Both the position numbers and the translations under genes were made by a program. A DNA stretch of 63,976 bases, the filler included, from Thelocarpon superellum (taxonomy: Eukaryota): assembly GCA_026025795.1 (NCBI GenBank). It is 2 parts of 2 records of this genome, joined end to end, with 100 filler letters (N's around TTAATTAATTAA, not from the genome) between each part and the next. Parts side by side here need not be neighbours in the genome. Positions count along the whole stretch, not along the records: positions 1 to 31,970 come from JAPEUG010000186.1; 1 more part is not named here. One strand, 5' to 3'. The notes beneath the pieces were generated by a model that searched no databases, had not been told where the DNA came from, and saw nothing but the letters and a program-made list of their open reading frames with translations. Of this stretch, positions 1 through 63,976 are shown in pieces (position 1 is the first letter of the stretch; each line of letters begins with the position of its first letter).

Positions 1-887
1 TGGGTTGGCTGGTCAAACGGGGTCCCTGCCGAGAGCGATGGGCGAACATTAAGCCAGGCGCGGCATCGATCGGAGCCTTGCCCGTGCGAGTTCAGCACTA
101 CGCTTCGGGTTCGAGGGAGTCGAGAGGTCATCCTCCTCGCTTCCTCGTCTCATCGCGTCGCCGGGTTTACACGGAGTCTGCAGGTTGGTCGATCCCTCGC
201 CACGGGGGTTCTTCGAGGTTTAGCCGGGCCGGTCGCAAGGTGTGACACGCCACCCACGAAGGAGGAACGAGGAATTACTCGCCCTGCCCACCGGTAGTGT
301 TTCGCAGCGAAGGAGCGTCTTTCGCGGCAGACCTGACTTTCGGCTCTTCCTAACAATGGTTTGATGCGTTGTCTATCATCCCGCTCTCGCATGCCAACCC
401 CACTGTCTTACGTCGTAGCGCCCGCCGTCCTCGACACCGACACTCGGCACTTGAGCTGATCATCGTGGTCTCAGGGTAATGCGTCCTACAGTCCGCACGC
501 CTGACGACGTCGGACGTTGGAAGCAGGGTCAAGCAAGAACTTACTCCAGGAGTCTGGTCGTATTCCGGAGTCGAGCCTCGTGGTGCTTGATCATCGTTAT
601 GGGTAGTCATGCTCTGGCATCCAATGGTCGAGGTCGTCGATATGGCCATCAATTCACGTCCGTGGGCTCAACATGCTGCCGCTCAACGACAGCAAAGCTG
701 ACCTACCCCCGTCGTGGAAGAAATGCACGGCTACAGATCGATGACAAGTCTCGTCAAGTTTGCAAGTGCTTTGTTTGATCATCTCACGATCCAATTAAAT
801 CTATAAAGAATGATGAGTCCGACAAAGTCATCACCACCAGGGATGACGGTCTAGATGTAAAGGCCCTGCGGAAGAAATTTGCATCAA

Positions 888-2218
888 TCACATCAATAAC
901 GCCACACACGACAGAAGCAGACCAAGGCAAGACAGGCCCTTGGCATGTATTCTCCCTCCCGCATTGGTCGTCTCAACGGCAACGTTGGCACCAGAGGTTG
1001 GTGTCGGGATCAGAGTCATCACTGTGCTGGAGAGTGATGGCAGGGTGCCGCCAGAATTGGCAGCGGCCGTGGCACTCTGGGCGGCAGATGCCGGCACCGT
1101 AATCGTTTGCCCCGACGTACAAGAGGAGCTGGATGTCGGCACCATGACCGTCTGCGGCGATGGACAAGGCGAGGACGATGCCGGCACCGTGACCGTCTGC
1201 GGCGATGGACAAGGCGAGGACGATGCCGGCACCGTGACCGTCTGCGGCGATGTGCAAGGTGTGGTGGGTGTCGGCACCGGTATCATCTGCGGCGATGTAC
1301 AGGCTGAGCCAGGAGAAGCACCACCTTGCGCGTTACTCATGAATGTATCCATCTGTTCTCCTGGATTGATTGCAAAAACCATCCCCGCACGGCAGTGCGA
1401 CTGCGTCACCGTCTGCGCGCAAAAGAACCACTGTGGATCGCTGCTGTCGACGCGATAGGTGACCATGAACATGTTGTTGAGGCTTTGTGGATTGTAATGG
1501 TGGAAGTCGGTGTTGAATCCACCACTGCCGACACAGGGATTGCTGAATGATGACTGCGTCAAAGTGTCATTGGTACCAAGGAAGTTGAAGATGACGACGT
1601 CGCCGACGGCGGCATTGAGCTGGTTGGGCTGGAAGGTAGGCTGACCCGCAGCCCCCACGTCGACACGATGCGTGGTTGGTGCAATCACTGCCGCCGCACT
1701 CGCCGGCGGAGTCGAGGGCAGACTGGCGGGTGATGGTTCGAGGGGAGGGGCCTCCGGGGCTACGCTCGCAGTGCTGGACGCCACCGTGGTGCTGGATGCG
1801 ACGGATGAAGTCGAGCCGGGAGCTGTGGCAGAGATGGAGATGGGTACTCCGATCTTGGCACATGTGTCGCTGACTGTCTGTGCGATGGCTATACAAGAGT
1901 TTAGCAGGGCTGGCACGGCGAGAAGCGCCTACCTTACCTTTCTGATCCGATGGCGAACACGCCTTCTCGACGCAGCTCGTGACCTGAGTCTGCAGGCTGG
2001 TCTTGCTGCAATGGCATTTGAAGTCGGTCAGACCCGCGCAGCCGTCACCCGTCAGAGCGGTAGTAAAGCAAGAAATCTAGGACTTCGGGTCAGTCACAGT
2101 CCCACCCATGCCTCTTGAGTCTTACTCCACATGACGGGATATTCGGAAGTCCCTGGGCAGCGATGGTTGACAGCAGCAGAGGGACGACAGCGAGGACGTG
2201 GACTACGGTCAGAATCAT
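888..2218 (-). CDS. Secreted, probably GPI-anchored CFEM-cupredoxin fusion protein (3 exons: 2218-2126, 2076-1938, 1888-888)
   Basis: Signal peptide MILTVVHVLAVVPLLLSTIAAQ. Splicing two 49-nt GT-AG introns (2125-2077, 1937-1889) gives an 8-Cys CFEM domain (PSCG-ISCFTTALTGDGCAGLTDFKCHCSKTSLQTQVTSCVEKACSPSDQK-AIAQTVSDTC). This is followed by a S/T/P linker, a fungal cupredoxin-like domain (TFQPNQLNAAVGDVVIFNF...QWFFCAQ...HCRAGMVFAINP), Cys-containing repeats and a hydrophobic C-terminal tail. Confidence 0.85.
1087..1302 (-). repeat. Intragenic 45-bp tandem repeat, ~5 units (encodes C-[PT]-S-P-Q-T-V-T-V-P-A-S-S-S-P)
   Basis: Unit gatgccggcaccgtgaccgtctgcggcgatggacaaggcgaggac recurs near-identically, with degenerate outer copies. 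Confidence 0.9.
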
Positions 2219-3060
2219 CTTGAGAAGTGGAGAGAGGGTCACGTCCGGGTGGAATTGCCAAGTGACGGCCTCAAAACAATGGAGGACGTGGGCAAAGAAT
2301 CCCACGAGATGTGGGGACTAGAGCACAAGCAGGGATTGCACTTCGAGTTGAGCAGATCATCTGGGTCCCGCGTCTACCTCCACGCCGGCTTCTCCTCTCC
2401 ACGGCATTACAGTAGTCTGACAACATCAGACCCATGAACCGGTCCAAAACCACGGGGGCGAGACCTTCCGCTCGCCGAGGCCCGCCCTGTTGCTTGAGGT
2501 CGTCAGGGATCCTTCGATTCTAGAAGACTTCTAGAACGGTTTGCGAAGGCGGTGGATCAAAGTAAATTCAATGGTGGCCCAGCGATCGCTTGTCGCAATG
2601 CGAATCTCGGAATGACGCCGTGCTTCAAACCTAATCTCAAACACAGCTGGACCCTGTCCGGCGGAGCGGGGTCTGCCGGCCGTTGCGAAATCGGACGCCC
2701 TGAATCGCTGTCATGGCGGATATGTATGACAATCTCGGCAACTGTGGATGGGGCGCATGATGTTCGCCGATCTTGCAGATGCCTTCTCCCCCGTTCCGCT
2801 GCAACGTTGCAGGGCTGGATGGAATATGATCGGGCCCGCGCCAAACCTCCCGCCTAACCTCCCGCCTCACCGACTGTCAAGTTGAGCATGGTCACGTTTC
2901 AGCCATGTCATGTGATCCGGACGTTCTCAGCAGCCTGTCGGAAGATGACATAACCAGCAGCTGGTCATGGAAGGCGGAACGGGAAATGCCGCTTTGTTGG
3001 TTCCCATATAATTGGTATGGGGAGACCCAAGCAGAGTTTTATCAGCCAGCTGTAGGAGCG

Positions 3061-3083
3061 CGCACGTGACCTGGTCACGTGCG
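3061..3083. promoter_or_regulatory. Perfect inverted repeat containing two CACGTG E-boxes (candidate bHLH site)
   Basis: cgcacgtgacc-t-ggtcacgtgcg: 11-bp arms around a 1-nt centre, ~850 bp upstream of the CFEM-cupredoxin ATG. Function is inferred. Confidence 0.45.
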
Positions 3084-3415
3084 TACTCCTATGACTATCC
3101 CGACTACGCTTAGATTAGCAACTCAGCTCTGATTCCTACATAGCCTTAATACTATCTACACTGTATTCCCACTGCGCAACACAGCCGCTCTCCCCAGCGA
3201 AGAGCCCCAGACTTGCTGTGTTGGTAATTCCCCAGCGCACGATCAATGCCATCAGTCAATCATCATTCTATACTATAGTCTATAAGGTGTATTATAGGTG
3301 TATCTAGTGACATGGATGGACTCGGAGGCCTCCGAAGTCATGAAACGTTGGAAGAATCACATAGGTATCGTACAGGAAATTTTGTGTCGACCGGACAAGG
3401 GTCATGTAGGTGGGA

Positions 3416-4521
3416 TCAGTTGCCCAACAGCTTTCCAATTGTTGCAGTGACGTTGAGCTCGATGTGCTGCGCGGTCGCGGCCAAGGACTTTTCGAAATAG
3501 GGAAGGTGTTGGCCGTGGAACGTGACGCTTTTCCCCACGGCATCGATGGGAAGGACGCCGGAAGGGAAGTCCGCCGTCTTCTCAAGCACCAGACTCTGGT
3601 TGACGGTCGCCCGCATCTCCACCGTGTTATTGCCAGGCATTATGGTCAGGTTTTCGATGGTCGAGGTGCCGATGAGGTCCTTCTCCACGAACAGGTCCAT
3701 CGTCAGGTTGCCCTTAGACCGGTCAGCAACTTCCGCTATTTCCGGTTCTGATGACCTACCAGCTGCACCGTCATCGGCGACGGGTTGGGCACATAGACGA
3801 TGCCGAGCATGTTGGCGCCATCGGATGCTGGCGAAAGGAGAATCTGGGTCTGCGTGACGTTGAAGCCGCGGAGATTATTGAGACCTTTCAAACTGAGGAC
3901 GTGGTTGAAATTGACGTAGGTCGCGGGGAAGCCTCCCAGGTGGAGAAGGGGCCGGCCGCTGATGCCGAGCGTATAGGTATCGTTCTTGAAGGCGATGGCG
4001 CTGTAGCGCGCGAATTGATCCATGTCGGCAATCTGGATGGTCTGGACGAGCGAAACCGACAAGCCATCCCGGGCCACCATCCCGGGCACCTGCACATATG
4101 CAAAGGGTATGATGTTGGGCTCCAAGTCTGGGAGGAACAAGGACGCATTAAAGCCGTCCAGGGAGGCTTGGAAGGGGCTGTCGCTGTGAAGGATCTGATG
4201 TTGGTAGAGGTCGAACGAGGTGGGCGTTGGATTCGTCAACGCCATCGCCGTCACCTCGATTGTGGCACTGTCGACGCCCGCTTGAGCCAGATGTGGAAAG
4301 AAGACATCGAGGCTGCTTCGTGGTCAGAATAGCAGGCTCATCATGCCGGCGCCGCTCTGGCTCATCACTCACACCAATAAGATAAAGGTAACCAGCCCCA
4401 CGACCGCACCAACCAGGTGGAAATACCAGAAACGCCGATAATGCTCCTTGATCTTCTGCGCCCTGCGGGGTGGCAGCTTGATGCTGCTGTGCACGAGGCT
4501 GCTATGGATCTCGCTGGACAT
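3416..4521 (-). CDS. DUF3712 (Tag1-like) single-pass membrane protein, 3 exons
   Basis: ATG at 4521 gives MSSEIH...KEHYRRFWYFHLVGAVVGLVTFILL (type II TM). After an intron the sequence reads FFPHLAQAGVDSATIEVTAMALTNPTPTSF...PFAYVQVP...LKGLNNLRGFNV...NPSPMTVQL, then after a second intron GNLTMDL...IMPGNN. These motifs are typical of fungal DUF3712 proteins. Confidence 0.8.
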
Positions 4522-5867
4522 GATCACAGTGAGGACGTGGAACCGGCCACTCCCAGTACCCCAAAAACAAAGGAAGAGAAGGACAGAGTCGAAGGATCAA
4601 GCCCGTCACCCCATCGGAGTGCAAAGAATGTGGGGGAATCTTCAAGGGCATCCGGGTGCCCCGTCATCGCAGCGTCATGGTCGAGGCACGAGGATCTTGT
4701 CCGGGCGAGGGGAAGGAGAAAGTCTCTCGAGCGCGTTGCATGAGTTTACAAGGAGCATTGACACTGTTGATACACCACCTCGTGTATCTACGCGGAAACT
4801 CAACTTTGACATGACAATTGTGTCACAGGGTCCATCTGCCGAGGACTACGCGTCATCATAGAGCGGAGAGAAAAGAGACGATCATCAACGAACTGGCGGG
4901 GGATCACCCCTTCACCAGCTTGACCCGATCGTGGTCGGGATGACGGTGTAACAGAGCGATCGGAGGGTGCGCGGAGGAAGCTCGCCTCCAGAAGAGAGTC
5001 CGCCAAACCCACGAAACGCCGACGTCCTTCTAGAAGTCTTCCAGGCGGCGTCGATGCTCACGACGATCGGCCGGATAGATTTGGTGGAACTAGGATCCTT
5101 TGCTCCTCAGCGACCGACCTATAGCGACCGTAGGACGGCCTCGGATCGGCGTTGAGTGCCGGGCAGGTGCTTACTGCGAGAAGAGAGGTCAGCAAGAGTG
5201 TTCAGAGCGAAGAGATCAACGCATGACATGATGTTGCACGTGGAGCGAGCTGGCCCGTCTACACCCTAGCACGTCTGGCATCGCACAAGCGAGTTTCCGG
5301 CGTCCTCCTTGATTGCCGAATAACCAAGACCCCATCCGATCGTTCCCCTGGCTATCAGGACCAAACCTAATCCAGCCGCACCTACGCCTGCGTGCACACA
5401 GGTGATGTGGTCCGAGCTGGCTTCTCCCGCAACTGGCCGACAACCTCGAGCGAGAGTTTCCTTGAGACCTTGCTTCAAGGGGCCGGGTTCTAGAAGAACT
5501 TGACGCGGAACCAGACTTACTCGTGCCATGGTTTGATTTCGGCCCCTGGCGCTGTGCGCTTCTTGAACATCTTGGACCGACGTGCTGTGTATGAGATGCA
5601 ACGGGGACCACAAGATGTGACAGGTTGCTCTCCACCCATCGGTGCCATCGATACTGGGGCGCGGGGGGTGCGAGTCGGGTCTTGACCTCAGTCATGGTTA
5701 GGGTCAGGGCGGTTAGGTGACCCACAGATGGCACATTGGCGGGGCTTGAAAACGAGCGGCCCACGTTGCCGCTCACATTTATGAACGACGAGACGCCTTC
5801 TCCAGTCTACCAGTCCTCCATCTCTCTTCGTCCTACGCCCATCTCGTGAGCACTCATCCTAACCACA

Positions 5868-6493
5868 ATGGCCCCATCTCGACTTCTCTTCTTGGCGGCG
5901 TTGTTTTCCTTCACTTCGATTGTTGCCGCGCAAGGAATCCCCAATATTCCATCGTGTGGTCTTCCCTGCTTCACCCAGGCCCTGACCAGCGATGGCTGCG
6001 CTGGCTTGACCGATTTCAAGTGTCATTGTGGCAAAACGCAGCTCACGACTCAAGTGACGACTTGTGTCCAGAAAGATTGCCCCAATGTGTCCGATCAACA
6101 AGGTAGGTGGACCTCCCGGCAGCACTCTCTATGGCGTGCTGACTCTCCGTTCCAGCCATCGCCAAGACCGTCTCCGATACCTGTGCTCAGGCCGGGGTCC
6201 CCATCAGCATACCCTCACTTGGACCCACCTCTGCCTCTTCTTCCTCTTCTTCCTCTGCTCCAGCTGCCGCGGCAACCTCGTCGACCCCAGCTCCAGCTGC
6301 GCTTACGACTCCGACTTCGGCGATAACTGTACCCCCGGCTCCGGCCTCTGTCGCCACTCCGGCTCCAGCCAATGACTCGGGTGAGGACAATGGATGCGAG
6401 GTTACATATGTTACAGCGCCTGTGCCGGCTGGCCCACCGACCACTCTCAAGAAGAAGCGGGGCCCTGCTCCTGCTCCTACTCCCTCATCGTGA
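5868..6493 (+). CDS. Secreted CFEM protein, paralogue of the 888-2218 gene (exons 5868-6102, 6156-6493)
   Basis: Signal peptide plus QGIPNIPSCGLPCFTQALTSDGCAGLTDFKCHCGKTQLTTQVTTCVQKDCPNVSDQQ. Phase-1 intron gtaggt...ctgac...cag at 6103-6155, then AIAKTVSDTCAQAGVPISI and a S/A/P/T-rich tail ending KKKRGPAPAPTPSS*. No hydrophobic GPI signal. Confidence 0.85.
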
Positions 6494-6949
6494 TCAATCT
6501 CGTGCACATGGAGTGTTACTTGGCCATGATTGGACGAGGCTGGCCTGTCGATGATCCACGCTGGGGCGCTGAGGGGGCGCTGGCATGAGCGTAGCTGGTC
6601 AGGTTTGACAGAGGCTAGGGTGTATGTGTCAGATGTGAAGTTGAGCTTTTCCTTGAGAGATTAAGCCTCTTCTTGCAACGGATAGTAAGAATTTCCAACT
6701 TTACCTTCAAACAGATGATTGGTTCGCGTTTCAATCAGACTACCTTGGTCGGTCAAGTGATGACGGTGACGGCGAAAGAAGACCGAAGCAAAATCCAGGC
6801 TCCAGCCTCAAATGGTGGTCCGACATTCGGGACTGTAGGACTTTGGCGCGTGGTGTGGAGAGTCTTCCTAATCACGTGAACTAGGTCACGTGGAGACATT
6901 TCCGGATTAGTCAGACTATGACCGCGTACCTTCAGAAAAGTTCCAGCGA

Positions 6950-9937
6950 ATGGTAGCTCAAGTCATTCAACCTCCTCTTGTCAGCATGGACGACGGGGCA
7001 GGTCCCGGAGATCGAAAGCGGGAGAGGAGTCAGGACAATAGGGGCAAGTCTCGGCCTCATCGTTCGAAGAAGCTTCGACGGGTTGGAGACGAAGAAGACT
7101 TCGAGGCAAGATGGGGGGACGAAGACGTGGTCGACGAAGGGGACGAGGAAGGGGAAGAGGAATTCCAGCAATCCCCGGCAAAGCGCGTTCGCTTGCAGGA
7201 TCCTCGAGAGGAGGAGGAGGAGGAGGAGGGGCTGGATGAAGAGACCAAGGCTGAGCGCCTACGGGAGCGCGACCTCAGAGAGCGGGATGATTTCGCGCGA
7301 CGGCTACGGGACAAGGATGAGGAGAAGACCAAAAAGATCGTCGAGGACCGGTCTTCCACCAAAGAGGGGCAGCAGACGGCCCAACGACGGGCTCTCGCAG
7401 GCGATGCCGCCAAGCGTGACGCCGCCATACCCGACCTCCGACTTCTCTCGCGGCAAGACTACCTGAAGAAACGCGAGGAGATTCAACTGGCCCTGCTCCG
7501 CAAGCAAGTGGCCGAGGAGACGGAGGAGCTGCGCACCGCCCCCGAGACCTTGTCCCGGCACGAACGAGAAGACTTTGCCAAGAATCGGGAGGTCTTGCGC
7601 CTGGCCGAGGAACGACTCCGCATCGACGACCATCGCGATGGCTACATGTTACCGGAAGACTACATCACGGAGAAGGGAAAGATCGATCGGAAACGAAAGG
7701 AGGAAGCCTTGTACAAACGATACGTCGACCGGGACGAACATGGCCAGGAGCGCTTCGTCACCGAGCAGGAGGAATGGGAGCGGGAGCAGACGACCAAGGC
7801 CAAGGCGCAGATCGCCCAGAGCGAGCGGGTCGACGAGGGGGACTATGAATATGTCTTTGATGATGCGCAGAAGATCAACTTCATCATCGACGCCCGGATG
7901 GAGGCCGATGGGAAGACGATGACCAAAGAGCAGCGGCAGCTCCAAGACCAGCTCCGGGCGGCCGAACAGAAGGCGGCGTCGATCGACGAGACGAGGAAGA
8001 GCCTTCCCATCTACACCTACCGCGACGATCTCCTGGCGGCGGTGGCGGAGTACCAGGTCTTGATCATCGTGGGCGAGACGGGGAGTGGGAAGACGACGCA
8101 GATCCCGCAATACCTGCATGAAGCCGGCTACACCAAGGACGGGCTGAAGGTGGGATGTACGCAGCCGCGGCGCGTGGCAGCCATGAGCGTGGCGGCGCGT
8201 GTGGCGGACGAGATGGGAGTCAAGGTTGGGAACGAGGTCGGATACGCCATCCGCTTCGAGGATGCGACGAGCGACAAGACCATCTTGAAGTACATGACCG
8301 ACGGCATGTTGTTGCGCGAGTTCTTGACCGAGCCCGATTTGGGCGGCTATTCGGCCTTGATGATCGACGAGGCGCACGAGCGCACCCTGCACACCGACAT
8401 TTTGTTTGGCTTGGTCAAGGATATCGCGCGCTTTCGACCGGAGCTCAAGCTACTCATCTCCTCGGCCACCATGGACGCGCAAAAGTTCGCCAAGTACTTT
8501 GACGACGCGCCCATCTTCAACATCCCGGGTCGACGATATCCCGTGGATATCCACTACACGCCACAGCCCGAGGCCAACTACCTCGCGGCGGCCGTGACGA
8601 CCATCTTCCAGATCCACATCACCCAGGGCCGGGGTGACATCTTGGTCTTTTTGACCGGCCAAGAAGAGATTGAGGCCGCGGAACAGAATCTGCAGGAGAC
8701 GGCGCGCAAGCTGGGGAGCAAGATCCCCGAGATGGTCATCTGTCCGATCTACGCCAACCTGCCATCGGAGCTCCAGAGCAAGATCTTCGAGCCGACGCCG
8801 CCCAAGGCGCGCAAGGTGGTGCTAGCGACGAACATTGCCGAGACGAGCCTGACGATCGACGGGATCGTGTACGTGATCGACCCGGGCTTCGTCAAGGAGA
8901 ACGTGTATAACCCGCGCACGGGCATGGAGAGTCTGGTGGTGACGCCGTGCTCTCGGGCCTCAGCCAACCAACGCAGCGGACGGGCGGGACGCGTGGGCCC
9001 TGGCAAGTGTTTCCGACTATACACGAAGTGGGCCTTTTACAACGAACTGGACGAGAACACGACGCCCGAGATCCAACGCACGAATCTGAACAGCGTGGTT
9101 CTCCTGCTCAAGAGCCTCGGAATCAACGACCTGATCGAGTTCGACTTCATGGACCCGCCCCCCGCGGAGACGCTCATTCGGGCCCTGGAGCAACTCTACG
9201 CGCTCGGGGCGCTCAACGACCGCGGCGAGCTCACGAAGGTGGGGCGCCAAATGGCGGAATTCCCGACGGACCCGATGCTCGCCAAGTCGATCCTCGCAGC
9301 GGACAAGCACGGCTGCGTCGAGGAGGTGCTCTCCATCATCGCGATGCTCGGCGAGGCCTCCGCGCTGTTCTACCGGCCCAAGGACAAGAAGATCCACGCC
9401 GACTCGGCCCGCGCGCGCTTCACCATCAAGGAGGGCGGCGACCACTTCACCTACCTCAACATCTGGAACCAGTGGGTCGACAGCGACTTCTCGTATGTCT
9501 GGGCGCGCGAGAACTTCCTCCAGCAGCGCAGTCTGACGCGGGCGCGCGACGTGCGCGACCAGCTGGCCAAGCTGTGCGACCGGGTGGAAGTCAGCATCGC
9601 CACGGCTGGCGCCAACAACCTCGTGCCGATCCAGAAGGCCCTGACCGCCGGCTTCTTCCCCAATGCCGCCCGTCTCCAGCGCGGCGGCGACGCCTATCGC
9701 ACCGTCAAGACGGGCATGTCCGTCCATCTGCACCCCAGCTCCACCCTCTTCGACGCCCCGCCCAAGTGGGTCCTCTTCTACGAGCTCGTCTTGACCAGCA
9801 GAGAGTACATGCGCTCCAACATGCCCATCAAGCCCGAGTGGCTCGTCGAGTCCGCCCCGCACTATCACAAGACCAAGGATCTGGACACGCTGGGGACTGA
9901 TACCAAGAAGATGCCCAAGGCAGTCGGGAAGGCGTAG
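6950..9937 (+). CDS. PRP2: Pre-mRNA splicing DEAH-box RNA helicase (Prp2 / S. pombe Cdc28 / DHX16 family)
   Basis: [42 protein letters not shown] and an HA2/OB C-terminus. The N-terminal region ([19 protein letters not shown]) is characteristic of DHX16. Exact start uncertain. Confidence 0.93.
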
Positions 9938-10060
9938 GCAGCGCTGAGCTTGCCTGGGAGAAGAGGCATACAGCGACGAAATGCTCCAGATCTTTTCATG
10001 GTTCTGCGGCCCTTCGACATCCGTAGTGTAATGTACAGCGACGAGAAGTAAGGTGCCCCC

Positions 10061-13000
10061 TTACTCCTCAGCCAGGGCACCGGCATACTTCAGTAACCCG
10101 CCAGTCCAGACGCCCGTTTCCACCCCTTGCGCCTTCAATTGCGCCACGCGATCCAAGTCCACGAGCGCAAATGCTCCAACTGCATCACGCACCAGCTTCT
10201 GGTGCGCGCGACTCTCGAGGATGTCGACGTCGATGGTCTTGAGCGAGACGAAGCGGTAGATGTGCACCATTTTCTTTTGGCCGTAGCGTCGCGCGCGCCC
10301 GATGGCTTGCGTTGTCGACGAGTCCCACGCGTATTGGCTGGTGGTGAGGAAGGGCGAGAGGAAGATGATGTGGTTCGCGTTGGTCAGGTTGGCGCCGCTG
10401 GCGGATTCCGTGCCAACGTTCAACACGAGCACCTTCTTCTTCGAAGAACCCGTCTCTTGCTGAAACTGGCTCATCATGCTCGACGAGGGTTTGTGCGTGT
10501 GATTCGTCAATGCGAGGTTGCTGATCCCGTTGTCCGTGAGTGCTTCCGCTACCTTCTCCATCAGGTCGTCGTATTGTACAAAGAGAAGGACTTGGTCGTC
10601 GGCCGGGATCTCGTCCTTGATCAGATGCACCATCTCCTCTAGCTTGCGTCCGTAGTGACGGCCCTCGCGGTCGTCCGCGTCCTCTTCCCCCAGTTCCGCG
10701 GCGCCGACGACGTGGAAGCCCCGTGCCGCCGCGCTGCAGCCCGTCACGCCGCATTCTTCGTGACGCTGCGGATCGTCGAGACAGGGCTGACACGCCGTAT
10801 GGCCACAGAGGGTGAGGACCCAGAGGTCCGATGGGCTGACCTTGGCCTTGCCGCAAGCTGAGCATTCAAACTGAGCGCTGGCTTGCCCGCCGCGGCTCAG
10901 GCCAGAGTAGGCGCGTTGGAGCGCACGGACGACCTGGAAGAACCGGAGCGATCGTCGACGGGAAACGAATTCGACCGAGAGTCGGCGCAGTTGGCCTGCC
11001 AGCTCTCGCAATGCTTGCACTTTCTGCGCCGTCGTGGTCAAGCGCATCGACTTGCTGCTCTTGATCCGCATCCTTTCCGTCATCCCCGATTCCTCGGCGT
11101 CGATTGCGTTGTCTTCTGCCTCGCTGTCCAGATCACGGTCATCGTCGCACTCCTCGTCATCGGCAGTGTCGTCCGCGTCTCCCTTCCGCTTCCGACTCGT
11201 GAATGGTCGTCGCGTCGCCTTCCCCTTGCCCTTGATATTTCTACTGCTCCGCTTTCCCGCCTTCTTCTGACCCTGCGCCGCTTTCTTCTTCCGCGCGCCC
11301 AGCTTCTTCTGAAGTTCTCGGACGTCCGTGTCGGTGTAGAACTCGTTCCCGTCCTTGGCGCTGCTGGCCTTCTCGGCCGCCGCAACGTATGCTTGAAGGG
11401 CGCGCTCGGACGGAGCGTCGCCAAACGCCCCACTCGCCACGTTTTTCTTCCAGCCTTCAAAATGCTTGTCGTCAGACTTGCATTGTCGTTTGAGCCACGC
11501 CGCGTGTCGGAGGTGCATTTGGAGGTCCGCCTCGACTTCCGCCAGCTGACGCTCTCGCTCCACCACGACGAGGTCGCAGGCTTGAGTTGCGTTCTCGCGT
11601 CCATCCTCAAGCTCGTGCAGGGTAAAGTGAGAGCTCGCCTTTAGGAGGGCCTCTTCCGCCGTCTTGCTGGACCCCAGCGTCTCCGTCAGGCGCTTGACGC
11701 GATCATTCTCCGCCCGCGATTTACCTTGTCGGATCCTCATGTCTTGCGACATCAGATGGCAATGAAGCTCGAGATAGATGGCACGCTCTGCCGCCGGGAG
11801 CGTGACAGGTCGGAGGATTTCGCAAAAGGGAATCTCGTCAATCTCGGCAATGTTCTGCCGCACGAAGCGATCGAGGAACATCTGCGCCACCTCGTGTCGT
11901 CGTTCATGCCAGGCCGGTGACCGGACCTGCTTGAAGGCCTGGAATTTCTCCACGTCCGTTCGCTCGCTCTGAATCGCCCGGATCGTCTTCTCCTTCATGA
12001 AGCCTGCGCTGTCATCCTGGATCCCAAGGTGGATCCCCAGGAAGACCGAAATCGACTTGATGTCAGCGAATTCCTCCAGCGGCGGGGTTCCAGACAAGAC
12101 CCATCGGCATGTCGCGGCAAGGTTAACCAGACAGGTGTGATCCTTGCCCGCCACATACGTGTACTCGTCAACTACCACGCGGTTGAAGTGAAACATCTGG
12201 AAGAGCGGACACTTCATCTCGACCCAGTTTTGCTTGGCCGCCGGGGTCTGGAGCTTGAATGGATCTGGGTCGGTTTGGACGACCGGGGTAGCCGGCGAGT
12301 CCGACAAGTCCGACAAGTCCGACAGATTTCGCTTGTGACGCCCTTTCTTCGGCGAAGCCTTGCCCGTCGCCCCAGCGGCTTTGGCCTTTTGGTACGCCTG
12401 TCCTCGGAGACGTTTCGACGGCACCGTCGGTCGAAGCTTCTCCTCCCGTTCCGTGGCCGTCATCGCCGCACGCAGGTGTTGCCGAAAGGCCGTCGCCCCC
12501 TTGGTCCGCAGAAGCGGCACGTGTTCCGACACCCGCGCTAGGGCTTGCGCATACCATGCGTCAAACGCCCGGCCCGAAGTCGACGGCATATCGGGAAGCG
12601 CGGCGAATTGGGCCAGTTTGGCGAGATAGGTGACGTTGTTGAAGATGGGCCACGTTGTGATAATGATGTGCGCCTGTTGGAAGTCTCGCACGCTGAGGCG
12701 CGCCAGGTCTTTTTGGATCTTGATAATCAGCACGCGGTAAGTCGAGCCCAGAAACTTCTTGACTTCGTTGGCCCACTGGTCCACCAAGGTGGCGGGCACG
12801 ATGATGAGTGTGGCTCGAATCCAGATCTTTCCGTCAATCTCCTCAAGGGGCTTGTCCCGTTCCTCTTGAAACCGGAGGTCGATGAGGCCCAGCGTCGTTG
12901 CCGTCTTGCCGTAGCCGACTTGATCGGCCAGTACCCCGCCGCGGACCGTTATAGCCGTGGTAGCCCGCGCCTCAGCCCGCCATCCCAGTTGCGGCTGCAA

Positions 13001-16000
13001 GGCCTCCTCGACCTCTTCTTCGAGGAATGGGGCGACCTCGTCGGCTTCCTGACGGCGCATCCAATGGACCGACCGGAGTTGCTCTGGACGAAGAGGGGTC
13101 CGAAAGTGAGGGGGTTGGGTGGACGGAGGGTCGGATTTGTTGCTCCGCAAGGTGAGAGGTGGGAAGGTGACCTGGGGCGGCGCGACGTAGTTGGTCAACA
13201 AACGCCAGGCCACCGTCATGTCCGAAGCCTGCGGCGCGCCAGGAAGACGGGCCATCGCCCGATGGACCAGGGACCACACGTTGAGCCCGACGCGCAGCAT
13301 CCCGACGTCCTTCTCGTCGATGCGAACTTGGGTGAGAAAGGGCGACGGACGATTCTTCAGCGCGTGCTCATAGGGCGCAGCTTGTTGTGGGTCTTCATAC
13401 GGCCGCCATTTGTTCTTGGAATACTCCCACTTGACGCCCGGAGCCGGGGGCGCACACGCCGCGCATGCTCCAGCATCCTCGCCCAGCGTCAAGGCGTTCC
13501 ACGTCGCGAGTCCCTGGATACGGCGCACTCGTTCGGTCAGCCACGCAAAGGAGGTGAAGACCCCACTCTCATTCGGTTTGTCCACCTCGACCCAGTCACC
13601 GCGACCCCATCCGATATGTTCTTCGCATGGAAGCTGGACCCGGCACGAGAGGATCGTGTTGGCAATGTTGCAGGACGGTTCGACGAAAGCCGCTGGCAAC
13701 GGGTGGGGCGGGACCGCAAAAGACGCATCTTGGCCGCGACGGACGGGCACCAACGACGTCGATGGACTTGAGATCCAGCGTCCTTCTACGACGCAGGGGA
13801 CCTTTTCGGGCTCGAACCGGTGCGACGGCCGCCACGTTGCATCGACCGTGGCGACGACCTGACGGATTTCCCCATAGGTGAGACGGCGGATGTCGGTAGA
13901 GAAGACGAATGGGTCTCGGGCCGGATCGCCCAGCCTGGTCGGGTCGAGGAAGAGAAACATGGGCGCCGTCTCTGCGGCCGATATCTGGTGAGAGATGCGC
14001 TTCTTGTGCAGACTGCCAGAGGCTGTCGCGCAGTCTTGGAGCAGGTCATAATCGCCCTCGATTGCCATATCCAGGAGCTCCCGGGCACTGGGGTCGACCG
14101 CGACGTGGAGTGACGACCACACCTGCTTGTCGGCGAAGCGGGACTCGGTGAGTCCCAGCTTGGACTCCCACGAGCGGAGCAGCGTCCCCTGTCCGGTGAC
14201 CGTGATGGTGAAGCGGTTCGCGAGGGGAAGACAAAACTGCCAGGTGCCCGACAACAGGCTGACACGCGTGGGCCGCATCCGCGCAAACGGTCGCGCCAGC
14301 AGTCGCCGCACCGGGTCGTTCCCAGGTAGTCCAGCTTCGGGCTTGCCGAAGACGCGCCACTCGGCCTGACGGCCGTCCAAGATGAGCTCCATGCGTGCGG
14401 TGGGCGCATCGTAGGTGACGGTCCAAGTCTGTGCCCGCTTCAGCGAATGAAAGCGCAATTCCACTCCCAAGGCCGGTGCGATCGAAGACGCGAGCCGATC
14501 CCACTCGGCGTCATCTACCGAGATCTTCGACGTGGTCTGGAGCGTCTGGAGTCCTTCGAGGGTGAGCCCTTCGACAGCAATGCGCATGGGCAGCGCGTTC
14601 TTCAGCTGATCCTCAAAGTTGGCTGGAGGTAAGCGCGCCTGGAGCTCCGGCCGTGCGATGACCTCGTACCGATGCGAAGGGTTCCCACCACACTGCTCGC
14701 AAGTCGTATGGTGACACAAGACGCATCGCCGAAGCTTGTTGCTCGTCATGAGCGCTCGTCCTTCGCAGAGACAAAGACGTGCGCTCCGGACAGCGTCATG
14801 TAGGATGCGCGGGACCGGAATGGGCGCGACGTTGCCAAGGTCAAGGGGTGCCAGGACGAGCGCGTCATCGCCTCGCAGATGGTGCTGCACATCGACTGCG
14901 TCGACGGGCATCGGATCGCCGTCCGCTTGAGGGATGGCACGATGGCCAACGATCAGGGCCGCCAGGATAGCCGCGCCCACCACGGTCGATGTCATTGCGT
15001 TTCCCGCGAGGTCTTGCAGATTCTTTTGACTCTCGCGCGTCAGGAGCAGTTTCTCGATCGGGAGTCCCTGCATTGCAAGGGCTTCGAGACCGATCATCGG
15101 GCCGCCGCGGTTGGTGACAAAAGGGTATCCCGTCGGCGTGATGCAGGCCGTGATGCCGAAAGGCGTGGTGTCAGTGAATCGGTCGATGTTCTGCGATAGC
15201 TCCCACACCCGCGTCTTGTACTGCGAATCGAACCCACGCCGAACGTTGCGTAGGAAGGAGATCTCAAACGTGTCCCAGATGCGCTCGACCTGCTGCACGC
15301 CCCAGTCACCCCAGGCATAATCGGGCATGCGACACGACCCGTTATCCTCCCATCCGGTCAGGGGTCGCTTGGCTCCGAGGAAGAGGTCTGCCCGGTAGTC
15401 CTGATGACGGCCTTGGCACTTGGTCCAATCCACATCGCGCGGTCCGTCGTCATCACCGCGACGCATGCCCCGAGCCAACTCGGCGCGCCCGCGGTGCACG
15501 CGCGGATCGTCTTCGTGAAGTAAGAAGGCCTCGATGGAACTGCTGGCGGGTCGGCTCAAGGTCGACATGAGATGTTCCCAGCGTTCCACCACTGACTCAT
15601 GGGCGAGCTTCTTTCGGTCGACACAGATCATATAGCCACGCTGACGGGTGTGGGGGATGTAGTACTGCTTGGTGTCGAGCCGCACGTGCCGAGAATTGTA
15701 TCCGATTTCTCCCCACAGGATCTGGATGTCTTCCCATGGCGCGCTACACACGTTCTCCAACACGATCAGCGGCGGACGCCAGGCACGAGCGTACTGATAG
15801 ACGGCCTGGAACGTATCGCCAGACTCGCCTCCGGCACTGAGCGTTTGACGTTTTGTGTTCAGATTAGAAAAGTCAACGCAGGAGAAGCCGGCAACGAGGA
15901 GGTCAACATCCGCCGGGATCTCTGCTCTCGCTCCGTATGCCGTTGTCGCCGTGGTCGAATCCACCAACTCGCGAATGTCCCGAAAGATGATGGGCGGACT

Positions 16001-17679
16001 GAAGTTGCGTTCGATGTAGGCCTGCTTGTATGGCACAATCTCGGCACTGAACTGGTGCTCGAAGTCCAACGTGCGACCCTCGAGCTTGTTAAGACCTGTA
16101 TCCAGTCAGCAGCGAGCGTGAGGATGCAGAGGAATGACGCACTCTCGTTGACGAGCTGCAACGCCAGGATCGGACTCTCCGTCCCGGAACACATGGTCGC
16201 GACCTTGAGCTTGTTGCTTCGCAAATGCTCCACGGCCTTCATCAACCCCTGTTCTCGAGCCGCCCGCGTGAGATCCTCAAAGATCTCGCCGATGTCGTGC
16301 ATCGGAGGCAGCTCCTCTCGGATACCTGCCTTGTACGTCCACGTATCCGTGTTGCGCGAATCTTGCGCGCGCTTCGTCGGCCGCTTCTTCGCGGACGTCG
16401 AATTGGCGGCCGAGGCAGCGCCGAGAGCCCCCATGGACGAGATTGTCGCTTGCACCTTAACGCGCTTCCGCGGAGGAGGGGCGGCCTCCGCCTCTTCGCT
16501 GCGCTCTATGTCCTCCTCTGATTCCATGTGGTCGAGGGAGCGCTCTGACGGACTTGACGGGCTTAGGTTTCCCGGTTCCACGTCGGATGAGGTCTGGCTG
16601 GAAGCTTCCTCTGCTTCAGAGGCACGGAAATCCTCGGTATCTGAGCTCGACGAAGTGTACTCGTCGTCACTGCAAGCGCTTGGTGAGCAGGTGAGATGCA
16701 GACACACAGAGAGAGCCGGGGGGGAGGGGGAAAGAGTTGACGGATTTTCAGCGTGTACAAGGGAAACAGGATGGTCAAGAGTTCATGAGGATCAGACAGG
16801 GGACCTTCGAGTTGTTGGACAGCACAGGTCAGGACAGTAGGAAGTGAAGAACATGGGAACTCGGGATAGCAATTTCAAGGATGGTTAGGTATTCACCCAC
16901 CTCGAAGATATAGAGCTCGCGCCTGCGCGGACTTGGATGTCGCCATCCAGTGAATGAACGGCTCGCGCGGGCCTCTGTCTTAGGCTCCGCGCGCCTTGGC
17001 TTTGCGTCGAAACGCGCCGCACTCCAACAAAGAACGACTCGATTGGCTTTTGAGTCCCCGTCATAGCCTTCTGATTCACTAGGCGTGGACGTGCAACCAA
17101 GTTGGAGGTCTCGGGTGTCTTGGGCGTCTTGGGTGTCTTCTTGGCTTGCGGGACTGGACACAAGTCCTGTCAGCATGGGACGTGTTGATGGTTCAAGGGA
17201 ATTCGTGAGAAGCCACGTCATGTAGGACTCAATACAGTCGAAGTAGGACACAAGGGTAGGACAACCTAATCACGAATTTGTGCATGAACCATCCCCGCCA
17301 TTTTAAAGCAGCAATACCGAGGTCTTTGATGTTGGCTGGGCATCTCATGCGCGCACAGAACAGTGGGGCATATATGTCACTCACCCTCAACCTTGGCGAG
17401 CCACATGCGACCCTTGGGCCGATGCCTGTTTGGATTGACCACATCTGACTTGCATGGCTCCCGAGATTCCGCTTTTGAAGAGCGGCGAATGGGTGAGATG
17501 TGTAGTGCAGTCATTTTCCCCTTCGCCATGGAGTGTCTCATCGGTCGCGGCTGTTGCGCAGCTTTCTTTGACCGGCCACGAGTCTGTGAGACAACCTCAC
17601 TATCAGTGTCATTGTCGTTGGATAGTCGGCTTTCAGGGTATCGGATGGCGGCCTTGGTTGTCCTTCGGAGAGGTGCCAT
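10061..17679 (-). CDS. DNMT5: DNMT5-type C5 cytosine DNA methyltransferase fused to a SNF2 ATPase with RING finger
   Basis: MTase motifs: I LKVATMCSGTESP, IV DLLVAGFSCVDFS, VI IVLENV, VIII PHTRQRGY, X DLAGNAMTSTVV. SNF2 motifs: GGVLADQVGYGKT, VVVDEYTY, WVLSGTP, QAIGRARRYGQ. RING: CSAC...CGHTACQPC...CGVTGC. The intron at 16142-16096 joins the 15859-16707 ORF to the 2002-aa ORF. The 5' exons (16673 up to a putative ATG at 17679) are uncertain. Confidence 0.9.
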
Positions 17680-18385
17680 AGTGGAACTATACGAGAAATC
17701 GGACGTCTCCCGGACCAAGGTCTGCGGCCACGATATGCCCAGAATGGCAATATCGACGGAAGCTGGAGGTTTGAAGAGGTCATTGAGGGGCCAAATGACT
17801 GGACCAACGTCAGTTGAGGATCGAAAGAGGCGGGAAGACAAGGATAAGCACCGACGGACAGCTCTGGAGGTGGAGCGGGACTGCTTCACGCAAGAACCCA
17901 CAGTCGGGAAAAAAGGAATCAAGAGGGTAGAAGCTAGGAGAAGCTCGAGGCTGGAGAAAGGATCCCGCGGACCGTCTGTGGACTCGGTGGCACGAGGACA
18001 ACCAGCTCACAGTCCAAGGCCAGTGGGTGAAGACTCGAGTTGCCCGTTCACCTTCCAGCACCCAAGGTCGAGGGACGCGAGATGCCCAAATTAACCGAGA
18101 CACGCGATCTGCCATTGCATCCATGGGGGAACGCGTAGCCGAGCCAAGAACAACATGACGTGAAAGCGACGTGATACCTGAGTTCGAGAACTTAACGCCG
18201 GGATTCCGCCGTTGGACGGCCGTCCACGTGACCCTGCGTTGCAATCTTCGTCTCCAGTGGTACGGAGTACCAAGAGACGGGAAGCTGACAACGGCTTTGT
18301 AGACCTCCCTGCACTGATGAACTCGTCTTCATGCATCGAGTTGGACACTCATATTCATGATGCACAACACGCTCTCTATTTCTTT

Positions 18386-19467
18386 CTAGAAGCCGCCTCC
18401 CAGGCGAAAGGTCGTCCCATCTCCGTACCACAACGTCCCATGACGACAGTCCAGCCCCTTTTCTTCTCCGACTATCCATTCGGCCCCGTGATTCATCTCT
18501 TGCGCATGGGGCCAGTACTGCTCTTGTAGCCACCTGTTGATGTTTTCAATCGCAGCGATCCATTGCTGCATCTTTTCCCGGTCGGGGATGTGCTGATTCG
18601 AACCATCATCCCGCCTGCTGTGATCATCGGCGGTGACGAAGCGTCCGATGGTCAGATGTGCCGATGGGACTGTATAGCGAGAGTCAATCTTGACGCCGGC
18701 TTGTTGGCATTGGGTGAACAGGTCACGTCGCAGATGATGATAGGTGAATTCATCGTCCGCCGCTGTCCTACCCCGCGCGAGACCTTCCCCGGCAGCCGGC
18801 TCGAAACTCAAGGCAACAGCGGCGGCATCATAGCTCAGCATCGGCTTGATGAGGCGTGCGCGATGGGCTTGCGTGTAGTCTGTGATCTGTGGGATGTGCG
18901 GCTCCATCGTCTTGATCAAGGCGGCAATCTCCGCCGCCGTGCGGGAATGAGTGACCTCAAGCGTGGTCATGTGTAGATGATTCAATGGCATCAACCACAA
19001 GTCTACGAGTGTGAGAAAACCCTGGGCGATGAGAACGGGCCGGCTCACGCACTTGGTGCGACGCTCAGCAGCTTCTGTTGGATCTCATGGATCAAGGCTC
19101 GGAGTTTCGCCGGCGGGCGCGCCCAGAAAACCAAACAGTGGCGTGGGTCGACATAGCCCGGCTCAATTGCTGCGTCATGGAGACGCAGTAAGACAGGATC
19201 CAGCGTCACTCCAGGAAATGCAGGATCCAGCAGTTTGGCACGCTGCTGCCCGTTGCGAGTCTGGCGGTGAATCGCGTAGCGACGTTGTACTTCGGTCTAT
19301 CGAACCATAGTCAGATTCCGCCTCGTGTCCTATGTAATCAGACTACCAACAGCGTTGAGCGATGTGGAGAGCAGAGCATCGTAAGGGTTGTCGAAGTCGC
19401 GCGTGGAAACGCCAGATAGATCCTCGAATGGGTCCGGCGGGGTGGCCTTTGGATGCACGGTGGCCAT
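18386..19467 (-). CDS. 2H phosphoesterase (LigT / cyclic phosphodiesterase-like) family protein, ~3 exons
   Basis: Two HxT motifs (LHMTTLE, SAHLTIGRF). Upstream exons read NPYDALL...HRQTRNGQQRAKLL...DPRHCLVFWARPP, typical of this conserved fungal family. Confidence 0.75.
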
Positions 19468-19903
19468 GTTGGATGGCGAGAGATCCGCTTACGGTTGGGA
19501 AACGGACTTGATCCGCCTCCGGTTGCAACGGTGAGTGACCCTTATATGCCTTTGCGTACTACGTCGTCACTCATTTCCGCAAAAAACGCGAGAAGAGACG
19601 TGCAAGACGTTCATCTTGCGTTTCCTGCCGGGCGGAGACTCGAACGGGGCTTTGCTACGAATCATTCCTAGGCGGTCCACGGATCCTTCCCGCGACGTCG
19701 GGAGGCCTTGAGCGATCGCACCACAGCTAAGATTCCATCCATAGCGTGCCGCGCCGCTCGTCTGCGGTGTCATCCACTACCAAGATGCTGTGGCATGCTT
19801 CACGTTGTTCTTGACCCCGAACCTATGTACAAATTCGCCGCGCCCATAAAGCAAGTCCGCACCGCCACATTGAGAGACGGAGATGGTGTAGCGATGGCCG
19901 CAT

Positions 19904-20413
19904 CTAGAACACGAGCGCCGCGCCCTTGGTCTTCTTGTCTCCGCTGTCATCCTTGTTAGTCCGGGTCCCAGTAGAAAGTCCACGCCATGGAGCGTCGACG
20001 AATGAAAACAGCACATACCCCAACTCAAAGTGCTTGCATCGTTTCAGCGCCAACTGTGCCTTGGTCTTGCATTGTGTGCATTCTAACCGGAGCACCACCT
20101 TCTTCGTCGTCTTGGCTTTCTTCTTGAAGACGGGTTTCGTTTGACCTCCGTAACCGGACTGTTTGCGATCATACCGGCGCTTTCCCTGTGCGAAGAGTGA
20201 TGCCTGGCAAGTATTGGTCAACGCTGACGATGCGGACCTCCATGAAAGGCGTAGCTACCTTGCCGGCCTTGTACTGGGTAACCTTATGTTGGGTGTGCTT
20301 CTTGCAATCCTTGCCCTTGCAATAGGTGCGCCGGGTTTTGGGAACGTTCACCTGTAGGACACCAGGGAAGGTCAACGTACGATCACTCTAGGCAAGACGA
20401 GAAGCCTCACCAT
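19904..20413 (-). CDS. RPL42: 60S ribosomal protein eL42 (L42/L44/L36a), 4 exons
   Basis: [92 protein letters not shown]...[25 protein letters not shown]. Confidence 0.97.
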
Positions 20414-20779
20414 CGTGGCGGTAGATGTGGTCGCGGATGGATATGTGGGTAGTTGAGGGCGATTGGAGTCAACGTAGCGTTTGCGAATGCGTGGGCTCGG
20501 GTCAGCCCTAAAGCACCGCACGCGAAGGACTGGTCACGTGATCCAACCCCCCCTACTATCAGTAAGATCCTTGTCGAGACGATTTGGAATTCAACATGGT
20601 CATGTCCGGGCTGCGGCGTCACTGTAACTCCATGAGACACCTGCGGCCCATGGCGGGGCAGGCGGAGATCTCATACACGAGCTGCGCCGTTGATCGTCGA
20701 GTATGAAGTTGATCCGTAACATATCCTTCATATTATCGTCTCCAACGTTGAACCTCCAATTTCCAAAAGAAGTACATTG

Positions 20780-22957
20780 CTATGCTACGTGCATAAACTG
20801 CTCCTGACCTCTCGGAACGATACGAAGGGGTACTCGGCCGACCAGCTGTAACGTGAGCCGTTGCTTCATGTTGTTCCTCATCATGTCATCGGCGCGCGCC
20901 CGTGCCTTTTCCCACGCGGCCAGTCGTTGGCGCCCAGCCATGGGCATGTTCGCGAGTTCAGAGGGTGTCGCAAAATCATCCACCGCTAGCTCAATGCTGT
21001 AATCCCGGAAGATGACGGCGATGACGGCCAGGATCTCGACCTGCGCAAATCGTCGTCCCAAGCAGGCGCGAGGGCCTTCGCTGAAGGCCATGAACGCCCC
21101 ACGAGGCGGCCGAAACAAGGTATGGGGGATCTCGGGTGCGTCAGCGCCATCCACGTCAGTCGGACTGTTGGCCATCGGAGTCTCGGGCGCCGCGTGGGCG
21201 GCATCGACGAACCAGCGCTCAGGCGCGAACCTCGCAAGATCCTCCTCGGAGCTCAACGTCGCAGACGGGGGAGATGGTCCGCGAGGCCAGATACGCGGAT
21301 TGCGCTGCGCCCCGACTGCATCTAGCCGGATGCTTGTGTGTGCCGGGACGACGACGCGCCGACCATCGACGGACAACGGTTGTTCGTGCTGACGGGTACT
21401 TTTGGGAATGCCCATGATGGGAGGATACAAGCGTAACGTCTCATTCATGACGGCGCCGGCCATGCCTCCCAGCAGTCGGAGAATGTCCTTGTCGTAGTGC
21501 CATTCGGTTATCGGTCGCTGACCGAAGATCTGATCGAGGTCCTGCTGGAGACGAAGCTGGCTCGAAGGGTTGCAGGCCAAGGATAGCAGGGTCATACGCA
21601 GCACACCCGCCGTCGTCTCATGTCCGGCAAAGAGGAAGACGAAGGCGTTGCCCAAAATCTCATCGTTGCTCAATAGCTGACCCGATCGGTCCGTGCCCTT
21701 TTCCCACCCTGCCGCGTCGGCCGGGGACGTATCGCGCGTGATGCCAGCCCCACGTACCAGTGCTCCTGTGGGGCGGTCAGTCTTGGCCGACATTATGGCG
21801 GGGGAAGGATGAAATACCCATCAGATCCAATCCGGCGCCGGGATAGTCATGCTGGACCTCCTCCTTCTTGGCCATGTACATGGCATTCATATACTGACGC
21901 CACTCGAGAAAGGCCATCCAGGCGCGCCGCGGACGGCCACCAACCACCTTAGCGGCGAGACCTGGAAGTCAAGCTCGTCAGCCTGGCTCGCTCGCGCCCC
22001 TGGGAGCCGGAGACTCACGTAGGAGGGAGTGGGGCGTAATCAAGACGATCCACAGGTTTTCCAGCAGCCCACTCAGGGCATCCCGGTAACTCAAGGTATG
22101 TCCCAGTGGCACCTCGGAGCTGCTAGTCTTCGTGGTCACGTCGGCGCTGCCAGGACGGGACCAGGCCAATTTCTTGCCAAAACCAGCCATGCTGATGATG
22201 TGCAAGGTCAACATCATCGTGTCGGCCGCCAGATCGGGAATGGCGCCCTGGCTCTCGAGGCTCCGCCACGCCCCAATCATCTCCCGCGCCTGGTCGATGG
22301 ATTCGGCCCACACCGACGCATTGTTCTTCTCCGTGAAGGGCACGGCGGTGATGCGCCGGTGATGACGCCACACGGCGCCTTCGGTGCTGACGACGTTGGG
22401 TCCGTAGACCTCGACCAGGCGATAGGCGTGCGTGGGCTTCTGAAAGTCTTGCCGGCGCGTGTTCATCTGGCTGATGACCTCCGGGTCGCACGTCCACAGG
22501 CAGAGGCCACCCGGGGCCACGGTGATGAGCGTCTCCGTGCCCAGTCGCTCGAAGATGCCATACTTTTCCTTCCACAGCCAGCCTGGGGTGATGAGCCTAG
22601 GCGTCACGGGTGAGTGTCTGCGGTGCGACGGGGGGCCGGGCGACGGACTTGAGCCATGGATCCGACCAGGATGTCGGAAGCATGCGCAGGTAGGGCAGGA
22701 CAAAGCCGCTGGTGAGGAGCCAGAGCATGTTGTACATGAAGACCCTAAGGGCTTGTCAGCGGCCACGGCTTGGCTGCGGGGGGTTCGATCGAGGCAACTG
22801 ACGGGACGACAACATATTGGATGCCCGATCGCTTCGCGGCGGCGATGTGACGGGTCAAAGATCGGTAGAGAGAGAAGAAGTACGCGGCTGGAAGGAGCAC
22901 CAGAGCCACGAGGATGATGGGATAGGCATAGGCCTCATTCATCATCCACAGCGCCAT
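20780..22957 (-). CDS. Cytochrome P450 monooxygenase (multi-exon)
   Basis: N-terminal TM anchor, WRHHR C-helix, I-helix FAGHETTA, ETLR (ExxR), PERW and the heme motif FSEGPRACLGRRF. Confidence 0.92.
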
Positions 22958-23723
22958 CGTTGGTGTGGTTGGGTGAGGCTGCTGCACCTCGGAGGGTCAG
23001 CACAGGACCTGTTGGAGAGCCATGCGGAGCAGCCAATGGCCCAGAGGAGGGATGGCGGACGCCAGCCGCTTGGACGAGCGTTTGGTCCGATGGCATGTTG
23101 AGTGTGATTGGTGTAAGCTGCCCCGTCAACCTGCTTTATTCAGGACCTCGGTGGCGCCTCATTTGAGCGACCGCTGCCACGATTGGCTCAATTGGCTGAT
23201 CCATGGCCCAGTTGGGACGTGCGGCGCCGCTCCCGCCTGTAGCGTTTCGCATCGGGCAACAAGGCCTCGCTTACAGGCAGACGAGTACGAATATGAGCAC
23301 AGGGAAAGGCGGTGGAACGATGGGCGGGATTCTCTCAACAAGCGAGATCGCATGTTTGACCCCAGTACGAGTATGGCAATTAACCACTTGCCTTAGAGTC
23401 CGATGTGGAATCGGACGAGAGTGAGACAAGAGGCGCGGCAGGTACCTCAGCCCATCGATGTCCAATGTGAGCCTTGGCTTGGACCCAGGCCGGCGGTACA
23501 TCCAGAGATCGGATTTTGATCGTTGAGACATCCAACGAGCGTCCTCAGCCCCGGTAGTTCGTCCCGAGGTCTAACGTGCGTCATGCCCTTGAGCAGACGC
23601 AAAAGAAGAAATCAAGTGGCGACTCATCACGGATATCCCCAAGACTGCACGATCCTCGAGAGCATGCAGATGCCACAATGCTCGATACCCACTCCAGCTG
23701 CATCATGCTCGCTCGACACCTCA

Positions 23724-25400
23724 TTACCACAACCCGAGCCCAAAGCCAAAGGCAAGCGGGAGCAGGACGGAGGGGCAGAAAGCCCAGCAGGAGAGTGAGT
23801 GTGTAAGGCTGTTACCTGCACTCTTCTTACTGAGACCAAAAGGTAGCCCTTGTTCGCTGAAGGTGACGTTTTGTTTCACCGTCGCGTTGAGACAGTTCCC
23901 GTTCACGACGTCGAGATTCTTGAGGTCGTCCTAATCGAACGTGATCAGTGGTGGCGCTTCTCTGGGGTGGAAGACCGGCGTACCGGCACGTTGAAGAACA
24001 TGTAGGAGCTGGTATTCAGGCCCTTGAATCCGCTGGTATCGTAGGGGAAGTGATCTCCCGAGTCGGTGCTGCTCGTGTTTCGAAGCCAGATGCACAGGAC
24101 TTGGCCCGGAAACTCTGTCGCCAGGGCGGGGTAGTCGCTCATGACGTCGCTATTGCTGGTGTCGGCGACCAAGACAAACTTGCGCTTGGGAAAGGTCTCG
24201 AACACCTTTTGCAACAAAAACTTGCGCACGGACAGGGTCTCGCTGACGTCGCTGAAATTGAGGGGTCGCGTGTCAAAGGAGCCGCCCGGGTAGTTGGCGT
24301 AGATGAACTCCATGTAATTCCGGGTGATTTGTTCGGGCGTCGTCGTGAGGTAATGAAAGTGCATGGTGGGAATGCTCTTGGAGAGGTTGACGTAGATCTC
24401 CGGCATGTTCATCCACGGCGTGTAGGGTCGGGCAAAAGAGTTGAGGAGGCCGTCGGCAGGTTGGTAGATGCGCGTGACGCGGAGGATGTCATCGATATCG
24501 TTGACAATCGTGATGCCCTCATCCGGGACGAGGTAGGCCGTGGCATTACCCGTCTCCGTGCCGAACGTGTAAACATTCAGCTGCTGTACGTCCGTCGTGG
24601 CATTGCCTGCCTGCAGACCCGTCACATTGATGGGAACAAAGCCATCGTAGTCACCTTCAGGCGTGGTCGGGGTGGGAAAGAAGATGTTCTGGAACCCTCC
24701 CTTAGGGACCACCGCACCACTCCCGTCAGCCTGACCACTCGCTCCCGCAGTGGCGCCGGGCTCGACGTGAAAGGAGACGTTCTGATTGCCTTGCTGGACC
24801 ACGTAAATCTCCGCGGTGACATTCCGGGCCTGCGCGGCCTGACTCGCGGGTAATTTGGACACGGACGTCCCGATGAGGAAACCGTTGGCCAGGTCATCTA
24901 GTTTCGCCTCGGAGATGTTCGGCTGCTTGTAGACGTTGCCGTGAAACCGAATGTTCCAGCCAGCATTGGTCCAGTTGGCGTAGGGTCTGTGATCCCGCAA
25001 GTCCCATCAGCGCATGATGAGAAGGGAGGGGGACGACGACGCACGGGAGATTCAGGACTTGGGTAGGCAAGGCTGCTACCTGCGTGCTATCCAGCCCGAG
25101 CGAGCTCTGAACGGCGCCCCCCGAAGGGAAGTCCTGGAAGAAGTCGGCGACGCCATCGGCGACGTAGGTGGGGATGTTCGAGCCCAGGTCACTCAGCACG
25201 GAGCTGACGGTATCTCCCAAAAGATCTCGTCGCGATTTGGCCGTCTTGGACGGGGCCCATTGCACGGGTGAGCCGGTGAAGTCAGGCGCAGCGTCAGCGA
25301 CTGGTGCTGCCACCGGAATCGCGGTTGGCGACGCGAAGCTGACGGGGACGCCAAGGATGAGGAGCGGCGCAATGGCCCGAAACAAGAGGTGGGAATGCAT
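23724..25400 (-). CDS. Secreted, possibly GPI-anchored App1-like (DUF2183) HAD-fold phosphatase domain protein, 3 exons
   Basis: Signal peptide, YANWT..GWNIRFHGNVYKQP, VNDIDDILRVT, FHYLTTTPEQ, FPKRKFVLVADTSNSD. The last exon ends in a hydrophobic tail (CWAFCPSVLLPLAFGFGLGLW*). Confidence 0.8.
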
Positions 25401-27122
25401 CGTCTACCACAGATGCTTGCAGCTCGAGCTCCATCCACCGTGGTCGGTCAAGGAAATCGGACAATGTCAACGCCAGGTCAACAACAGGACATCCGTGCAG
25501 CGCGACGGAGCTCCGCACCACGGCCCGAGCGGCGGATGAATGGTGCTAACAACTTGAATGGTGGTCTGGCAGGGGGTAAAGCCGGCCGTCCCAGTCACAG
25601 GATCCGACGCTCTGATTCGGCAACTTTCGGTGTGCAACAAACAGGGAAACGGTCGAAGCACCAGCGCATCCCACCCTTGTCGGTTCCTGCATTTTCGTCT
25701 GCCATTTCCCCACCTCGCGCTACGACACCCACGCCGGCAGCCAGGCGGTCGGCACAGCCGCAACGCGCTCCGTGGCAGGCGCCAAAACAATGCGGGTCGT
25801 TTCCGCCCGCCGTTGTCGACAGCGAAGGCACCTCCAGAAATTTCATCACGAAACGACGAACATTGACTGGAATGCAATCAGGCTTGCAGAAGCATGGCGC
25901 ATGGGAAAGTCCGTCCGACGCCGTGGAGACACTTTTACCCTACGTGCGCGAACGCGTGGGTCCAGGGAAGATCCCAAGCCTAGCCTGCAGTTTGTCCTCA
26001 CAGTCAGTATTATCGGATGCTGCAATGACTAGCGATATCCCGAATAGTCCCTGATCGCCGCCCCCCAAGGTTCTGATGGTATAGCGACAGGAACTTTGAG
26101 ATTTCGCTTTTCAAGAGGGCACGTCTTCCGGCGCGACCGAAATATGATCTCCGCAGGGACCTCTGCCGTGGTCGCGATTGGCCTACAAGAAGACTGGGAC
26201 AGAGACCGCGAGGGTAAGTTGCGGATGAGACGGCCGGGGCAGTAGGTCGCTTGGATGACAGTTACGTGAGGTGAGTGAGACAGGTAGACGGTCGAATGAC
26301 CTGGTGGATTGAAGTTCCCGTTCCCGTAAAGGTCTCGACCGATCATCGAGATGTGGGACTCGTTACGAGGACGCCGTGGATCCGATCGCTCTGTCCAATA
26401 CGTTGTTTCTCCGACCTTATGTCGCTTCAGCCAGGCTGCATATCGTCGGTGCAGGGCTCTCATCAGCTAACCGACCTCCCGGCGCCGTCCCGATCATCCC
26501 CTCCCCGACCCGTCATCTATGGAAAGACCTATGGCAATGTCCTTGACCACGCATTCCAGACCTTACTCATCGGGATGAGAAATTGAGATGGTAGGTCATC
26601 GGAGATGGCCTGCTTTAAGAAAGCCTTCTTACCCTTGGCGGATTAGCCAAAGGTTCTCGCCGACCGTGGGTGGCATGGCACGGCGTCCACGAAGTGAGCG
26701 TCTCGACAGGATCTCGAGATGGCTTATCGTCAATGACATTCGTCGAAATGTCACATCGCATCTAGCGAGTAGCATCACGTCATGGGAAGGTGGTAGGCGC
26801 AAGAGAAGCGGTCGGACGAAAAAGAGAAAACCAATCCTTGAGTGACCACTGTTGGTATCAAGGACCCTTGGTGGGGCATGATGGGATCCGCCCGCGGGGG
26901 TGCCGTCGTCAGGAGAAAAGGTGGGGGTGGGGCAACAGGAGAATGCAAAACGGAACCACAATTGTCCGATCTAAACGCGCCACCGGAAAGAGCAAAACAG
27001 CTCTGCTTCTGGAAGATCTTGACGCTCGAGAGCTGCGTCGTCATGAGCGGGTTGTGGACGTTGGCGCCACGGCCCAAGCTTCTGGCAGAGAAGGGCGCGG
27101 CTGCTACTAGCAAGGGTCCTTC

Positions 27123-27930
27123 TACGACGGACTATAACGCCGAGTGCGACACATCAGGAATTCGCGAATTTGCGTAGCAAATTCGTGATTCCCGATTCCT
27201 GGATTCCTGATTCCTGATTCCACGCAGCCAGTGACTAGAATCTGAGGTGGAGCTGCTGCATGTGCTGCTTCACCTCAGAGCTTCTCTCACTGCTGTGCCT
27301 ATGGCAATCTTGCTCTTTGCTCTTAGAGACTTAGATAGAGGCAGTGAGAGAGAAAGAGTGGTGTAGCATTGTAGAATATATATAGGTCTAGGAGCTCTAT
27401 TCTGCCCTGCCCTGGGCCTACCTATTACTCTTTAAACATGCCTCCTCTGTTGGTCAATCTTGAGCCCTATAAGGAGGCTATCATTCAGCTCTATCACTCA
27501 GGTTCTATACATGATGAGATTGTTCAACAGCTACAACAAGCCTATTCCATCTCCATGACCACTCAGACCCTTCAGAGACAGTTCCAGGCATGGTGTGAGG
27601 CTGGAAGCTCCACACCTCGCCACAAGGATGGGAATGATCATGTGATAACCATGTGACCTGGCATGGTGTATATAAATCGAGTCCTGCTGTGAGCTCGCAG
27701 AGCCCCAGCATTTAACTCAAGTAACACGAGGAGGCTAGTCATAGGTCTATGAGCCCTAGGAGCCACAGAGTCAACTCCATTGATGATGTCTACTGTTTCT
27801 GCCTAGCTGTAGGCCTCGTCGTCACAGTTGTTGTACTGCGCTGCGTGGAATTCGGAATCGGGAATCGCGAATTCGCTACGCGAATTCGCGAATTCCTGAT
27901 GTGTCGCACTCGGCGTTATAGTCCGTCGTA
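27123..27930. mobile_element. 808-bp non-autonomous/deleted TIR DNA transposon with TAC...GTA termini and 7-bp TSD GTCCTTC
   Basis: Left end tacgacggactataacgccgagtgcgacacatcaggaattcgcgaatt... is the reverse complement of the right end (~90-100 bp imperfect TIR). GTCCTTC occurs at 27116-27122 and 27931-27937. The interior is AT-richer and CpG-depleted. Confidence 0.92.
27438..27600 (+). pseudogene. Remnant N-terminal HTH (Clr5-like) domain of a transposase
   Basis: MPPLLVNLEPYKEAIIQLYHSG...EIVQQLQQAYSISMTTQTLQRQFQAW resembles, from recall, the N-terminus of fungal HTH + integrase-core transposase-like proteins. It is preceded by a TATA-like tract (~27375) and has no catalytic domain. Confidence 0.6.
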
Positions 27931-28806
27931 GTCCTTCGGCCGCCTGTCCAGTCGCAGTAAGGTGCGGAGATATTTCCTCGGTTGGCGCCGTGGCGGATCG
28001 TAAGGGACCGCCTTCCCAGCATAACGCAGCTCGCTTGCGGGCTTTGTACCAGGCCAGCTTTCATTGTTCCTTACATCGCCACGGTCCTCGGGAGCACCTC
28101 CTCGCAACGTCGAGGCCAAGACGTACTTGGCAGCTCAGTCTATCACCCTCGAACTACGGCCCACCGCGCCCCGAATTCGGCTCTCCCGAACCCTCGCCAC
28201 TCACCGACGTCTCGCGCAGCGCGATCCAAGCACGCAAATACCGCCCCACCAATCCCTGCTGCCCCGTTACCGCGGCCGGGTCCATTTGCTCTCTCGCTTG
28301 CGTGGGCGCACGGAGTGTGTCTGAATGTAGATGGCCAGGTGCAGACCCCGACGTGATCCGCAGGCGGATCGTCTCGGTGTGATCGCGGTGCTTGTGGTGT
28401 AACCCTGTCCATGCCGGTCCAGTAGCTCCCTTCTTCCCCATCTGCTCGTGGCGCCACCCTACGACTCCGGGTCCGTTGGTTCGGGGACGACGATTAAGGC
28501 CGACCACCGCATGCCCGCCACCGCCAGACGGCCAAGATGGGTCCCTCGCTGGGCCCCAGCCGGTATAAGCCGCTGGCCCTGGCCAGGCTTTCGAGGGGTA
28601 ACGTCGGGCGTGCATTATCACCCCCTACGATCCTCCACCGACTTGAGCGCACCCAATTGGATTCCGGACCACAACTTCGAGATGGCGGATCGAGTCGGAC
28701 CCGTCGCGGAGTAAGCTCCTCCCTCCAAGAAACGGCAACACTCAGTTGATATCTGAGTAGGTTCGACGCAACGGAAGTCGAGCCTCGTCAGGTGGGCCAA
28801 GAGGAC

Positions 28807-30678
28807 ATGGCTGGGAGGACCACGACTGGTCCCGTCGTCACCGCACCAGCCGCTGTCGAGAAGGATGTCATCCCAAGCCACCCGACGCTGAGCCTCACTA
28901 CGGACGACGGAGAGCCAACGGAGGAGGAGAGAGCGAGGCTGCGCAAGGTGGCTGATACACTGCCCTGGTCAGCCTTCCTCGTGGCCATCATCGAGCTCTG
29001 CGAGCGTTTCGCCTATTACGGCCTGAGTGGTCCCTTCCAAAATTACATCCAAAACCCCGCCGATGATCCCAAGCTACCCGGAGCGATTGGTATGTGGATG
29101 CTTGCGTGGTGCTCGTGGCGGGGGACCGAACAGGCTAATCATCACGCCAGGCTTGGGTCAGACCGGGGCGACGGGCTTGACCAACTTCTTCCAGTTCTGG
29201 TGTTACGTCACGCCGATCCTGGGCGCCATCGTCGCCGATCAATACCTCGGTCGATACAGGACGATCCTGTTCTTCTCCATAGTGTACGTCGTTGGTTTGC
29301 TCATCCTGTTTCTGTCATCGCTGCCGATTGCCATCGAGAAGCAGGCGTCCTTGGGTGGGTTGATTGCGGCCATGATTGTCATTGGCCTGGGCACGGGCGG
29401 CATCAAATCTAACGTCAGTCCCTTGATCGCCGAGCAGTACCGCGGCACCAAGCAAACCATCCGCACGCTCAAGACGGGCGAACGCGTCATCGTCGATCCC
29501 GGCATCACGGTGGAGCGCATCTACATGATTTTCTACCTCTGTATCAACGTCGGCTCCCTGTCCTCCATTGCCACAACGGAGTTGGAGCTGCATGTGGGCT
29601 ACTGGGCCACGTATCTGCTTCCTATGTTGATGTTCTTCGTCGGCTTCTTTGTCTTAGTCGCCGGCCGGAAGCGATACATCACGCGCCCGCCGAGAGGCTC
29701 GGTCATCATTCACGCCTGCCGGGTGCTCTGGATTGCCACGCGCAGCGGCTTTCGGCTCGAAGCCGCCACATCCTCCTATCAGGAAGAGTATGGTCGCCGG
29801 TATACGACACCGTGGAATGATCTCTTCATCGAAGAGATCCGCCGCGCGCTGGTCGCGTGCAAGGTCTTTCTCTTCTTCCCCATTTACTGGGTCACGTATT
29901 ATCAGATGCTCAACAACTTCATCTCCCAAGGTACAGTCCTCTTTCCCCCTCTCCGACTACGGGCCGACGCTGACGTGCGCAGCGGGGACAATGGAGCTTC
30001 ACGGCATCCCCAACGACATCATGCAGAACATCGACTCGCTCACCATCATCATCTTTATCCCGCTCATGGATCGGCTGTTCTACCCCTTTCTCCGGAGCAT
30101 CGGCATCCGCTTCAAGCCTATCACGCGCATTACCTGGGGCTTCATCCTGGGCTCGCTCGCCATGGCCTACGCTGCCATCGTGCAACACCTCATCTACATC
30201 TCGCCGCCGTGCTACGATCAGGCGACCAGCTGCGACACGGCCAATCACGTGCACGTGGCGGTCCAGACGCCGGCCTACCTCCTGATCGGTCTATCGGAGA
30301 TCTTGGCCAGCATCACCGGGCTGGAATATGCCTTTACCAAAGCGCCGGCCAACATGAAGTCTTTTGTAAGCCCCTCACTCGCCCCTGCTTGCATCGGCGC
30401 TGATCAACTTCCAGGTCATGTCTCTCTTCCTTCTGACCAACGCCTTTGGTGCCGCCCTCGGCATCGCCCTGTCGCCGACCGCTGTTGATCCCAAGCTCGT
30501 GTGGATGTACACGGGTCTGGCGATCGCGGCGGCTATTGCGGCCGCGCTCTTCTGGTTGATTTACCGCCGCTACAATGCCACGGAAGAGGAGATGAATGAA
30601 CTCGAGGCTCGTGGGGAGCAGGCGCTTCCCGCCACGGAAGTGGGCACGACGCTCGGCAGCGAGCACGCCGATGAGTAA
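28807..30678 (+). CDS. PTR2: POT/PTR family di/tripeptide transporter, 4 exons
   Basis: ELCERFAYYG (ExxERF), GAIVADQYLGRYRTI, GTGGIKSNVSPLIAEQY, FYLCINVGSL, EILASITGLEYAFTKAP. Confidence 0.93.
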
Positions 30679-30758
30679 ACGTGTCAGTCTACACGGATTC
30701 TCGCCAAGTCTCTCATGTTTGGTCGTCTTTGCCAACTCACTCCTGCCGTCATGTTTTG

Positions 30759-30793
30759 AGGGGGGGGGGGAGGGGGGGGGGGGAGGGGTGGGG
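30759..30793 (+). repeat. Poly-G / G-run tract downstream of PTR2
   Basis: Near-continuous G runs (gggggggggggaggggggggggggaggggtgggg). Confidence 0.8.
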
Positions 30794-31970
30794 CTTCAGA
30801 AGTCATTCGTTGGACCTCTCCGGAAGCGATGTTGCAGCAATACCCAGCTATCTAGCCTGGATAGTCCGTGACGAACTTGATGAAATGAAATGTTCCTAGA
30901 CTTTGTTTACGCTCGCGGTAAAGCAATCTGCTACAAATGTAGCTTGTCCTCATAGCTGCGATAGTCGTCTCAAAGCCAACCTCCTCGCCCAGGGCTTGAA
31001 TGAATGTTCTCTGAGGAGGAGCAGCCAGCGAATGGACGACGCGTGTCCCTCGTCTGCCCAATCATGTAGTCCGTCCAATGAGCTTCCCTCCTGACTGTGA
31101 TCCATCATCTGTGAGAAGCTGTGGAGTCGCTTTGTGTTTCTCCGCGCCATGGAGGATGTCAGGGTCACCCAGCTCTGATACCAGCGTCCACTGGCCTCGA
31201 GCTTGAGCGAGATCATTGTCGCCATCGCTGCGGCGAATTCGCACCTGCAACCGGGTCGCCGATTGAGTGGCCGATGGCCTCCAGCAGGCGCGTGGAGTCC
31301 TCTCCAACGGCATCCGTTTAAGCCAACTCACGATATGACACACTGGAATCGATAGCCTATGGAATGGATCTCTACAGACGCTGCGCCCACTGCCTGTCCC
31401 GATCTAGCAGGTGCGCGCTGCCGCCCTACGCTCGCGCGACCCGGGGTGCGCCGATGTTGTGCCGGGGGTGTGCCCTGCTGCGACGCGACTGGGCGCTGCT
31501 GTCTGGCAGGGATCTGGGAAGATCCTGGTCTACGACCTTTTTCAGCCAATGATAGAGGTGCTTTCCGTCTCCCGCATCCCGCCAGGCGGCGCTGCGCCCC
31601 CGTTCGTGTCATGATATCTGGCCAATGACCGCTCGAGCTCGAGCCGGACGACACGTGGGGCGCATACGACGAGCGTCGATGTTCGACATCGACCGCGTCT
31701 CGCTTCCACTGGTTGCCTGAGGATGGCGAGAGTGCTGGCCACAGCTTGTCGACCAGCTTGTACTGTTCGAACAACCATCTTGGTTTGTCATCACAGCTAG
31801 CCTAATTACCAGTACCAGCTGCTGCTCCGCAAGTTTGAGATTCGTGTGAACATGAAATGTTTTACTAGCTGAGGATATTACAGAAGAAGCGCACGTCCTC
31901 TCCTTCGTCTACCATCCTTTCCTCTCTCCTCTCCTATTCAACTGCAGGTACCACATTGCCTGTACCAGGT

Positions 31971-32070
31971 NNNNNNNNNNNNNNNNNNNNNNNNNNNNNN
32001 NNNNNNNNNNNNNNTTAATTAATTAANNNNNNNNNNNNNNNNNNNNNNNNNNNNNNNNNNNNNNNNNNNN
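31971..32070. other. Artificial contig-joining spacer (44 N + TTAATTAATTAA + 44 N)
   Basis: Exactly 100 nt and symmetric, with a palindromic core that places stop codons in all six frames. Confidence 0.97.
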
Positions 32071-32672
32071 CCGGCACGATGGAAGTGCCGCCGGACCCGC
32101 CAGGCGGAGGCAGCGACAGCGACATTGAGGATGGATTTTCCACACACCTGGCCAACGATGACCAAGACGATCACGACAACGGCCCCAATATCGACACTAA
32201 CATTGACACCGACACTGGCACCTTATCAGTAGGGGGCCACTCGGCGTCTATTTCCATCTCGGATGCGGACTCCAATTCCGACTCCGCCTCTAACTCTGAC
32301 TCCGACTCCGGTTCCAATTCCAATTCCTCCTACCTACCCACCTCCCACCACCACCACCACCATCATCATCATCTTCATCATCATCACCTCCTCCTCCAGA
32401 ATAACGCAGCACATAGCACCACGCACGATCCCAATGACGACCAAGGCCCAGAAGCGCACGCGGTGTCGATGCTCGGCACAGACACGAACCCCGACCCGGA
32501 CACGCCCTCGTCGGCCCCATGGTGCAATTGCAACTGCAGCGGGCGCAACGGCACCAACGTATTCTACCCGGAGACCGCGGAAGACTTGGGCGATTCGGGC
32601 ATCGCTGTCTCCATGGCGCAGCGCAAGATGTGGGAGCGTTGGGTTGTGGGCCGGTGCGCCGAGCATTCGTAG
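32071..32672 (+). CDS. Probable 3' end of a gene truncated by the spacer; D/S-rich and poly-His low-complexity region with a WCNCNC...FYPE...WERW tail
   Basis: Open frame from the contig edge with a structured-looking C-terminus. Family not confidently recognised. Confidence 0.5.
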
Positions 32673-33002
32673 TGTGCACCCTTCCCATCTATCCATCTAC
32701 CAATCTACCCGGTCACCCGACTACCTATCTACTTCTCCACCGGATAGCGAATAGTGAGCAGCGAATAGCGAGACCGAACATCTCATCTCATCTGACATAT
32801 TACCACCGCCTTCGTACGGAGATGCATTCACGTCGACTGTGAGATCTAGGATACATACGAAGTACTTCCAGAGAGCGTGCAGAAATGGGACACAGATACA
32901 CGCGGAGAGAGAGAGTTCATGTTCTGATTTGATTTCCATTATCCTACAATACAAGTTTCGTAAAGATACGGGCAGGCGCCTGGATAGTTGGGCGGGAGGC
33001 AG

Positions 33003-33066
33003 GTAGGTGTAGGTGTAGGTGTAGGTGTAGGTGTAGGTGGAGGTGTAGGTGTAGGTGTAGGTGTAG
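33003..33066 (+). repeat. Hexanucleotide microsatellite (GTAGGT)~10
   Basis: gtaggtgtaggtgtaggt... with one gga variant, located between convergent genes. Confidence 0.9.
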
Positions 33067-33159
33067 ATATGTGGAAAAGGCGTAAAGTAAACTCATGCGC
33101 TCACGCTTTATTCTAGTCTGTCAGACCCACCGCACGCTTTCCTTCGTACGTGATGGATC

Positions 33160-36100
33160 TCAAGGGGTCCCCTCGTCATAATGAGGCCCGTCCTCGTCGT
33201 CGTTCCCAGCTCCGGCGCCACCTCCGCCCGCGCCGCCCCACGGACCAGGCGTGTCGGGGTTACCGTACGCGGCTGGCGTGGGCGGTGCGCCGCGTGGTCC
33301 GAGGCCTCCACCTAGGCCACCGCTGCCGCCGAAAGAGGCGCCAGGCGTCGGAGCAGACATGGCGGCGGGCGTGGGAGCCGAGAGAGCCGCGGGCGTCGGG
33401 GCAGATATGGCGGCGGGAGTGGGCGCCGATTCCGCCCCGCCCCATGGCGTGCTGACCGTTGCGCTGGGGCCGCCTCGGTTCCAGGCCCCGCTGGCGTGAG
33501 GGGTGGGTGCCGAGGCGGCCGGCGTGGGCGCGGCATATCCGCCTGGCGTGGGGGCGTTGAGGGCCCCTGGTGTGGGAGCCGTGAGCTCCGCGCCGGGCGT
33601 AGGTATGTCGTAGGCGCGTGGATTGCTTGGGGCCCAGACGTCCGAGGATGACGGCCCGTATGCGGGCGTCTTGGACCCTGCGTTCCACGTGTCCGTTGCA
33701 GCGGCGATGCCGCCGCCGTACGCGGGCGTCTTGGATCCCGCGTTGAAGTCGCTGCCGTGGCTGGCGTCGACACCGTACGGCGTCTGGGCACCGGCGTTCC
33801 ATCTGTTGACGTGTTAGCTTCATCAATTCGACGCGTTCGGGGATGAGATCTCTGTACGCTGGGGTACGCTAGCGAGGAGATTAGCAACACTTCGAAGCAG
33901 GGATGGGCAGCCACGAACATTTCCGGCACCATAGGTCGTCCGGCTTCCGTCGTAGGGATTGACCGTGCGGCCACCATCTCCCCCATAGGCTGGTGTGCGA
34001 CCGCCCATCGCGTCCTGTTTCCATGCAGGAGTCCGTGCACCACTTCCCGCCCACGCTGGCGCTGTGACCATGTCAGTTGGGGCCTCCAGGACGTGATCAA
34101 GATTCTTACTTCGTGAGCCTGCACCCCACGCTGGCGTTCTCGACTCGGTACCCGCTGCCATCGGGGTGCGACTGCCTTCCCAGTCCGGTCGGCGTGGTGT
34201 GGCTCCACCATACGAGGGATTGGCTGGAGCGCCACGACCGCGGCCTGCGCCAAAGCTGGCAAAATCCATTGACCGGCCGGTGAGCGGACTGGAACACGTT
34301 AGTCACGTAGAGGTGGGGGCAGCGGCTACACGCACTCTTTGAATGCCAACGTGTCTTTCGGTACCGAGATCGTCTTGCTCTTGGTGTGGAGCTCCACGCG
34401 AGCCTCGTTGTCCGTCGTGTCGGTGACGATACCCAGCAAGCCTTTGTACGGTCCCTTGCGAATCGTCACCGTCTTGCCCAACGCACGGTCTCGCATGACG
34501 CTCTTCGGTGCGGCGGGAGGCGCCATGCCGCCGTTAGCACCGCCGTTTCGCTGCAAGGCGGGGTTCATCTTGGACAGGTCCGGGCCGGTCGCGGCACCGC
34601 CCGTGACGCGACCTCCTTTGGCCGCCACGGTTGCCACGTTGTTCGTGCGGGCGACAAAGATGCCCGCGTTCTCCGTCTGCTCGCGGTTGTGTAGGAAGAG
34701 ATAGGAGCGATGGATGTGCATGATGACGCCTTGCTTGTTCTCGCCGCCCGCCTCGCGTACCGTATCGTCGATCCGGATCTCTGACCCATTTCGATCAGTG
34801 GCCACGGCGTGCCGTCGACGTTCCAGTTTCTGCGAGACTTGAGAAGGCATGATCGTGCGGAGCGAGCCATTCTGATCCAAGACTCGTAAGGATTCTCGAT
34901 CCGCCTTGATGACCATGCCGACCGTGGATTGACTGCACGAGATTAGCGTTACCCAAGAGCCGACGTCGCCATACATACTCGAGGAGCACCAGATCGTGTA
35001 GATCAAATTGGCCGAACCCTCCCGCCCGACCCGAGTCAGTGGCTTCCCGAAGATCCTTGCTGAAGACGGTGATCTCTTGCATGGTCTGGTCGCTGACCAA
35101 AGTCACCTTGTCGGCGCTGATGCGCACAATCATTCCCACATCGTCGCGGTACTTGCTGCCCCCAATCACCTTCACGTGGTCTCCCTCGCGGAAACGCTTG
35201 CGTAAGCCCTTGATGGGAACCTCGATGGTTTGACCCAAGAGCTCGCCCTCGCTGACGGTCATGGTGACGATATCGCCCTGGACGCGGACGGCCTTGCCAC
35301 ACACGCCCTGCTGTTCGCCGTCGTAGACCTCGACCATGTCGCCGGGCAGGTAAGCCGAGCTAGCGGTGCTGGCCTTAAGCCGGGCGGCGAGGGCACCCAG
35401 GTCGAGATTCTCGGTGCCATCTTCCGCGCCCGATGCAAAGCGGGTCACTTCTTCGAGCGTCGGATTGACCTCCTCGGTGACAAGGAATTGGATCTTGTAA
35501 TCCTTGACCAGGTATCCATCTTTGTAGATGTCGCCCAGATACTGCCACTTCTTTTCGCCCAAGGACTGCAGATATTTCAAATGTTTCTTCTTCGCCTCCG
35601 ACTCGCTGAACAGGCGCGGTGCTGGCCGCGGTGCCGCATTGGCTCCGAAGCCTCCGATGCGCTTTCGTTTGGCCGCCGCCCCGTTGGCGCCGTTCTCCAT
35701 GGGCGCGTTGGCATCCTCGTTGAGCCCATAGTCCAGTCGCGGCACCAGTCGGAGCTCCACCTCGAGTCCGTTGGACACGACGGCCTCCACCTGAGCCAGA
35801 TCGCCCTGGTACTTGCCCCGCTTGAGACGCACGTAGGAACCTGGCTCGATGTCCTTGCTCTTCTTCGTCCGCAGCAGATCCGGCATCTCCTTGATGGGCA
35901 CCAGGATCAGGTTGGTCCGAGGATAGATGTTGGTCAGGCCGTCCAGCGCGGTCAAGATGTCTTCCTTCCGTCGCGCCTCCACGTAGACGTAGCCGGTCAT
36001 GGTTCCGCCACGCTCGAAGGCACAGGTGATGGACAGCGGCGTCCGCGTGGCGGCCCGCTCCTCGACCCGTTTGGTGATGGCGAAGATGATCTCGCGCTCT

Positions 36101-36963
36101 TTGCCGGGCTTGGCTCTCACGCCCCAGATGTTGGGATCCTCGACACTGGGTAGGAGGAGACGTCGAGGGATGACGACATTGTCTGTGGTGGTGACCCGAT
36201 TCCGTCCATATCGTTTGCGGTACTCCTCGGCTTGTCGCTCTGCATCTAGGCCCGCCTCCAGCTCGCGGCGACGGTCGAGCTCTCGGTGCTGCCGGTCGTC
36301 GATGATCTCGCCACCGGCAGGCAGTTGCGCTTCGTCATCGGGATGGGTGTTGTCGATGAAGCCCTCGCCCTCCCGCAGCTCGTCTTCCTCATCCTCAATC
36401 TCCTCGTCTTGATCGTCGACCTCGGCCTCGATATCGAAGAGCCCGCCGCCAGGTTGGCGTCGTTTGGAGCGCTTGCGTCGATGTCCCTGGCACGACGTCA
36501 GCGTCCGGTCAGCTAGAGACGTGGAGTGGAGACGTACCGAGATTTCCTCTTCGTCGTCTTCCTCTTCGTCCTCGTCCAAGTCGTCTTCGTCACCCACAGC
36601 GTCGCCATCAGCGTCTGCATCTCCGTCTGCGTCGGCATCGGCATCGACACCCTCGTCTTCCTCGTCGTTCGCCCTGGCGCTAGCGTCACGGTCTGCACGC
36701 ATTTGGCTGATGGCTCGTCCTTCGTTCTGCGGCGAGCCCGGATCCGGGGTGGACGGGTCTGAATCGTCACCATCGTCATCACCGTGGTCTCCATGGATCT
36801 GTCGCTGAAGTTCCTCATCTTGTCGTGATCGCTCCTTGGACGGCGATTCATCATCCTCTCCACCCACTTCGTCGTCAGATTCGTCCGCCGGGGCCGGATG
36901 AAAGTTGACGTCGCCGTCGGACTCGGACCCGAAATCCTGGTCGAGAAGGTTGGCCGTCGCCAT
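33160..36963 (-). CDS. SPT5: Transcription elongation factor Spt5 (multi-exon)
   Basis: Acidic N-terminus, NGN domain ([22 protein letters not shown]...GYVYVEA), KOW motifs ([26 protein letters not shown]) and C-terminal RTPAW/RTPAY/APTP repeats. Confidence 0.96.
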
Positions 36964-38194
36964 GATGAATCGGAGTGAGGTCCGCAGGCTCTACTCGGTC
37001 ATCAAGTGACAAGTGAGCAAGGACTCGACGGAGGCAACAATGATCAAGTCCGCTCAACACGACAACATTGATGAACAAAGAGTGAACAGGAACATCGAGC
37101 CATGCAGTTGTCCTCTCTCGTCCGCCGTACAGCTGGCCCTTGCGCCTAAGAATTTGGGATCGGAACTGAACTACTCCTCACGTGACTTTGACACCTTTTC
37201 ACCACGTCGACTGCCAGTACCTACTTGACGGAGGCCCAAGCTCAAGAACTCTTCCATAGTAGACGAGAAACTTCTCTTGGGTTTTTCAAAACACTCATCA
37301 GCTTTCCCTAACATTTACGCACTATGTTAAATCAGGTGATTGGAAGAGGTGGACCGCATTCCTTTACCGTGACGGCATTGACCCGGCGTGCGGCAGGCCT
37401 GGCGGCTTGCACATGTTGAAGGGTTCGTGGGAGGCAGAAGCGCGCGTCGGAAAATCTAGACTACGGTGAAACCGAGTCTCAATCGGTATTGGTTTCAAGA
37501 CGGCCGTCGGGTGAATTGACAAGGTGAAAGCTTGCGCCTTGACGCGCTGCCCGAGCACACTGGCTCGCTACCCCCCCGGTCGGCACCGCCACTTGAAACG
37601 GCGATGGCGTGGAGGGCGCTCGGCAGTCTCAGATGGTTCCACTTCCAACGCGGGTCCCCTCGAAGTAAGATCGGCACGCCACGGAATGACGGGGCAATCC
37701 CGTCGTACAGATGTCGTGCAGAGCAAGTGCACCTCGGGAGTCCGCCCGGGTCCAAATCTCCTACCCGCAGATACCTGACCACGGTGCAAGGATGCGGACT
37801 GATGATTCACGCCTATCACGAATCAATATAGTCCTATAGCCTGCTGGCTATTCGGCCGGCGTAGACTGAGAGCTGGATGAGGCCGAGTGGCGACTTCCAT
37901 ACCGCCTCCCCATACCGCCTCTCATTGGTTCCCTCAGGATCAACGCAATTGCCCTTGCTCGCCCTTGGTTGGCCCTTGGTCGTGGGCTAGGCACGTTTCA
38001 TCCTTCGTGGCCCTTTGTTACGGCCCTCTGTACCCCACCAAGATCCATTCCCAAAGACCACTCACCCTGCATTTCTATCCTCCCACGCATTGTCCTTCCT
38101 TTCTATGGCGGGGCATGGCAGAGGGCGCATGTATAAGACGTGCTGATCGCCCTCGATCATCCACCACTCCTGGACGCATCACCTCTCCGCCCGC

Positions 38195-38911
38195 GTGTCT
38201 TACGACCAGTCTCTTCCACCGCCGCCTCCATCTCCACCTCCACCGTCGCTCTCTGTGCACCTCCCATACATTCGCTTTCCCCCATCTCTCACGATGCCTC
38301 ACGCACGAAGCAGCCAGCTGTTCGGTCTCATGCACATCCTCTTGAGCCTCAGCATCCTCGGCGCCTTCTACGCCTCACCCCTGTCCGCCATGCATCTCCC
38401 CCACGCCGCGCATGCCGGGCTCGCTGGACGAGGCTCGGCTCTGCGCTCGCCGGGCGTGGCACCAGACCTGAGCGTCATCTTTCCCCGGCAGGCACAGGCA
38501 CAGGATGCTGGCCGGGACGCCGTTGCCCCGCCGGCTTCGCTCGTTCCATCCGCCTCACTCCTCGCCTCCCCCACCCTCAACCCGACGCCCTCGGCCGTCT
38601 CGACCGTGCAGGCCCTCCCTCCGATTACCGTCTCCCCGATCCCGCCACCACCGGACACCATGAAGCCGCCGGCGCCGCAGCTCGATGACTCCCAATCCTC
38701 CCCAAGCTCTGGAGGAGGAGGAGGAGGCCTCAGCAAGGGCGCTATCGCCGCGGTGGTGGTGCTGATCATTGCGGTGCTGGGCATCGTCGCCTTCTTTGTG
38801 GTGGTCAAATACCGGCGCGTGCAAGCGGCGCGCCGGACCCGGGCCCGCACGCAGGCGGAGGCCCAGGCCAAGGAGAAGGCTCTTCTCGCCGTCTTTTCCT
38901 CGAAGGACTAG
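38195..38911 (+). CDS. Putative single-pass type I membrane protein with P/S/T-rich ectodomain
   Basis: Hydrophobic signal-like segment (LMHILLSLSILGAFYA), then GLSKGAIAAVVVLIIAVLGIVAFFVVV followed by basic KYRR. The real start is probably a downstream ATG. Confidence 0.6.
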   Translation: MSYDQSLPPPPPSPPPPSLSVHLPYIRFPPSLTMPHARSSQLFGLMHILLSLSILGAFYASPLSAMHLPHAAHAGLAGRGSALRSPGVAPDLSVIFPRQAQAQDAGRDAVAPPASLVPSASLLASPTLNPTPSAVSTVQALPPITVSPIPPPPDTMKPPAPQLDDSQSSPSSGGGGGGLSKGAIAAVVVLIIAVLGIVAFFVVVKYRRVQAARRTRARTQAEAQAKEKALLAVFSSKD

Positions 38912-39367
38912 ATGGGGTGGAACCGGACCACCGCGATGGCCTTTGCGATGACCACCCACACTACTCTCAATACCATCTCGACCACCACCACCACCACCAC
39001 CACCACGAACATGACCGCTCCGCAGCGCGTCACGTCTCGACGAATCCTTCCATTCATCAGCGGGCTGCGGAGAGGGGTTGGGCGGAACAGGTGTGGTTGG
39101 AGCGGCGTTCCGTGAATCCAATTTCTTTTCTATTCTGGGCAGGGGCTACAGCCATTGCCCGGGCCTGGGCAGGCTAGGAGAGGGCAATTGAGAATTTGGG
39201 GATTGAAAGGGGCGAACACTGCCGCGGTGCTGAGATAGGAATGACGCCGGACAGTGAAGGAGGGAAAGAATCGACCAGGGGGAAATGTCCAATTCCCAAT
39301 AAAAATAAAATCTAAATTCACTTCCATTTTGGCTGTGATTGCACCCCAGAACATGTACGAAGTAACA

Positions 39368-40954
39368 TCATCTAGCGACCGGGACACGCACCGGCGCATC
39401 CCCCTGCATGGCATCCACGTCCAACGCGCCCTCCTCACCCACATCCGCATCCGCATCCGCCTCCTCACCCGCCACCCTCCGCCACAGACCAGCCCACAGG
39501 CCCTGTTTCTGCGCCATGGCGAGGACCAGAAGGAGGGGGAGATGCCACACGGAGGCCCAGAAGAGACGACGCGCGGAGCCGGCCTGGCCCTCGCGGCGCC
39601 AGAAGCGCCACGCTTCGCGCACCAGCCACGCGTTGGCCAGGCTGCTGGTCACGAGGAAGCCTGCGTCGGTGACGCCGACGTACCACAGGCCCATGCACAG
39701 CGGGACACAGAGGATGGAATAGCGCAGTGCGACGCGCCCGTTGCGCCGCGGGTTCACCCACGCCATCATCTGCAGCCCAGCCTTGCGGTAGTCGTCCCGG
39801 ATCGTCCAGCTCAGTGCGTTGAAGTGCGGGAACTGCCATGCGAATAGCAGCCCTGCGAGCAGCCAGCCGCCGCCGCTGCCCGAGCCGAAGAGCAGTTCTT
39901 GCCAGTCGCCTCGCGACGAGGCGCTTTGCCCGGCCGCGGCGGCCCAGCCCATGAGCGGCGGGATGGCGCCCACGGCCGCCCCGACCCACGTGTTGAGCGT
40001 CGAGAGGCGCTTCATGGGCGTGTAGACGCCGGCGTAGAGGACGATGTTGAGGCCGCCGAGGAAGGCCACTGTGGGGTTGACGCCGTAGTAGAGAGCGCCG
40101 AGGCCCGCGACGCCCGTCGCGATGGCGAACGCGAGGGCGCCACCGGGGCTGATCAGCTTGCGCACCAGTGGCCGGTTCCGCGTGCGGCTCATCTTGGCGT
40201 CGGAGCTGCGCTCGAAGAGCATGTTGAGCGCGTTGGCGCTGGCCGTTGATAGCGCCGTGCCCGTGGTGAGGAAGAGCAGGGTCAGGGTCGACAGCGAGGG
40301 CGAGGCCGTCGTCGTCGGCAGCAGGAGGGCGGGGACGGGGAAGAGAGAGTAGGCGCTCGTGGCCGTGAGCACGATGAGCACCGATAGACGCGGCTTGGAG
40401 AGCGAGAGATAGGTGGTGAGTAGACGGCGGAGGGAGCGGTCCGGTAGCGCGGCGGATATCGTCGTCAGGCGTGACGAGGCGTCCAACGGCATCGCGGTGT
40501 CGCCGGTCGTCGGGGAGGCGGCGGCATCTTTGACCAAGGATTCCTGCCGTAGCCGCTGCTTTCGTCGGTGCGGAAGCTCATCCACAGGTGTCTGGCGCAA
40601 CCGAGCGGACAGCTCCTCGTTGGATCCTGAAAGGGGCGATGAGGCCTGCGCGTCGACGGTCGTCACGTTGGCTCTCCGTCCGTCCGCTCCTGCTGCCCAT
40701 GGACCGGGAAAGCCACGTCTCGCGGCGGAGATGGTTGGCTGGAGGGATTCATTGGCCAGAAAGTATTCCTGCCGGAACAATTCTCGTCGCGTGGGACCGC
40801 CGGTCACCACGTTTGTTCCTCGCCGCGAGGAGCCCGAGAACTGCCGGGGGAGGACCCGGCCTTGGGGACGCGAGAGGCGGAGGAGACATCTCACGCAAAT
40901 ACTCTCTCCGGACTGCCGAGAGAGGAGACTCTGAGGCTTGGCTCGCGTGATCAT
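39368..40954 (-). CDS. COX10: Protoheme IX farnesyltransferase (heme O synthase), mitochondrial
   Basis: LSKPRL, DAKMSRTRNRPLV, LYAGVYTPMKR, NTWVGAAVGAIPPLMGW, WQFPHFNALS; intronless. Confidence 0.96.
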   Translation of the reverse strand: MITRAKPQSLLSRQSGESICVRCLLRLSRPQGRVLPRQFSGSSRRGTNVVTGGPTRRELFRQEYFLANESLQPTISAARRGFPGPWAAGADGRRANVTTVDAQASSPLSGSNEELSARLRQTPVDELPHRRKQRLRQESLVKDAAASPTTGDTAMPLDASSRLTTISAALPDRSLRRLLTTYLSLSKPRLSVLIVLTATSAYSLFPVPALLLPTTTASPSLSTLTLLFLTTGTALSTASANALNMLFERSSDAKMSRTRNRPLVRKLISPGGALAFAIATGVAGLGALYYGVNPTVAFLGGLNIVLYAGVYTPMKRLSTLNTWVGAAVGAIPPLMGWAAAAGQSASSRGDWQELLFGSGSGGGWLLAGLLFAWQFPHFNALSWTIRDDYRKAGLQMMAWVNPRRNGRVALRYSILCVPLCMGLWYVGVTDAGFLVTSSLANAWLVREAWRFWRREGQAGSARRLFWASVWHLPLLLVLAMAQKQGLWAGLWRRVAGEEADADADVGEEGALDVDAMQGDAPVRVPVAR

Positions 40955-41292
40955 GATCCCATCGCGGTCGCATTCGCCGTCGACGGTCGATGAGCGGACT
41001 GTCCGTCGTGCAAAGAACTACTAAGTCGTTGCACGACTCGGATGTTACATCAGTGGTGTCTTCACCCGCCGTAGTTGAGGTACACGGTACGGGACGCCAA
41101 CGGGCCCACATGCGCTGTTGGCGTCTCCTGTATGAGCCGGGACCACCCTACCACTACACGGACGCCGGAGGATGGATGATGATCATATCGCAGCAGCGCG
41201 ACTAGATTACAACAGCTCGGATAGATACGCTCGAGCGTCGCGTGCTCATATGCGCCGAAAGGTCTATGTATGGTACACCGGGCCGTGCCCTA

Positions 41293-44200
41293 CTACTCCT
41301 CGTCCAGGTGATCTTCGGACAAGTAGTCAAAGTCGCGAGGCACCTCGGCCTCTTCGCCCTCCTCGTCCTCATCCACAGCGGTCAAGACGCCAGCGGCCTC
41401 GGCGGCTCCCCCACCGCTGATGTTCTGGGCGGTGGCGCTGTCTGCGCCGGCTGCGGCGGCATCGCGGGTCCGGTAGGCCGCTTGGATATGGTCATTGAGC
41501 GTGTCTGGGGCCGCGGCGCGCTGGACCGCGCGCTTGGCCTTGAGCTCCAGCATGGGCTTCGGCAAGTCGGGCTGCGTATCCAAGAGCAGGATCACGCCAC
41601 CTGTCGGCTGTGCACAGCGTTAGCCACGGAGTGGACACGGCGCGATGCGGCGACCGCTCGACTCACCTTCTTGATCGGCTCAAACCGCGGCTCGGGGAAG
41701 CTGATAAACTTGAGCTGCGCGGGGAGGACGCGGGTCATGTTCCCCAGATCATATCCCAGGCGCTCCTTCTCCTTCTCCTTCTCCTTCTCGCGTTCCTTCT
41801 CCGCCTTCTTCTTGGCAGCCTCGCCGCTCGCCACGCCCGGCGATTCTGTCGCGTCGCCCTCGGGCGCGGGTCGGGCATCGCCGCTCTTGGCGTCGGCGGC
41901 CTTGGCGGCGCCCTCGTCGTCGAGGTCCATCTGGTCCGTCGTGGCGCGGGGCGTGCCGGGCCGCGGGCCCGTCAGTGAGCTCTCAGGTCGCTGTTGCTTC
42001 TCCTTCTTCTGCGCCCGGCGCTTCGCCTGGGCGGTGGTCGAGAGCACGGCCGTGGCCACCTTCTGCGGGGCCTGGTCGGTCTTGGTCTCCTGCTCGGGCG
42101 GATAGTCGAAGAGGCTCGGCCGGGTGGCGCAGTGGAAGGTGAACTGCGGCAGGCCGAGCTCGTGATCGAGCCCGACGATGGACGTCGGCGTGAAGCTGAG
42201 GGAGAGGAAGTGCGTGAGCGGGAACCAGTACCAGTATTGGGTGAAGACGGCCATGCCGACGATGCCGGCCATGTTGAGATTGCCCGTCTGCGTCTGCAGG
42301 CCGATGGTGCAGTTGCGGCCGCCGGCGTCGATGATGCCCAGCGCGAGGGCGCAGCCAAACTTGGCCATGGCATCCTCGTGCCGGTCGCTGATGATGCGTT
42401 GCAGCGTCTTGCGGATGGCGCCGACCTTGGGGTTCATCGCCTCGTTCTGCTGCACCAGGATCATGGCCATGGCGATGAGGGCGCCCTGACGCACAAAGTC
42501 GGTGGGGTCCTTGATCATGGGCTCGAGCAGGTCGATGGCCTCGTCCAGGCCGGTGCCGGCGCACGAGATGCCCAGCGCCATGGCGGCGCCGTAGCGCACG
42601 TGCGGGTTGTAGGACTCGGAGAGCAGCTCGACCATGCGCGGCACGCTGCTCGGCTTGCGGAAGAGGATGAAGCCGAGGCTCATGACGGCGACGCGGCGGA
42701 CGTCGTCGCTGACGTCGCTGACGGCGACGTGCAAGAGCTTGCGCACGGCCTTGTTGCTGCCGGTGCCGCAGTAGGCCATGGCCAGCGTCATGATGCCGCC
42801 GTAGCGCAGCGTCGGGTCCGGGTCGTTGAGCAGGCCGTCCATAAGCTCGTCGGCGGCCTCCTGCCGGCCGAACATGATCAGCGCCATGCCCAGAGCCAGG
42901 CCGCGCACGATCTTCTCGTGCTGGGTCTCGTGGGCGTAGAGGATCATGCTCTCGAGCGCCTTGGTGTTGCCCGTCCCCAGCATGACCAGCCCCATGGCCA
43001 GGCCGACGGCCTCCCCGTTCAGGGCCGAGTCGGCGTACAGCACCGACTTGAGCTCGTCGTAGATTTCCTCCGAGCCCGTGGCCATGCCGGCCAGCCCGAG
43101 GCCGAGCGCGCCGCCGTGCTGCACCACCTCCTCGCCGTTGTTGCTGAGCTTGCGGAACTGGTCGCGCAGGTAGTCCAGCACGTCGGTGCCGTGGTTGGCG
43201 TAGATCAGCCCGAGCGCATACAGCGAGCCACCCTGGCTGTAGACGGAGCCGGCCACGATGGCGTCACGTGGCAGGTAGGGCTCGAGCAACTTCATGCCCT
43301 GACTGAGATTTCCCCGATGGATCACGCCCAGCGCCGCCGTCGCCGTGAACTTGGACCAGTTCACGGCCTTGGCCAGCCACTCGAGGTTGTTGCGGAAGAA
43401 GACGTCGCTGGTGGTGCCGGCGTTCATGAAGGCGTTGCAGAAGGTGACGGCGGTGTGGAAGATGGAATTGCGCGCCTCCAGGCTGTCCTTGACCTTGTTC
43501 AGGATGTTGATGTCCGTGTGGTTGTTCCGGAACAGGAACTCGAGATTCAGCTCGATGCTCTTGGTGCCCTTGAGGATGCCGTCGATGGCGGCGTACACCG
43601 TTCGCTGCGCCTCGGGGATGGGCGTGGACGACTCGTCCGCGGCTGGTAGCAGCGGCGCCGTCTCCGGTGCGGGGGCACCCTCCTCGGGCGGCGGCACCGC
43701 ACTCGATGGGAGGCCTTCCACCACCTTGCCGAGGAACTCTTGGGTGCTGTTGTCGAAGATGTCAAAGGCGATCTGGTAGGCGATGGCGGTGGAAGCCGTG
43801 TCGCCCTTCTCCACCAGCTGGCGGAGAATCTCGGCGGCCAGGGCATGCTCGCTGAGGTAGACGACGCATTTGGCGATGGCGAAGTAGTCGGGGACAGGGA
43901 GCTCGTTGAGCAGGTCGAGGATGAGCTTGAGAATCTCGTGGCGCAGACCTCGCTCCTGCACCACGCCCATGCAGATGTCCAAGACGTACTCCATGAGCTC
44001 TTCGCCCCCGCCGCCGACGGGTTGGCCGGTCATGGCATCTACCTGCGCCTTGTCCTCTTGCGAGGCGCGGAGGATGACCTGACGCAGCACGGAGAGCTCG
44101 CGGGCCTCGACGGCGATGCCAACGACCTGGCGGTAGCGGCCTTGGCGGTAGCATCGCTCAAAGAGCTGCTCGATGACGGCCTGCAGATGCTTGAGGATGC

Positions 44201-44955
44201 CCCGGGGTAAGGTCAGCGGCGAGGGGTGGGCACCGACGACGCCGGCATTGCCGCCGCCGGGCAGTTCGGGATCGAAGGTGGACGAGGCGGCTTGGCGGGA
44301 GAGGAGCGACTTGGAGGGCAGGGTGGACTGTGAGAAGGGGGTGGTGGGTGAGGTCAGACTGGCTGAGGTGCTGGCGCCGCCGTCGGGGTTCTGCGGAAAG
44401 GCGGTGGTGAGCTGCGGTGGCGGCTGGTTGGCGGTGCTGGCGGGCGCTGCTGGATGGTGCATGGCGGACAGGGCGATGTAGGTGTCGACGCATTTTGCTG
44501 GGATCTCCAGTCAGCCCTGGCCTACGGCCTATGCACAGGCCGAGGGGCCACTGCAACGGCGTGCTCACAGATGATAGTCTCCTCAAACTCTCCCTCTTGG
44601 TCCAGATCGAACAGCTTCCCGGCGCCGAGGGCAAACTCCATGCTCTCGCTGTATTCCTGCAGATGATAATAGACCTTGGCGATGACCAGGGCGGCCAGTT
44701 CTCGTTCCGGAAAGGTCTCATCTTCGTACAACGCCTCTCTGGATGGTGGCAACCATGTCAGCCCGGTCCGTGCTTGCCCTGGCACGCCGCCACCTCCGCC
44801 GACAGGCTCACTCACATGCGCCAGACGGATGAGGCGATCTCGGTCCACAGCAGGTCGACCTCGTCGTTGAGCCGCTTGAGGGCGAAGACCTGGAGATCAG
44901 GGTCGGACTCGGACAAGAAGCCGACCAAGCCGGCGGCGGACGTCAGGCCGACCAT
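41293..44955 (-). CDS. RPN2: 26S proteasome regulatory subunit Rpn2 (multi-exon)
   Basis: MVGLTSAAGLVGFL, ALVIAKVYYHLQEY, NWSKFTATAALGVIH, PC repeats, QYWYWFPLTHF and an acidic C-terminus. Confidence 0.96.
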
Positions 44956-46195
44956 CTTCCTCCTCCTCCTCGGGTCGTGCCACGACGCTGTCGCTGCCGC
45001 TGTCACTCTTGGGGTTGAACGGGGCCCTTGATCGCTCGCGGTCGCACGACGATGGGCTGGCGCGGGTAGCGAGCGTCTGGAGCTTCGAGCAGTGGACGGG
45101 CGCCGGCTTCAGACAGAGGCGGGCGGGATGAAAGGGTGAAGGGGGATGAGGAAGGACGAAAGAGGGAAGACGGAGCTCCTGTCGGATCACGATGACGGGA
45201 GCATCAACGGGTCGCACCTCGCAGGTTCGACATGCCCGTAGGGAGGACGAGTAGACGCGGCGCTGCTGCAGCGCCTGCACACAGCAAAGGGAACGGAAAG
45301 AGCGCAGGCGTGGATGACTAATTGACTCGCCTCGTAGGCTCGTCACCCTGTCGGCAGAAAGTGTCCTCTGTCGTCGCCAGGACACGTGACAGCGGTCTTG
45401 TCAACTTGGACCGCGGACGTCTCGTGGGTCAATACAACGGCTGGTCCTAGATTTGGGCCGGCCAATGACAATGACTGGCTGACAGCGTCCCCATCACACA
45501 CTACCAGACCAAGCTAATGTAGGGAAAGCCGCCGTGGGACGTTCCCAGTGTGTCTGCTCCCAGTCGCGACGAGTGTGCTCGACTCTGCACGGGATCTGTT
45601 TCCTCCACGACGGGCATTTGTGACGAGGAGGTGACGGGATGCATAGCGACAGCGACCGTCATGCCATGGATTCATCGGCCGCTTCCGCAGTAGAGCAGAT
45701 GTGATACAGGGTCCTTAAGCGGAAGGCTGTACCGTGACTTAGGGGAGAACCTTAACTACGCGTAGGTCTTGCGAACAGCAGGGAAGTAGCGGTGCCTCTG
45801 AAAGCTGCGATGCAGTAGTTACAGGACGTCCCGGGCTAGGTCATTTTGGGAGCGTCGTGGTCGTACGGCAGCAAGACATCATACAAATACCTGGCCCACG
45901 CTCAGATTTCCCCCCACTTCTCGTCCTGGCCCTCCCTTCGCTCGGAAGGGAGCCGAGCGCCCGTCTTGTCGTCGAGGCGGTGAGGGAGTACCTGCGGTTG
46001 ATGACCGTAGCGGTTATCTTCCAACTGCCTGTCACTGGCTTGATGAAACGTTGAGGGTGAGTCGAAGCACCTTGCCCTGATCCTTTCCTCCAGGCCCATG
46101 TCAGGCGGTCGTCTTGTCGCTGACGGTCCCAGCACAGCCTTCAGGACCAAGGAGATCTCCCGGGGTGTTGTCGCGGGTGGCGGGCCATCGCCACG

Positions 46196-47062
46196 ATGGA
46201 TCTCCGTGCCATCATCAACGCCGATGCCACGACGCCCACCCACTCCAGCACCCCACAACCGGCCAGCCGATCGGTGCCCATGTACCATGACTATCATGGC
46301 AGTGCTCATGTATCGCCGCAAGACGCTCATGCGGGTCGACAGGCTACGCCGGCTCAGTCACCGCGGGCGCCGACAGCACAACATGACCATCGTTCCCCGG
46401 CGTCGTCAAAATTCCACTCAGCCCTCGCCGGGTCGCCGTATGGTCCGTCTTCATCCCCATCCACTACGTGGGGTCCGCCGTATCCCTTCCCACCACAGCC
46501 AGCGGTTGAAACCCGCCGGCCGAGCGTTCCAGAGCCGTCACCGCGCGAGTACGCGGCCCAGCGACGGCCCCGAAGCCATGGGGAGATGGCGGGCTACGAC
46601 CGCTTCGGCTCCGACCCATCGCAGTCCCCCCAACGCGAAGGCAGCCACGTGGCGGACGCGTCACGATATCCCCTGGAGACGCTGCCGGCGAACAGTGCAC
46701 CGCCCGTGCCTGAGCGCGGGCGCGGCGAGTGGGCCGGACCCAGTCCCGTCTCGTACCAGACCAGCCCGAGCAGCGCCAAAGTCGCCGTCGCCCCTGAGCC
46801 GGCCAGTCCATCGCCGGCGCGGCCCAGCAGGAAGCGAGGGCGCGATGAACCGCCCATCTTTGCACAGAGTGTGAAGCGCGTCAAGAGCGACGGGGCCCTC
46901 CCCATCCATAAGGGGGTGCCAGCCCAGAGCAAGAATGACACGCGCGACATCCAGATGGCCTCGGGACGAAGTAGCCGACCTGGCCCGGCTCACGGGGAGA
47001 CGAATGGCGCTGGGGTGGTGCCCCAGGCGGAGGTCATGGCGGCCCCTTCCAGCGCCGTGACG

Positions 47063-47093
<31 letters not shown>

Positions 47094-48089
47094 AGGTGGG
47101 GCCTCTGGGGCCGTGGGAAGCGAGCTTCACCGATGTCATTCCGTCGCAAGAGATCACGCGTGCGGTCATGGACTTTTTGTTCGTCGAGGTCGTCCAGCGG
47201 AGCGATGTGGGCAGCACGGGGCAGATTGAGGTGGAAGCCAAGCTGGGACAGCTGATTGATCCTGACACGGACGAGCGCATCGACAATGGCTCGTCGACGG
47301 AGTGTGTGCTCAACAAGAACAGCAAGGCGTATGGCGTGAGCCGAGCCAAGTTCCGGAGCTCGATGACGGAGGCGCAGCATCGCATGCTGAACCAGTACCT
47401 CAACCGGGCCGTGGCGACGTCGCGCGCGCCACCGGCGACGGCGACGGGCAAGCCGCGCATTCCGATGGACTACGTGCACACGCGCGAGCGCGATCGCTTC
47501 TACGTGCTGCCGTCGGCGATGGCGATGCTGCCGCTGTCGGTGCGGCCGCTGGTCAAGCGCGAGCTCAAGGTGCGGGCGACGACGGACCAGAAGACGGGCC
47601 AGATCCTGGCGAAGATCATCAAGGTGCGCCTGGCCGATCTGCACGTGCACAGTCCGCGGACGGCGTTCGACTGGCGCATCAGCGTCAACCTGGAGATGCC
47701 GTACGAGGGCGAGATGGAGGGACTGGTGGAGGTGTCGGAGAATGGCAAGCGGCCGGAGCGGAACAAGGACCGGATGAGTTACCGGCATCTGGCCTATCAG
47801 ATTGACCTGACGCAGGTGACGATGCACTCGGATGTACGTGCTCTCGCGCCTTCCCTTGCCTTTGCCGCTCACCCGCTCACCCGCTCCAACGCGAGCATCC
47901 ACGACTAACCCATGTGCGCGAGGGTAGGGCGCGTCGAGGGTGGAGAAAGAACACGAGCTCGAAGTGGAAGTGTCCGCCGAGCGGATCCGGGAGCAGGGCC
48001 TGTTGGCTCAGGCCGGACAGTCGGCGCAATACGAGGATATCATTCAGGGCTTCGTCAACAACGTGCGGATCCTCACGCGAGCGGTCTGA
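46196..48089 (+). CDS. CET1: mRNA capping enzyme beta subunit (RNA triphosphatase, TTM fold)
   Basis: MDLRAIIN start, PWE, IEVEAKLG, DWRISVNLE, RNKDRMSY, IDLTQV; after the intron, EHELEVE...FVNNVRIL*. Confidence 0.92.
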
Positions 48090-48115
48090 CGTCTGACGTC
48101 TGACGTCTGACGTCT
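48084..48115 (+). repeat. 7-bp tandem repeat (GTCTGAC)x4.5 overlapping the CET1 stop codon
   Basis: gtctgacgtctgacgtctgacgtctgacgtct. Confidence 0.9.
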
Positions 48116-48678
48116 TTGTGCTTTTCGTCTTCCTGTGGCACATTGTTGTAGAATCGCATACCGTAGGCGGATAGGAGCATCTTTTGCGGCATTCTGGTAG
48201 TCGCGTGCTGACTCGTGTGGACAAGAGTCCGTCGGGAAATAACGGGAGCACGGCAAGATTTCCTCGCGAAATATACTCGACAGACGCGAGTAAACAATCA
48301 CAATTAATATTTCCGGAATCCCCTCGCAGTTTTCCGAAGATAGTCGCATGAGTAAAGCTGTTGCTTGATCATCTCCGTAATGTCATCCACCTATTCAGGT
48401 AGGCCGCACGTGGAGATTCATTCATCTCGCCGCGGGGAGGGGATGGAAGCAGATACAGTGACTTGATGCCCGAGAAGAGACGTGCAGTCCGCGGTTTTGA
48501 TCGATGATGGATGTTCGTGGGCTACGCGATTTCCCTCAACATCTCGCGGCAGCTGCTCCTCGGAGCATCCATCACCCATCCAATCCCCCGATTGATCTCG
48601 CCCGACCCGACCATCAATCCGCTCACCTGTCTTCCCTGGTCCCCAGCGATTGTCAAAATCTCTGTGATCATTTTGTGC

Positions 48679-48713
<35 letters not shown>

Positions 48714-48750
48714 ACGCGACAGACCGTCGTCCCACCAGTCCCGCCTCACC

Positions 48751-49752
48751 ATGGACGCCCTCCGCAGCACGGTGCAGCCCATCACGCGGAACCTCCCGGC
48801 GCCCATCCGCGACACCGGCATCTCCCTGCTCGGCGCGGCATGCTACAAGACGCTGATCCTCGACCTCGACGTGACCGCGACGGAATGCATCAAGCTGGGC
48901 GTCAGCAAGGCGCTCGGCCTGGGCATCATCGGAGCGTCGGCGGTCGTCAAAGTGCCGCAGATCGTGAACCTGGTGCGCTCGCAATCGGCCGCCGGCATCT
49001 CCTTCACCGCGTACGCGCTCGAAACGACCGCCTACCTGGTCGGGCTGGCGTATAACGTGCGCCAGGGCTTTCCCTTCAGCACCTACGGCGAGACGGCGCT
49101 CATCGCGGCGCAGAACGTGGTGATCGCCGTGCTGGTGCTGCATTTCAGCGGCCTGGACCCGGCCGCGGCGGCGTTCGTGGCGGTCTTGGCCGCCGCGGGC
49201 TGGGCGCTGTTCAGTCCCGACCTGGTGGATCTGCCCACCCTGGCCTACCTCCAGGCCGGCGCGGGTGCGCTCGGCGTCGCCAGCAAGCTGCCGCAGATCT
49301 GGACCGTGTGGCGTGCGGGGTCCACGGGGCAATTGAGCGCGTTTGCGGTATGACACTTCCTCCACCTTCCTCCACCTTCCTCGTCACGCGGTGGAAAGCC
49401 GGACGGACCGGACGGTACCAAACCCGACCAACCGCTGACGTGTGATTGGTGACGGCAGGTGTTCAATTACCTCGTCGGCTCATTGACGCGCATCTTCACG
49501 ACGCTACAAGAAGTGGACGACAAGCTGATCCTCTACGGCTTCATCGCCGGCTTTGTGCTCAACGCTGTCCTCGCCGTCCAGATGATCTACTACTGGAACA
49601 GCCCCAGCCCCAGCCCCGCCGCCACCAGCTCTCGCGGTAAATCCAGCGGGAAGAAGGGCGCGCCCAAGTCCTATGCGGCCGCGGCGGCCCCGGGCACCCC
49701 GAGCGCCACGCCCGCGAAGGCCAAGGGCCCCTCGACGAGACGGAGGGGGTAG
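48751..49752 (+). CDS. MPDU1: Mannose-P-dolichol utilization defect 1 (PQ-loop) protein, 2 exons
   Basis: VKVPQI, FPFSTYGET, SKLPQI, STGQLSAFAV-intron-FNYLVGSLTRIFTTLQEVDD. Confidence 0.92.
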
Positions 49753-49948
49753 ACGACGCGGGAGAAAGGCAGGTTGGGTTTGGTTGGCTGAATTGGGAGC
49801 GGGGTGCGCCGCGACGGGCGGGAGGGAGGCGGTGGAGTGGACGGCTCGCGTTCCCCTTCGAGTCTTTGAATCTCGGTGCCACAGCTGGTACCATCATAAT
49901 AAGCCCCCAATTCCACCGTCGTACCCTTCTTGCGCCAGAAGTGAGCTT

Positions 49949-50827
49949 TCAACGTCGGAGTCCGCCCGATGGAGCCGTCGTAGCGCCGGGTGCCGTCCCT
50001 GCAGACATGAAACGCAGCACATCCTCGATGCTCGTCGGGTTTGCCATTTGTGCCGGATCCAGCTTCGTTTCTCGCGCCGCTTCAACCTTCACCTTTTCTT
50101 TCTCCTCTTCCCTTGTCGCGGCTGCCGGCCCGTCCTCTTCGTCCTCTTCATCCTCATGCTCGTCATTCTCGTCGTCCTCATCCTCATCACTGTCACCACC
50201 CCCCATCCGCCCCTTTAACCCCGTCACCACGTTCTCGACGCCCAACTCGCGCTCTTCCCGGGTATATTCCTCCTCGACCCAGACCCTGGCTCTCGCCTCC
50301 TCATTCGCCGCCGGGCCGGCCCAGGCCCACAGCTCCTCGAATTGCTCGGCTGCCAGCGCGTCTCCACTTCCACCGTCCTCCCCCTCCCCACGCCCAGCCT
50401 CGCGCCCCGCCAAGACCCAATCTTCCACGCCGACCTCGAGCTTCTTGCGCAGTAGCTGAACAAGCAGTGCTTCTTCCGCCGCCGCCGGGAAGTTGGGGAG
50501 CGGATAGGCCACCGTGGACGAGAACAGGCCGGGCGCGCTGGCTAAGTGCGTCGTCAGCGCGTTGAGGTTGTGGCTGATGATCGTGCTGAGGGATTGCAGG
50601 GAGGTCCTGCGGAGCTCGGAGTAAGCATGGCGGGTGGGCAATTGGCGCGGAGAGATGGGGGCGAGGGGTAGGGAGCTGGGACGGGACAGGGAGGAGCTCT
50701 ACCATGGTGGCAGCGTGGGGCTATTCAGGATATTCTGCTGTAGAGAAGCCAGGGAGTTCGTCAGCTGGAATAGCCGCTGTCGCGTCTGCTCCAGCGCTTT
50801 GATGTCCACTGGTGAAGGGGCCGCCAT
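49949..50827 (-). CDS. MED8: Mediator subunit Med8, 2 exons
   Basis: KALEQTRQRLFQLTNSLASL...PPW-intron-TSLQS...VAYPLPNFP...LLRKKLE...IEDVLRFMSAG. Confidence 0.88.
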
Positions 50828-51084
50828 CGCTCACATGAGCTGCGCCCACTGCATGGACGATGGACGCCGTTGAAGACCGACTCGTCCTGCACCGGGATGG
50901 CCCCGTTCTGGTACTGGTTCCATGAAGCTCTCACGGGTGATGACTAAGTCTGCCGAGCCATGCAAATGCTGATGAGATCGCCTGAGAGGCCGGGAGATCC
51001 CCCACCATAATCCCCCGCTGCTCCAAGAGGCCCCCACCCAACACGCCCCTCCCAACTTCGTCACATCCTCGCCTCCAGTCCACC

Positions 51085-51854
51085 ATGGCCTCCTCGCCTA
51101 CCCCCTCCGAGCGTGAGCGGACCGACAAAGAGCAGAAAGCCAAGGAAGCCGCGGAGCAAGCGGCGCTGCCGTACCAATGGACCCAGACCATCGGCGAGCT
51201 AGAAGTGACGGTGCCGGTACCCGGGAACCTGAAGGGCAAGGACCTGGCCGTCTCCATCACCAAGACGTCGATCAAAGTGGGCGTCAAGAACCAGCCGCCC
51301 ATCATTGAGGTGAGTCCGGCTCCAGCCCTGATCCCGCTCCTTTCTCCACTTACTTCATCCTCGAGCGCGGCGCGAGATGTTCTGACACTCTGCCTTGCCT
51401 TCTCAGGGCACCTTCCCCCACCCCATCCACGCCGACGAGTCCACCTGGACCCTGGAGACGTCGGCGTCGCCGGATAGCAAGGATATTGCGGTGCATCTGG
51501 ACAAGATGAACAAGATGGAATGGTGGCCGCATGTTGTGACGGGCGCGCCGAAGATCGACACGTCCAAGATCACGCCGGAGAACTCGAAGCTCAGTGATCT
51601 CGATGGCCAGACGAGGGGCATGGTCGAGAAGATGATGTACGATCAGCGCCAGAAGGAGATTGGGAAACCGACGAGCGATGAGGAGAAGAAGATGGATCTG
51701 TTGAAGAAATTCCAGGCCCAGCATCCGGGTAAGAACGTGCTGTCATCGCTCACCTCTTCGCGTATCTTCTTCCGTGTTTGTCGTCGTCGCGAAGCAAGGA
51801 GATCCGCTGACGCTACGTGTAGAGATGGACTTCTCCAAGGCCAAGATCGGATGA
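51085..51854 (+). CDS. nudC: Nuclear movement protein NudC (CS/p23 domain), 3 exons
   Basis: [57 protein letters not shown]. Confidence 0.95.
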
Positions 51855-52024
51855 TGGCATTCGCGCAAGCTCCGGGATCAGATCAGAGGATGGCTCAGAT
51901 GCCGTCGAGACCGGACTTCCTTTGCATAGCGTGGTGTAGCATCTCCGTTTCCCATCGGAGTGGCGTACATCTAATCGTCTACCAACATGCTCTCTATCAT
52001 CTCCCAATTCGCATCTCTACCCCG

Positions 52025-54291
52025 TCACTCCACCAGACGGAGGTGATACGTCTCAAGCGCCTCCTTGCTCACCAGACTCGGGCTATTCACGAGAGGATCC
52101 TCGCCTCGTCCCGTCTTTGGAAAGGCAATCACGTCGCGCACCGACCCCTTGCCCAGCATGACGGCCACCAGTCTGTCAAAGCCCAGGGCGATCCCCGCGT
52201 GTGGAGGACAGCCGGCGCGCAGGACCTCGATCAGATGTGCAAAGTCGTGGAGCCGCTCCGGGGGCATCTGATGGCACGGTGTCAGCGATGGCACATGCGA
52301 TATCGGGATCCGCGGCAGCTTGTGATGTACCTTCAAGACGTCTCGTAGCACGTAATTCTGCATGGCCGCGTCGTGGATCCGACGACTGCCTCCGCCGAGC
52401 TCGATCCCGTTCAGCACCAGGTCGTAGTGGTCTGCCTTCGCCTGGGTCGGATCGTGGGCGAGGAGATCGACGTCCGCGCCGGACTTGGGTGACGTGAAGG
52501 GATGGTGCGTGGAGGAGAAGCCGGTCGTGCCGCCCTGTCCTGGATCGGTCTCGTTTGACGGAGTAAAGAGGGGAAAGTCGGTGATCCACAAGAACTGAAA
52601 CCCGTGCGGCGCAGCCAGGCGGCCTTGGACAACAGCTTCGCGATGCAGCGCCAGTCGTAGATCGCCCAACTTGGTCGAGCCACCGTGATGACGCGCCTTC
52701 TTTCGCGCCTGAAGCACGACGAGGTCGCCTTCGTCCAGCTGCAAGAGCTCTTCCACTCGCTCCGCTGCCTCGAAGCCGAAAGGCTGCAGTCCTTGAAGCG
52801 GCTGCCGAGGATCGACGATGAAGATACCTGGCGCCCCTTCTGGGTTCTCGTGGAACCCTCGCGCTTCCGGAGAATCCATGAAGGTGTTGACGAACGCGCG
52901 CGTCGCGGACGAGTCATGCGAAACGTGCAGCTTGATGACCTCGACCGTCGGATCCGGCTCCGAGGTGAGTTTGCTAATCAGGTCCGCCGGGAGCAGATGG
53001 CCAATGTCTCGGATCTGAGTGGTCAGCGAATGGTGGGTGTGTTCTGGGATAGGCCACGCTCACTTCCATACCAAGCCGGGTATCTGGCTTGTCTGACCCA
53101 TACTTCGCCATGGCATCATCATATGACAACCTCGCAAACGGTAGCTCCACGGAAACCGCGCCGACAAGTTCGTTCCAAAGCGTGCGGATCAAACCTTCCA
53201 CACATCGCATGACATCTTCGCCCGTCGCAAATGACATTTCCAAATCCAGCTGGCCGCATTAGCTCGAGCAGAGCGGCCAGGATGATGCAAATCCTGCGTA
53301 CCTGCGTGAATTCGGGCTGTCGATCGGCCCGAAGATCCTCGTCTCGAAAACATTTGGCCAGCTGATAATACTTGGCGATTCCGCTGGCCATCAGGATCTG
53401 CTTATACTGCTGTGGGCTCTGAGGAAGCGCGTAGGTCCGGCCCTTGCGTCGGGTGGGCACCAGGAATTCTCTTGCCCCTTCTGGCGTCGACTTGAATAAC
53501 AGCGGTGTCTCCACCTCGGTGAAGTTCTGTTGCGCGAGCACATCGCGACATACCGCCGCGACACGCGCTCGGAACTTCAGGGCATCTCGATTGGACTGGT
53601 TGGTGCGTAGCTGGAGGTGACGCTGCTCGGGGGAGAAGTTGGTGTCAGGCTTGACGATGATGTCCGTCGGAAAGTGGTTGAGGCATTGGACACCCGTCAG
53701 ATGAATCTCGCAGTCCGTGATCTTCTGGATTTCCGAGCCATCGGAGGTTGATCCGGTCCGTGGCTTCAGGAGCCCTGTGAGAGCCACGGGGCTATGCGGC
53801 CGGAGGGATTTCAACACAGCATGGGATGACGGCGCATCTGGACGGCCTTTGGCCGAGGAAACAAGCTGGATACAATGGTCGAGCTCCTTGTTGAACAGCG
53901 GGATGAAAGAGAGGTTCTTGGAAAGATCTGCGCTTTCTCCCAGGTACCCGTGGACAACGACCTCTTTTCCCATAGGTGATGCATTTCCCGTCAATTCTGG
54001 GATCTGATGCGTGGCCGCCGGGAAGTTGACTGTCTTTTCTTAGTGTGATAAAGCTTTGTGGGCCCGGCCACAGTTCGAGGCAACCCTACCTGATCGTTTG
54101 TAGGACTGCAGCAAAGCTGGGACTGATTGTTCCCCTTGGCTGTCTGGAGCATTACGCCGAGAGGTAGCCCAGAAGCTACGTCGACCGACGGGCAAGCGTC
54201 GTGGTCGAAGGATGTGCCAAATCTCGACGTAGGTCCGCCACACGGGTGAATCTAAGCGGAGCGGAGTGCGACCTTGTGCGAAGAGACTCAT
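52025..54291 (-). CDS. MSD1: Aspartyl-tRNA synthetase, mitochondrial (multi-exon)
   Basis: [71 protein letters not shown]; Arg-rich presequence. Confidence 0.94.
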
Positions 54292-55675
54292 CGTAAACAA
54301 TGGCGAGGCTTGCCTCTTCGACCGCTTTCCACCGGTCGACCAGGCTATGGACGGGACGGCGAGAAGTTCTGAGGTTCGACCCAATTCCGGTTAGCGCGTC
54401 GTCGGAGCTGCTCAGGTAGAAAGCGAACTTTTCCCACTTTACGTCTCCTTCCATCCTTCCAAGTTTTGAACATGTACGTCAATTCCTCCGTGACTCGACA
54501 CGACCACTGTCTGACTGTCTCTAGATGATGAAAGCCTAGAGTGTACCAGATGAACATCATTCTCGCCGACCCGGCGCGCGAACTCTCCCGTCACTGGGCT
54601 CAAGTGGTTCGCTCGTCGTGGTGGGTGGGGAGTATGATTCCGGCGTTCGGCACATCTACCTTGTTACACAAACGGACGCGATGAAGGCATCTCTGATCTT
54701 CAGCTTGGAAGGTGTCCCAGTGTCGAACTGCCACCATGGCGGGGTGCACGGGCAGTTGAGTGCGCGGATGAATGTTGGCCCTCTTGATTGTGCATTTCTC
54801 TCCAAGTATCAGTCACGTCTACGGGGACGACTGGGACCGTGTATACTTTCTGTGCAACATTGTATGAGTGGTGTGTGAAGTGCGCCGGACTGGTGCTGAT
54901 GCACGAGTATGCTAAGGGTCAATGGTCAAAGCGGGGATGCGAAGAGTGCTGGAGCGAAGGAAGAGCACGACGGACGTGGGAGAAGTGCAGTCCAGGTGGT
55001 ATGGGAGTAGCGCGACCTTCCTCTTCTCCAGCCGGCTCGGCATGGTGGAGGAGGCACCGACGCCGCTTAGGCCTACCGAAGGCTCAGCCGCCAATGGGGA
55101 GCTCGCAGGTGTCGCATAGGCTCCCGGGCAATCAGCTCGCCTGCCCCAACAGGCCAATGTCCAGGTAACTACCAAGCACACCGTGCTGGTCCTCACCGTC
55201 GTACAGCGTGTCAGGCGTTGGCAGACCCCACGTTTGCACTCGTCGACTAGAGGGAAAGTCAAGTGCTTGTGGCACCGTGCCAGTCAGGCCACAATCGCAG
55301 CGGATCCTCCAAGACCGCCACAACGCTGGCGGAAGTAGGATTTCGGAACTGCCATTTTGGCACGCTTCGTCACTGGCGACTGGCGATTGATCCGCCGTGG
55401 TCGCTGCATGGTGAGCATACCACCAGCTTGATCCCATCGTTCGGGTCGACCCATCGACCATCGCCCGTCGCCTGTCACTCGTCGCCCATCGCCCGCCGTA
55501 GTGCCGAGCATTCGCGGATGTTCAACGCCAACTACATTCACTTGTGACCTCCAACACCATGGCGTAGGCCGCTCGGCGGTGTCGACGGTCGCAAGTGCTC
55601 TAGCAAACGATACCACCGGTGGGACCTGGGCCGCATCGTGACCCGCAAGGTGGCCGTGCGTCGCGCGCGTCCGCC

Positions 55676-57923
55676 ATGTCCAGCTCCTTCGAAAAGTCGG
55701 TCAAAGGTGGCACCAAGATCAAGGTATCCCGCCTCCCATGATATTCCACTCTGCCACCGCCGGGGGCTGACGAGGCATTGCCCACAGCTTGCGGCACCCA
55801 AATCCAAATATGTCGAGCATATCCTCGTGGCGACCCACGCGGGCGAGGCCGGCGTCGCCGAGATCTTCCGCGCCCTTCAGAACCGGCTGCGGGATTCCAC
55901 CTGGACCATCGTCTTCAAGAGCTTGATTATCGTCCATCTGATGATCCGCGAGGGCGAGGCCGACGTGACGCTCAAGTTCATCGCCGCCAATCCACGCAAG
56001 CTCGCCATCAGCAATTTCTCCGACGGTGAGTTCCTGGAGACGGTTCTCTTCTTCTCTTCTCGGTCCGTGCCGCTGGCGGATGCCGGATGGGAGTGGGCTG
56101 ACGGTCATGGCTGTATTCAAGTCCAGCTACAGGGCCGAAACATCCGTCACTACTCCGACTATCTCCTGGAGCGCGCCCGCGGCTACAAAGACACCCGCGT
56201 CGACTTTGTCCGCAACGGTGAGGGCCGCTTGAAGCGCCAGACGGTCGAGAAAGGACTACTTCGCGAGACGGAGTCAGTGCAACATCAGATCAATGCCTTG
56301 CTCAAATGCGAGGTGAGTGGCAAAGAATGACGCTGGGTCGAGCGCCCCAGCTAACCTGCGCAGGTGCTCTCCAATGAGCCCGAGAATGAGATCACTCTCA
56401 CGGCCTTCCGGCTGTTGGCGATGGATATGCTAGCGCTGTTCTACGTCATGAACGAGGGCGTGATCAACCTGCTCGGTGAGCAGTGTGGCCGAGCTCGGCG
56501 CGGCGTGACGGAGACTGACGGGGGGGTAGAACACTTCTTTGAGATGTCCAAATACGATGCCGAGCGAGCCTTGGACATCTACAAGACGTTCGCGAAGCAG
56601 ACCGCCCATGTCGTCGAGTACCTCGCCGTGGCCCGACACTTCGAGCATGCCACCCGTCTCGAGGTGCCCCGGTTGAAGCATGCTCCCACCAGCTTGACCG
56701 GATCCCTCGAGGAGTATCTGCACGACCCCGACTTCGAGAAGAATCGGCGGCAGTACCTGGCCCAGCAAGACGTCAAGAAAGGCCGCGGGAACAACGCTGC
56801 CACCAACGGAGCGAACAAACCCTTCGATGCATCTAAGGCCGCTGCCGCTTCGCGCAATGCCGCCGGGAAGTCCTTCCCGTCTCCGAAGAAAGATGCCGCG
56901 GCGCCGGCCAAGCAAGAAGCCAAGGGTCCCGCGCCCGATCTGATTGACTTTTTCGAGTCGATCGAACAGAATCAGCTGCCAATGGCGCAACCGGCCGCCC
57001 AGCAACAACCCCAGCAACAATATCAGCCTTTTCAACAGACCTCGACCTTTCCGGCGCCGCAATTCACGCCGCAACAAGCACAGCCCTTTCAGGTGCCGGG
57101 TCAAGCGCCGCAGACATCGGTCTACGGTGCGCAGCCTGTGGGGGCGCTACAGTCGCAGGTCAACCCCGCGTTCGATCTGCCGGGCCAGACGCCATCTAGC
57201 CAGGCGCCGCAACAGGCTCCGTTGCAAGCCAACTTCACTGGGGCCGGCTTCGGTGGTTATACGCCGCAGGCCGCAGGCACCTTCAACCCTGGGCAGACAT
57301 CCTTGACGAACATTCCCCAAAACGGGGTGGCATCATTTGACAATACAAGCTTCCAGTCGCAAGCACCGCCGTCGGCAGGATTGCTCAGCAATGGCCAACC
57401 CGCGGCGACCAATCCCTTCCGCCAGTCCACCGCTCCTCCCACGGGAGACGTCATGAGTCAACCGTTCTCGAGCCTGCCGGCCGCGGCGTCATCCCTGACG
57501 AGACAAAACACCAATCCCTTTGCCCGAAATATCGGGGCGGCGCCCATAGCCTCTGCACCCACCGATGGCTTTGGCGGCCCCTTCTCCGCGAGCCCCCCCA
57601 GCAACGTGCAGAGCCTCCCACCGCCGGAGCAGAAAACAATGATGCCGCTCACTGCCACGGCGACTGGGACGAATCCCTTTGCCCGGACTCCCTCGGCGCC
57701 GCTGCAGCAATCGGCGACGGGTCCCGCGCCACCGGCGGCGCTGACCCCAAGTCTGACGGGGAGCACCAATCCCTTCCGCCAGAGCGCCTTCCGGAACCAG
57801 CAGACCGGTCACGGCTGGCAGCAGGGCCAGGGCACCATCGGTGGTCTCGAGCAACTTCCCACCATGCCCGTCTTTCCGCGACCCGGCGAGCAGCCGGCGA
57901 CGCAGAGTCAATTTGGGTGGTGA
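55676..57923 (+). CDS. ANTH-domain clathrin adaptor (AP180/Yap1801-1802 family)
   Basis: MSSSFEKSVKGGTKIK-intron-LAAPKSKYVEHIL, WTIVFKSLIIVHLMIREG, DLIDFF clathrin box and four TNPF motifs. Confidence 0.92.
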
Positions 57924-58225
57924 TGAGGGCGAGCGCAGGCGTGGGTTGTGCGGCGCGTAATTCCTCCATGTCCCGGCTTCGATCTCCGGCGTGATTTCTG
58001 TTGCATCGGTGGGCGTTTGATTCTTTGTTTGGCCCATGAGCGCCGCGCTTTGCCTTGCGTTTGGTTTCCTGCGTGCATGCCGCAGCTCGAGCCGGTAGAT
58101 AGCTTTCCGTAGCAGCGCTTCCAGCCAATACCAGCCTATTCGACCCAGATCAAACGCTGCTCTCCGCCACGGACGCCGTTCTGTACAATGCTCCATGCCC
58201 GGTCGTGCTCGTAAACACCCACCCC

Positions 58226-59194
58226 TCATCGTCCGAACCAGCTGCCGATCCTATCCCACGGAGTCTCTTGTCCCTTGGCCCGGCGTAAATCCCGCGCTCG
58301 GTGCTCCTGCTGCTGCTGCTCGCCGATCCGACTCGCGATCTGCGTGTCGACCGCAATCTCCGCCGCGAGCGCATGTTCCTCCAGCTCGCGCTCGGTCGGC
58401 GACAACGACGCCACACGCGTCTCGAACTCTTTGCGGGCGTCGGGGCCGAGGCGCTCCGACACCGAGGACGCCTCAGGCGGAGCGGGTGCGGATGCCGAGG
58501 GAATGAGGGGCCCGAGTGCTGGCGGAGGGAGCCCGGCCGCCTTGGCCTTCTCCGTCGCTCGCTCCTGGTCCAGCATGCGGTGATACAGCTGGTCGGCGTG
58601 CATCTGGATCTGCTCGTCCATCTCGGCCGGCCGGTCGAAGGCCGAGAGGTAGCCGAGGGCCTTGAGGAACTTGGCTTGCATCATGTAGCACCGCTCCAGC
58701 TCGCGGTTCTCGGCCCGACACATGTTCATGCGACTCCGCCATCCTCCGCTCTGGAAGCACTCGTTCATGGCACCTTGCTCGAGCGCACAGTTCTCCAGCG
58801 CCGCCCGCCCGATCTCCGCCTTGCGGAACTTGTAGCCTTCCAGCACATCCTGGAGCTTGTCTTGCTCCGTCTTCGACGCCCCTTCGATGGCGGATTGGGA
58901 CTGATAGTCGCGCCACAGGTGCGCGTATCTTCCGTCGGGGAACAGCGATTGAGGTGGCACGCCAGACGATGAGGACTCGGTCGACTGCGTGGTCTGTTCC
59001 GACAGCTCCCTTGTGTATCTGCGAGAATCGGCGGCAGGCGCTGGCGGACCGGTGGTCGACAGGGACCAGGAGTCGTATTTCACCGGTGACTCGGTCTTGA
59101 GGACTTCACGAAGCGCGGGATCAAGCTTCGACAAAGCATCTTTCCTCTGGGCTGCCGCGCTCTCATCGTCGGACGAACCCCAAAGCCAGCCCAT
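58226..59194 (-). CDS. Conserved fungal protein with twin CX9C motif
   Basis: Intronless 322-aa ORF containing CALEQGAMNEC and CRAENRELERC; MGWLWG start. Confidence 0.8.
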   Translation of the reverse strand: MGWLWGSSDDESAAAQRKDALSKLDPALREVLKTESPVKYDSWSLSTTGPPAPAADSRRYTRELSEQTTQSTESSSSGVPPQSLFPDGRYAHLWRDYQSQSAIEGASKTEQDKLQDVLEGYKFRKAEIGRAALENCALEQGAMNECFQSGGWRSRMNMCRAENRELERCYMMQAKFLKALGYLSAFDRPAEMDEQIQMHADQLYHRMLDQERATEKAKAAGLPPPALGPLIPSASAPAPPEASSVSERLGPDARKEFETRVASLSPTERELEEHALAAEIAVDTQIASRIGEQQQQEHRARDLRRAKGQETPWDRIGSWFGR

Positions 59195-59516
59195 GATGTG
59201 CAGGCAAATCTTAGACTAGGTGGAGTTCCCTGGAGGTCTGTAGTGCGCGTAGATGCATCCCATATCACATAACAGTACTGGCCGGTCAAATCTCTGCGAC
59301 CTTGTGATTGGCCCGTAGAGCTCCGGGCTGGAAGTGACTGGCCAACTTCTCGCATGCTTAAGTCAGCGTGTCTCAGATCCGGTTAATTTGCCCATCTAGG
59401 ACTAGCCTGAATAGTCGCGCCTCACGTCTCCCCAACCAAACACCATCACATCTCGACGCGCTGGAAGAATCGGGACCCACCACGTTCGTTGCATTCGCCG
59501 GCCGATCTCATGGCAA

Positions 59517-61645
59517 ATGGCGTCCAGTGAGTGACATGGAGGGAACATGTGGATGGACCATGCTGACGATCGCCCGCCTAGATCGGGAAGAGCGATTCCG
59601 GACGCGTCAACGCGGTGCCGGGTTAGTTTTGTTCATCCCCTGGTCCTGGGATGGCGGCTGACAGTGTTGCTCAGAACACACAAGGTTGGAGAGGTCGATT
59701 TCGCCCTCGCTTTTCCTAGCGTCGAGAACGTTCGGCCGGGACAACAAGCCTCACCCGGCACACGACCTCAGCCAACGCCACGGGACCTGCGTACTGTCCC
59801 TTTGCCCACCTTAGCAGGGCGCCGTACTCCGCGTCTCCCATCTGCCAAGCGCGGCCGCCTCTCTGAACGAGGAGACACAGGACCGAATAAGTTGGCGTAT
59901 GTATCAACTCTAGCATCGGCTGGAGAAATCAGCCCGACCAAGCGGAGGAAACTCAATGGTACGTACTTCAGACATCGTCATGATTCTCTCGTGCTGAAGC
60001 CATACAAGTTACCGAATCCCCTCTGAACGACGAACAACCGCTACTTTTGGCTCAAGCATCGTCTCCGAGCCGTCTCCGGCTCCCAGATTCGGCCCCGTCG
60101 ACCAAGAGTGGCCCGCTTCGACCGAGAGACCACAATGTCTCGATCAACGTCTCCAGCCTGGCTGCCAGGCAATCGGCCGACGAGCTCACGGGGGAAGAGC
60201 ACTTCGACGACGAGAGTGAGGCGGGACATGTAGGAGAGGGTACTGAGTTGGCCGAGGCCTCTGTGGGCATGCCTACTACGTCTGGCATGCATGACGACCA
60301 AAAAGACAATTATGACGAGAGCAGAGGAGCCACGGGAGAGCAAGAGGGCCCAAGTATGATGGATGATCTACGGCTGGAAAGTGGAAATGGGCCAGCACAG
60401 ACTCCTACCCCTATCCGGAGACGGTCTCAGCGGCTATCGGCCCCCGGCTCGGGGCACCGCTCGACGCAGAAGGACGGCGAGGGCGTGAGTGCGTTCAAAC
60501 CCATCAACGCCGCTCTCTTATCGCGATTTGTCCGTCCCTCGGGTATTGGACCATATCACTCAGAGGAAGAGATGGAGAGCGACGGGGAAGACGATCTACA
60601 ATCACCATCCGTCCGCGCCAATCAACGCCGAAAACATCGCGAAAGCGTTCAAAGCGATGGCGAGGACATCCTTCAGTCACCCTCCGTGCACGACGTCGCC
60701 CCTCGCCAAGCACCTACGCCTGTACCCTCGATACGACCGCCAGCTCTTGTGCCACATCGACGCGTCGTGTCCAGCCAAGTTGAGCCTGTCGTGCGTCGAA
60801 AACGAGGTCGTCCACGGAAAGAGCAAGCCGTCCAACGACGGACGATGACTACGACCAAGAGATCGTCCAAGCCGATTCCTGTGCAAGTCCATCGACACCA
60901 TCTGTCGCGACCGGTAGCAGGAGATGCGGATGAAGCGGAGCAAGGCGTGGCCGACTCGATGTCGAACTTCATTCGACCCAGTGGTGTCAATGCTGTGGAC
61001 GTGCTGAGCCAGATCTGCCGCGAATACATCGACGCCGCCGTGGAAGCCATCCATCGACAAGGGCGCGAAGCCAAGAGCGAGGGACAGAAGAGCGAGATTA
61101 GACGGAAGCGAAGGGCCGTGGAGGCGTTCGGGCAAGAGCTGCACGAGCGATGCTTCGACATGACGGAGGCGCTGGACAACAACTATGCTCTGACCATGCG
61201 CGTCCGACGGGCCAACCGCGAAAAGATCGCGCTGCGAGACGAGCTGCTCCGGATCCGAGGGGAGCGGCAGTCCGTGGCGCTGGAGATGGACGAAGTGCAG
61301 CGCAACGTAGAGGGGAAGTTTCTAGTCGCGAAGGTAAGAGCCCCCATCCACCGACTACTGCGCGAAACTGACCAAGTCCCGAACCATTAGGAACAAGACG
61401 AGCTCAACAACAGCATCCACGACGTTGAGCTGGCGCTGCACCGCGGGCGCACGCTCGCTCAACAGCAGGGCGAAGACGACGACGAGCATGACGACGAGAG
61501 CGACATGGCCTACCTCGAGCTGCGCATCCAGGACGTCGCTCAAGCTGCCAGCTCGCGCGGCCAGGGTCCCGGTCTTCTTCAGGACGTCCAGGCCTTTAAT
61601 GCATTCTTGGAGAGGACTGCTGCCGTGCTCGAGGGGCAGGGTTGA
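59517..61645 (+). CDS. AT-hook protein, probable inner kinetochore Ame1/CENP-U-like (multi-exon)
   Basis: Spliced start MASNREERFRTRQRGAG, AT-hook RKRGRPRK, conserved NAVDVLSQIC...AFGQEL...ALDNNYAL coiled-coil, and last exon ending FNAFLERTAAVLE. Confidence 0.7.
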
Positions 61646-61956
61646 GCCATTGTGATTGAGGGACGGACGGGGTGTGCTTGTATGACGTTATGAAGGGGGC
61701 TGGCGTATACAGCAGCGAGCAGGACGAAGTCGATCCGGGATCAAGACTGATGAATGCATTCGTTCTTCATATGTTCATCATGGGAGGTGGTATGAGTAGA
61801 GGCCCGTTCCAGACGCCGTCCGATTCGCTCGGTAGATTTGGCACACTTGCGCCACGGCGAGGACCGGGTGCAACCTCTCCGTCGCCACCCCATCCAGCCA
61901 GCCACCAGCCACCCGCCACCATCCGACACCGTCAACGACGATCGCGAAACCTTGCA

Positions 61957-62447
61957 TCAGCGTTTCCGCTCAAACCAACCACTCGATCCCATAATCGCCA
62001 CGCTCTGGTCCATGATCCACTCGCCCATGCCCAGGTAATTGTCCACCCATCGCTTCAACTCTTTGCTCTCGGAGACCTTTTCCGTTTGTAGACTGGGGCT
62101 ATGGTCCCGGGTGACGGGGGGACTTGTCAGCGAAGACACACGTGGAGGGAGAGGGTGATGGAGCCTCGAAGGGCAGACGGGCGAGAGGGGACGGGGGCAA
62201 GAGCATACGTGAGACCCGTCGACCGCTTAACGCCAGCGAGGAAGGCGGAGACTAGAGTGCATCGGGTCAGGACGGACGTCTGCCCAGGATGCACGCGGAA
62301 AGACATACTGAGAACGGCGTCAAAGGCATAGTGGGTGATGCGTCCGAGCTAGAGAGGGACACAAGAGACGTCAGCATACTCTGTTCGACGCGCTGAGGCC
62401 CTGGCTCAACGTGAGAGAGGTGCGGGTACAGGTATACCCACCACCAT
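61957..62447 (-). CDS. Small DUF1748-family protein (~76 aa, 4 exons)
   Basis: Splicing gives MV-LGRITHYAFDAVL-ISAFLAGVKRSTGLT-PSLQTEKVSESKELKRWVDNYLGMGEWIMDQSVAIMGSSGWFERKR*. Confidence 0.85.
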
Positions 62448-63234
62448 GGCGGCGGATGACGACTGAGCGCGGAGAAGGGCAAAGGGAGAAGGGCGGGTGC
62501 CGAGGGGAGAGGGGACGGGATCGATGCAGACTCGACGGTCTCAAGCAAAGCTGGCGTCAAGTGACTGCGTCGCTTCGCCTGCGGGATGGCAGCAATGCAC
62601 GAGGTACACGGTCAGTCCACTTCTTTGTATGGGATGATTCAGGATCGATGATGCCTGCGGAGGTCAGATGTCGCGGCGTACTCGAGCGTCGGCGCTCGCC
62701 TGCCACTTGGTACGTGCACGTGAAGTCTCCGAGTTGAGGCCGTCGTCGCTGGAGGAACGGTTAGGTCACGTGATCTACCTGCACAATGTCGAAGCAGTTA
62801 CTGCTGTGTTCCAAGATGTGTTGTCCCAGCTACTTGCAGCTCCCTATTGAATCGCAGTAGTATCGATGAATTCAAGAGCCTCCATCACAACTTGTGGGTG
62901 GTCACGTATTTCACATATATGACTCGGGTGTCGCTGTACTCAAACCATGCATAGCATGCAATCAGAAGGCTGACTAGTGGGTCAAAAGACATCGGAGCTG
63001 TGCTAAGTGTGACAACGAAGTGTACAGCTAGGTGGAATCCTCAAGTTTTGTCTCTTGGGTTGCATATTAGGGGTGCAATAACAGGGTTTCAAGACGTATT
63101 CCTGACTCCGTCGTACCGGCTTGCGAGATTCGGTGCAACAAGTCACGTGTCGTTGCACGTGATATAACGTGACTCCTCCTTTTCCTGCAGCGAGGTGCAA
63201 GCTCCCCGGCTTCACACCACGTTTCAAGTCCATC

Positions 63235-63520
63235 TCAATCATTCCAACTGCTCCAGGAAGCACCCGCTCTGTTGACACAGATAGAAGATGCCCCGTTCCA
63301 GTAGCATTCTTGTTCTCCAGGACATTCGCTCTGTCATAGTGCACGTCTTAAACTTCTATCTGCAGAGAGGTTGCAAGAAGTATACAGCACTTACGTCGAA
63401 CTCACAACCAACATCTTGTCTCTCTTCCAGAAGATTGTTCGCCTGCCCACGTGCTGGAATAGGTGTTGCGACAACATTGGCGATAGTCATAAGAAGGGAG
63501 AAGAAAAGTGTGAGCTTCAT
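63235..63520 (-). CDS. Small secreted cysteine-containing peptide precursor (73 aa; exons 63520-63395, 63330-63235)
   Basis: MKLTLFFSLLMTIANVVA signal, TPIP...LEER propeptide, QDVGCEFD, 64-nt intron gtaagt...gacag, then SECPGEQECYWNGASSICVNRAGASWSSWND*. Confidence 0.7.
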
Positions 63521-63976
63521 GGTGATTGGCGTTGTGATTGTCTTAGAAAGGCTGTTCGTAACGGCAGGCGATACCGACGTTGCTGGTGACAAGATTGATA
63601 CTCCACGTTGGGATGTTGTAGGTTGTAGAAGAGTATCTTGAAATTATCAAGCGACTGTTGAAGAGGAGAACGTAGATATTATAGCAATTTTCTTGCTTAT
63701 AACTGTAACTCTTCCACGTCTTCCGATACTCAGGCTATTTTTAACGAGCGTCACGTTCTTTCACAAACCCCTTCGTTGTTTTACAACTGGATAATCTGAC
63801 TTTCTCATGCTCAGTCAAATTGCACGGGCGCTAAGCAAGCAAAAAGCACGCTGTCTCGCATGATATTTGATGATCAGCGTTTCAAATTGGGAACTTGAAT
63901 CAGATCTTTCCAGGAGTCGACTTATGGCTTTAACGGAGGTAATAATAGCCTCAGAGCTTAAAGTCCAAGGCTCCAG

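Follow-up and report, generated by a model that had tools for sequence, protein, structure and literature searches.

A CFEM domain joined to a cupredoxin-like domain with an altered copper-ligand set in a predicted surface protein of a Thelocarpon-like ascomycete

A gene in the Thelocarpon superellum assembly GCA_026025795.1 encodes a real, rare chimera of two known protein families, in which a CFEM head and a cupredoxin-like domain lie on one chain. It was found in a stretch of 63,976 nucleotides (the window), and every element that the initial annotation had listed for it, from a signal peptide, the CFEM domain and a linker to the cupredoxin domain, Cys repeats and a hydrophobic tail, was recovered (Table 1). 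The protein is probably GPI-anchored, heavily O-glycosylated and exposed at the cell surface, and at one copper-ligand position of the cupredoxin domain Asp185 replaces a nearly invariant His. Its function we can only infer. We give about even chances to the reading that the locus is a single genuine gene from a Thelocarpon-like ascomycete, whose product is a chimeric surface protein with two modules that would act as independent ligand binders.

Table 1. Features of the chimera gene and of the neighbouring CFEM paralogue, in positions of the window
Feature	Position	Strand	Details or basis
Whole gene, three exons	888..2218	(-)	410 codons + TGA stop, spliced CDS 1233 nt
Exon 1	2218..2126	(-)	31 aa
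Intron 1 (predicted)	2077..2125	(-)	49 nt, GTAAGA..TAG, phase 0, CTGAC branch site
Exon 2	2076..1938	(-)	
Intron 2 (predicted)	1889..1937	(-)	49 nt, GTAAGG..TAG, phase 1
Exon 3	1888..888	(-)	TGA at end
Predicted signal peptide, residues 1-21	2156..2218	(-)	Hydropathy; cleavage guessed after I-A-A
CFEM domain, residues 27-95, eight Cys, split by both introns	1836..2140	(-)	Pfam PF05730
Asp49 codon GAC	2023..2025	(-)	Motif C44-x4-D49-x2-C52-x-C54
S/T/P/A-rich linker, residues 96-148, no Met	1677..1835	(-)	Homologous to paralogue stalk
Cupredoxin-like domain, residues 149-264	1329..1676	(-)	phmmer, AF2, Foldseek, VIA-align
Asp185 codon GAC	1566..1568	(-)	Column His in 330/332 related domains
C-terminal ligand loop Cys234-x7-His242-x4-Met247	1380..1421	(-)	Alignment columns
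Five 15-aa repeats, Cys-initial, residues 274-348	1077..1301	(-)	TRF
Candidate GPI-type signal: omega site N386-A-G, 6-aa spacer, hydrophobic tail 395-410	891..965	(-)	Hydropathy + motif
Stand-alone CFEM paralogue, 190 aa, one intron 6103..6155	5868..6493	(+)	Pfam CFEM E 3.4e-15

The only stop codon in the spliced coding sequence is the terminal one. Both predicted introns are of the GT..AG class, with GTAAG donors and YAG acceptors; retention of intron 1 would bring a stop at codon 43 and retention of intron 2 a stop at codon 201, and because of the exon phases, skipping of exon 2 would break the frame. Comparison with related proteins suggests that both junctions are spliced, since the spliced N-terminus is collinear with the foreign CFEM proteins P0165 and P0166 and with the stand-alone paralogue located 3.6 kb from the chimera gene, and no gaps appear at the junctions. 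All three of these sequences run gap-free through the site of intron 1, which the paralogue lacks, and the single intron of the paralogue has the same position and phase as intron 2 of the chimera.

The initial annotation had described the architecture as seen only after splicing. This is correct for the full CFEM domain and for the signal peptide, but one uninterrupted open frame (888..1928) runs from the eighth Cys of the CFEM domain through the linker and into the cupredoxin domain, so the fusion itself is independent of splicing, whose role is to finish the CFEM domain and to join the signal peptide to it, nothing more. The cupredoxin domain has neither a start codon nor a signal peptide of its own, and since no in-frame Met is found in residues 2-216, it could not be made or secreted alone. 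A false merger of two adjacent genes was also considered and was ruled out, as the stretch from Cys8 to the cupredoxin domain is without a stop, a Met or a hydrophobic segment.

Codon-usage log-odds favored the frame of our spliced model in exon 1, exon 2, the cupredoxin domain and the tail. For the repeat region, they favored the frame of the public model (0.287 per codon vs -0.233 in ours), with GC3 values of 0.79 and 0.65, respectively. However, the linker, where the flanking domains fix the frame, displays the same off-frame bias, and the repeat-region test does not decide between the two frames. Differences among the repeat copies, distributed 11/5/10 over the codon positions, lean toward our frame, although in this small sample the trend is not significant.

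That public model (P0004), the only one for the locus and a partial one, begins with a different 5′ exon and includes one more intron (50 nt, 1336..1287), which shifts the C-terminus into another frame, and it carries no domain label. With it, the signal peptide, one half of the CFEM domain and a conserved terminal helix are lost (F-x-x-N-A, with Ala264 kept in 164/237 relatives), making it the weaker of the two models, and we conclude that it is mis-built. Its additional intron was rejected separately, because with this intron the conserved terminal helix would be cut and the family-typical tail lost.

DNA from other sources also bears on the integrity of the locus. Four moss-metagenome runs yielded seven short, low-depth, near-identical contigs that contain no joints and leave codon 185 uncovered, and an independent metagenome contig, from another study, spans the linker/domain boundary (1580..1775) with one mismatch. 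These data need to be set against the idea that the gene is an artefact or dead, whether through a wrongly spliced model, an unexpressed young chimera or pseudogene, or faulty contigs or base calls in a metagenome-derived assembly. Consistent with such a fault, the sole public model is partial and departs from ours, a protein matched by the window is labelled as from a MAG, and Asp at column 185 is unique among 333 domains. We nevertheless judge it improbable, given that 410 codons are open between canonical splice sites, that the competing public model is the weaker one, that an independent contig crosses the fusion point, and that, as described below, the CFEM head is under purifying selection and conservation of the cupredoxin domain is normal. 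Asp185 is read from one assembly and may be a base-call error, since the single independent contig ends at 1580 and so falls 12 nt short of the codon.

The N-terminus is hydrophobic (KD 2.72 over 10 aa), and P0165, P0166 and the paralogue have signal peptides that align with it. Exon 2 alone matches PF05730 (E 4.9e-11) over profile positions 11-54 of 66, its 42.9 bits exceeding the gathering cut-off of 22, and the CFEM region is collinear with P0165 and P0166, at 64-68% identity over exon 2. The eight Cys residues fall at positions 30, 34, 44, 52, 54, 66, 71, and 87, with P-x-C at 28-30 and the Asp at 49, a spacing that we take to be that of the canonical CFEM consensus. Eight Cys, a Pro and an Asp are named as CFEM hallmarks in passages of a recent review (PMC13586796).

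In a comparison of 76 CFEM codons between chimera and paralogue, 20 were identical, 38 differed synonymously and 18 non-synonymously, leaving 58/76 residues (76%) identical. The differences were distributed 19/10/45 over the codon positions, with pN 0.18 and pS 0.82, the latter saturated for a Jukes-Cantor dS, and the CFEM head is under purifying selection (pN/pS ∼0.22). Homology to the paralogue extends from residue 8 to residue 148, ending where the cupredoxin domain begins, and the nearest CFEM relatives are likewise stand-alone CFEM-stalk proteins without a cupredoxin domain. Judged by this alignment, the paralogue is likely to represent the source lineage of the CFEM head. The chimera could then have arisen when a CFEM gene of this locally duplicated family, contributing signal peptide, CFEM head and S/T/P stalk, was joined at approximately residue 148/149 to the main part of an ‘extracellular serine-rich protein’ of fungal type (a plastocyanin-fold domain with stalk and GPI signal), which would have lost its own signal peptide on joining.

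The initial annotation had singled out Asp49 as the residue used as heme-iron ligand in Candida hemophores. The motif is present exactly as it was described, and in a profile match that is weak (E 0.023) the residue aligns with the Asp in W-D-T-G-C-L-C of Csa2 (PDB 4y7s); phmmer with exon 2 against PDB sequences gave no match. Asp80 of Csa2 is an axial ligand of ferric heme according to parts of the review (PMC13586796), and a comparable role of the CFEM Asp is found in sections of two other reports (PMC7175094; bioRxiv 10.64898/2026.05.08.723727). Asp49 is no marker of a hemophore, because this Asp belongs to the general CFEM consensus; excerpts of a Verticillium dahliae study place the consensus Asp in 7/9 CFEM proteins (PMC8867779). 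In addition, Csa2 has a second heme contact, the heme-stacking Tyr36 on an extended N-terminal loop, as given in the review’s account of that protein (PMC13586796), and no counterpart of the Tyr36 arm is found among the 8 residues between the predicted cleavage site and the first Cys (residues 22-29), none of which is aromatic. The first Cys of the Csa2 4y7s chain is at position 29, and its alignment with the chimera’s CFEM domain begins at position 24.

Exon 3 matches no Pfam family even at E ≤ 10, and its domain was identified by sequence and fold comparisons. By phmmer we obtained 2188 relatives at E ≤ 1e-3 and 97 representatives at E ≤ 1e-30; the nearest cupredoxin relatives are single-domain proteins with S/T stalks, 50-58% identical over query residues 2-121. 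Some relatives match PF02298, PF00127, or PF13473, and most members of the family escape Pfam. A look-alike search of the ESM Atlas returned cupredoxin-type clusters only, all with scores below 0.8; the family’s name, ‘extracellular serine-rich protein,’ is the automatic cluster name in that atlas, and we found no curated model for this cupredoxin-like family. The AF2 model of the domain (pLDDT 91.1, pTM 0.85) gave 63 Foldseek matches at E ≤ 1e-3, including pseudoazurin (E 1.6e-5), and of the 50 best-ranked matches the 49 listed were all cupredoxins or cupredoxin-fold proteins. Superposition on plastocyanin 1bxu with VIA-align covered 89 of 91 chain residues (Z 11.5, rmsd 2.3 Å), and the N-terminal strands of the domain align with pseudoazurin at E 0.004. 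As modelled, residues 149-264 have the plastocyanin fold, the Greek-key beta-sandwich of cupredoxins.

The type-1 copper ligand set His/Cys/His/Met is incomplete in this domain. Cys234, His242, and Met247 are kept, in columns that hold Cys in 229/237, His in 228/237 and Met in 235/237 relatives, and each of the three in 92/95 metagenome domains, but the first His, found in 235/237 relatives and all 95 metagenome domains, is Asp185 here. Counting by spacing from the aligned G-D-x-V-x-F strand, we take this position to be that of ligand His40 in pseudoazurin numbering. The metal/redox site that the initial annotation had assigned to the domain must accordingly be described as non-canonical. In other respects the domain is ordinary: the Cys196-Cys243 pair is kept, as are 30/32 of the columns conserved at ≥80%, and since two deviations are no more than the family median of two, the domain is not decaying. 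A His46Asp azurin reportedly served Regan and colleagues in 1998 as a copper electron-transfer protein, and by analogy a copper site with Asp at a ligand position would be chemically possible. If copper is bound in the chimera, it would sit in a perturbed Asp/Cys/His/Met site formed by Asp185, Cys234, His242, and Met247.

The linker that connects the domains consists of S, T, P, and A for 79% of its length, and the repeats that follow the cupredoxin domain (TRF period 45 nt, 4.8 copies, 82% matches, 1087..1301) place five Cys at 15-aa spacing. Such a stalk is unusual, since at least four stalk Cys were found in just 1/149 relatives. The C-terminal 16-aa tail has a hydropathy of 2.54 over 14 aa, and 86/149 relatives have a hydrophobic C-terminal tail. 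Secretion and GPI anchoring are thus predicted from hydropathy heuristics, by which both the signal peptide and the GPI signal were assigned, and the candidate GPI signal also depends on the C-terminal frame of our model, which the public one does not use.

Alternatively, the protein could be an ordinary structural or adhesive wall glycoprotein that arose by lineage-specific domain shuffling among GPI-wall genes. Metal chemistry would then take place in neither module: the cupredoxin domain would be a scaffold free of copper, like that of the early-nodulin-like phytocyanins of plants, and the CFEM domain would be of the non-heme, wall-integrity kind. Loss of the key His ligand is consistent with this idea, as is the promiscuity of the cupredoxin-like domain, which elsewhere is fused to PBP (L040, L057), Cupin_1 (P0096), or T5orf172 (P0064, P0133) and is often tandem-duplicated among relatives; in addition, the five unpaired stalk Cys could form wall cross-links. 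Wall-integrity roles of GPI-type CFEM proteins in S. cerevisiae and A. fumigatus are described in portions of the review (PMC13586796), and plant phytocyanins are classed by their copper-ligand residues, with ENODL one of four classes (PMC10048054). On the other hand, a scaffold of this sort does not account readily for the other three intact ligand positions and the 30/32 intact conserved columns, nor for retention of Asp49 in a CFEM head under purifying selection, and we regard it as a possible but doubtful interpretation.

In the independent-binder reading that we prefer, both modules would be displayed on one stalk, and the CFEM head would offer a consensus Asp49 platform of the type that Candida and Verticillium relatives employ for ferric heme or iron. 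The initial annotation had gone further, proposing that heme capture and the metal/redox site are coupled. In such a cis arrangement, Asp49 would let the CFEM domain capture ferric heme, and a one-electron copper center next to it would change the redox state of the iron, loading or releasing it. Asp49 does align with the Csa2 ligand, the cupredoxin domain is well conserved with its Cys, His, and Met, and the two domains are ∼53 residues apart on one chain. In sections of a preprint on the Candida system, Asp ligation makes binding specific for ferric heme, and CFEM hemophores are proposed to give up their heme through the heme reductase activity of Frp1/Frp2 (bioRxiv 10.64898/2026.05.08.723727). 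The chimera might be seen as combining in one chain what in Candida is a partnership of reductase-like Frp1/Frp2 with CFEM hemophores specific for ferric heme. We consider both the coupling and this equivalence unlikely. The copper site is missing its invariant His, and at the cell surface a lone type-1 copper center would have no obvious electron donor or acceptor. The potentials of blue copper sites also count against coupling, since they normally lie far above what one would expect of carboxylate-ligated heme. The CFEM domain is without the Tyr-bearing N-terminal arm noted in passages of the review (PMC13586796), and the fusion was seen in no other genome examined, whereas a coupled device that is useful ought to spread or be conserved. 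Slightly less likely still is the elaborated form, a self-contained surface heme device in which a CFEM head specific for ferric heme is tethered to a copper center retuned by the His-to-Asp change, and intrachain electron transfer, by setting the oxidation state of the iron, gates heme capture or hand-off; in Candida, this task is ascribed to CFEM hemophores and reductase-like Frp1/Frp2 as separate proteins.

The combination of the two domains seems to be rare. No second CFEM + cupredoxin fusion was found among the 149 nearest cupredoxin relatives (0/149) or at 80 metagenome loci (0/80), and three word-indexed protein searches, an insensitive method, gave 11, 3, and 2 matches, none with both domains. 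The initial annotation named no characterized fusion, and literature searches pairing CFEM with cupredoxin, with extracellular serine-rich protein, or with plastocyanin, phytocyanin or blue copper returned no description of one; in portions of several papers that name both CFEM and cupredoxin, the terms denote different proteins. Similarly, the classification in sections of the 2026 review divides CFEM proteins into secreted, GPI-anchored and Pth11-like types, with no cupredoxin-fused type among them (PMC13586796). The word copper is absent from the text of that review. It should be noted that database architecture counts under-report such fusions, since the public model is mis-built and unlabelled and most family members escape Pfam.

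Both families are abundant in fungi and poorly understood, and the literature on cupredoxin-domain proteins deals mainly with virulence phenotypes; FoCup and MoPtep1 have been described by their phenotypes, and one report ascribes copper binding to MoPtep1 at second hand (PMC12753967). A natural chimera hints that the two families share a place of action, perhaps on related ligands (iron or heme, and copper), and with its Asp-for-His site it amounts to a natural experiment in altering the fungal family’s ligand set. Should the protein prove to be no more than a wall glycoprotein, the finding would reduce to ordinary domain shuffling in one lichen-type lineage.

Among known systems, GPI-type or secreted CFEM proteins such as P0165 of Rhizodiscina lignyota and the paralogue have in common with the chimera a signal peptide, an eight-Cys CFEM domain with its Asp, and an S/T/P stalk, but they end after the stalk, where the chimera adds the cupredoxin domain, the Cys repeats and a GPI-like tail. 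Candida albicans Csa2, Rbt5, and Pga7 belong to the same CFEM fold family, with Asp49 corresponding to Asp80 of Csa2; however, the crystallized Csa2 chain has ∼28 residues before the first Cys, including the Tyr36 arm, compared to the eight non-aromatic residues here. Plastocyanin and pseudoazurin (PF00127) have the fold in common with the chimera’s domain at an identity of just 16-22%, and the Cys..His-x4-Met loop ends A-G-M-V, as in plastocyanin. In contrast to these soluble electron carriers, the chimera has a longer Cys-His loop (x7), an extra disulfide pair and Asp at the His position, and it would be extracellular, on the fungal wall. Plant phytocyanins (stellacyanin, uclacyanin, and ENODL, grouped with chimeric arabinogalactan proteins) resemble its predicted layout of a signal peptide, a cupredoxin domain, a glycosylated Pro/Ser/Thr region and a GPI signal, going by excerpts of two accounts (PMC3184959; PMC10048054), but they have no CFEM head, and the likeness is an analogy of layout, with a sequence relation no closer than the fold. 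The closest match to the C-terminal body is the fungal ‘extracellular serine-rich protein’ family, with which the chimera has in common the 50-58% identity, the conserved columns and the layout of signal peptide, stalk and hydrophobic tail, and from which it differs in having a CFEM head in place of the signal peptide, Asp in place of His, and a Cys-repeat stalk.

The spliced gene model of the initial annotation was rebuilt base by base, and a minus-strand gene with three exons was confirmed at 888..2218, with a spliced coding sequence of 1233 nt that contained 410 codons and a single TGA, at its end. Retention of intron 1 gave a stop at codon 43, retention of intron 2 caused a frameshift with a stop at codon 201, and skipping of exon 2 was ruled out by the exon phases. 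One open frame (888..1928) carried the eighth CFEM cysteine, the linker and the cupredoxin domain, and since no Met was found between residues 1 and 217, no separate start or signal peptide is available to the cupredoxin domain. The linker/domain boundary is spanned, with one mismatch, by a 196-nt contig from another study (1580..1775), which is evidence against a join made in assembly. To the extent that DNA can tell, CFEM and cupredoxin are parts of one gene. Both introns are probably real on comparative grounds, with two foreign stand-alone CFEM proteins, P0165 (Rhizodiscina lignyota) and P0166 (a JGI sample), showing 64-68% identity to exon 2 and aligning collinearly with the spliced N-terminus over both exon junctions.

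Features of the fusion gene and its surroundings
Feature	Position	Strand	Details
Exon 1	2218..2126	-	rebuilt model
Intron 1	2125..2077	-	49 nt, GTAAGA..TAG, CTGAC branch site
Exon 2	2076..1938	-	rebuilt model
Intron 2	1937..1889	-	49 nt, GTAAGG..TAG
Exon 3	1888..888	-	rebuilt model
Five Cys-headed 15-aa repeats	1087..1301		DNA period 45, 4.8 copies
DUF3712 protein gene	3736..4323	-	E 3.1e-28; between the two CFEM genes
Stand-alone CFEM gene (paralogue)	5868..6102 + 6156..6493	+	190 aa, Pfam E 3.4e-15
DEAH-box helicase gene	6911..9937	+	HA2, OB_NTP_bind; after the CFEM paralogue
2014-aa open frame	10061..16105	-	C5 DNA methylase, SNF2 ATPase, RING finger, Helicase_C

The CFEM head was matched by Pfam from exon 2 alone (E 4.9e-11; 42.9 bits, cut-off 22). 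Its eight cysteines fall at residues 30, 34, 44, 52, 54, 66, 71 and 87 of the spliced protein, and the motif C44-x4-D49-x2-C52-x-C54 is present exactly as first described. Asp49 lines up with the axial ligand of Csa2, the Candida albicans CFEM hemophore (profile against PDB 4y7s, E 0.023); according to PMC8867779 and PMC13586796, this Asp is part of the general CFEM consensus. Comparison with the 4y7s chain revealed no counterpart of the N-terminal arm that bears Tyr36 in Csa2, because just eight residues, all non-aromatic, precede the first cysteine.

A paralogue of this head lies 3.6 kb away, head-to-head, and its CFEM core is 76% identical. The alignment spans residues 8-148 of the fused protein, ending exactly where the cupredoxin domain starts, which is the fusion point. 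The paralogue is uninterrupted at the site of intron 1, and its sole modelled intron (6103..6155) matches intron 2 in position and phase. Over 76 CFEM codons, 20 were identical, with 38 synonymous and 18 non-synonymous differences; nucleotide differences by codon position were 19/10/45, and pN was 0.18 and pS 0.82, the latter being saturated. The pair is an old duplication, and purifying selection has maintained both copies in the spliced frame. As modelled, the paralogue lacks a hydrophobic tail at its end, and a further intron is possible near 6381..6416.

Exon 3 matched no Pfam family. A search with residues 145-265 found 2188 relatives at E<=1e-3 (97 at E<=1e-30) among 1.84 billion representatives. 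An AlphaFold model of the domain built from 88 sequences (pLDDT 91.1, pTM 0.85) matched pseudoazurin and plastocyanin in Foldseek at E 1.6e-5, with 63 matches at E<=1e-3, and VIA-align superposed it on 89 of the 91 residues of plastocyanin 1bxu (Z 11.5, rmsd 2.3 A); the domain is thus a genuine cupredoxin fold. Its group is found in Ascomycota and Basidiomycota, under automatic names such as 'extracellular serine-rich protein' or 'phytocyanin domain-containing protein'. Only two of 32 strongly conserved columns deviate in the window domain, and since this equals the family median, the domain is not a decaying copy.

In 237 related domains, the type-1 copper ligand columns held His (235), Cys (229), His (228) and Met (235), and an additional Cys pair was present in 236 at each position. 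The window protein retains Cys234, His242, Met247 and the Cys pair, and has Asp185 in the first-His column. This column was also His in all of 95 further distinct domains from metagenome contigs; overall, 330/332 relatives had His and none had Asp. The N-terminal strands align with pseudoazurin, and counting from the G-D-x-V-x-F strand of this alignment puts Asp185 at its ligand His. The Asp alone does not preclude copper, and His46Asp azurin has reportedly been studied as a copper electron-transfer protein. Since the Asp185 codon is one base from a His codon and lies outside the one independent contig, Asp185 could reflect a base error. The family's ligand motif, N-H-T, doubles as an N-x-T glycosylation sequon, and N184-D185-T186 (1563..1571, minus strand) is the sole sequon in the entire window protein.

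The C-terminus is the least secure part of the gene model. In our model, the repeats and then an S/T-rich stretch come after the cupredoxin domain, and further on a six-residue spacer separates N386-A-G from a 16-residue hydrophobic end. The sole public protein for the locus, P0004 (99% identical, annotated as partial and as coming from a Thelocarpon superellum MAG), has another first exon, and an additional 50-nt intron (1336..1287) puts the repeats in a different frame. Codon statistics prefer that frame in the repeat region, but they do so in the linker too, whose frame is fixed by the flanking domains, indicating that the statistic is skewed by S/T/P-rich composition. The last helix of the domain loses its conserved end (F-x-x-N-A; Ala264 kept in 164/237) to the P0004 intron, and P0004 lacks the signal peptide, half of the CFEM and the hydrophobic tail, which is present in 86/149 relatives. 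Variation among repeat copies (11/5/10) leans against the P0004 frame, not significantly. We rejected P0004 as mis-built, with a wrong first exon, an additional intron and a partial sequence, and the originally proposed C-terminus is very probably correct.

P0004 carries no Pfam label, so a search of databases by domain architecture cannot reveal the fusion. Among the 149 best cupredoxin representatives (from the best 150 of 2188), no CFEM was detected by Pfam scan at E<=1e-3, local phmmer or Cys-pattern search, and 40 long N-terminal extensions in this set had at most 7 Cys; gene models may conceal N-terminal heads, as P0004 does. PF05730 was absent from 11 word-search protein matches. A six-frame local CFEM HMM found none in 80 metagenome loci (best E 0.43), at least 500 nt of upstream sequence being present in 56 and at least 1000 nt in 35. 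In these loci, a Pfam scan of 178 distinct upstream plus-strand ORFs with at least 4 Cys was also negative for CFEM; this Cys filter would overlook a CFEM whose separate exons each carry fewer than 4 Cys. Neither P0165 nor P0166, the nearest CFEM relatives, has a cupredoxin domain. The initial annotation knew of no characterised fusion, and no second case emerged from the representatives, metagenome loci or nearest CFEM relatives.

The same cupredoxin-like domain occurs with a PBP (phosphatidylethanolamine-binding) domain in two metagenome loci (L040:1880-3151 and L057:1880-3181), with Cupin_1 in the database relative P0096, and with T5orf172/MUG113 in the relatives P0064 and P0133. In many relatives it stands in 2-6 tandem copies, and it is a module prone to shuffling.

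In the neighbourhood, the layout of the 2014-aa frame is that of DNMT5-type maintenance methyltransferases. Four moss-metagenome runs, all from a single other study, contain short contigs of low depth that match the window at 98% identity or more and cover 722..896, 1255..1481, 1580..1775 and 2128..2400, indicating that this organism, or a strain very close to it, was independently sampled.

On the best-supported account, the gene arose when a duplicated CFEM-stalk gene was joined to a cupredoxin-stalk-GPI gene at about residue 148/149, and its product would be a single anchored glycoprotein displaying both modules, with ferric heme or iron putatively bound at Asp49 and copper at the altered Asp/Cys/His/Met site. 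While the proposed architecture held, the speculative suggestion that heme capture might be coupled in cis to a metal/redox site is weakened, since the first copper-ligand His and a Csa2-type Tyr36 are both missing. This coupling does have a precedent in logic, as Candida CFEM hemophores are ferric-heme-specific and the reductase-like Frp1/Frp2 proteins are proposed to release heme, according to bioRxiv 10.64898/2026.05.08.723727. Most likely, the two modules bind their ligands independently. A serious rival is that the protein could be purely structural in the wall, by analogy with the copper-free ENODL phytocyanins of plants. The fusion is a new combination of two known families, in one lineage so far, with an unusual ligand swap.

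Follow-up and report, generated by a model that had tools for sequence, protein, structure and literature searches.

A recently inserted, non-autonomous TIR transposon of a multi-copy fungal family is depleted of CpG in its interior and CpG-dense at its ends

The window, i.e. the whole stretch of DNA analysed here, is 63,976 bp long and includes two runs of 44 N each (31971–32014 and 32027–32070, 88 N in total). The genes recognised in it were a Prp2/DHX16-like DEAH helicase (6911–9937, plus strand), an orthologue of the DNA methyltransferase DNMT5 (10061–16782, minus strand), Spt5 in two frames (34326–36990, minus strand), Rpn2 (41592–44510, minus strand), a Cet1-type RNA triphosphatase (46124–47908, plus strand) and a class II aminoacyl-tRNA synthetase (52025–54039, minus strand). 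Apart from DNMT5, these neighbours are ordinary housekeeping genes, and their long open frames suggest few introns. Comparisons of the Prp2/DHX16-like and Rpn2 ORFs with PDB entries favoured neither an ascomycete nor a basidiomycete origin. An 808-bp transposable element occupies positions 27123–27930; the DNMT5 gene lies outside it.

The DNMT5 gene was identified by Pfam searches and by comparison with the Cryptococcus Dnmt5 structure (PDB 7r76). Its main open frame (10061–16105, minus strand, 2014 aa) carried the domains PF00145 (DNA_methylase), PF00176 (SNF2-rel_dom) and PF00271 (Helicase_C) above their cut-offs, and a RING-finger match (PF14634) of 20.5 bits, below the cut-off of 27.9. DNMT5 is an SNF2-fused C5 methyltransferase whose methylase domain precedes a RING finger and a split SNF2 ATPase, and the open frame agrees with this layout. 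Against 7r76_A it scored 1336 bits, over query residues 8–1553 and 1698–1967. A second, upstream frame (15859–16782, minus strand) corresponded to 7r76 residues 185–352, and the gene is presumably split over the two frames by an intron near 16105–16150. The SCVD stretch with the catalytic Cys, the ENV stretch and the MCSGTESP stretch, the last in the upstream frame, all aligned with 7r76; we take them to be the catalytic motifs. The upstream minus-strand frames had no Pfam match, to a chromodomain or otherwise, and the match to 7r76 began at residue 185. Among the window ORFs scanned, only DNMT5 had a DNA_methylase domain. The sequence-only reading had proposed this gene, ~10 kb from the element, as the candidate enzyme for CpG loss in the repeat. 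It is a true DNMT5 orthologue, judging by Pfam and 7r76, and apparently intact, but its proximity to the element carries no evidential weight and is a coincidence.

The element ends in terminal inverted repeats (TIRs) of 77–78 nt. A repeat search returned inverted arms at 27122–27199 and 27854–27931 (78 nt, 96% complementary), and together with the arm alignment this placed the left TIR at 27123–27199 (plus strand) and the right TIR at 27854–27930 (minus strand). Target-site duplications of the sequence GTCCTTC flank them at 27116–27122 and 27931–27937, as seen by direct reading and in the empty-site contigs described below. Short subterminal repeats of the GATTCCT type follow the left arm (27193–27228, plus strand); they were found as a repeat pair, and in a gapped alignment the homology between the arms extended into them, with gaps. 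According to the arm alignment, the left TIR contains three octamers of the GAATTCGC type, at 27158–27165, 27166–27173 and 27179–27186. No transposase gene was found in the element by ORF and Pfam scans, the longest ORF being one of 72 aa with a Clr5 domain only. A hairpin lies just inside the left arm, at 27241–27279, with 16-nt arms (27241–27256 and 27264–27279) that match at 88%; the Rfam matches there were below threshold.

Insertion polymorphism was determined with Logan contigs of four public runs from three studies, placed on positions 26600–28500 at a likeness of at least 80%. One run was labelled 'organism A' (X1), two were moss metagenomes (X2 and X3) and one was a soil metagenome (X4). 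All four had an empty site, in which a contig joined 27115 to 27931 and skipped 815 bases, i.e. the 808 bases of the element plus 7. At the junction, seven letters fitted either side, which leaves a single GTCCTTC. In X1, the depth of the empty-site contig (126.8) was similar to that of the adjoining unique contig (138.2), and the flanks had a single mismatch to the window over 1,116 aligned bases. Since the site was empty in four of four runs and its flanks were nearly identical to the window, the insertion is young, strain-specific and polymorphic. The family has thus been mobile recently, and the insertion at 27123–27930 is a recent one; a precise excision in all four runs would be a less parsimonious explanation. 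The sequence-only reading had called the element a transposon relic. This description does not hold for a member of a multi-copy family that is missing from all four runs between near-identical flanks, and that has therefore moved recently.

A duplication of 5 bp (TCCTT), with each arm one base longer, fitted the empty site as well as one of 7 bp. In X1, the loose ends of other family copies started directly after 27930, which favours an element end at this position and the 7-bp duplication. Canonical duplication lengths are 8 bp for hAT, 9–11 bp for Mutator, 3 bp for PIF and TA for Tc1/mariner, and the 7 bp of this element fit none of them. Its long arms likewise depart from the canonical values. 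A Tc1/mariner reading, based on TA...TA at the ends, was ruled out, as the empty site consists of one GTCCTTC, with no TA. In its 77–78-nt TIRs, subterminal repeats, target-site duplication, absence of a transposase, insertion polymorphism and multi-copy state, the element resembles MITE-like or Mutator-like deletion derivatives. It is a non-autonomous class II TIR (cut-and-paste) DNA transposon of a multi-copy family.

The multi-copy state of the family was seen in the contigs of X1. There, 460 contigs matched the 1.9-kb region, 141 of them at 99% or more, 112 at 95–99%, 143 at 90–95% and 64 at less than 90%. Their summed depth was ~3,800–6,500 on the arms and 340–1,400 on the ORF region, compared with 127 on the flanks. 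Over the element as a whole, the summed depth was 3 to ~350 times that of the flanks, a ratio which is not a strict copy number. The element is one member of a multi-copy family. BLAST against the window returned only the element itself and its own arms. Two scans of metagenome contigs for an autonomous partner, one with a degenerate end motif and one with an exact 20-mer from the abundant 139-bp unit described next, each found 0 loci.

This unit, at 27688–27826, is bounded by TGTGA...TCACA and was recognised by contig depth and by diverging contigs. Its summed depth in X1 was about 37,000–45,000 (37,448–44,829; coverage 27688–27815), against 127 for the flanks, and in X2 and X3 it was ~30-fold over the flanks. 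Past 27826, 13 contigs in X1, 7 in X2 and 8 in X3 diverged into unlike sequence. The segment acts as a separate, highly abundant unit and may represent a solo-LTR-like or else a MITE-like repeat. For the solo-LTR reading, suggested by its TG...CA ends, a check by eye revealed no duplication beside the unit. Rfam searches of 27000–28050 gave five matches, all far under the gathering scores, and a tRNA scan of the whole window gave 0 genes; there is therefore no sign of a tRNA or other RNA origin for the unit.

The 72-aa ORF of the element (27438–27656, plus strand) had a match to the helix-turn-helix-like domain Clr5 (PF14420; 28.3 bits, with a cut-off of 22.3; E 1.9e-6), with residues 8–52 covering profile positions 5–50 of 54. 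The nearest Atlas clusters, which we rate as a lead only, were all Clr5 (scores 0.81–0.85) and mostly from Ascomycota. Both results agree with the HTH remnant proposed from the sequence alone. Seven of the eight listed between-copy variants within the ORF were nonsynonymous, so the ORF is seemingly not under coding constraint.

The interior of the element is strongly depleted of CpG. Between 27225 and 27617 (393 bp) there was not a single CpG, compared with 22.2 expected from the C+G content of the stretch itself (Poisson P = 2e-10) and 37 expected at the window-wide frequency. The longest CpG-free gap of the 63,976-bp window (395 bp) is located here, followed by one of 166 bp that includes the N runs and one of 96 bp. 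The observed/expected (o/e) ratio of CpG was 0.11 for 27200–27689, compared with 1.05 for the whole window, 1.05 for the left flank (26000–27122) and 1.01 for the right flank (27931–29000), and no 300-bp window outside the element was below 0.51. The two arms were CpG-dense, with an o/e of 2.14 (10 CpG) in the left and 2.39 (13 CpG) in the right TIR. TpG and CpA were enriched in the interior (27200–27853), with o/e ratios of 1.40 and 1.24, respectively, against 1.08 and 1.09 in the window. A CpG-free interior (by manual count), CpG-rich flanks and abundant CpA/TpG had all been noted by the sequence-only reading and were confirmed here as far as they can be counted. The loss of CpG is confined to the repeat, and the unique DNA keeps its CpG, as tested inside this one window. 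The TpA/ApT ratio of the interior (0.85–0.96) was about twice that of the window (0.47), which is beyond what CpG decay alone explains.

The decay has probably also touched the ends. In an ungapped comparison, the two arms had exactly three mismatches in their first 77 positions, at 27171 (T in the left and C in the right arm), 27179 (A and G) and 27186 (T and C). The corresponding dinucleotides were TG, CA and TG in the left arm and CG each time in the right arm, so that the three CpG transitions reported earlier for the first ~75 bp are real. Positions that belong to a CpG in either arm make up 26 of the 77, and the probability that all three mismatches fall there by location alone is ~(26/77)^3 = 0.04. 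The three transitions hit the second and third octamers of the left arm; the right arm has three intact GAATTCGC copies (3/3). Since the right-arm octamers are intact and the left ones are damaged at exactly the three mismatches, CG is probably the ancestral state at these sites. Among the X1 copies, four contigs had C at 27186, and the T of the window accounted for a depth of 162.6 out of 378.5. The T is thus common to other copies, and at least this change was inherited from the donor and did not arise after insertion.

Differences between family copies were examined for the best-supported 40 of 103 variant places, 38 of which lie in the element; the underlying contigs are collapsed, and some are metagenomic. 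Transitions made up 71 of 84 variant places in X1 and 33 of the 38 listed in-element differences. By window context, 17 of these 33 transitions were of the CpG type (Y before G or R after C), a type to which 22.9% of the element positions belong (binomial P = 3e-4), and the number rose to 22 of 33 once the state of a neighbouring variant was allowed for. The remaining 11 included differences between TpA and CpA/TpG, at 27469, 27508, 27630 and 27713.

Five adjacent pairs of variants had TG in some copies and CA in others (27215/6, 27342/3, 27359/60, 27408/9 and 27709/10). Only 0.19 such pairs were expected, and none of 100,000 random placements reached five. Most simply, these pairs would represent ancestral CG dinucleotides that decayed independently, on different strands, in different copies. 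The window has CA at 27709–27710. Across other copies, G made up 60% of the depth at 27710 and T made up 35% at 27709, which is what a mixture of CG, TG and CA forms should give. The 139-bp unit, too, was polymorphic for CG, TG and CA among copies. This polymorphism at the same dinucleotides within one family bears out the CpG-specific erosion claimed from the sequence alone.

A contig of X2/X3 overlapped the window copy by 354 nt, with 17 differences, 15 of them among those listed. At least five ancestral CpGs could be inferred for the overlap, none of which was kept in the window copy and two of which were kept in the X2/X3 copy; 7 of the 15 listed differences fell on the ~340 other positions. 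As a rough estimate, subject to ascertainment, CpG sites may have changed some 10 to 100 times faster than other sites. The X2/X3 copy had only ~2–3 CpG where the window copy has none. The surviving copies were thus already CpG-poor, so that most of the CpG loss is older than their divergence. An ancestral copy already free of CpG, which the sequence-only reading had named as a finding that would speak against it, did not emerge in the strict sense, but all surviving copies are CpG-poor.

The explanation that we favour, and consider fairly probable, is that of a recent non-autonomous TIR insertion whose family lost CpG by deamination of 5-methylcytosine (5mC) at CG-methylated repeats, with the ends spared. 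The family would have been under a long-lasting pressure from CpG to TpG/CpA, independent of strand and of the 5' neighbour, which falls on repeats but spares the adjoining unique DNA. In the unconstrained interior, i.e. the decayed Clr5/HTH-like ORF and the 139-bp unit, nearly all CpGs would have been lost. The repeated GAATTCGC motifs of the CpG-dense ends are probable transposase binding sites. Copies with decayed end motifs would stop transposing, and the propagating lineage would retain the CpG in its ends. As the insertion is young, its ends must still work, and the three differences between the arms may represent the first hits on them. The likeliest cause of the pressure would be that repeats are methylated symmetrically at CG and that their 5mC then deaminates spontaneously, with the DNMT5 of this genome as the likely maintenance enzyme.

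Such decay has been described in fungi before. Horns et al. 2012 (PMC3318451) ascribe a surplus of CpG transitions in fungal TE-like repeats to 5mC deamination, and they explain interspersed hits on both strands by methylated CpGs that deaminate spontaneously. Excerpts from two further sources describe the Dnmt5 of Cryptococcus as a CG-specific maintenance methylase acting on transposon-rich repeats (bioRxiv 10.1101/149385; PMC13297926). The element shares with such decaying, CG-methylated TEs of fungi with DNMT5 or DNMT1-type enzymes (PMC3318451; bioRxiv 10.1101/149385) the CpG transitions regardless of strand or 5' neighbour, their restriction to repeats and the presence of a DNMT5 gene. It differs from them in being a short, still mobile, non-autonomous DNA transposon with CpG-dense ends, a CpG-free body and putative methylation, and not a centromeric retroelement relic. 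Several points count against deamination of 5mC kept up by DNMT5. The 11 listed transitions outside the CpG type, the high TpA/ApT ratio of the interior and the CpG-poor state of the extant copies have been given above. In addition, Cryptococcus Dnmt5 is maintenance-only, while the insertion is new, and in the ascomycete Verticillium most methylation is made by Dim2 and not by Dnmt5, according to the sections used of PMC8091789 and PMC13297926.

Repeat-induced point mutation (RIP) and RIP-like processes were considered as well. RIP of the Neurospora type is diagnosed by a TpA/ApT ratio above 0.89 and a (CpA+TpG)/(ApC+GpT) ratio below 1.03. The interior of the element had a TpA/ApT of 0.85, a (CpA+TpG)/(ApC+GpT) of 1.64 (window 1.17) and a composite index of −0.79. 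By context, 10 of the 33 listed transitions were of the CpA type, against a baseline of 26.4%, and five of these 10 were partners in TG/CA pairs. The process seen here resembles Neurospora-type RIP in its C-to-T changes and its restriction to repeated DNA. Unlike RIP, however, it targets CpG and not CpA, CpA/TpG are enriched instead of depleted, and the composite index is negative. With no CpA-type signature, the earlier view that this is not canonical CpA-type RIP was supported.

CpG-biased RIP has been reported for some Eurotiomycetes. A RIP-like hypermutation at TpCpG is known from basidiomycetes, namely from Pucciniomycotina (Microbotryum, Rhodotorula, rusts), according to the parts of PMC3318451 referred to here, and it likewise has a CpG-containing target in repeats. 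In the element, the 5' neighbour of the 24 CpG-type sites gave seven TCG, seven GCG, seven CCG and three ACG, with 44 TCG, 50 GCG, 46 CCG and 45 ACG as the background of 185. A process of the Pucciniomycotina type is not supported by these counts, since the sites show no preference for a 5' T (7/24).

More generally, an active, homology-triggered, RIP-like hypermutation with a CpG target could have acted in bursts, instead of a slow deamination of 5mC. It would account for C-to-T and G-to-A changes at CpG that are found in the repeat family only and leave the flanks untouched. It would also fit the losses in the X2/X3 overlap, where the two copies lost five and three of at least five inferred ancestral CpGs, at a divergence of ~2% elsewhere, and it has a known counterpart in the basidiomycete process just cited (PMC3318451). 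The absence of a TpCpG preference (7 TCG of 24) and the classical indices, which point in the wrong direction (1.64 and −0.79), argue against it. Furthermore, hits on one strand are mixed with hits on the other along the copy, TG alternating with CA, which gives no hint of single-strand bursts, and the 139-bp unit is equally CpG-polymorphic despite being short, RIP having a length threshold. We regard such an active process as unlikely, but as the most serious competitor of 5mC deamination.

Slightly less likely still is an interior that was CpG-poor from the start and underwent little decay in this genome, whether through capture or horizontal transfer from a CpG-poor donor or through selection against CpG. 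The GC content of the interior (48%, against 59.8% for the window) would agree with such an origin, and every copy seen was CpG-poor in its interior. The Clr5 ORF, moreover, lacked a close relative in a search of 1.84 billion representatives (best identity 39%). The five TG/CA pairs and the polymorphisms between CG and TG/CA point instead to ancestral CpGs that were lost independently, and the 393-bp stretch has an excess of TpG and CpA of roughly 10–14, to be set against the deficit of 22 CpG. Quite improbable, finally, is a methylation-independent hypermutability of CpG throughout the genome, visible only in the unconstrained interior of the element: the window consists largely of genes, and selection may act on most of it, but CpG o/e stays at 1.05 and 1.01 in the ORF-poor flanks and at 0.51 or more in every 300-bp stretch beyond the element, and the inferred ratio of CpG to non-CpG rates is far above that of unmethylated genomes.

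Under 5mC deamination, the sequence would be indirect evidence that this GC-rich fungus marks its repeats at CG sites. It does not amount to the distinct repeat-defence mode that had been proposed, as both an excess of CpG transitions and a CG methylation of repeats by Dnmt5 are in print, in the extracts considered of PMC3318451 and bioRxiv 10.1101/149385. What is gained is a new example of the established CpG decay of methylated transposons, along with a useful test locus. A strain-specific insertion, with CpG-dense ends directly beside CpG-rich unique DNA, allows a test of DNMT5-type maintenance on newly transposed DNA.

A more speculative idea concerns how a maintenance-only enzyme could act on a new insertion. 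In a mobile lineage without internal CpG, only the ends can carry methylated CG (mCG). An element that moves by cut and paste takes its methylated DNA along to the new site, so that a maintenance-only DNMT5 could follow it, and a de novo enzyme would not be needed. We give this idea only a small chance of being correct. If it is, the loss of CpG from the body would let the element escape most silencing, and mCG is predicted to occur on the ends but not in the flanks and to depend on DNMT5. The insertion at 27123–27930 would be a natural test case.

Relatives of the Clr5 ORF were distant. A similarity search revealed no homologue of near-equal length, and the 1.84 billion representatives yielded seven weak matches (31–39% identity). 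Two glutamines of the ORF, Q43 and Q48, both encoded by CAG, faced Arg in three of four and in four of four distant relatives (31–42% identity), respectively. The invariant Arg that was retained, R47, is encoded by AGA, a codon free of CpG. The presence of Gln at both positions fits CGG-to-CAG changes, as far as such distant relatives allow; this confirms in part the earlier suggestion that Gln codons in the HTH remnant stand in the place of Arg. One of the distant relatives (P0001, 722 aa) had, besides a restriction-endonuclease domain (Mrr_cat), some six HTH/Clr5-like repeats in tandem, among them a transposase HTH of the Sleeping Beauty type, and two others (P0002 and P0003) were likewise HTH-repeat arrays.
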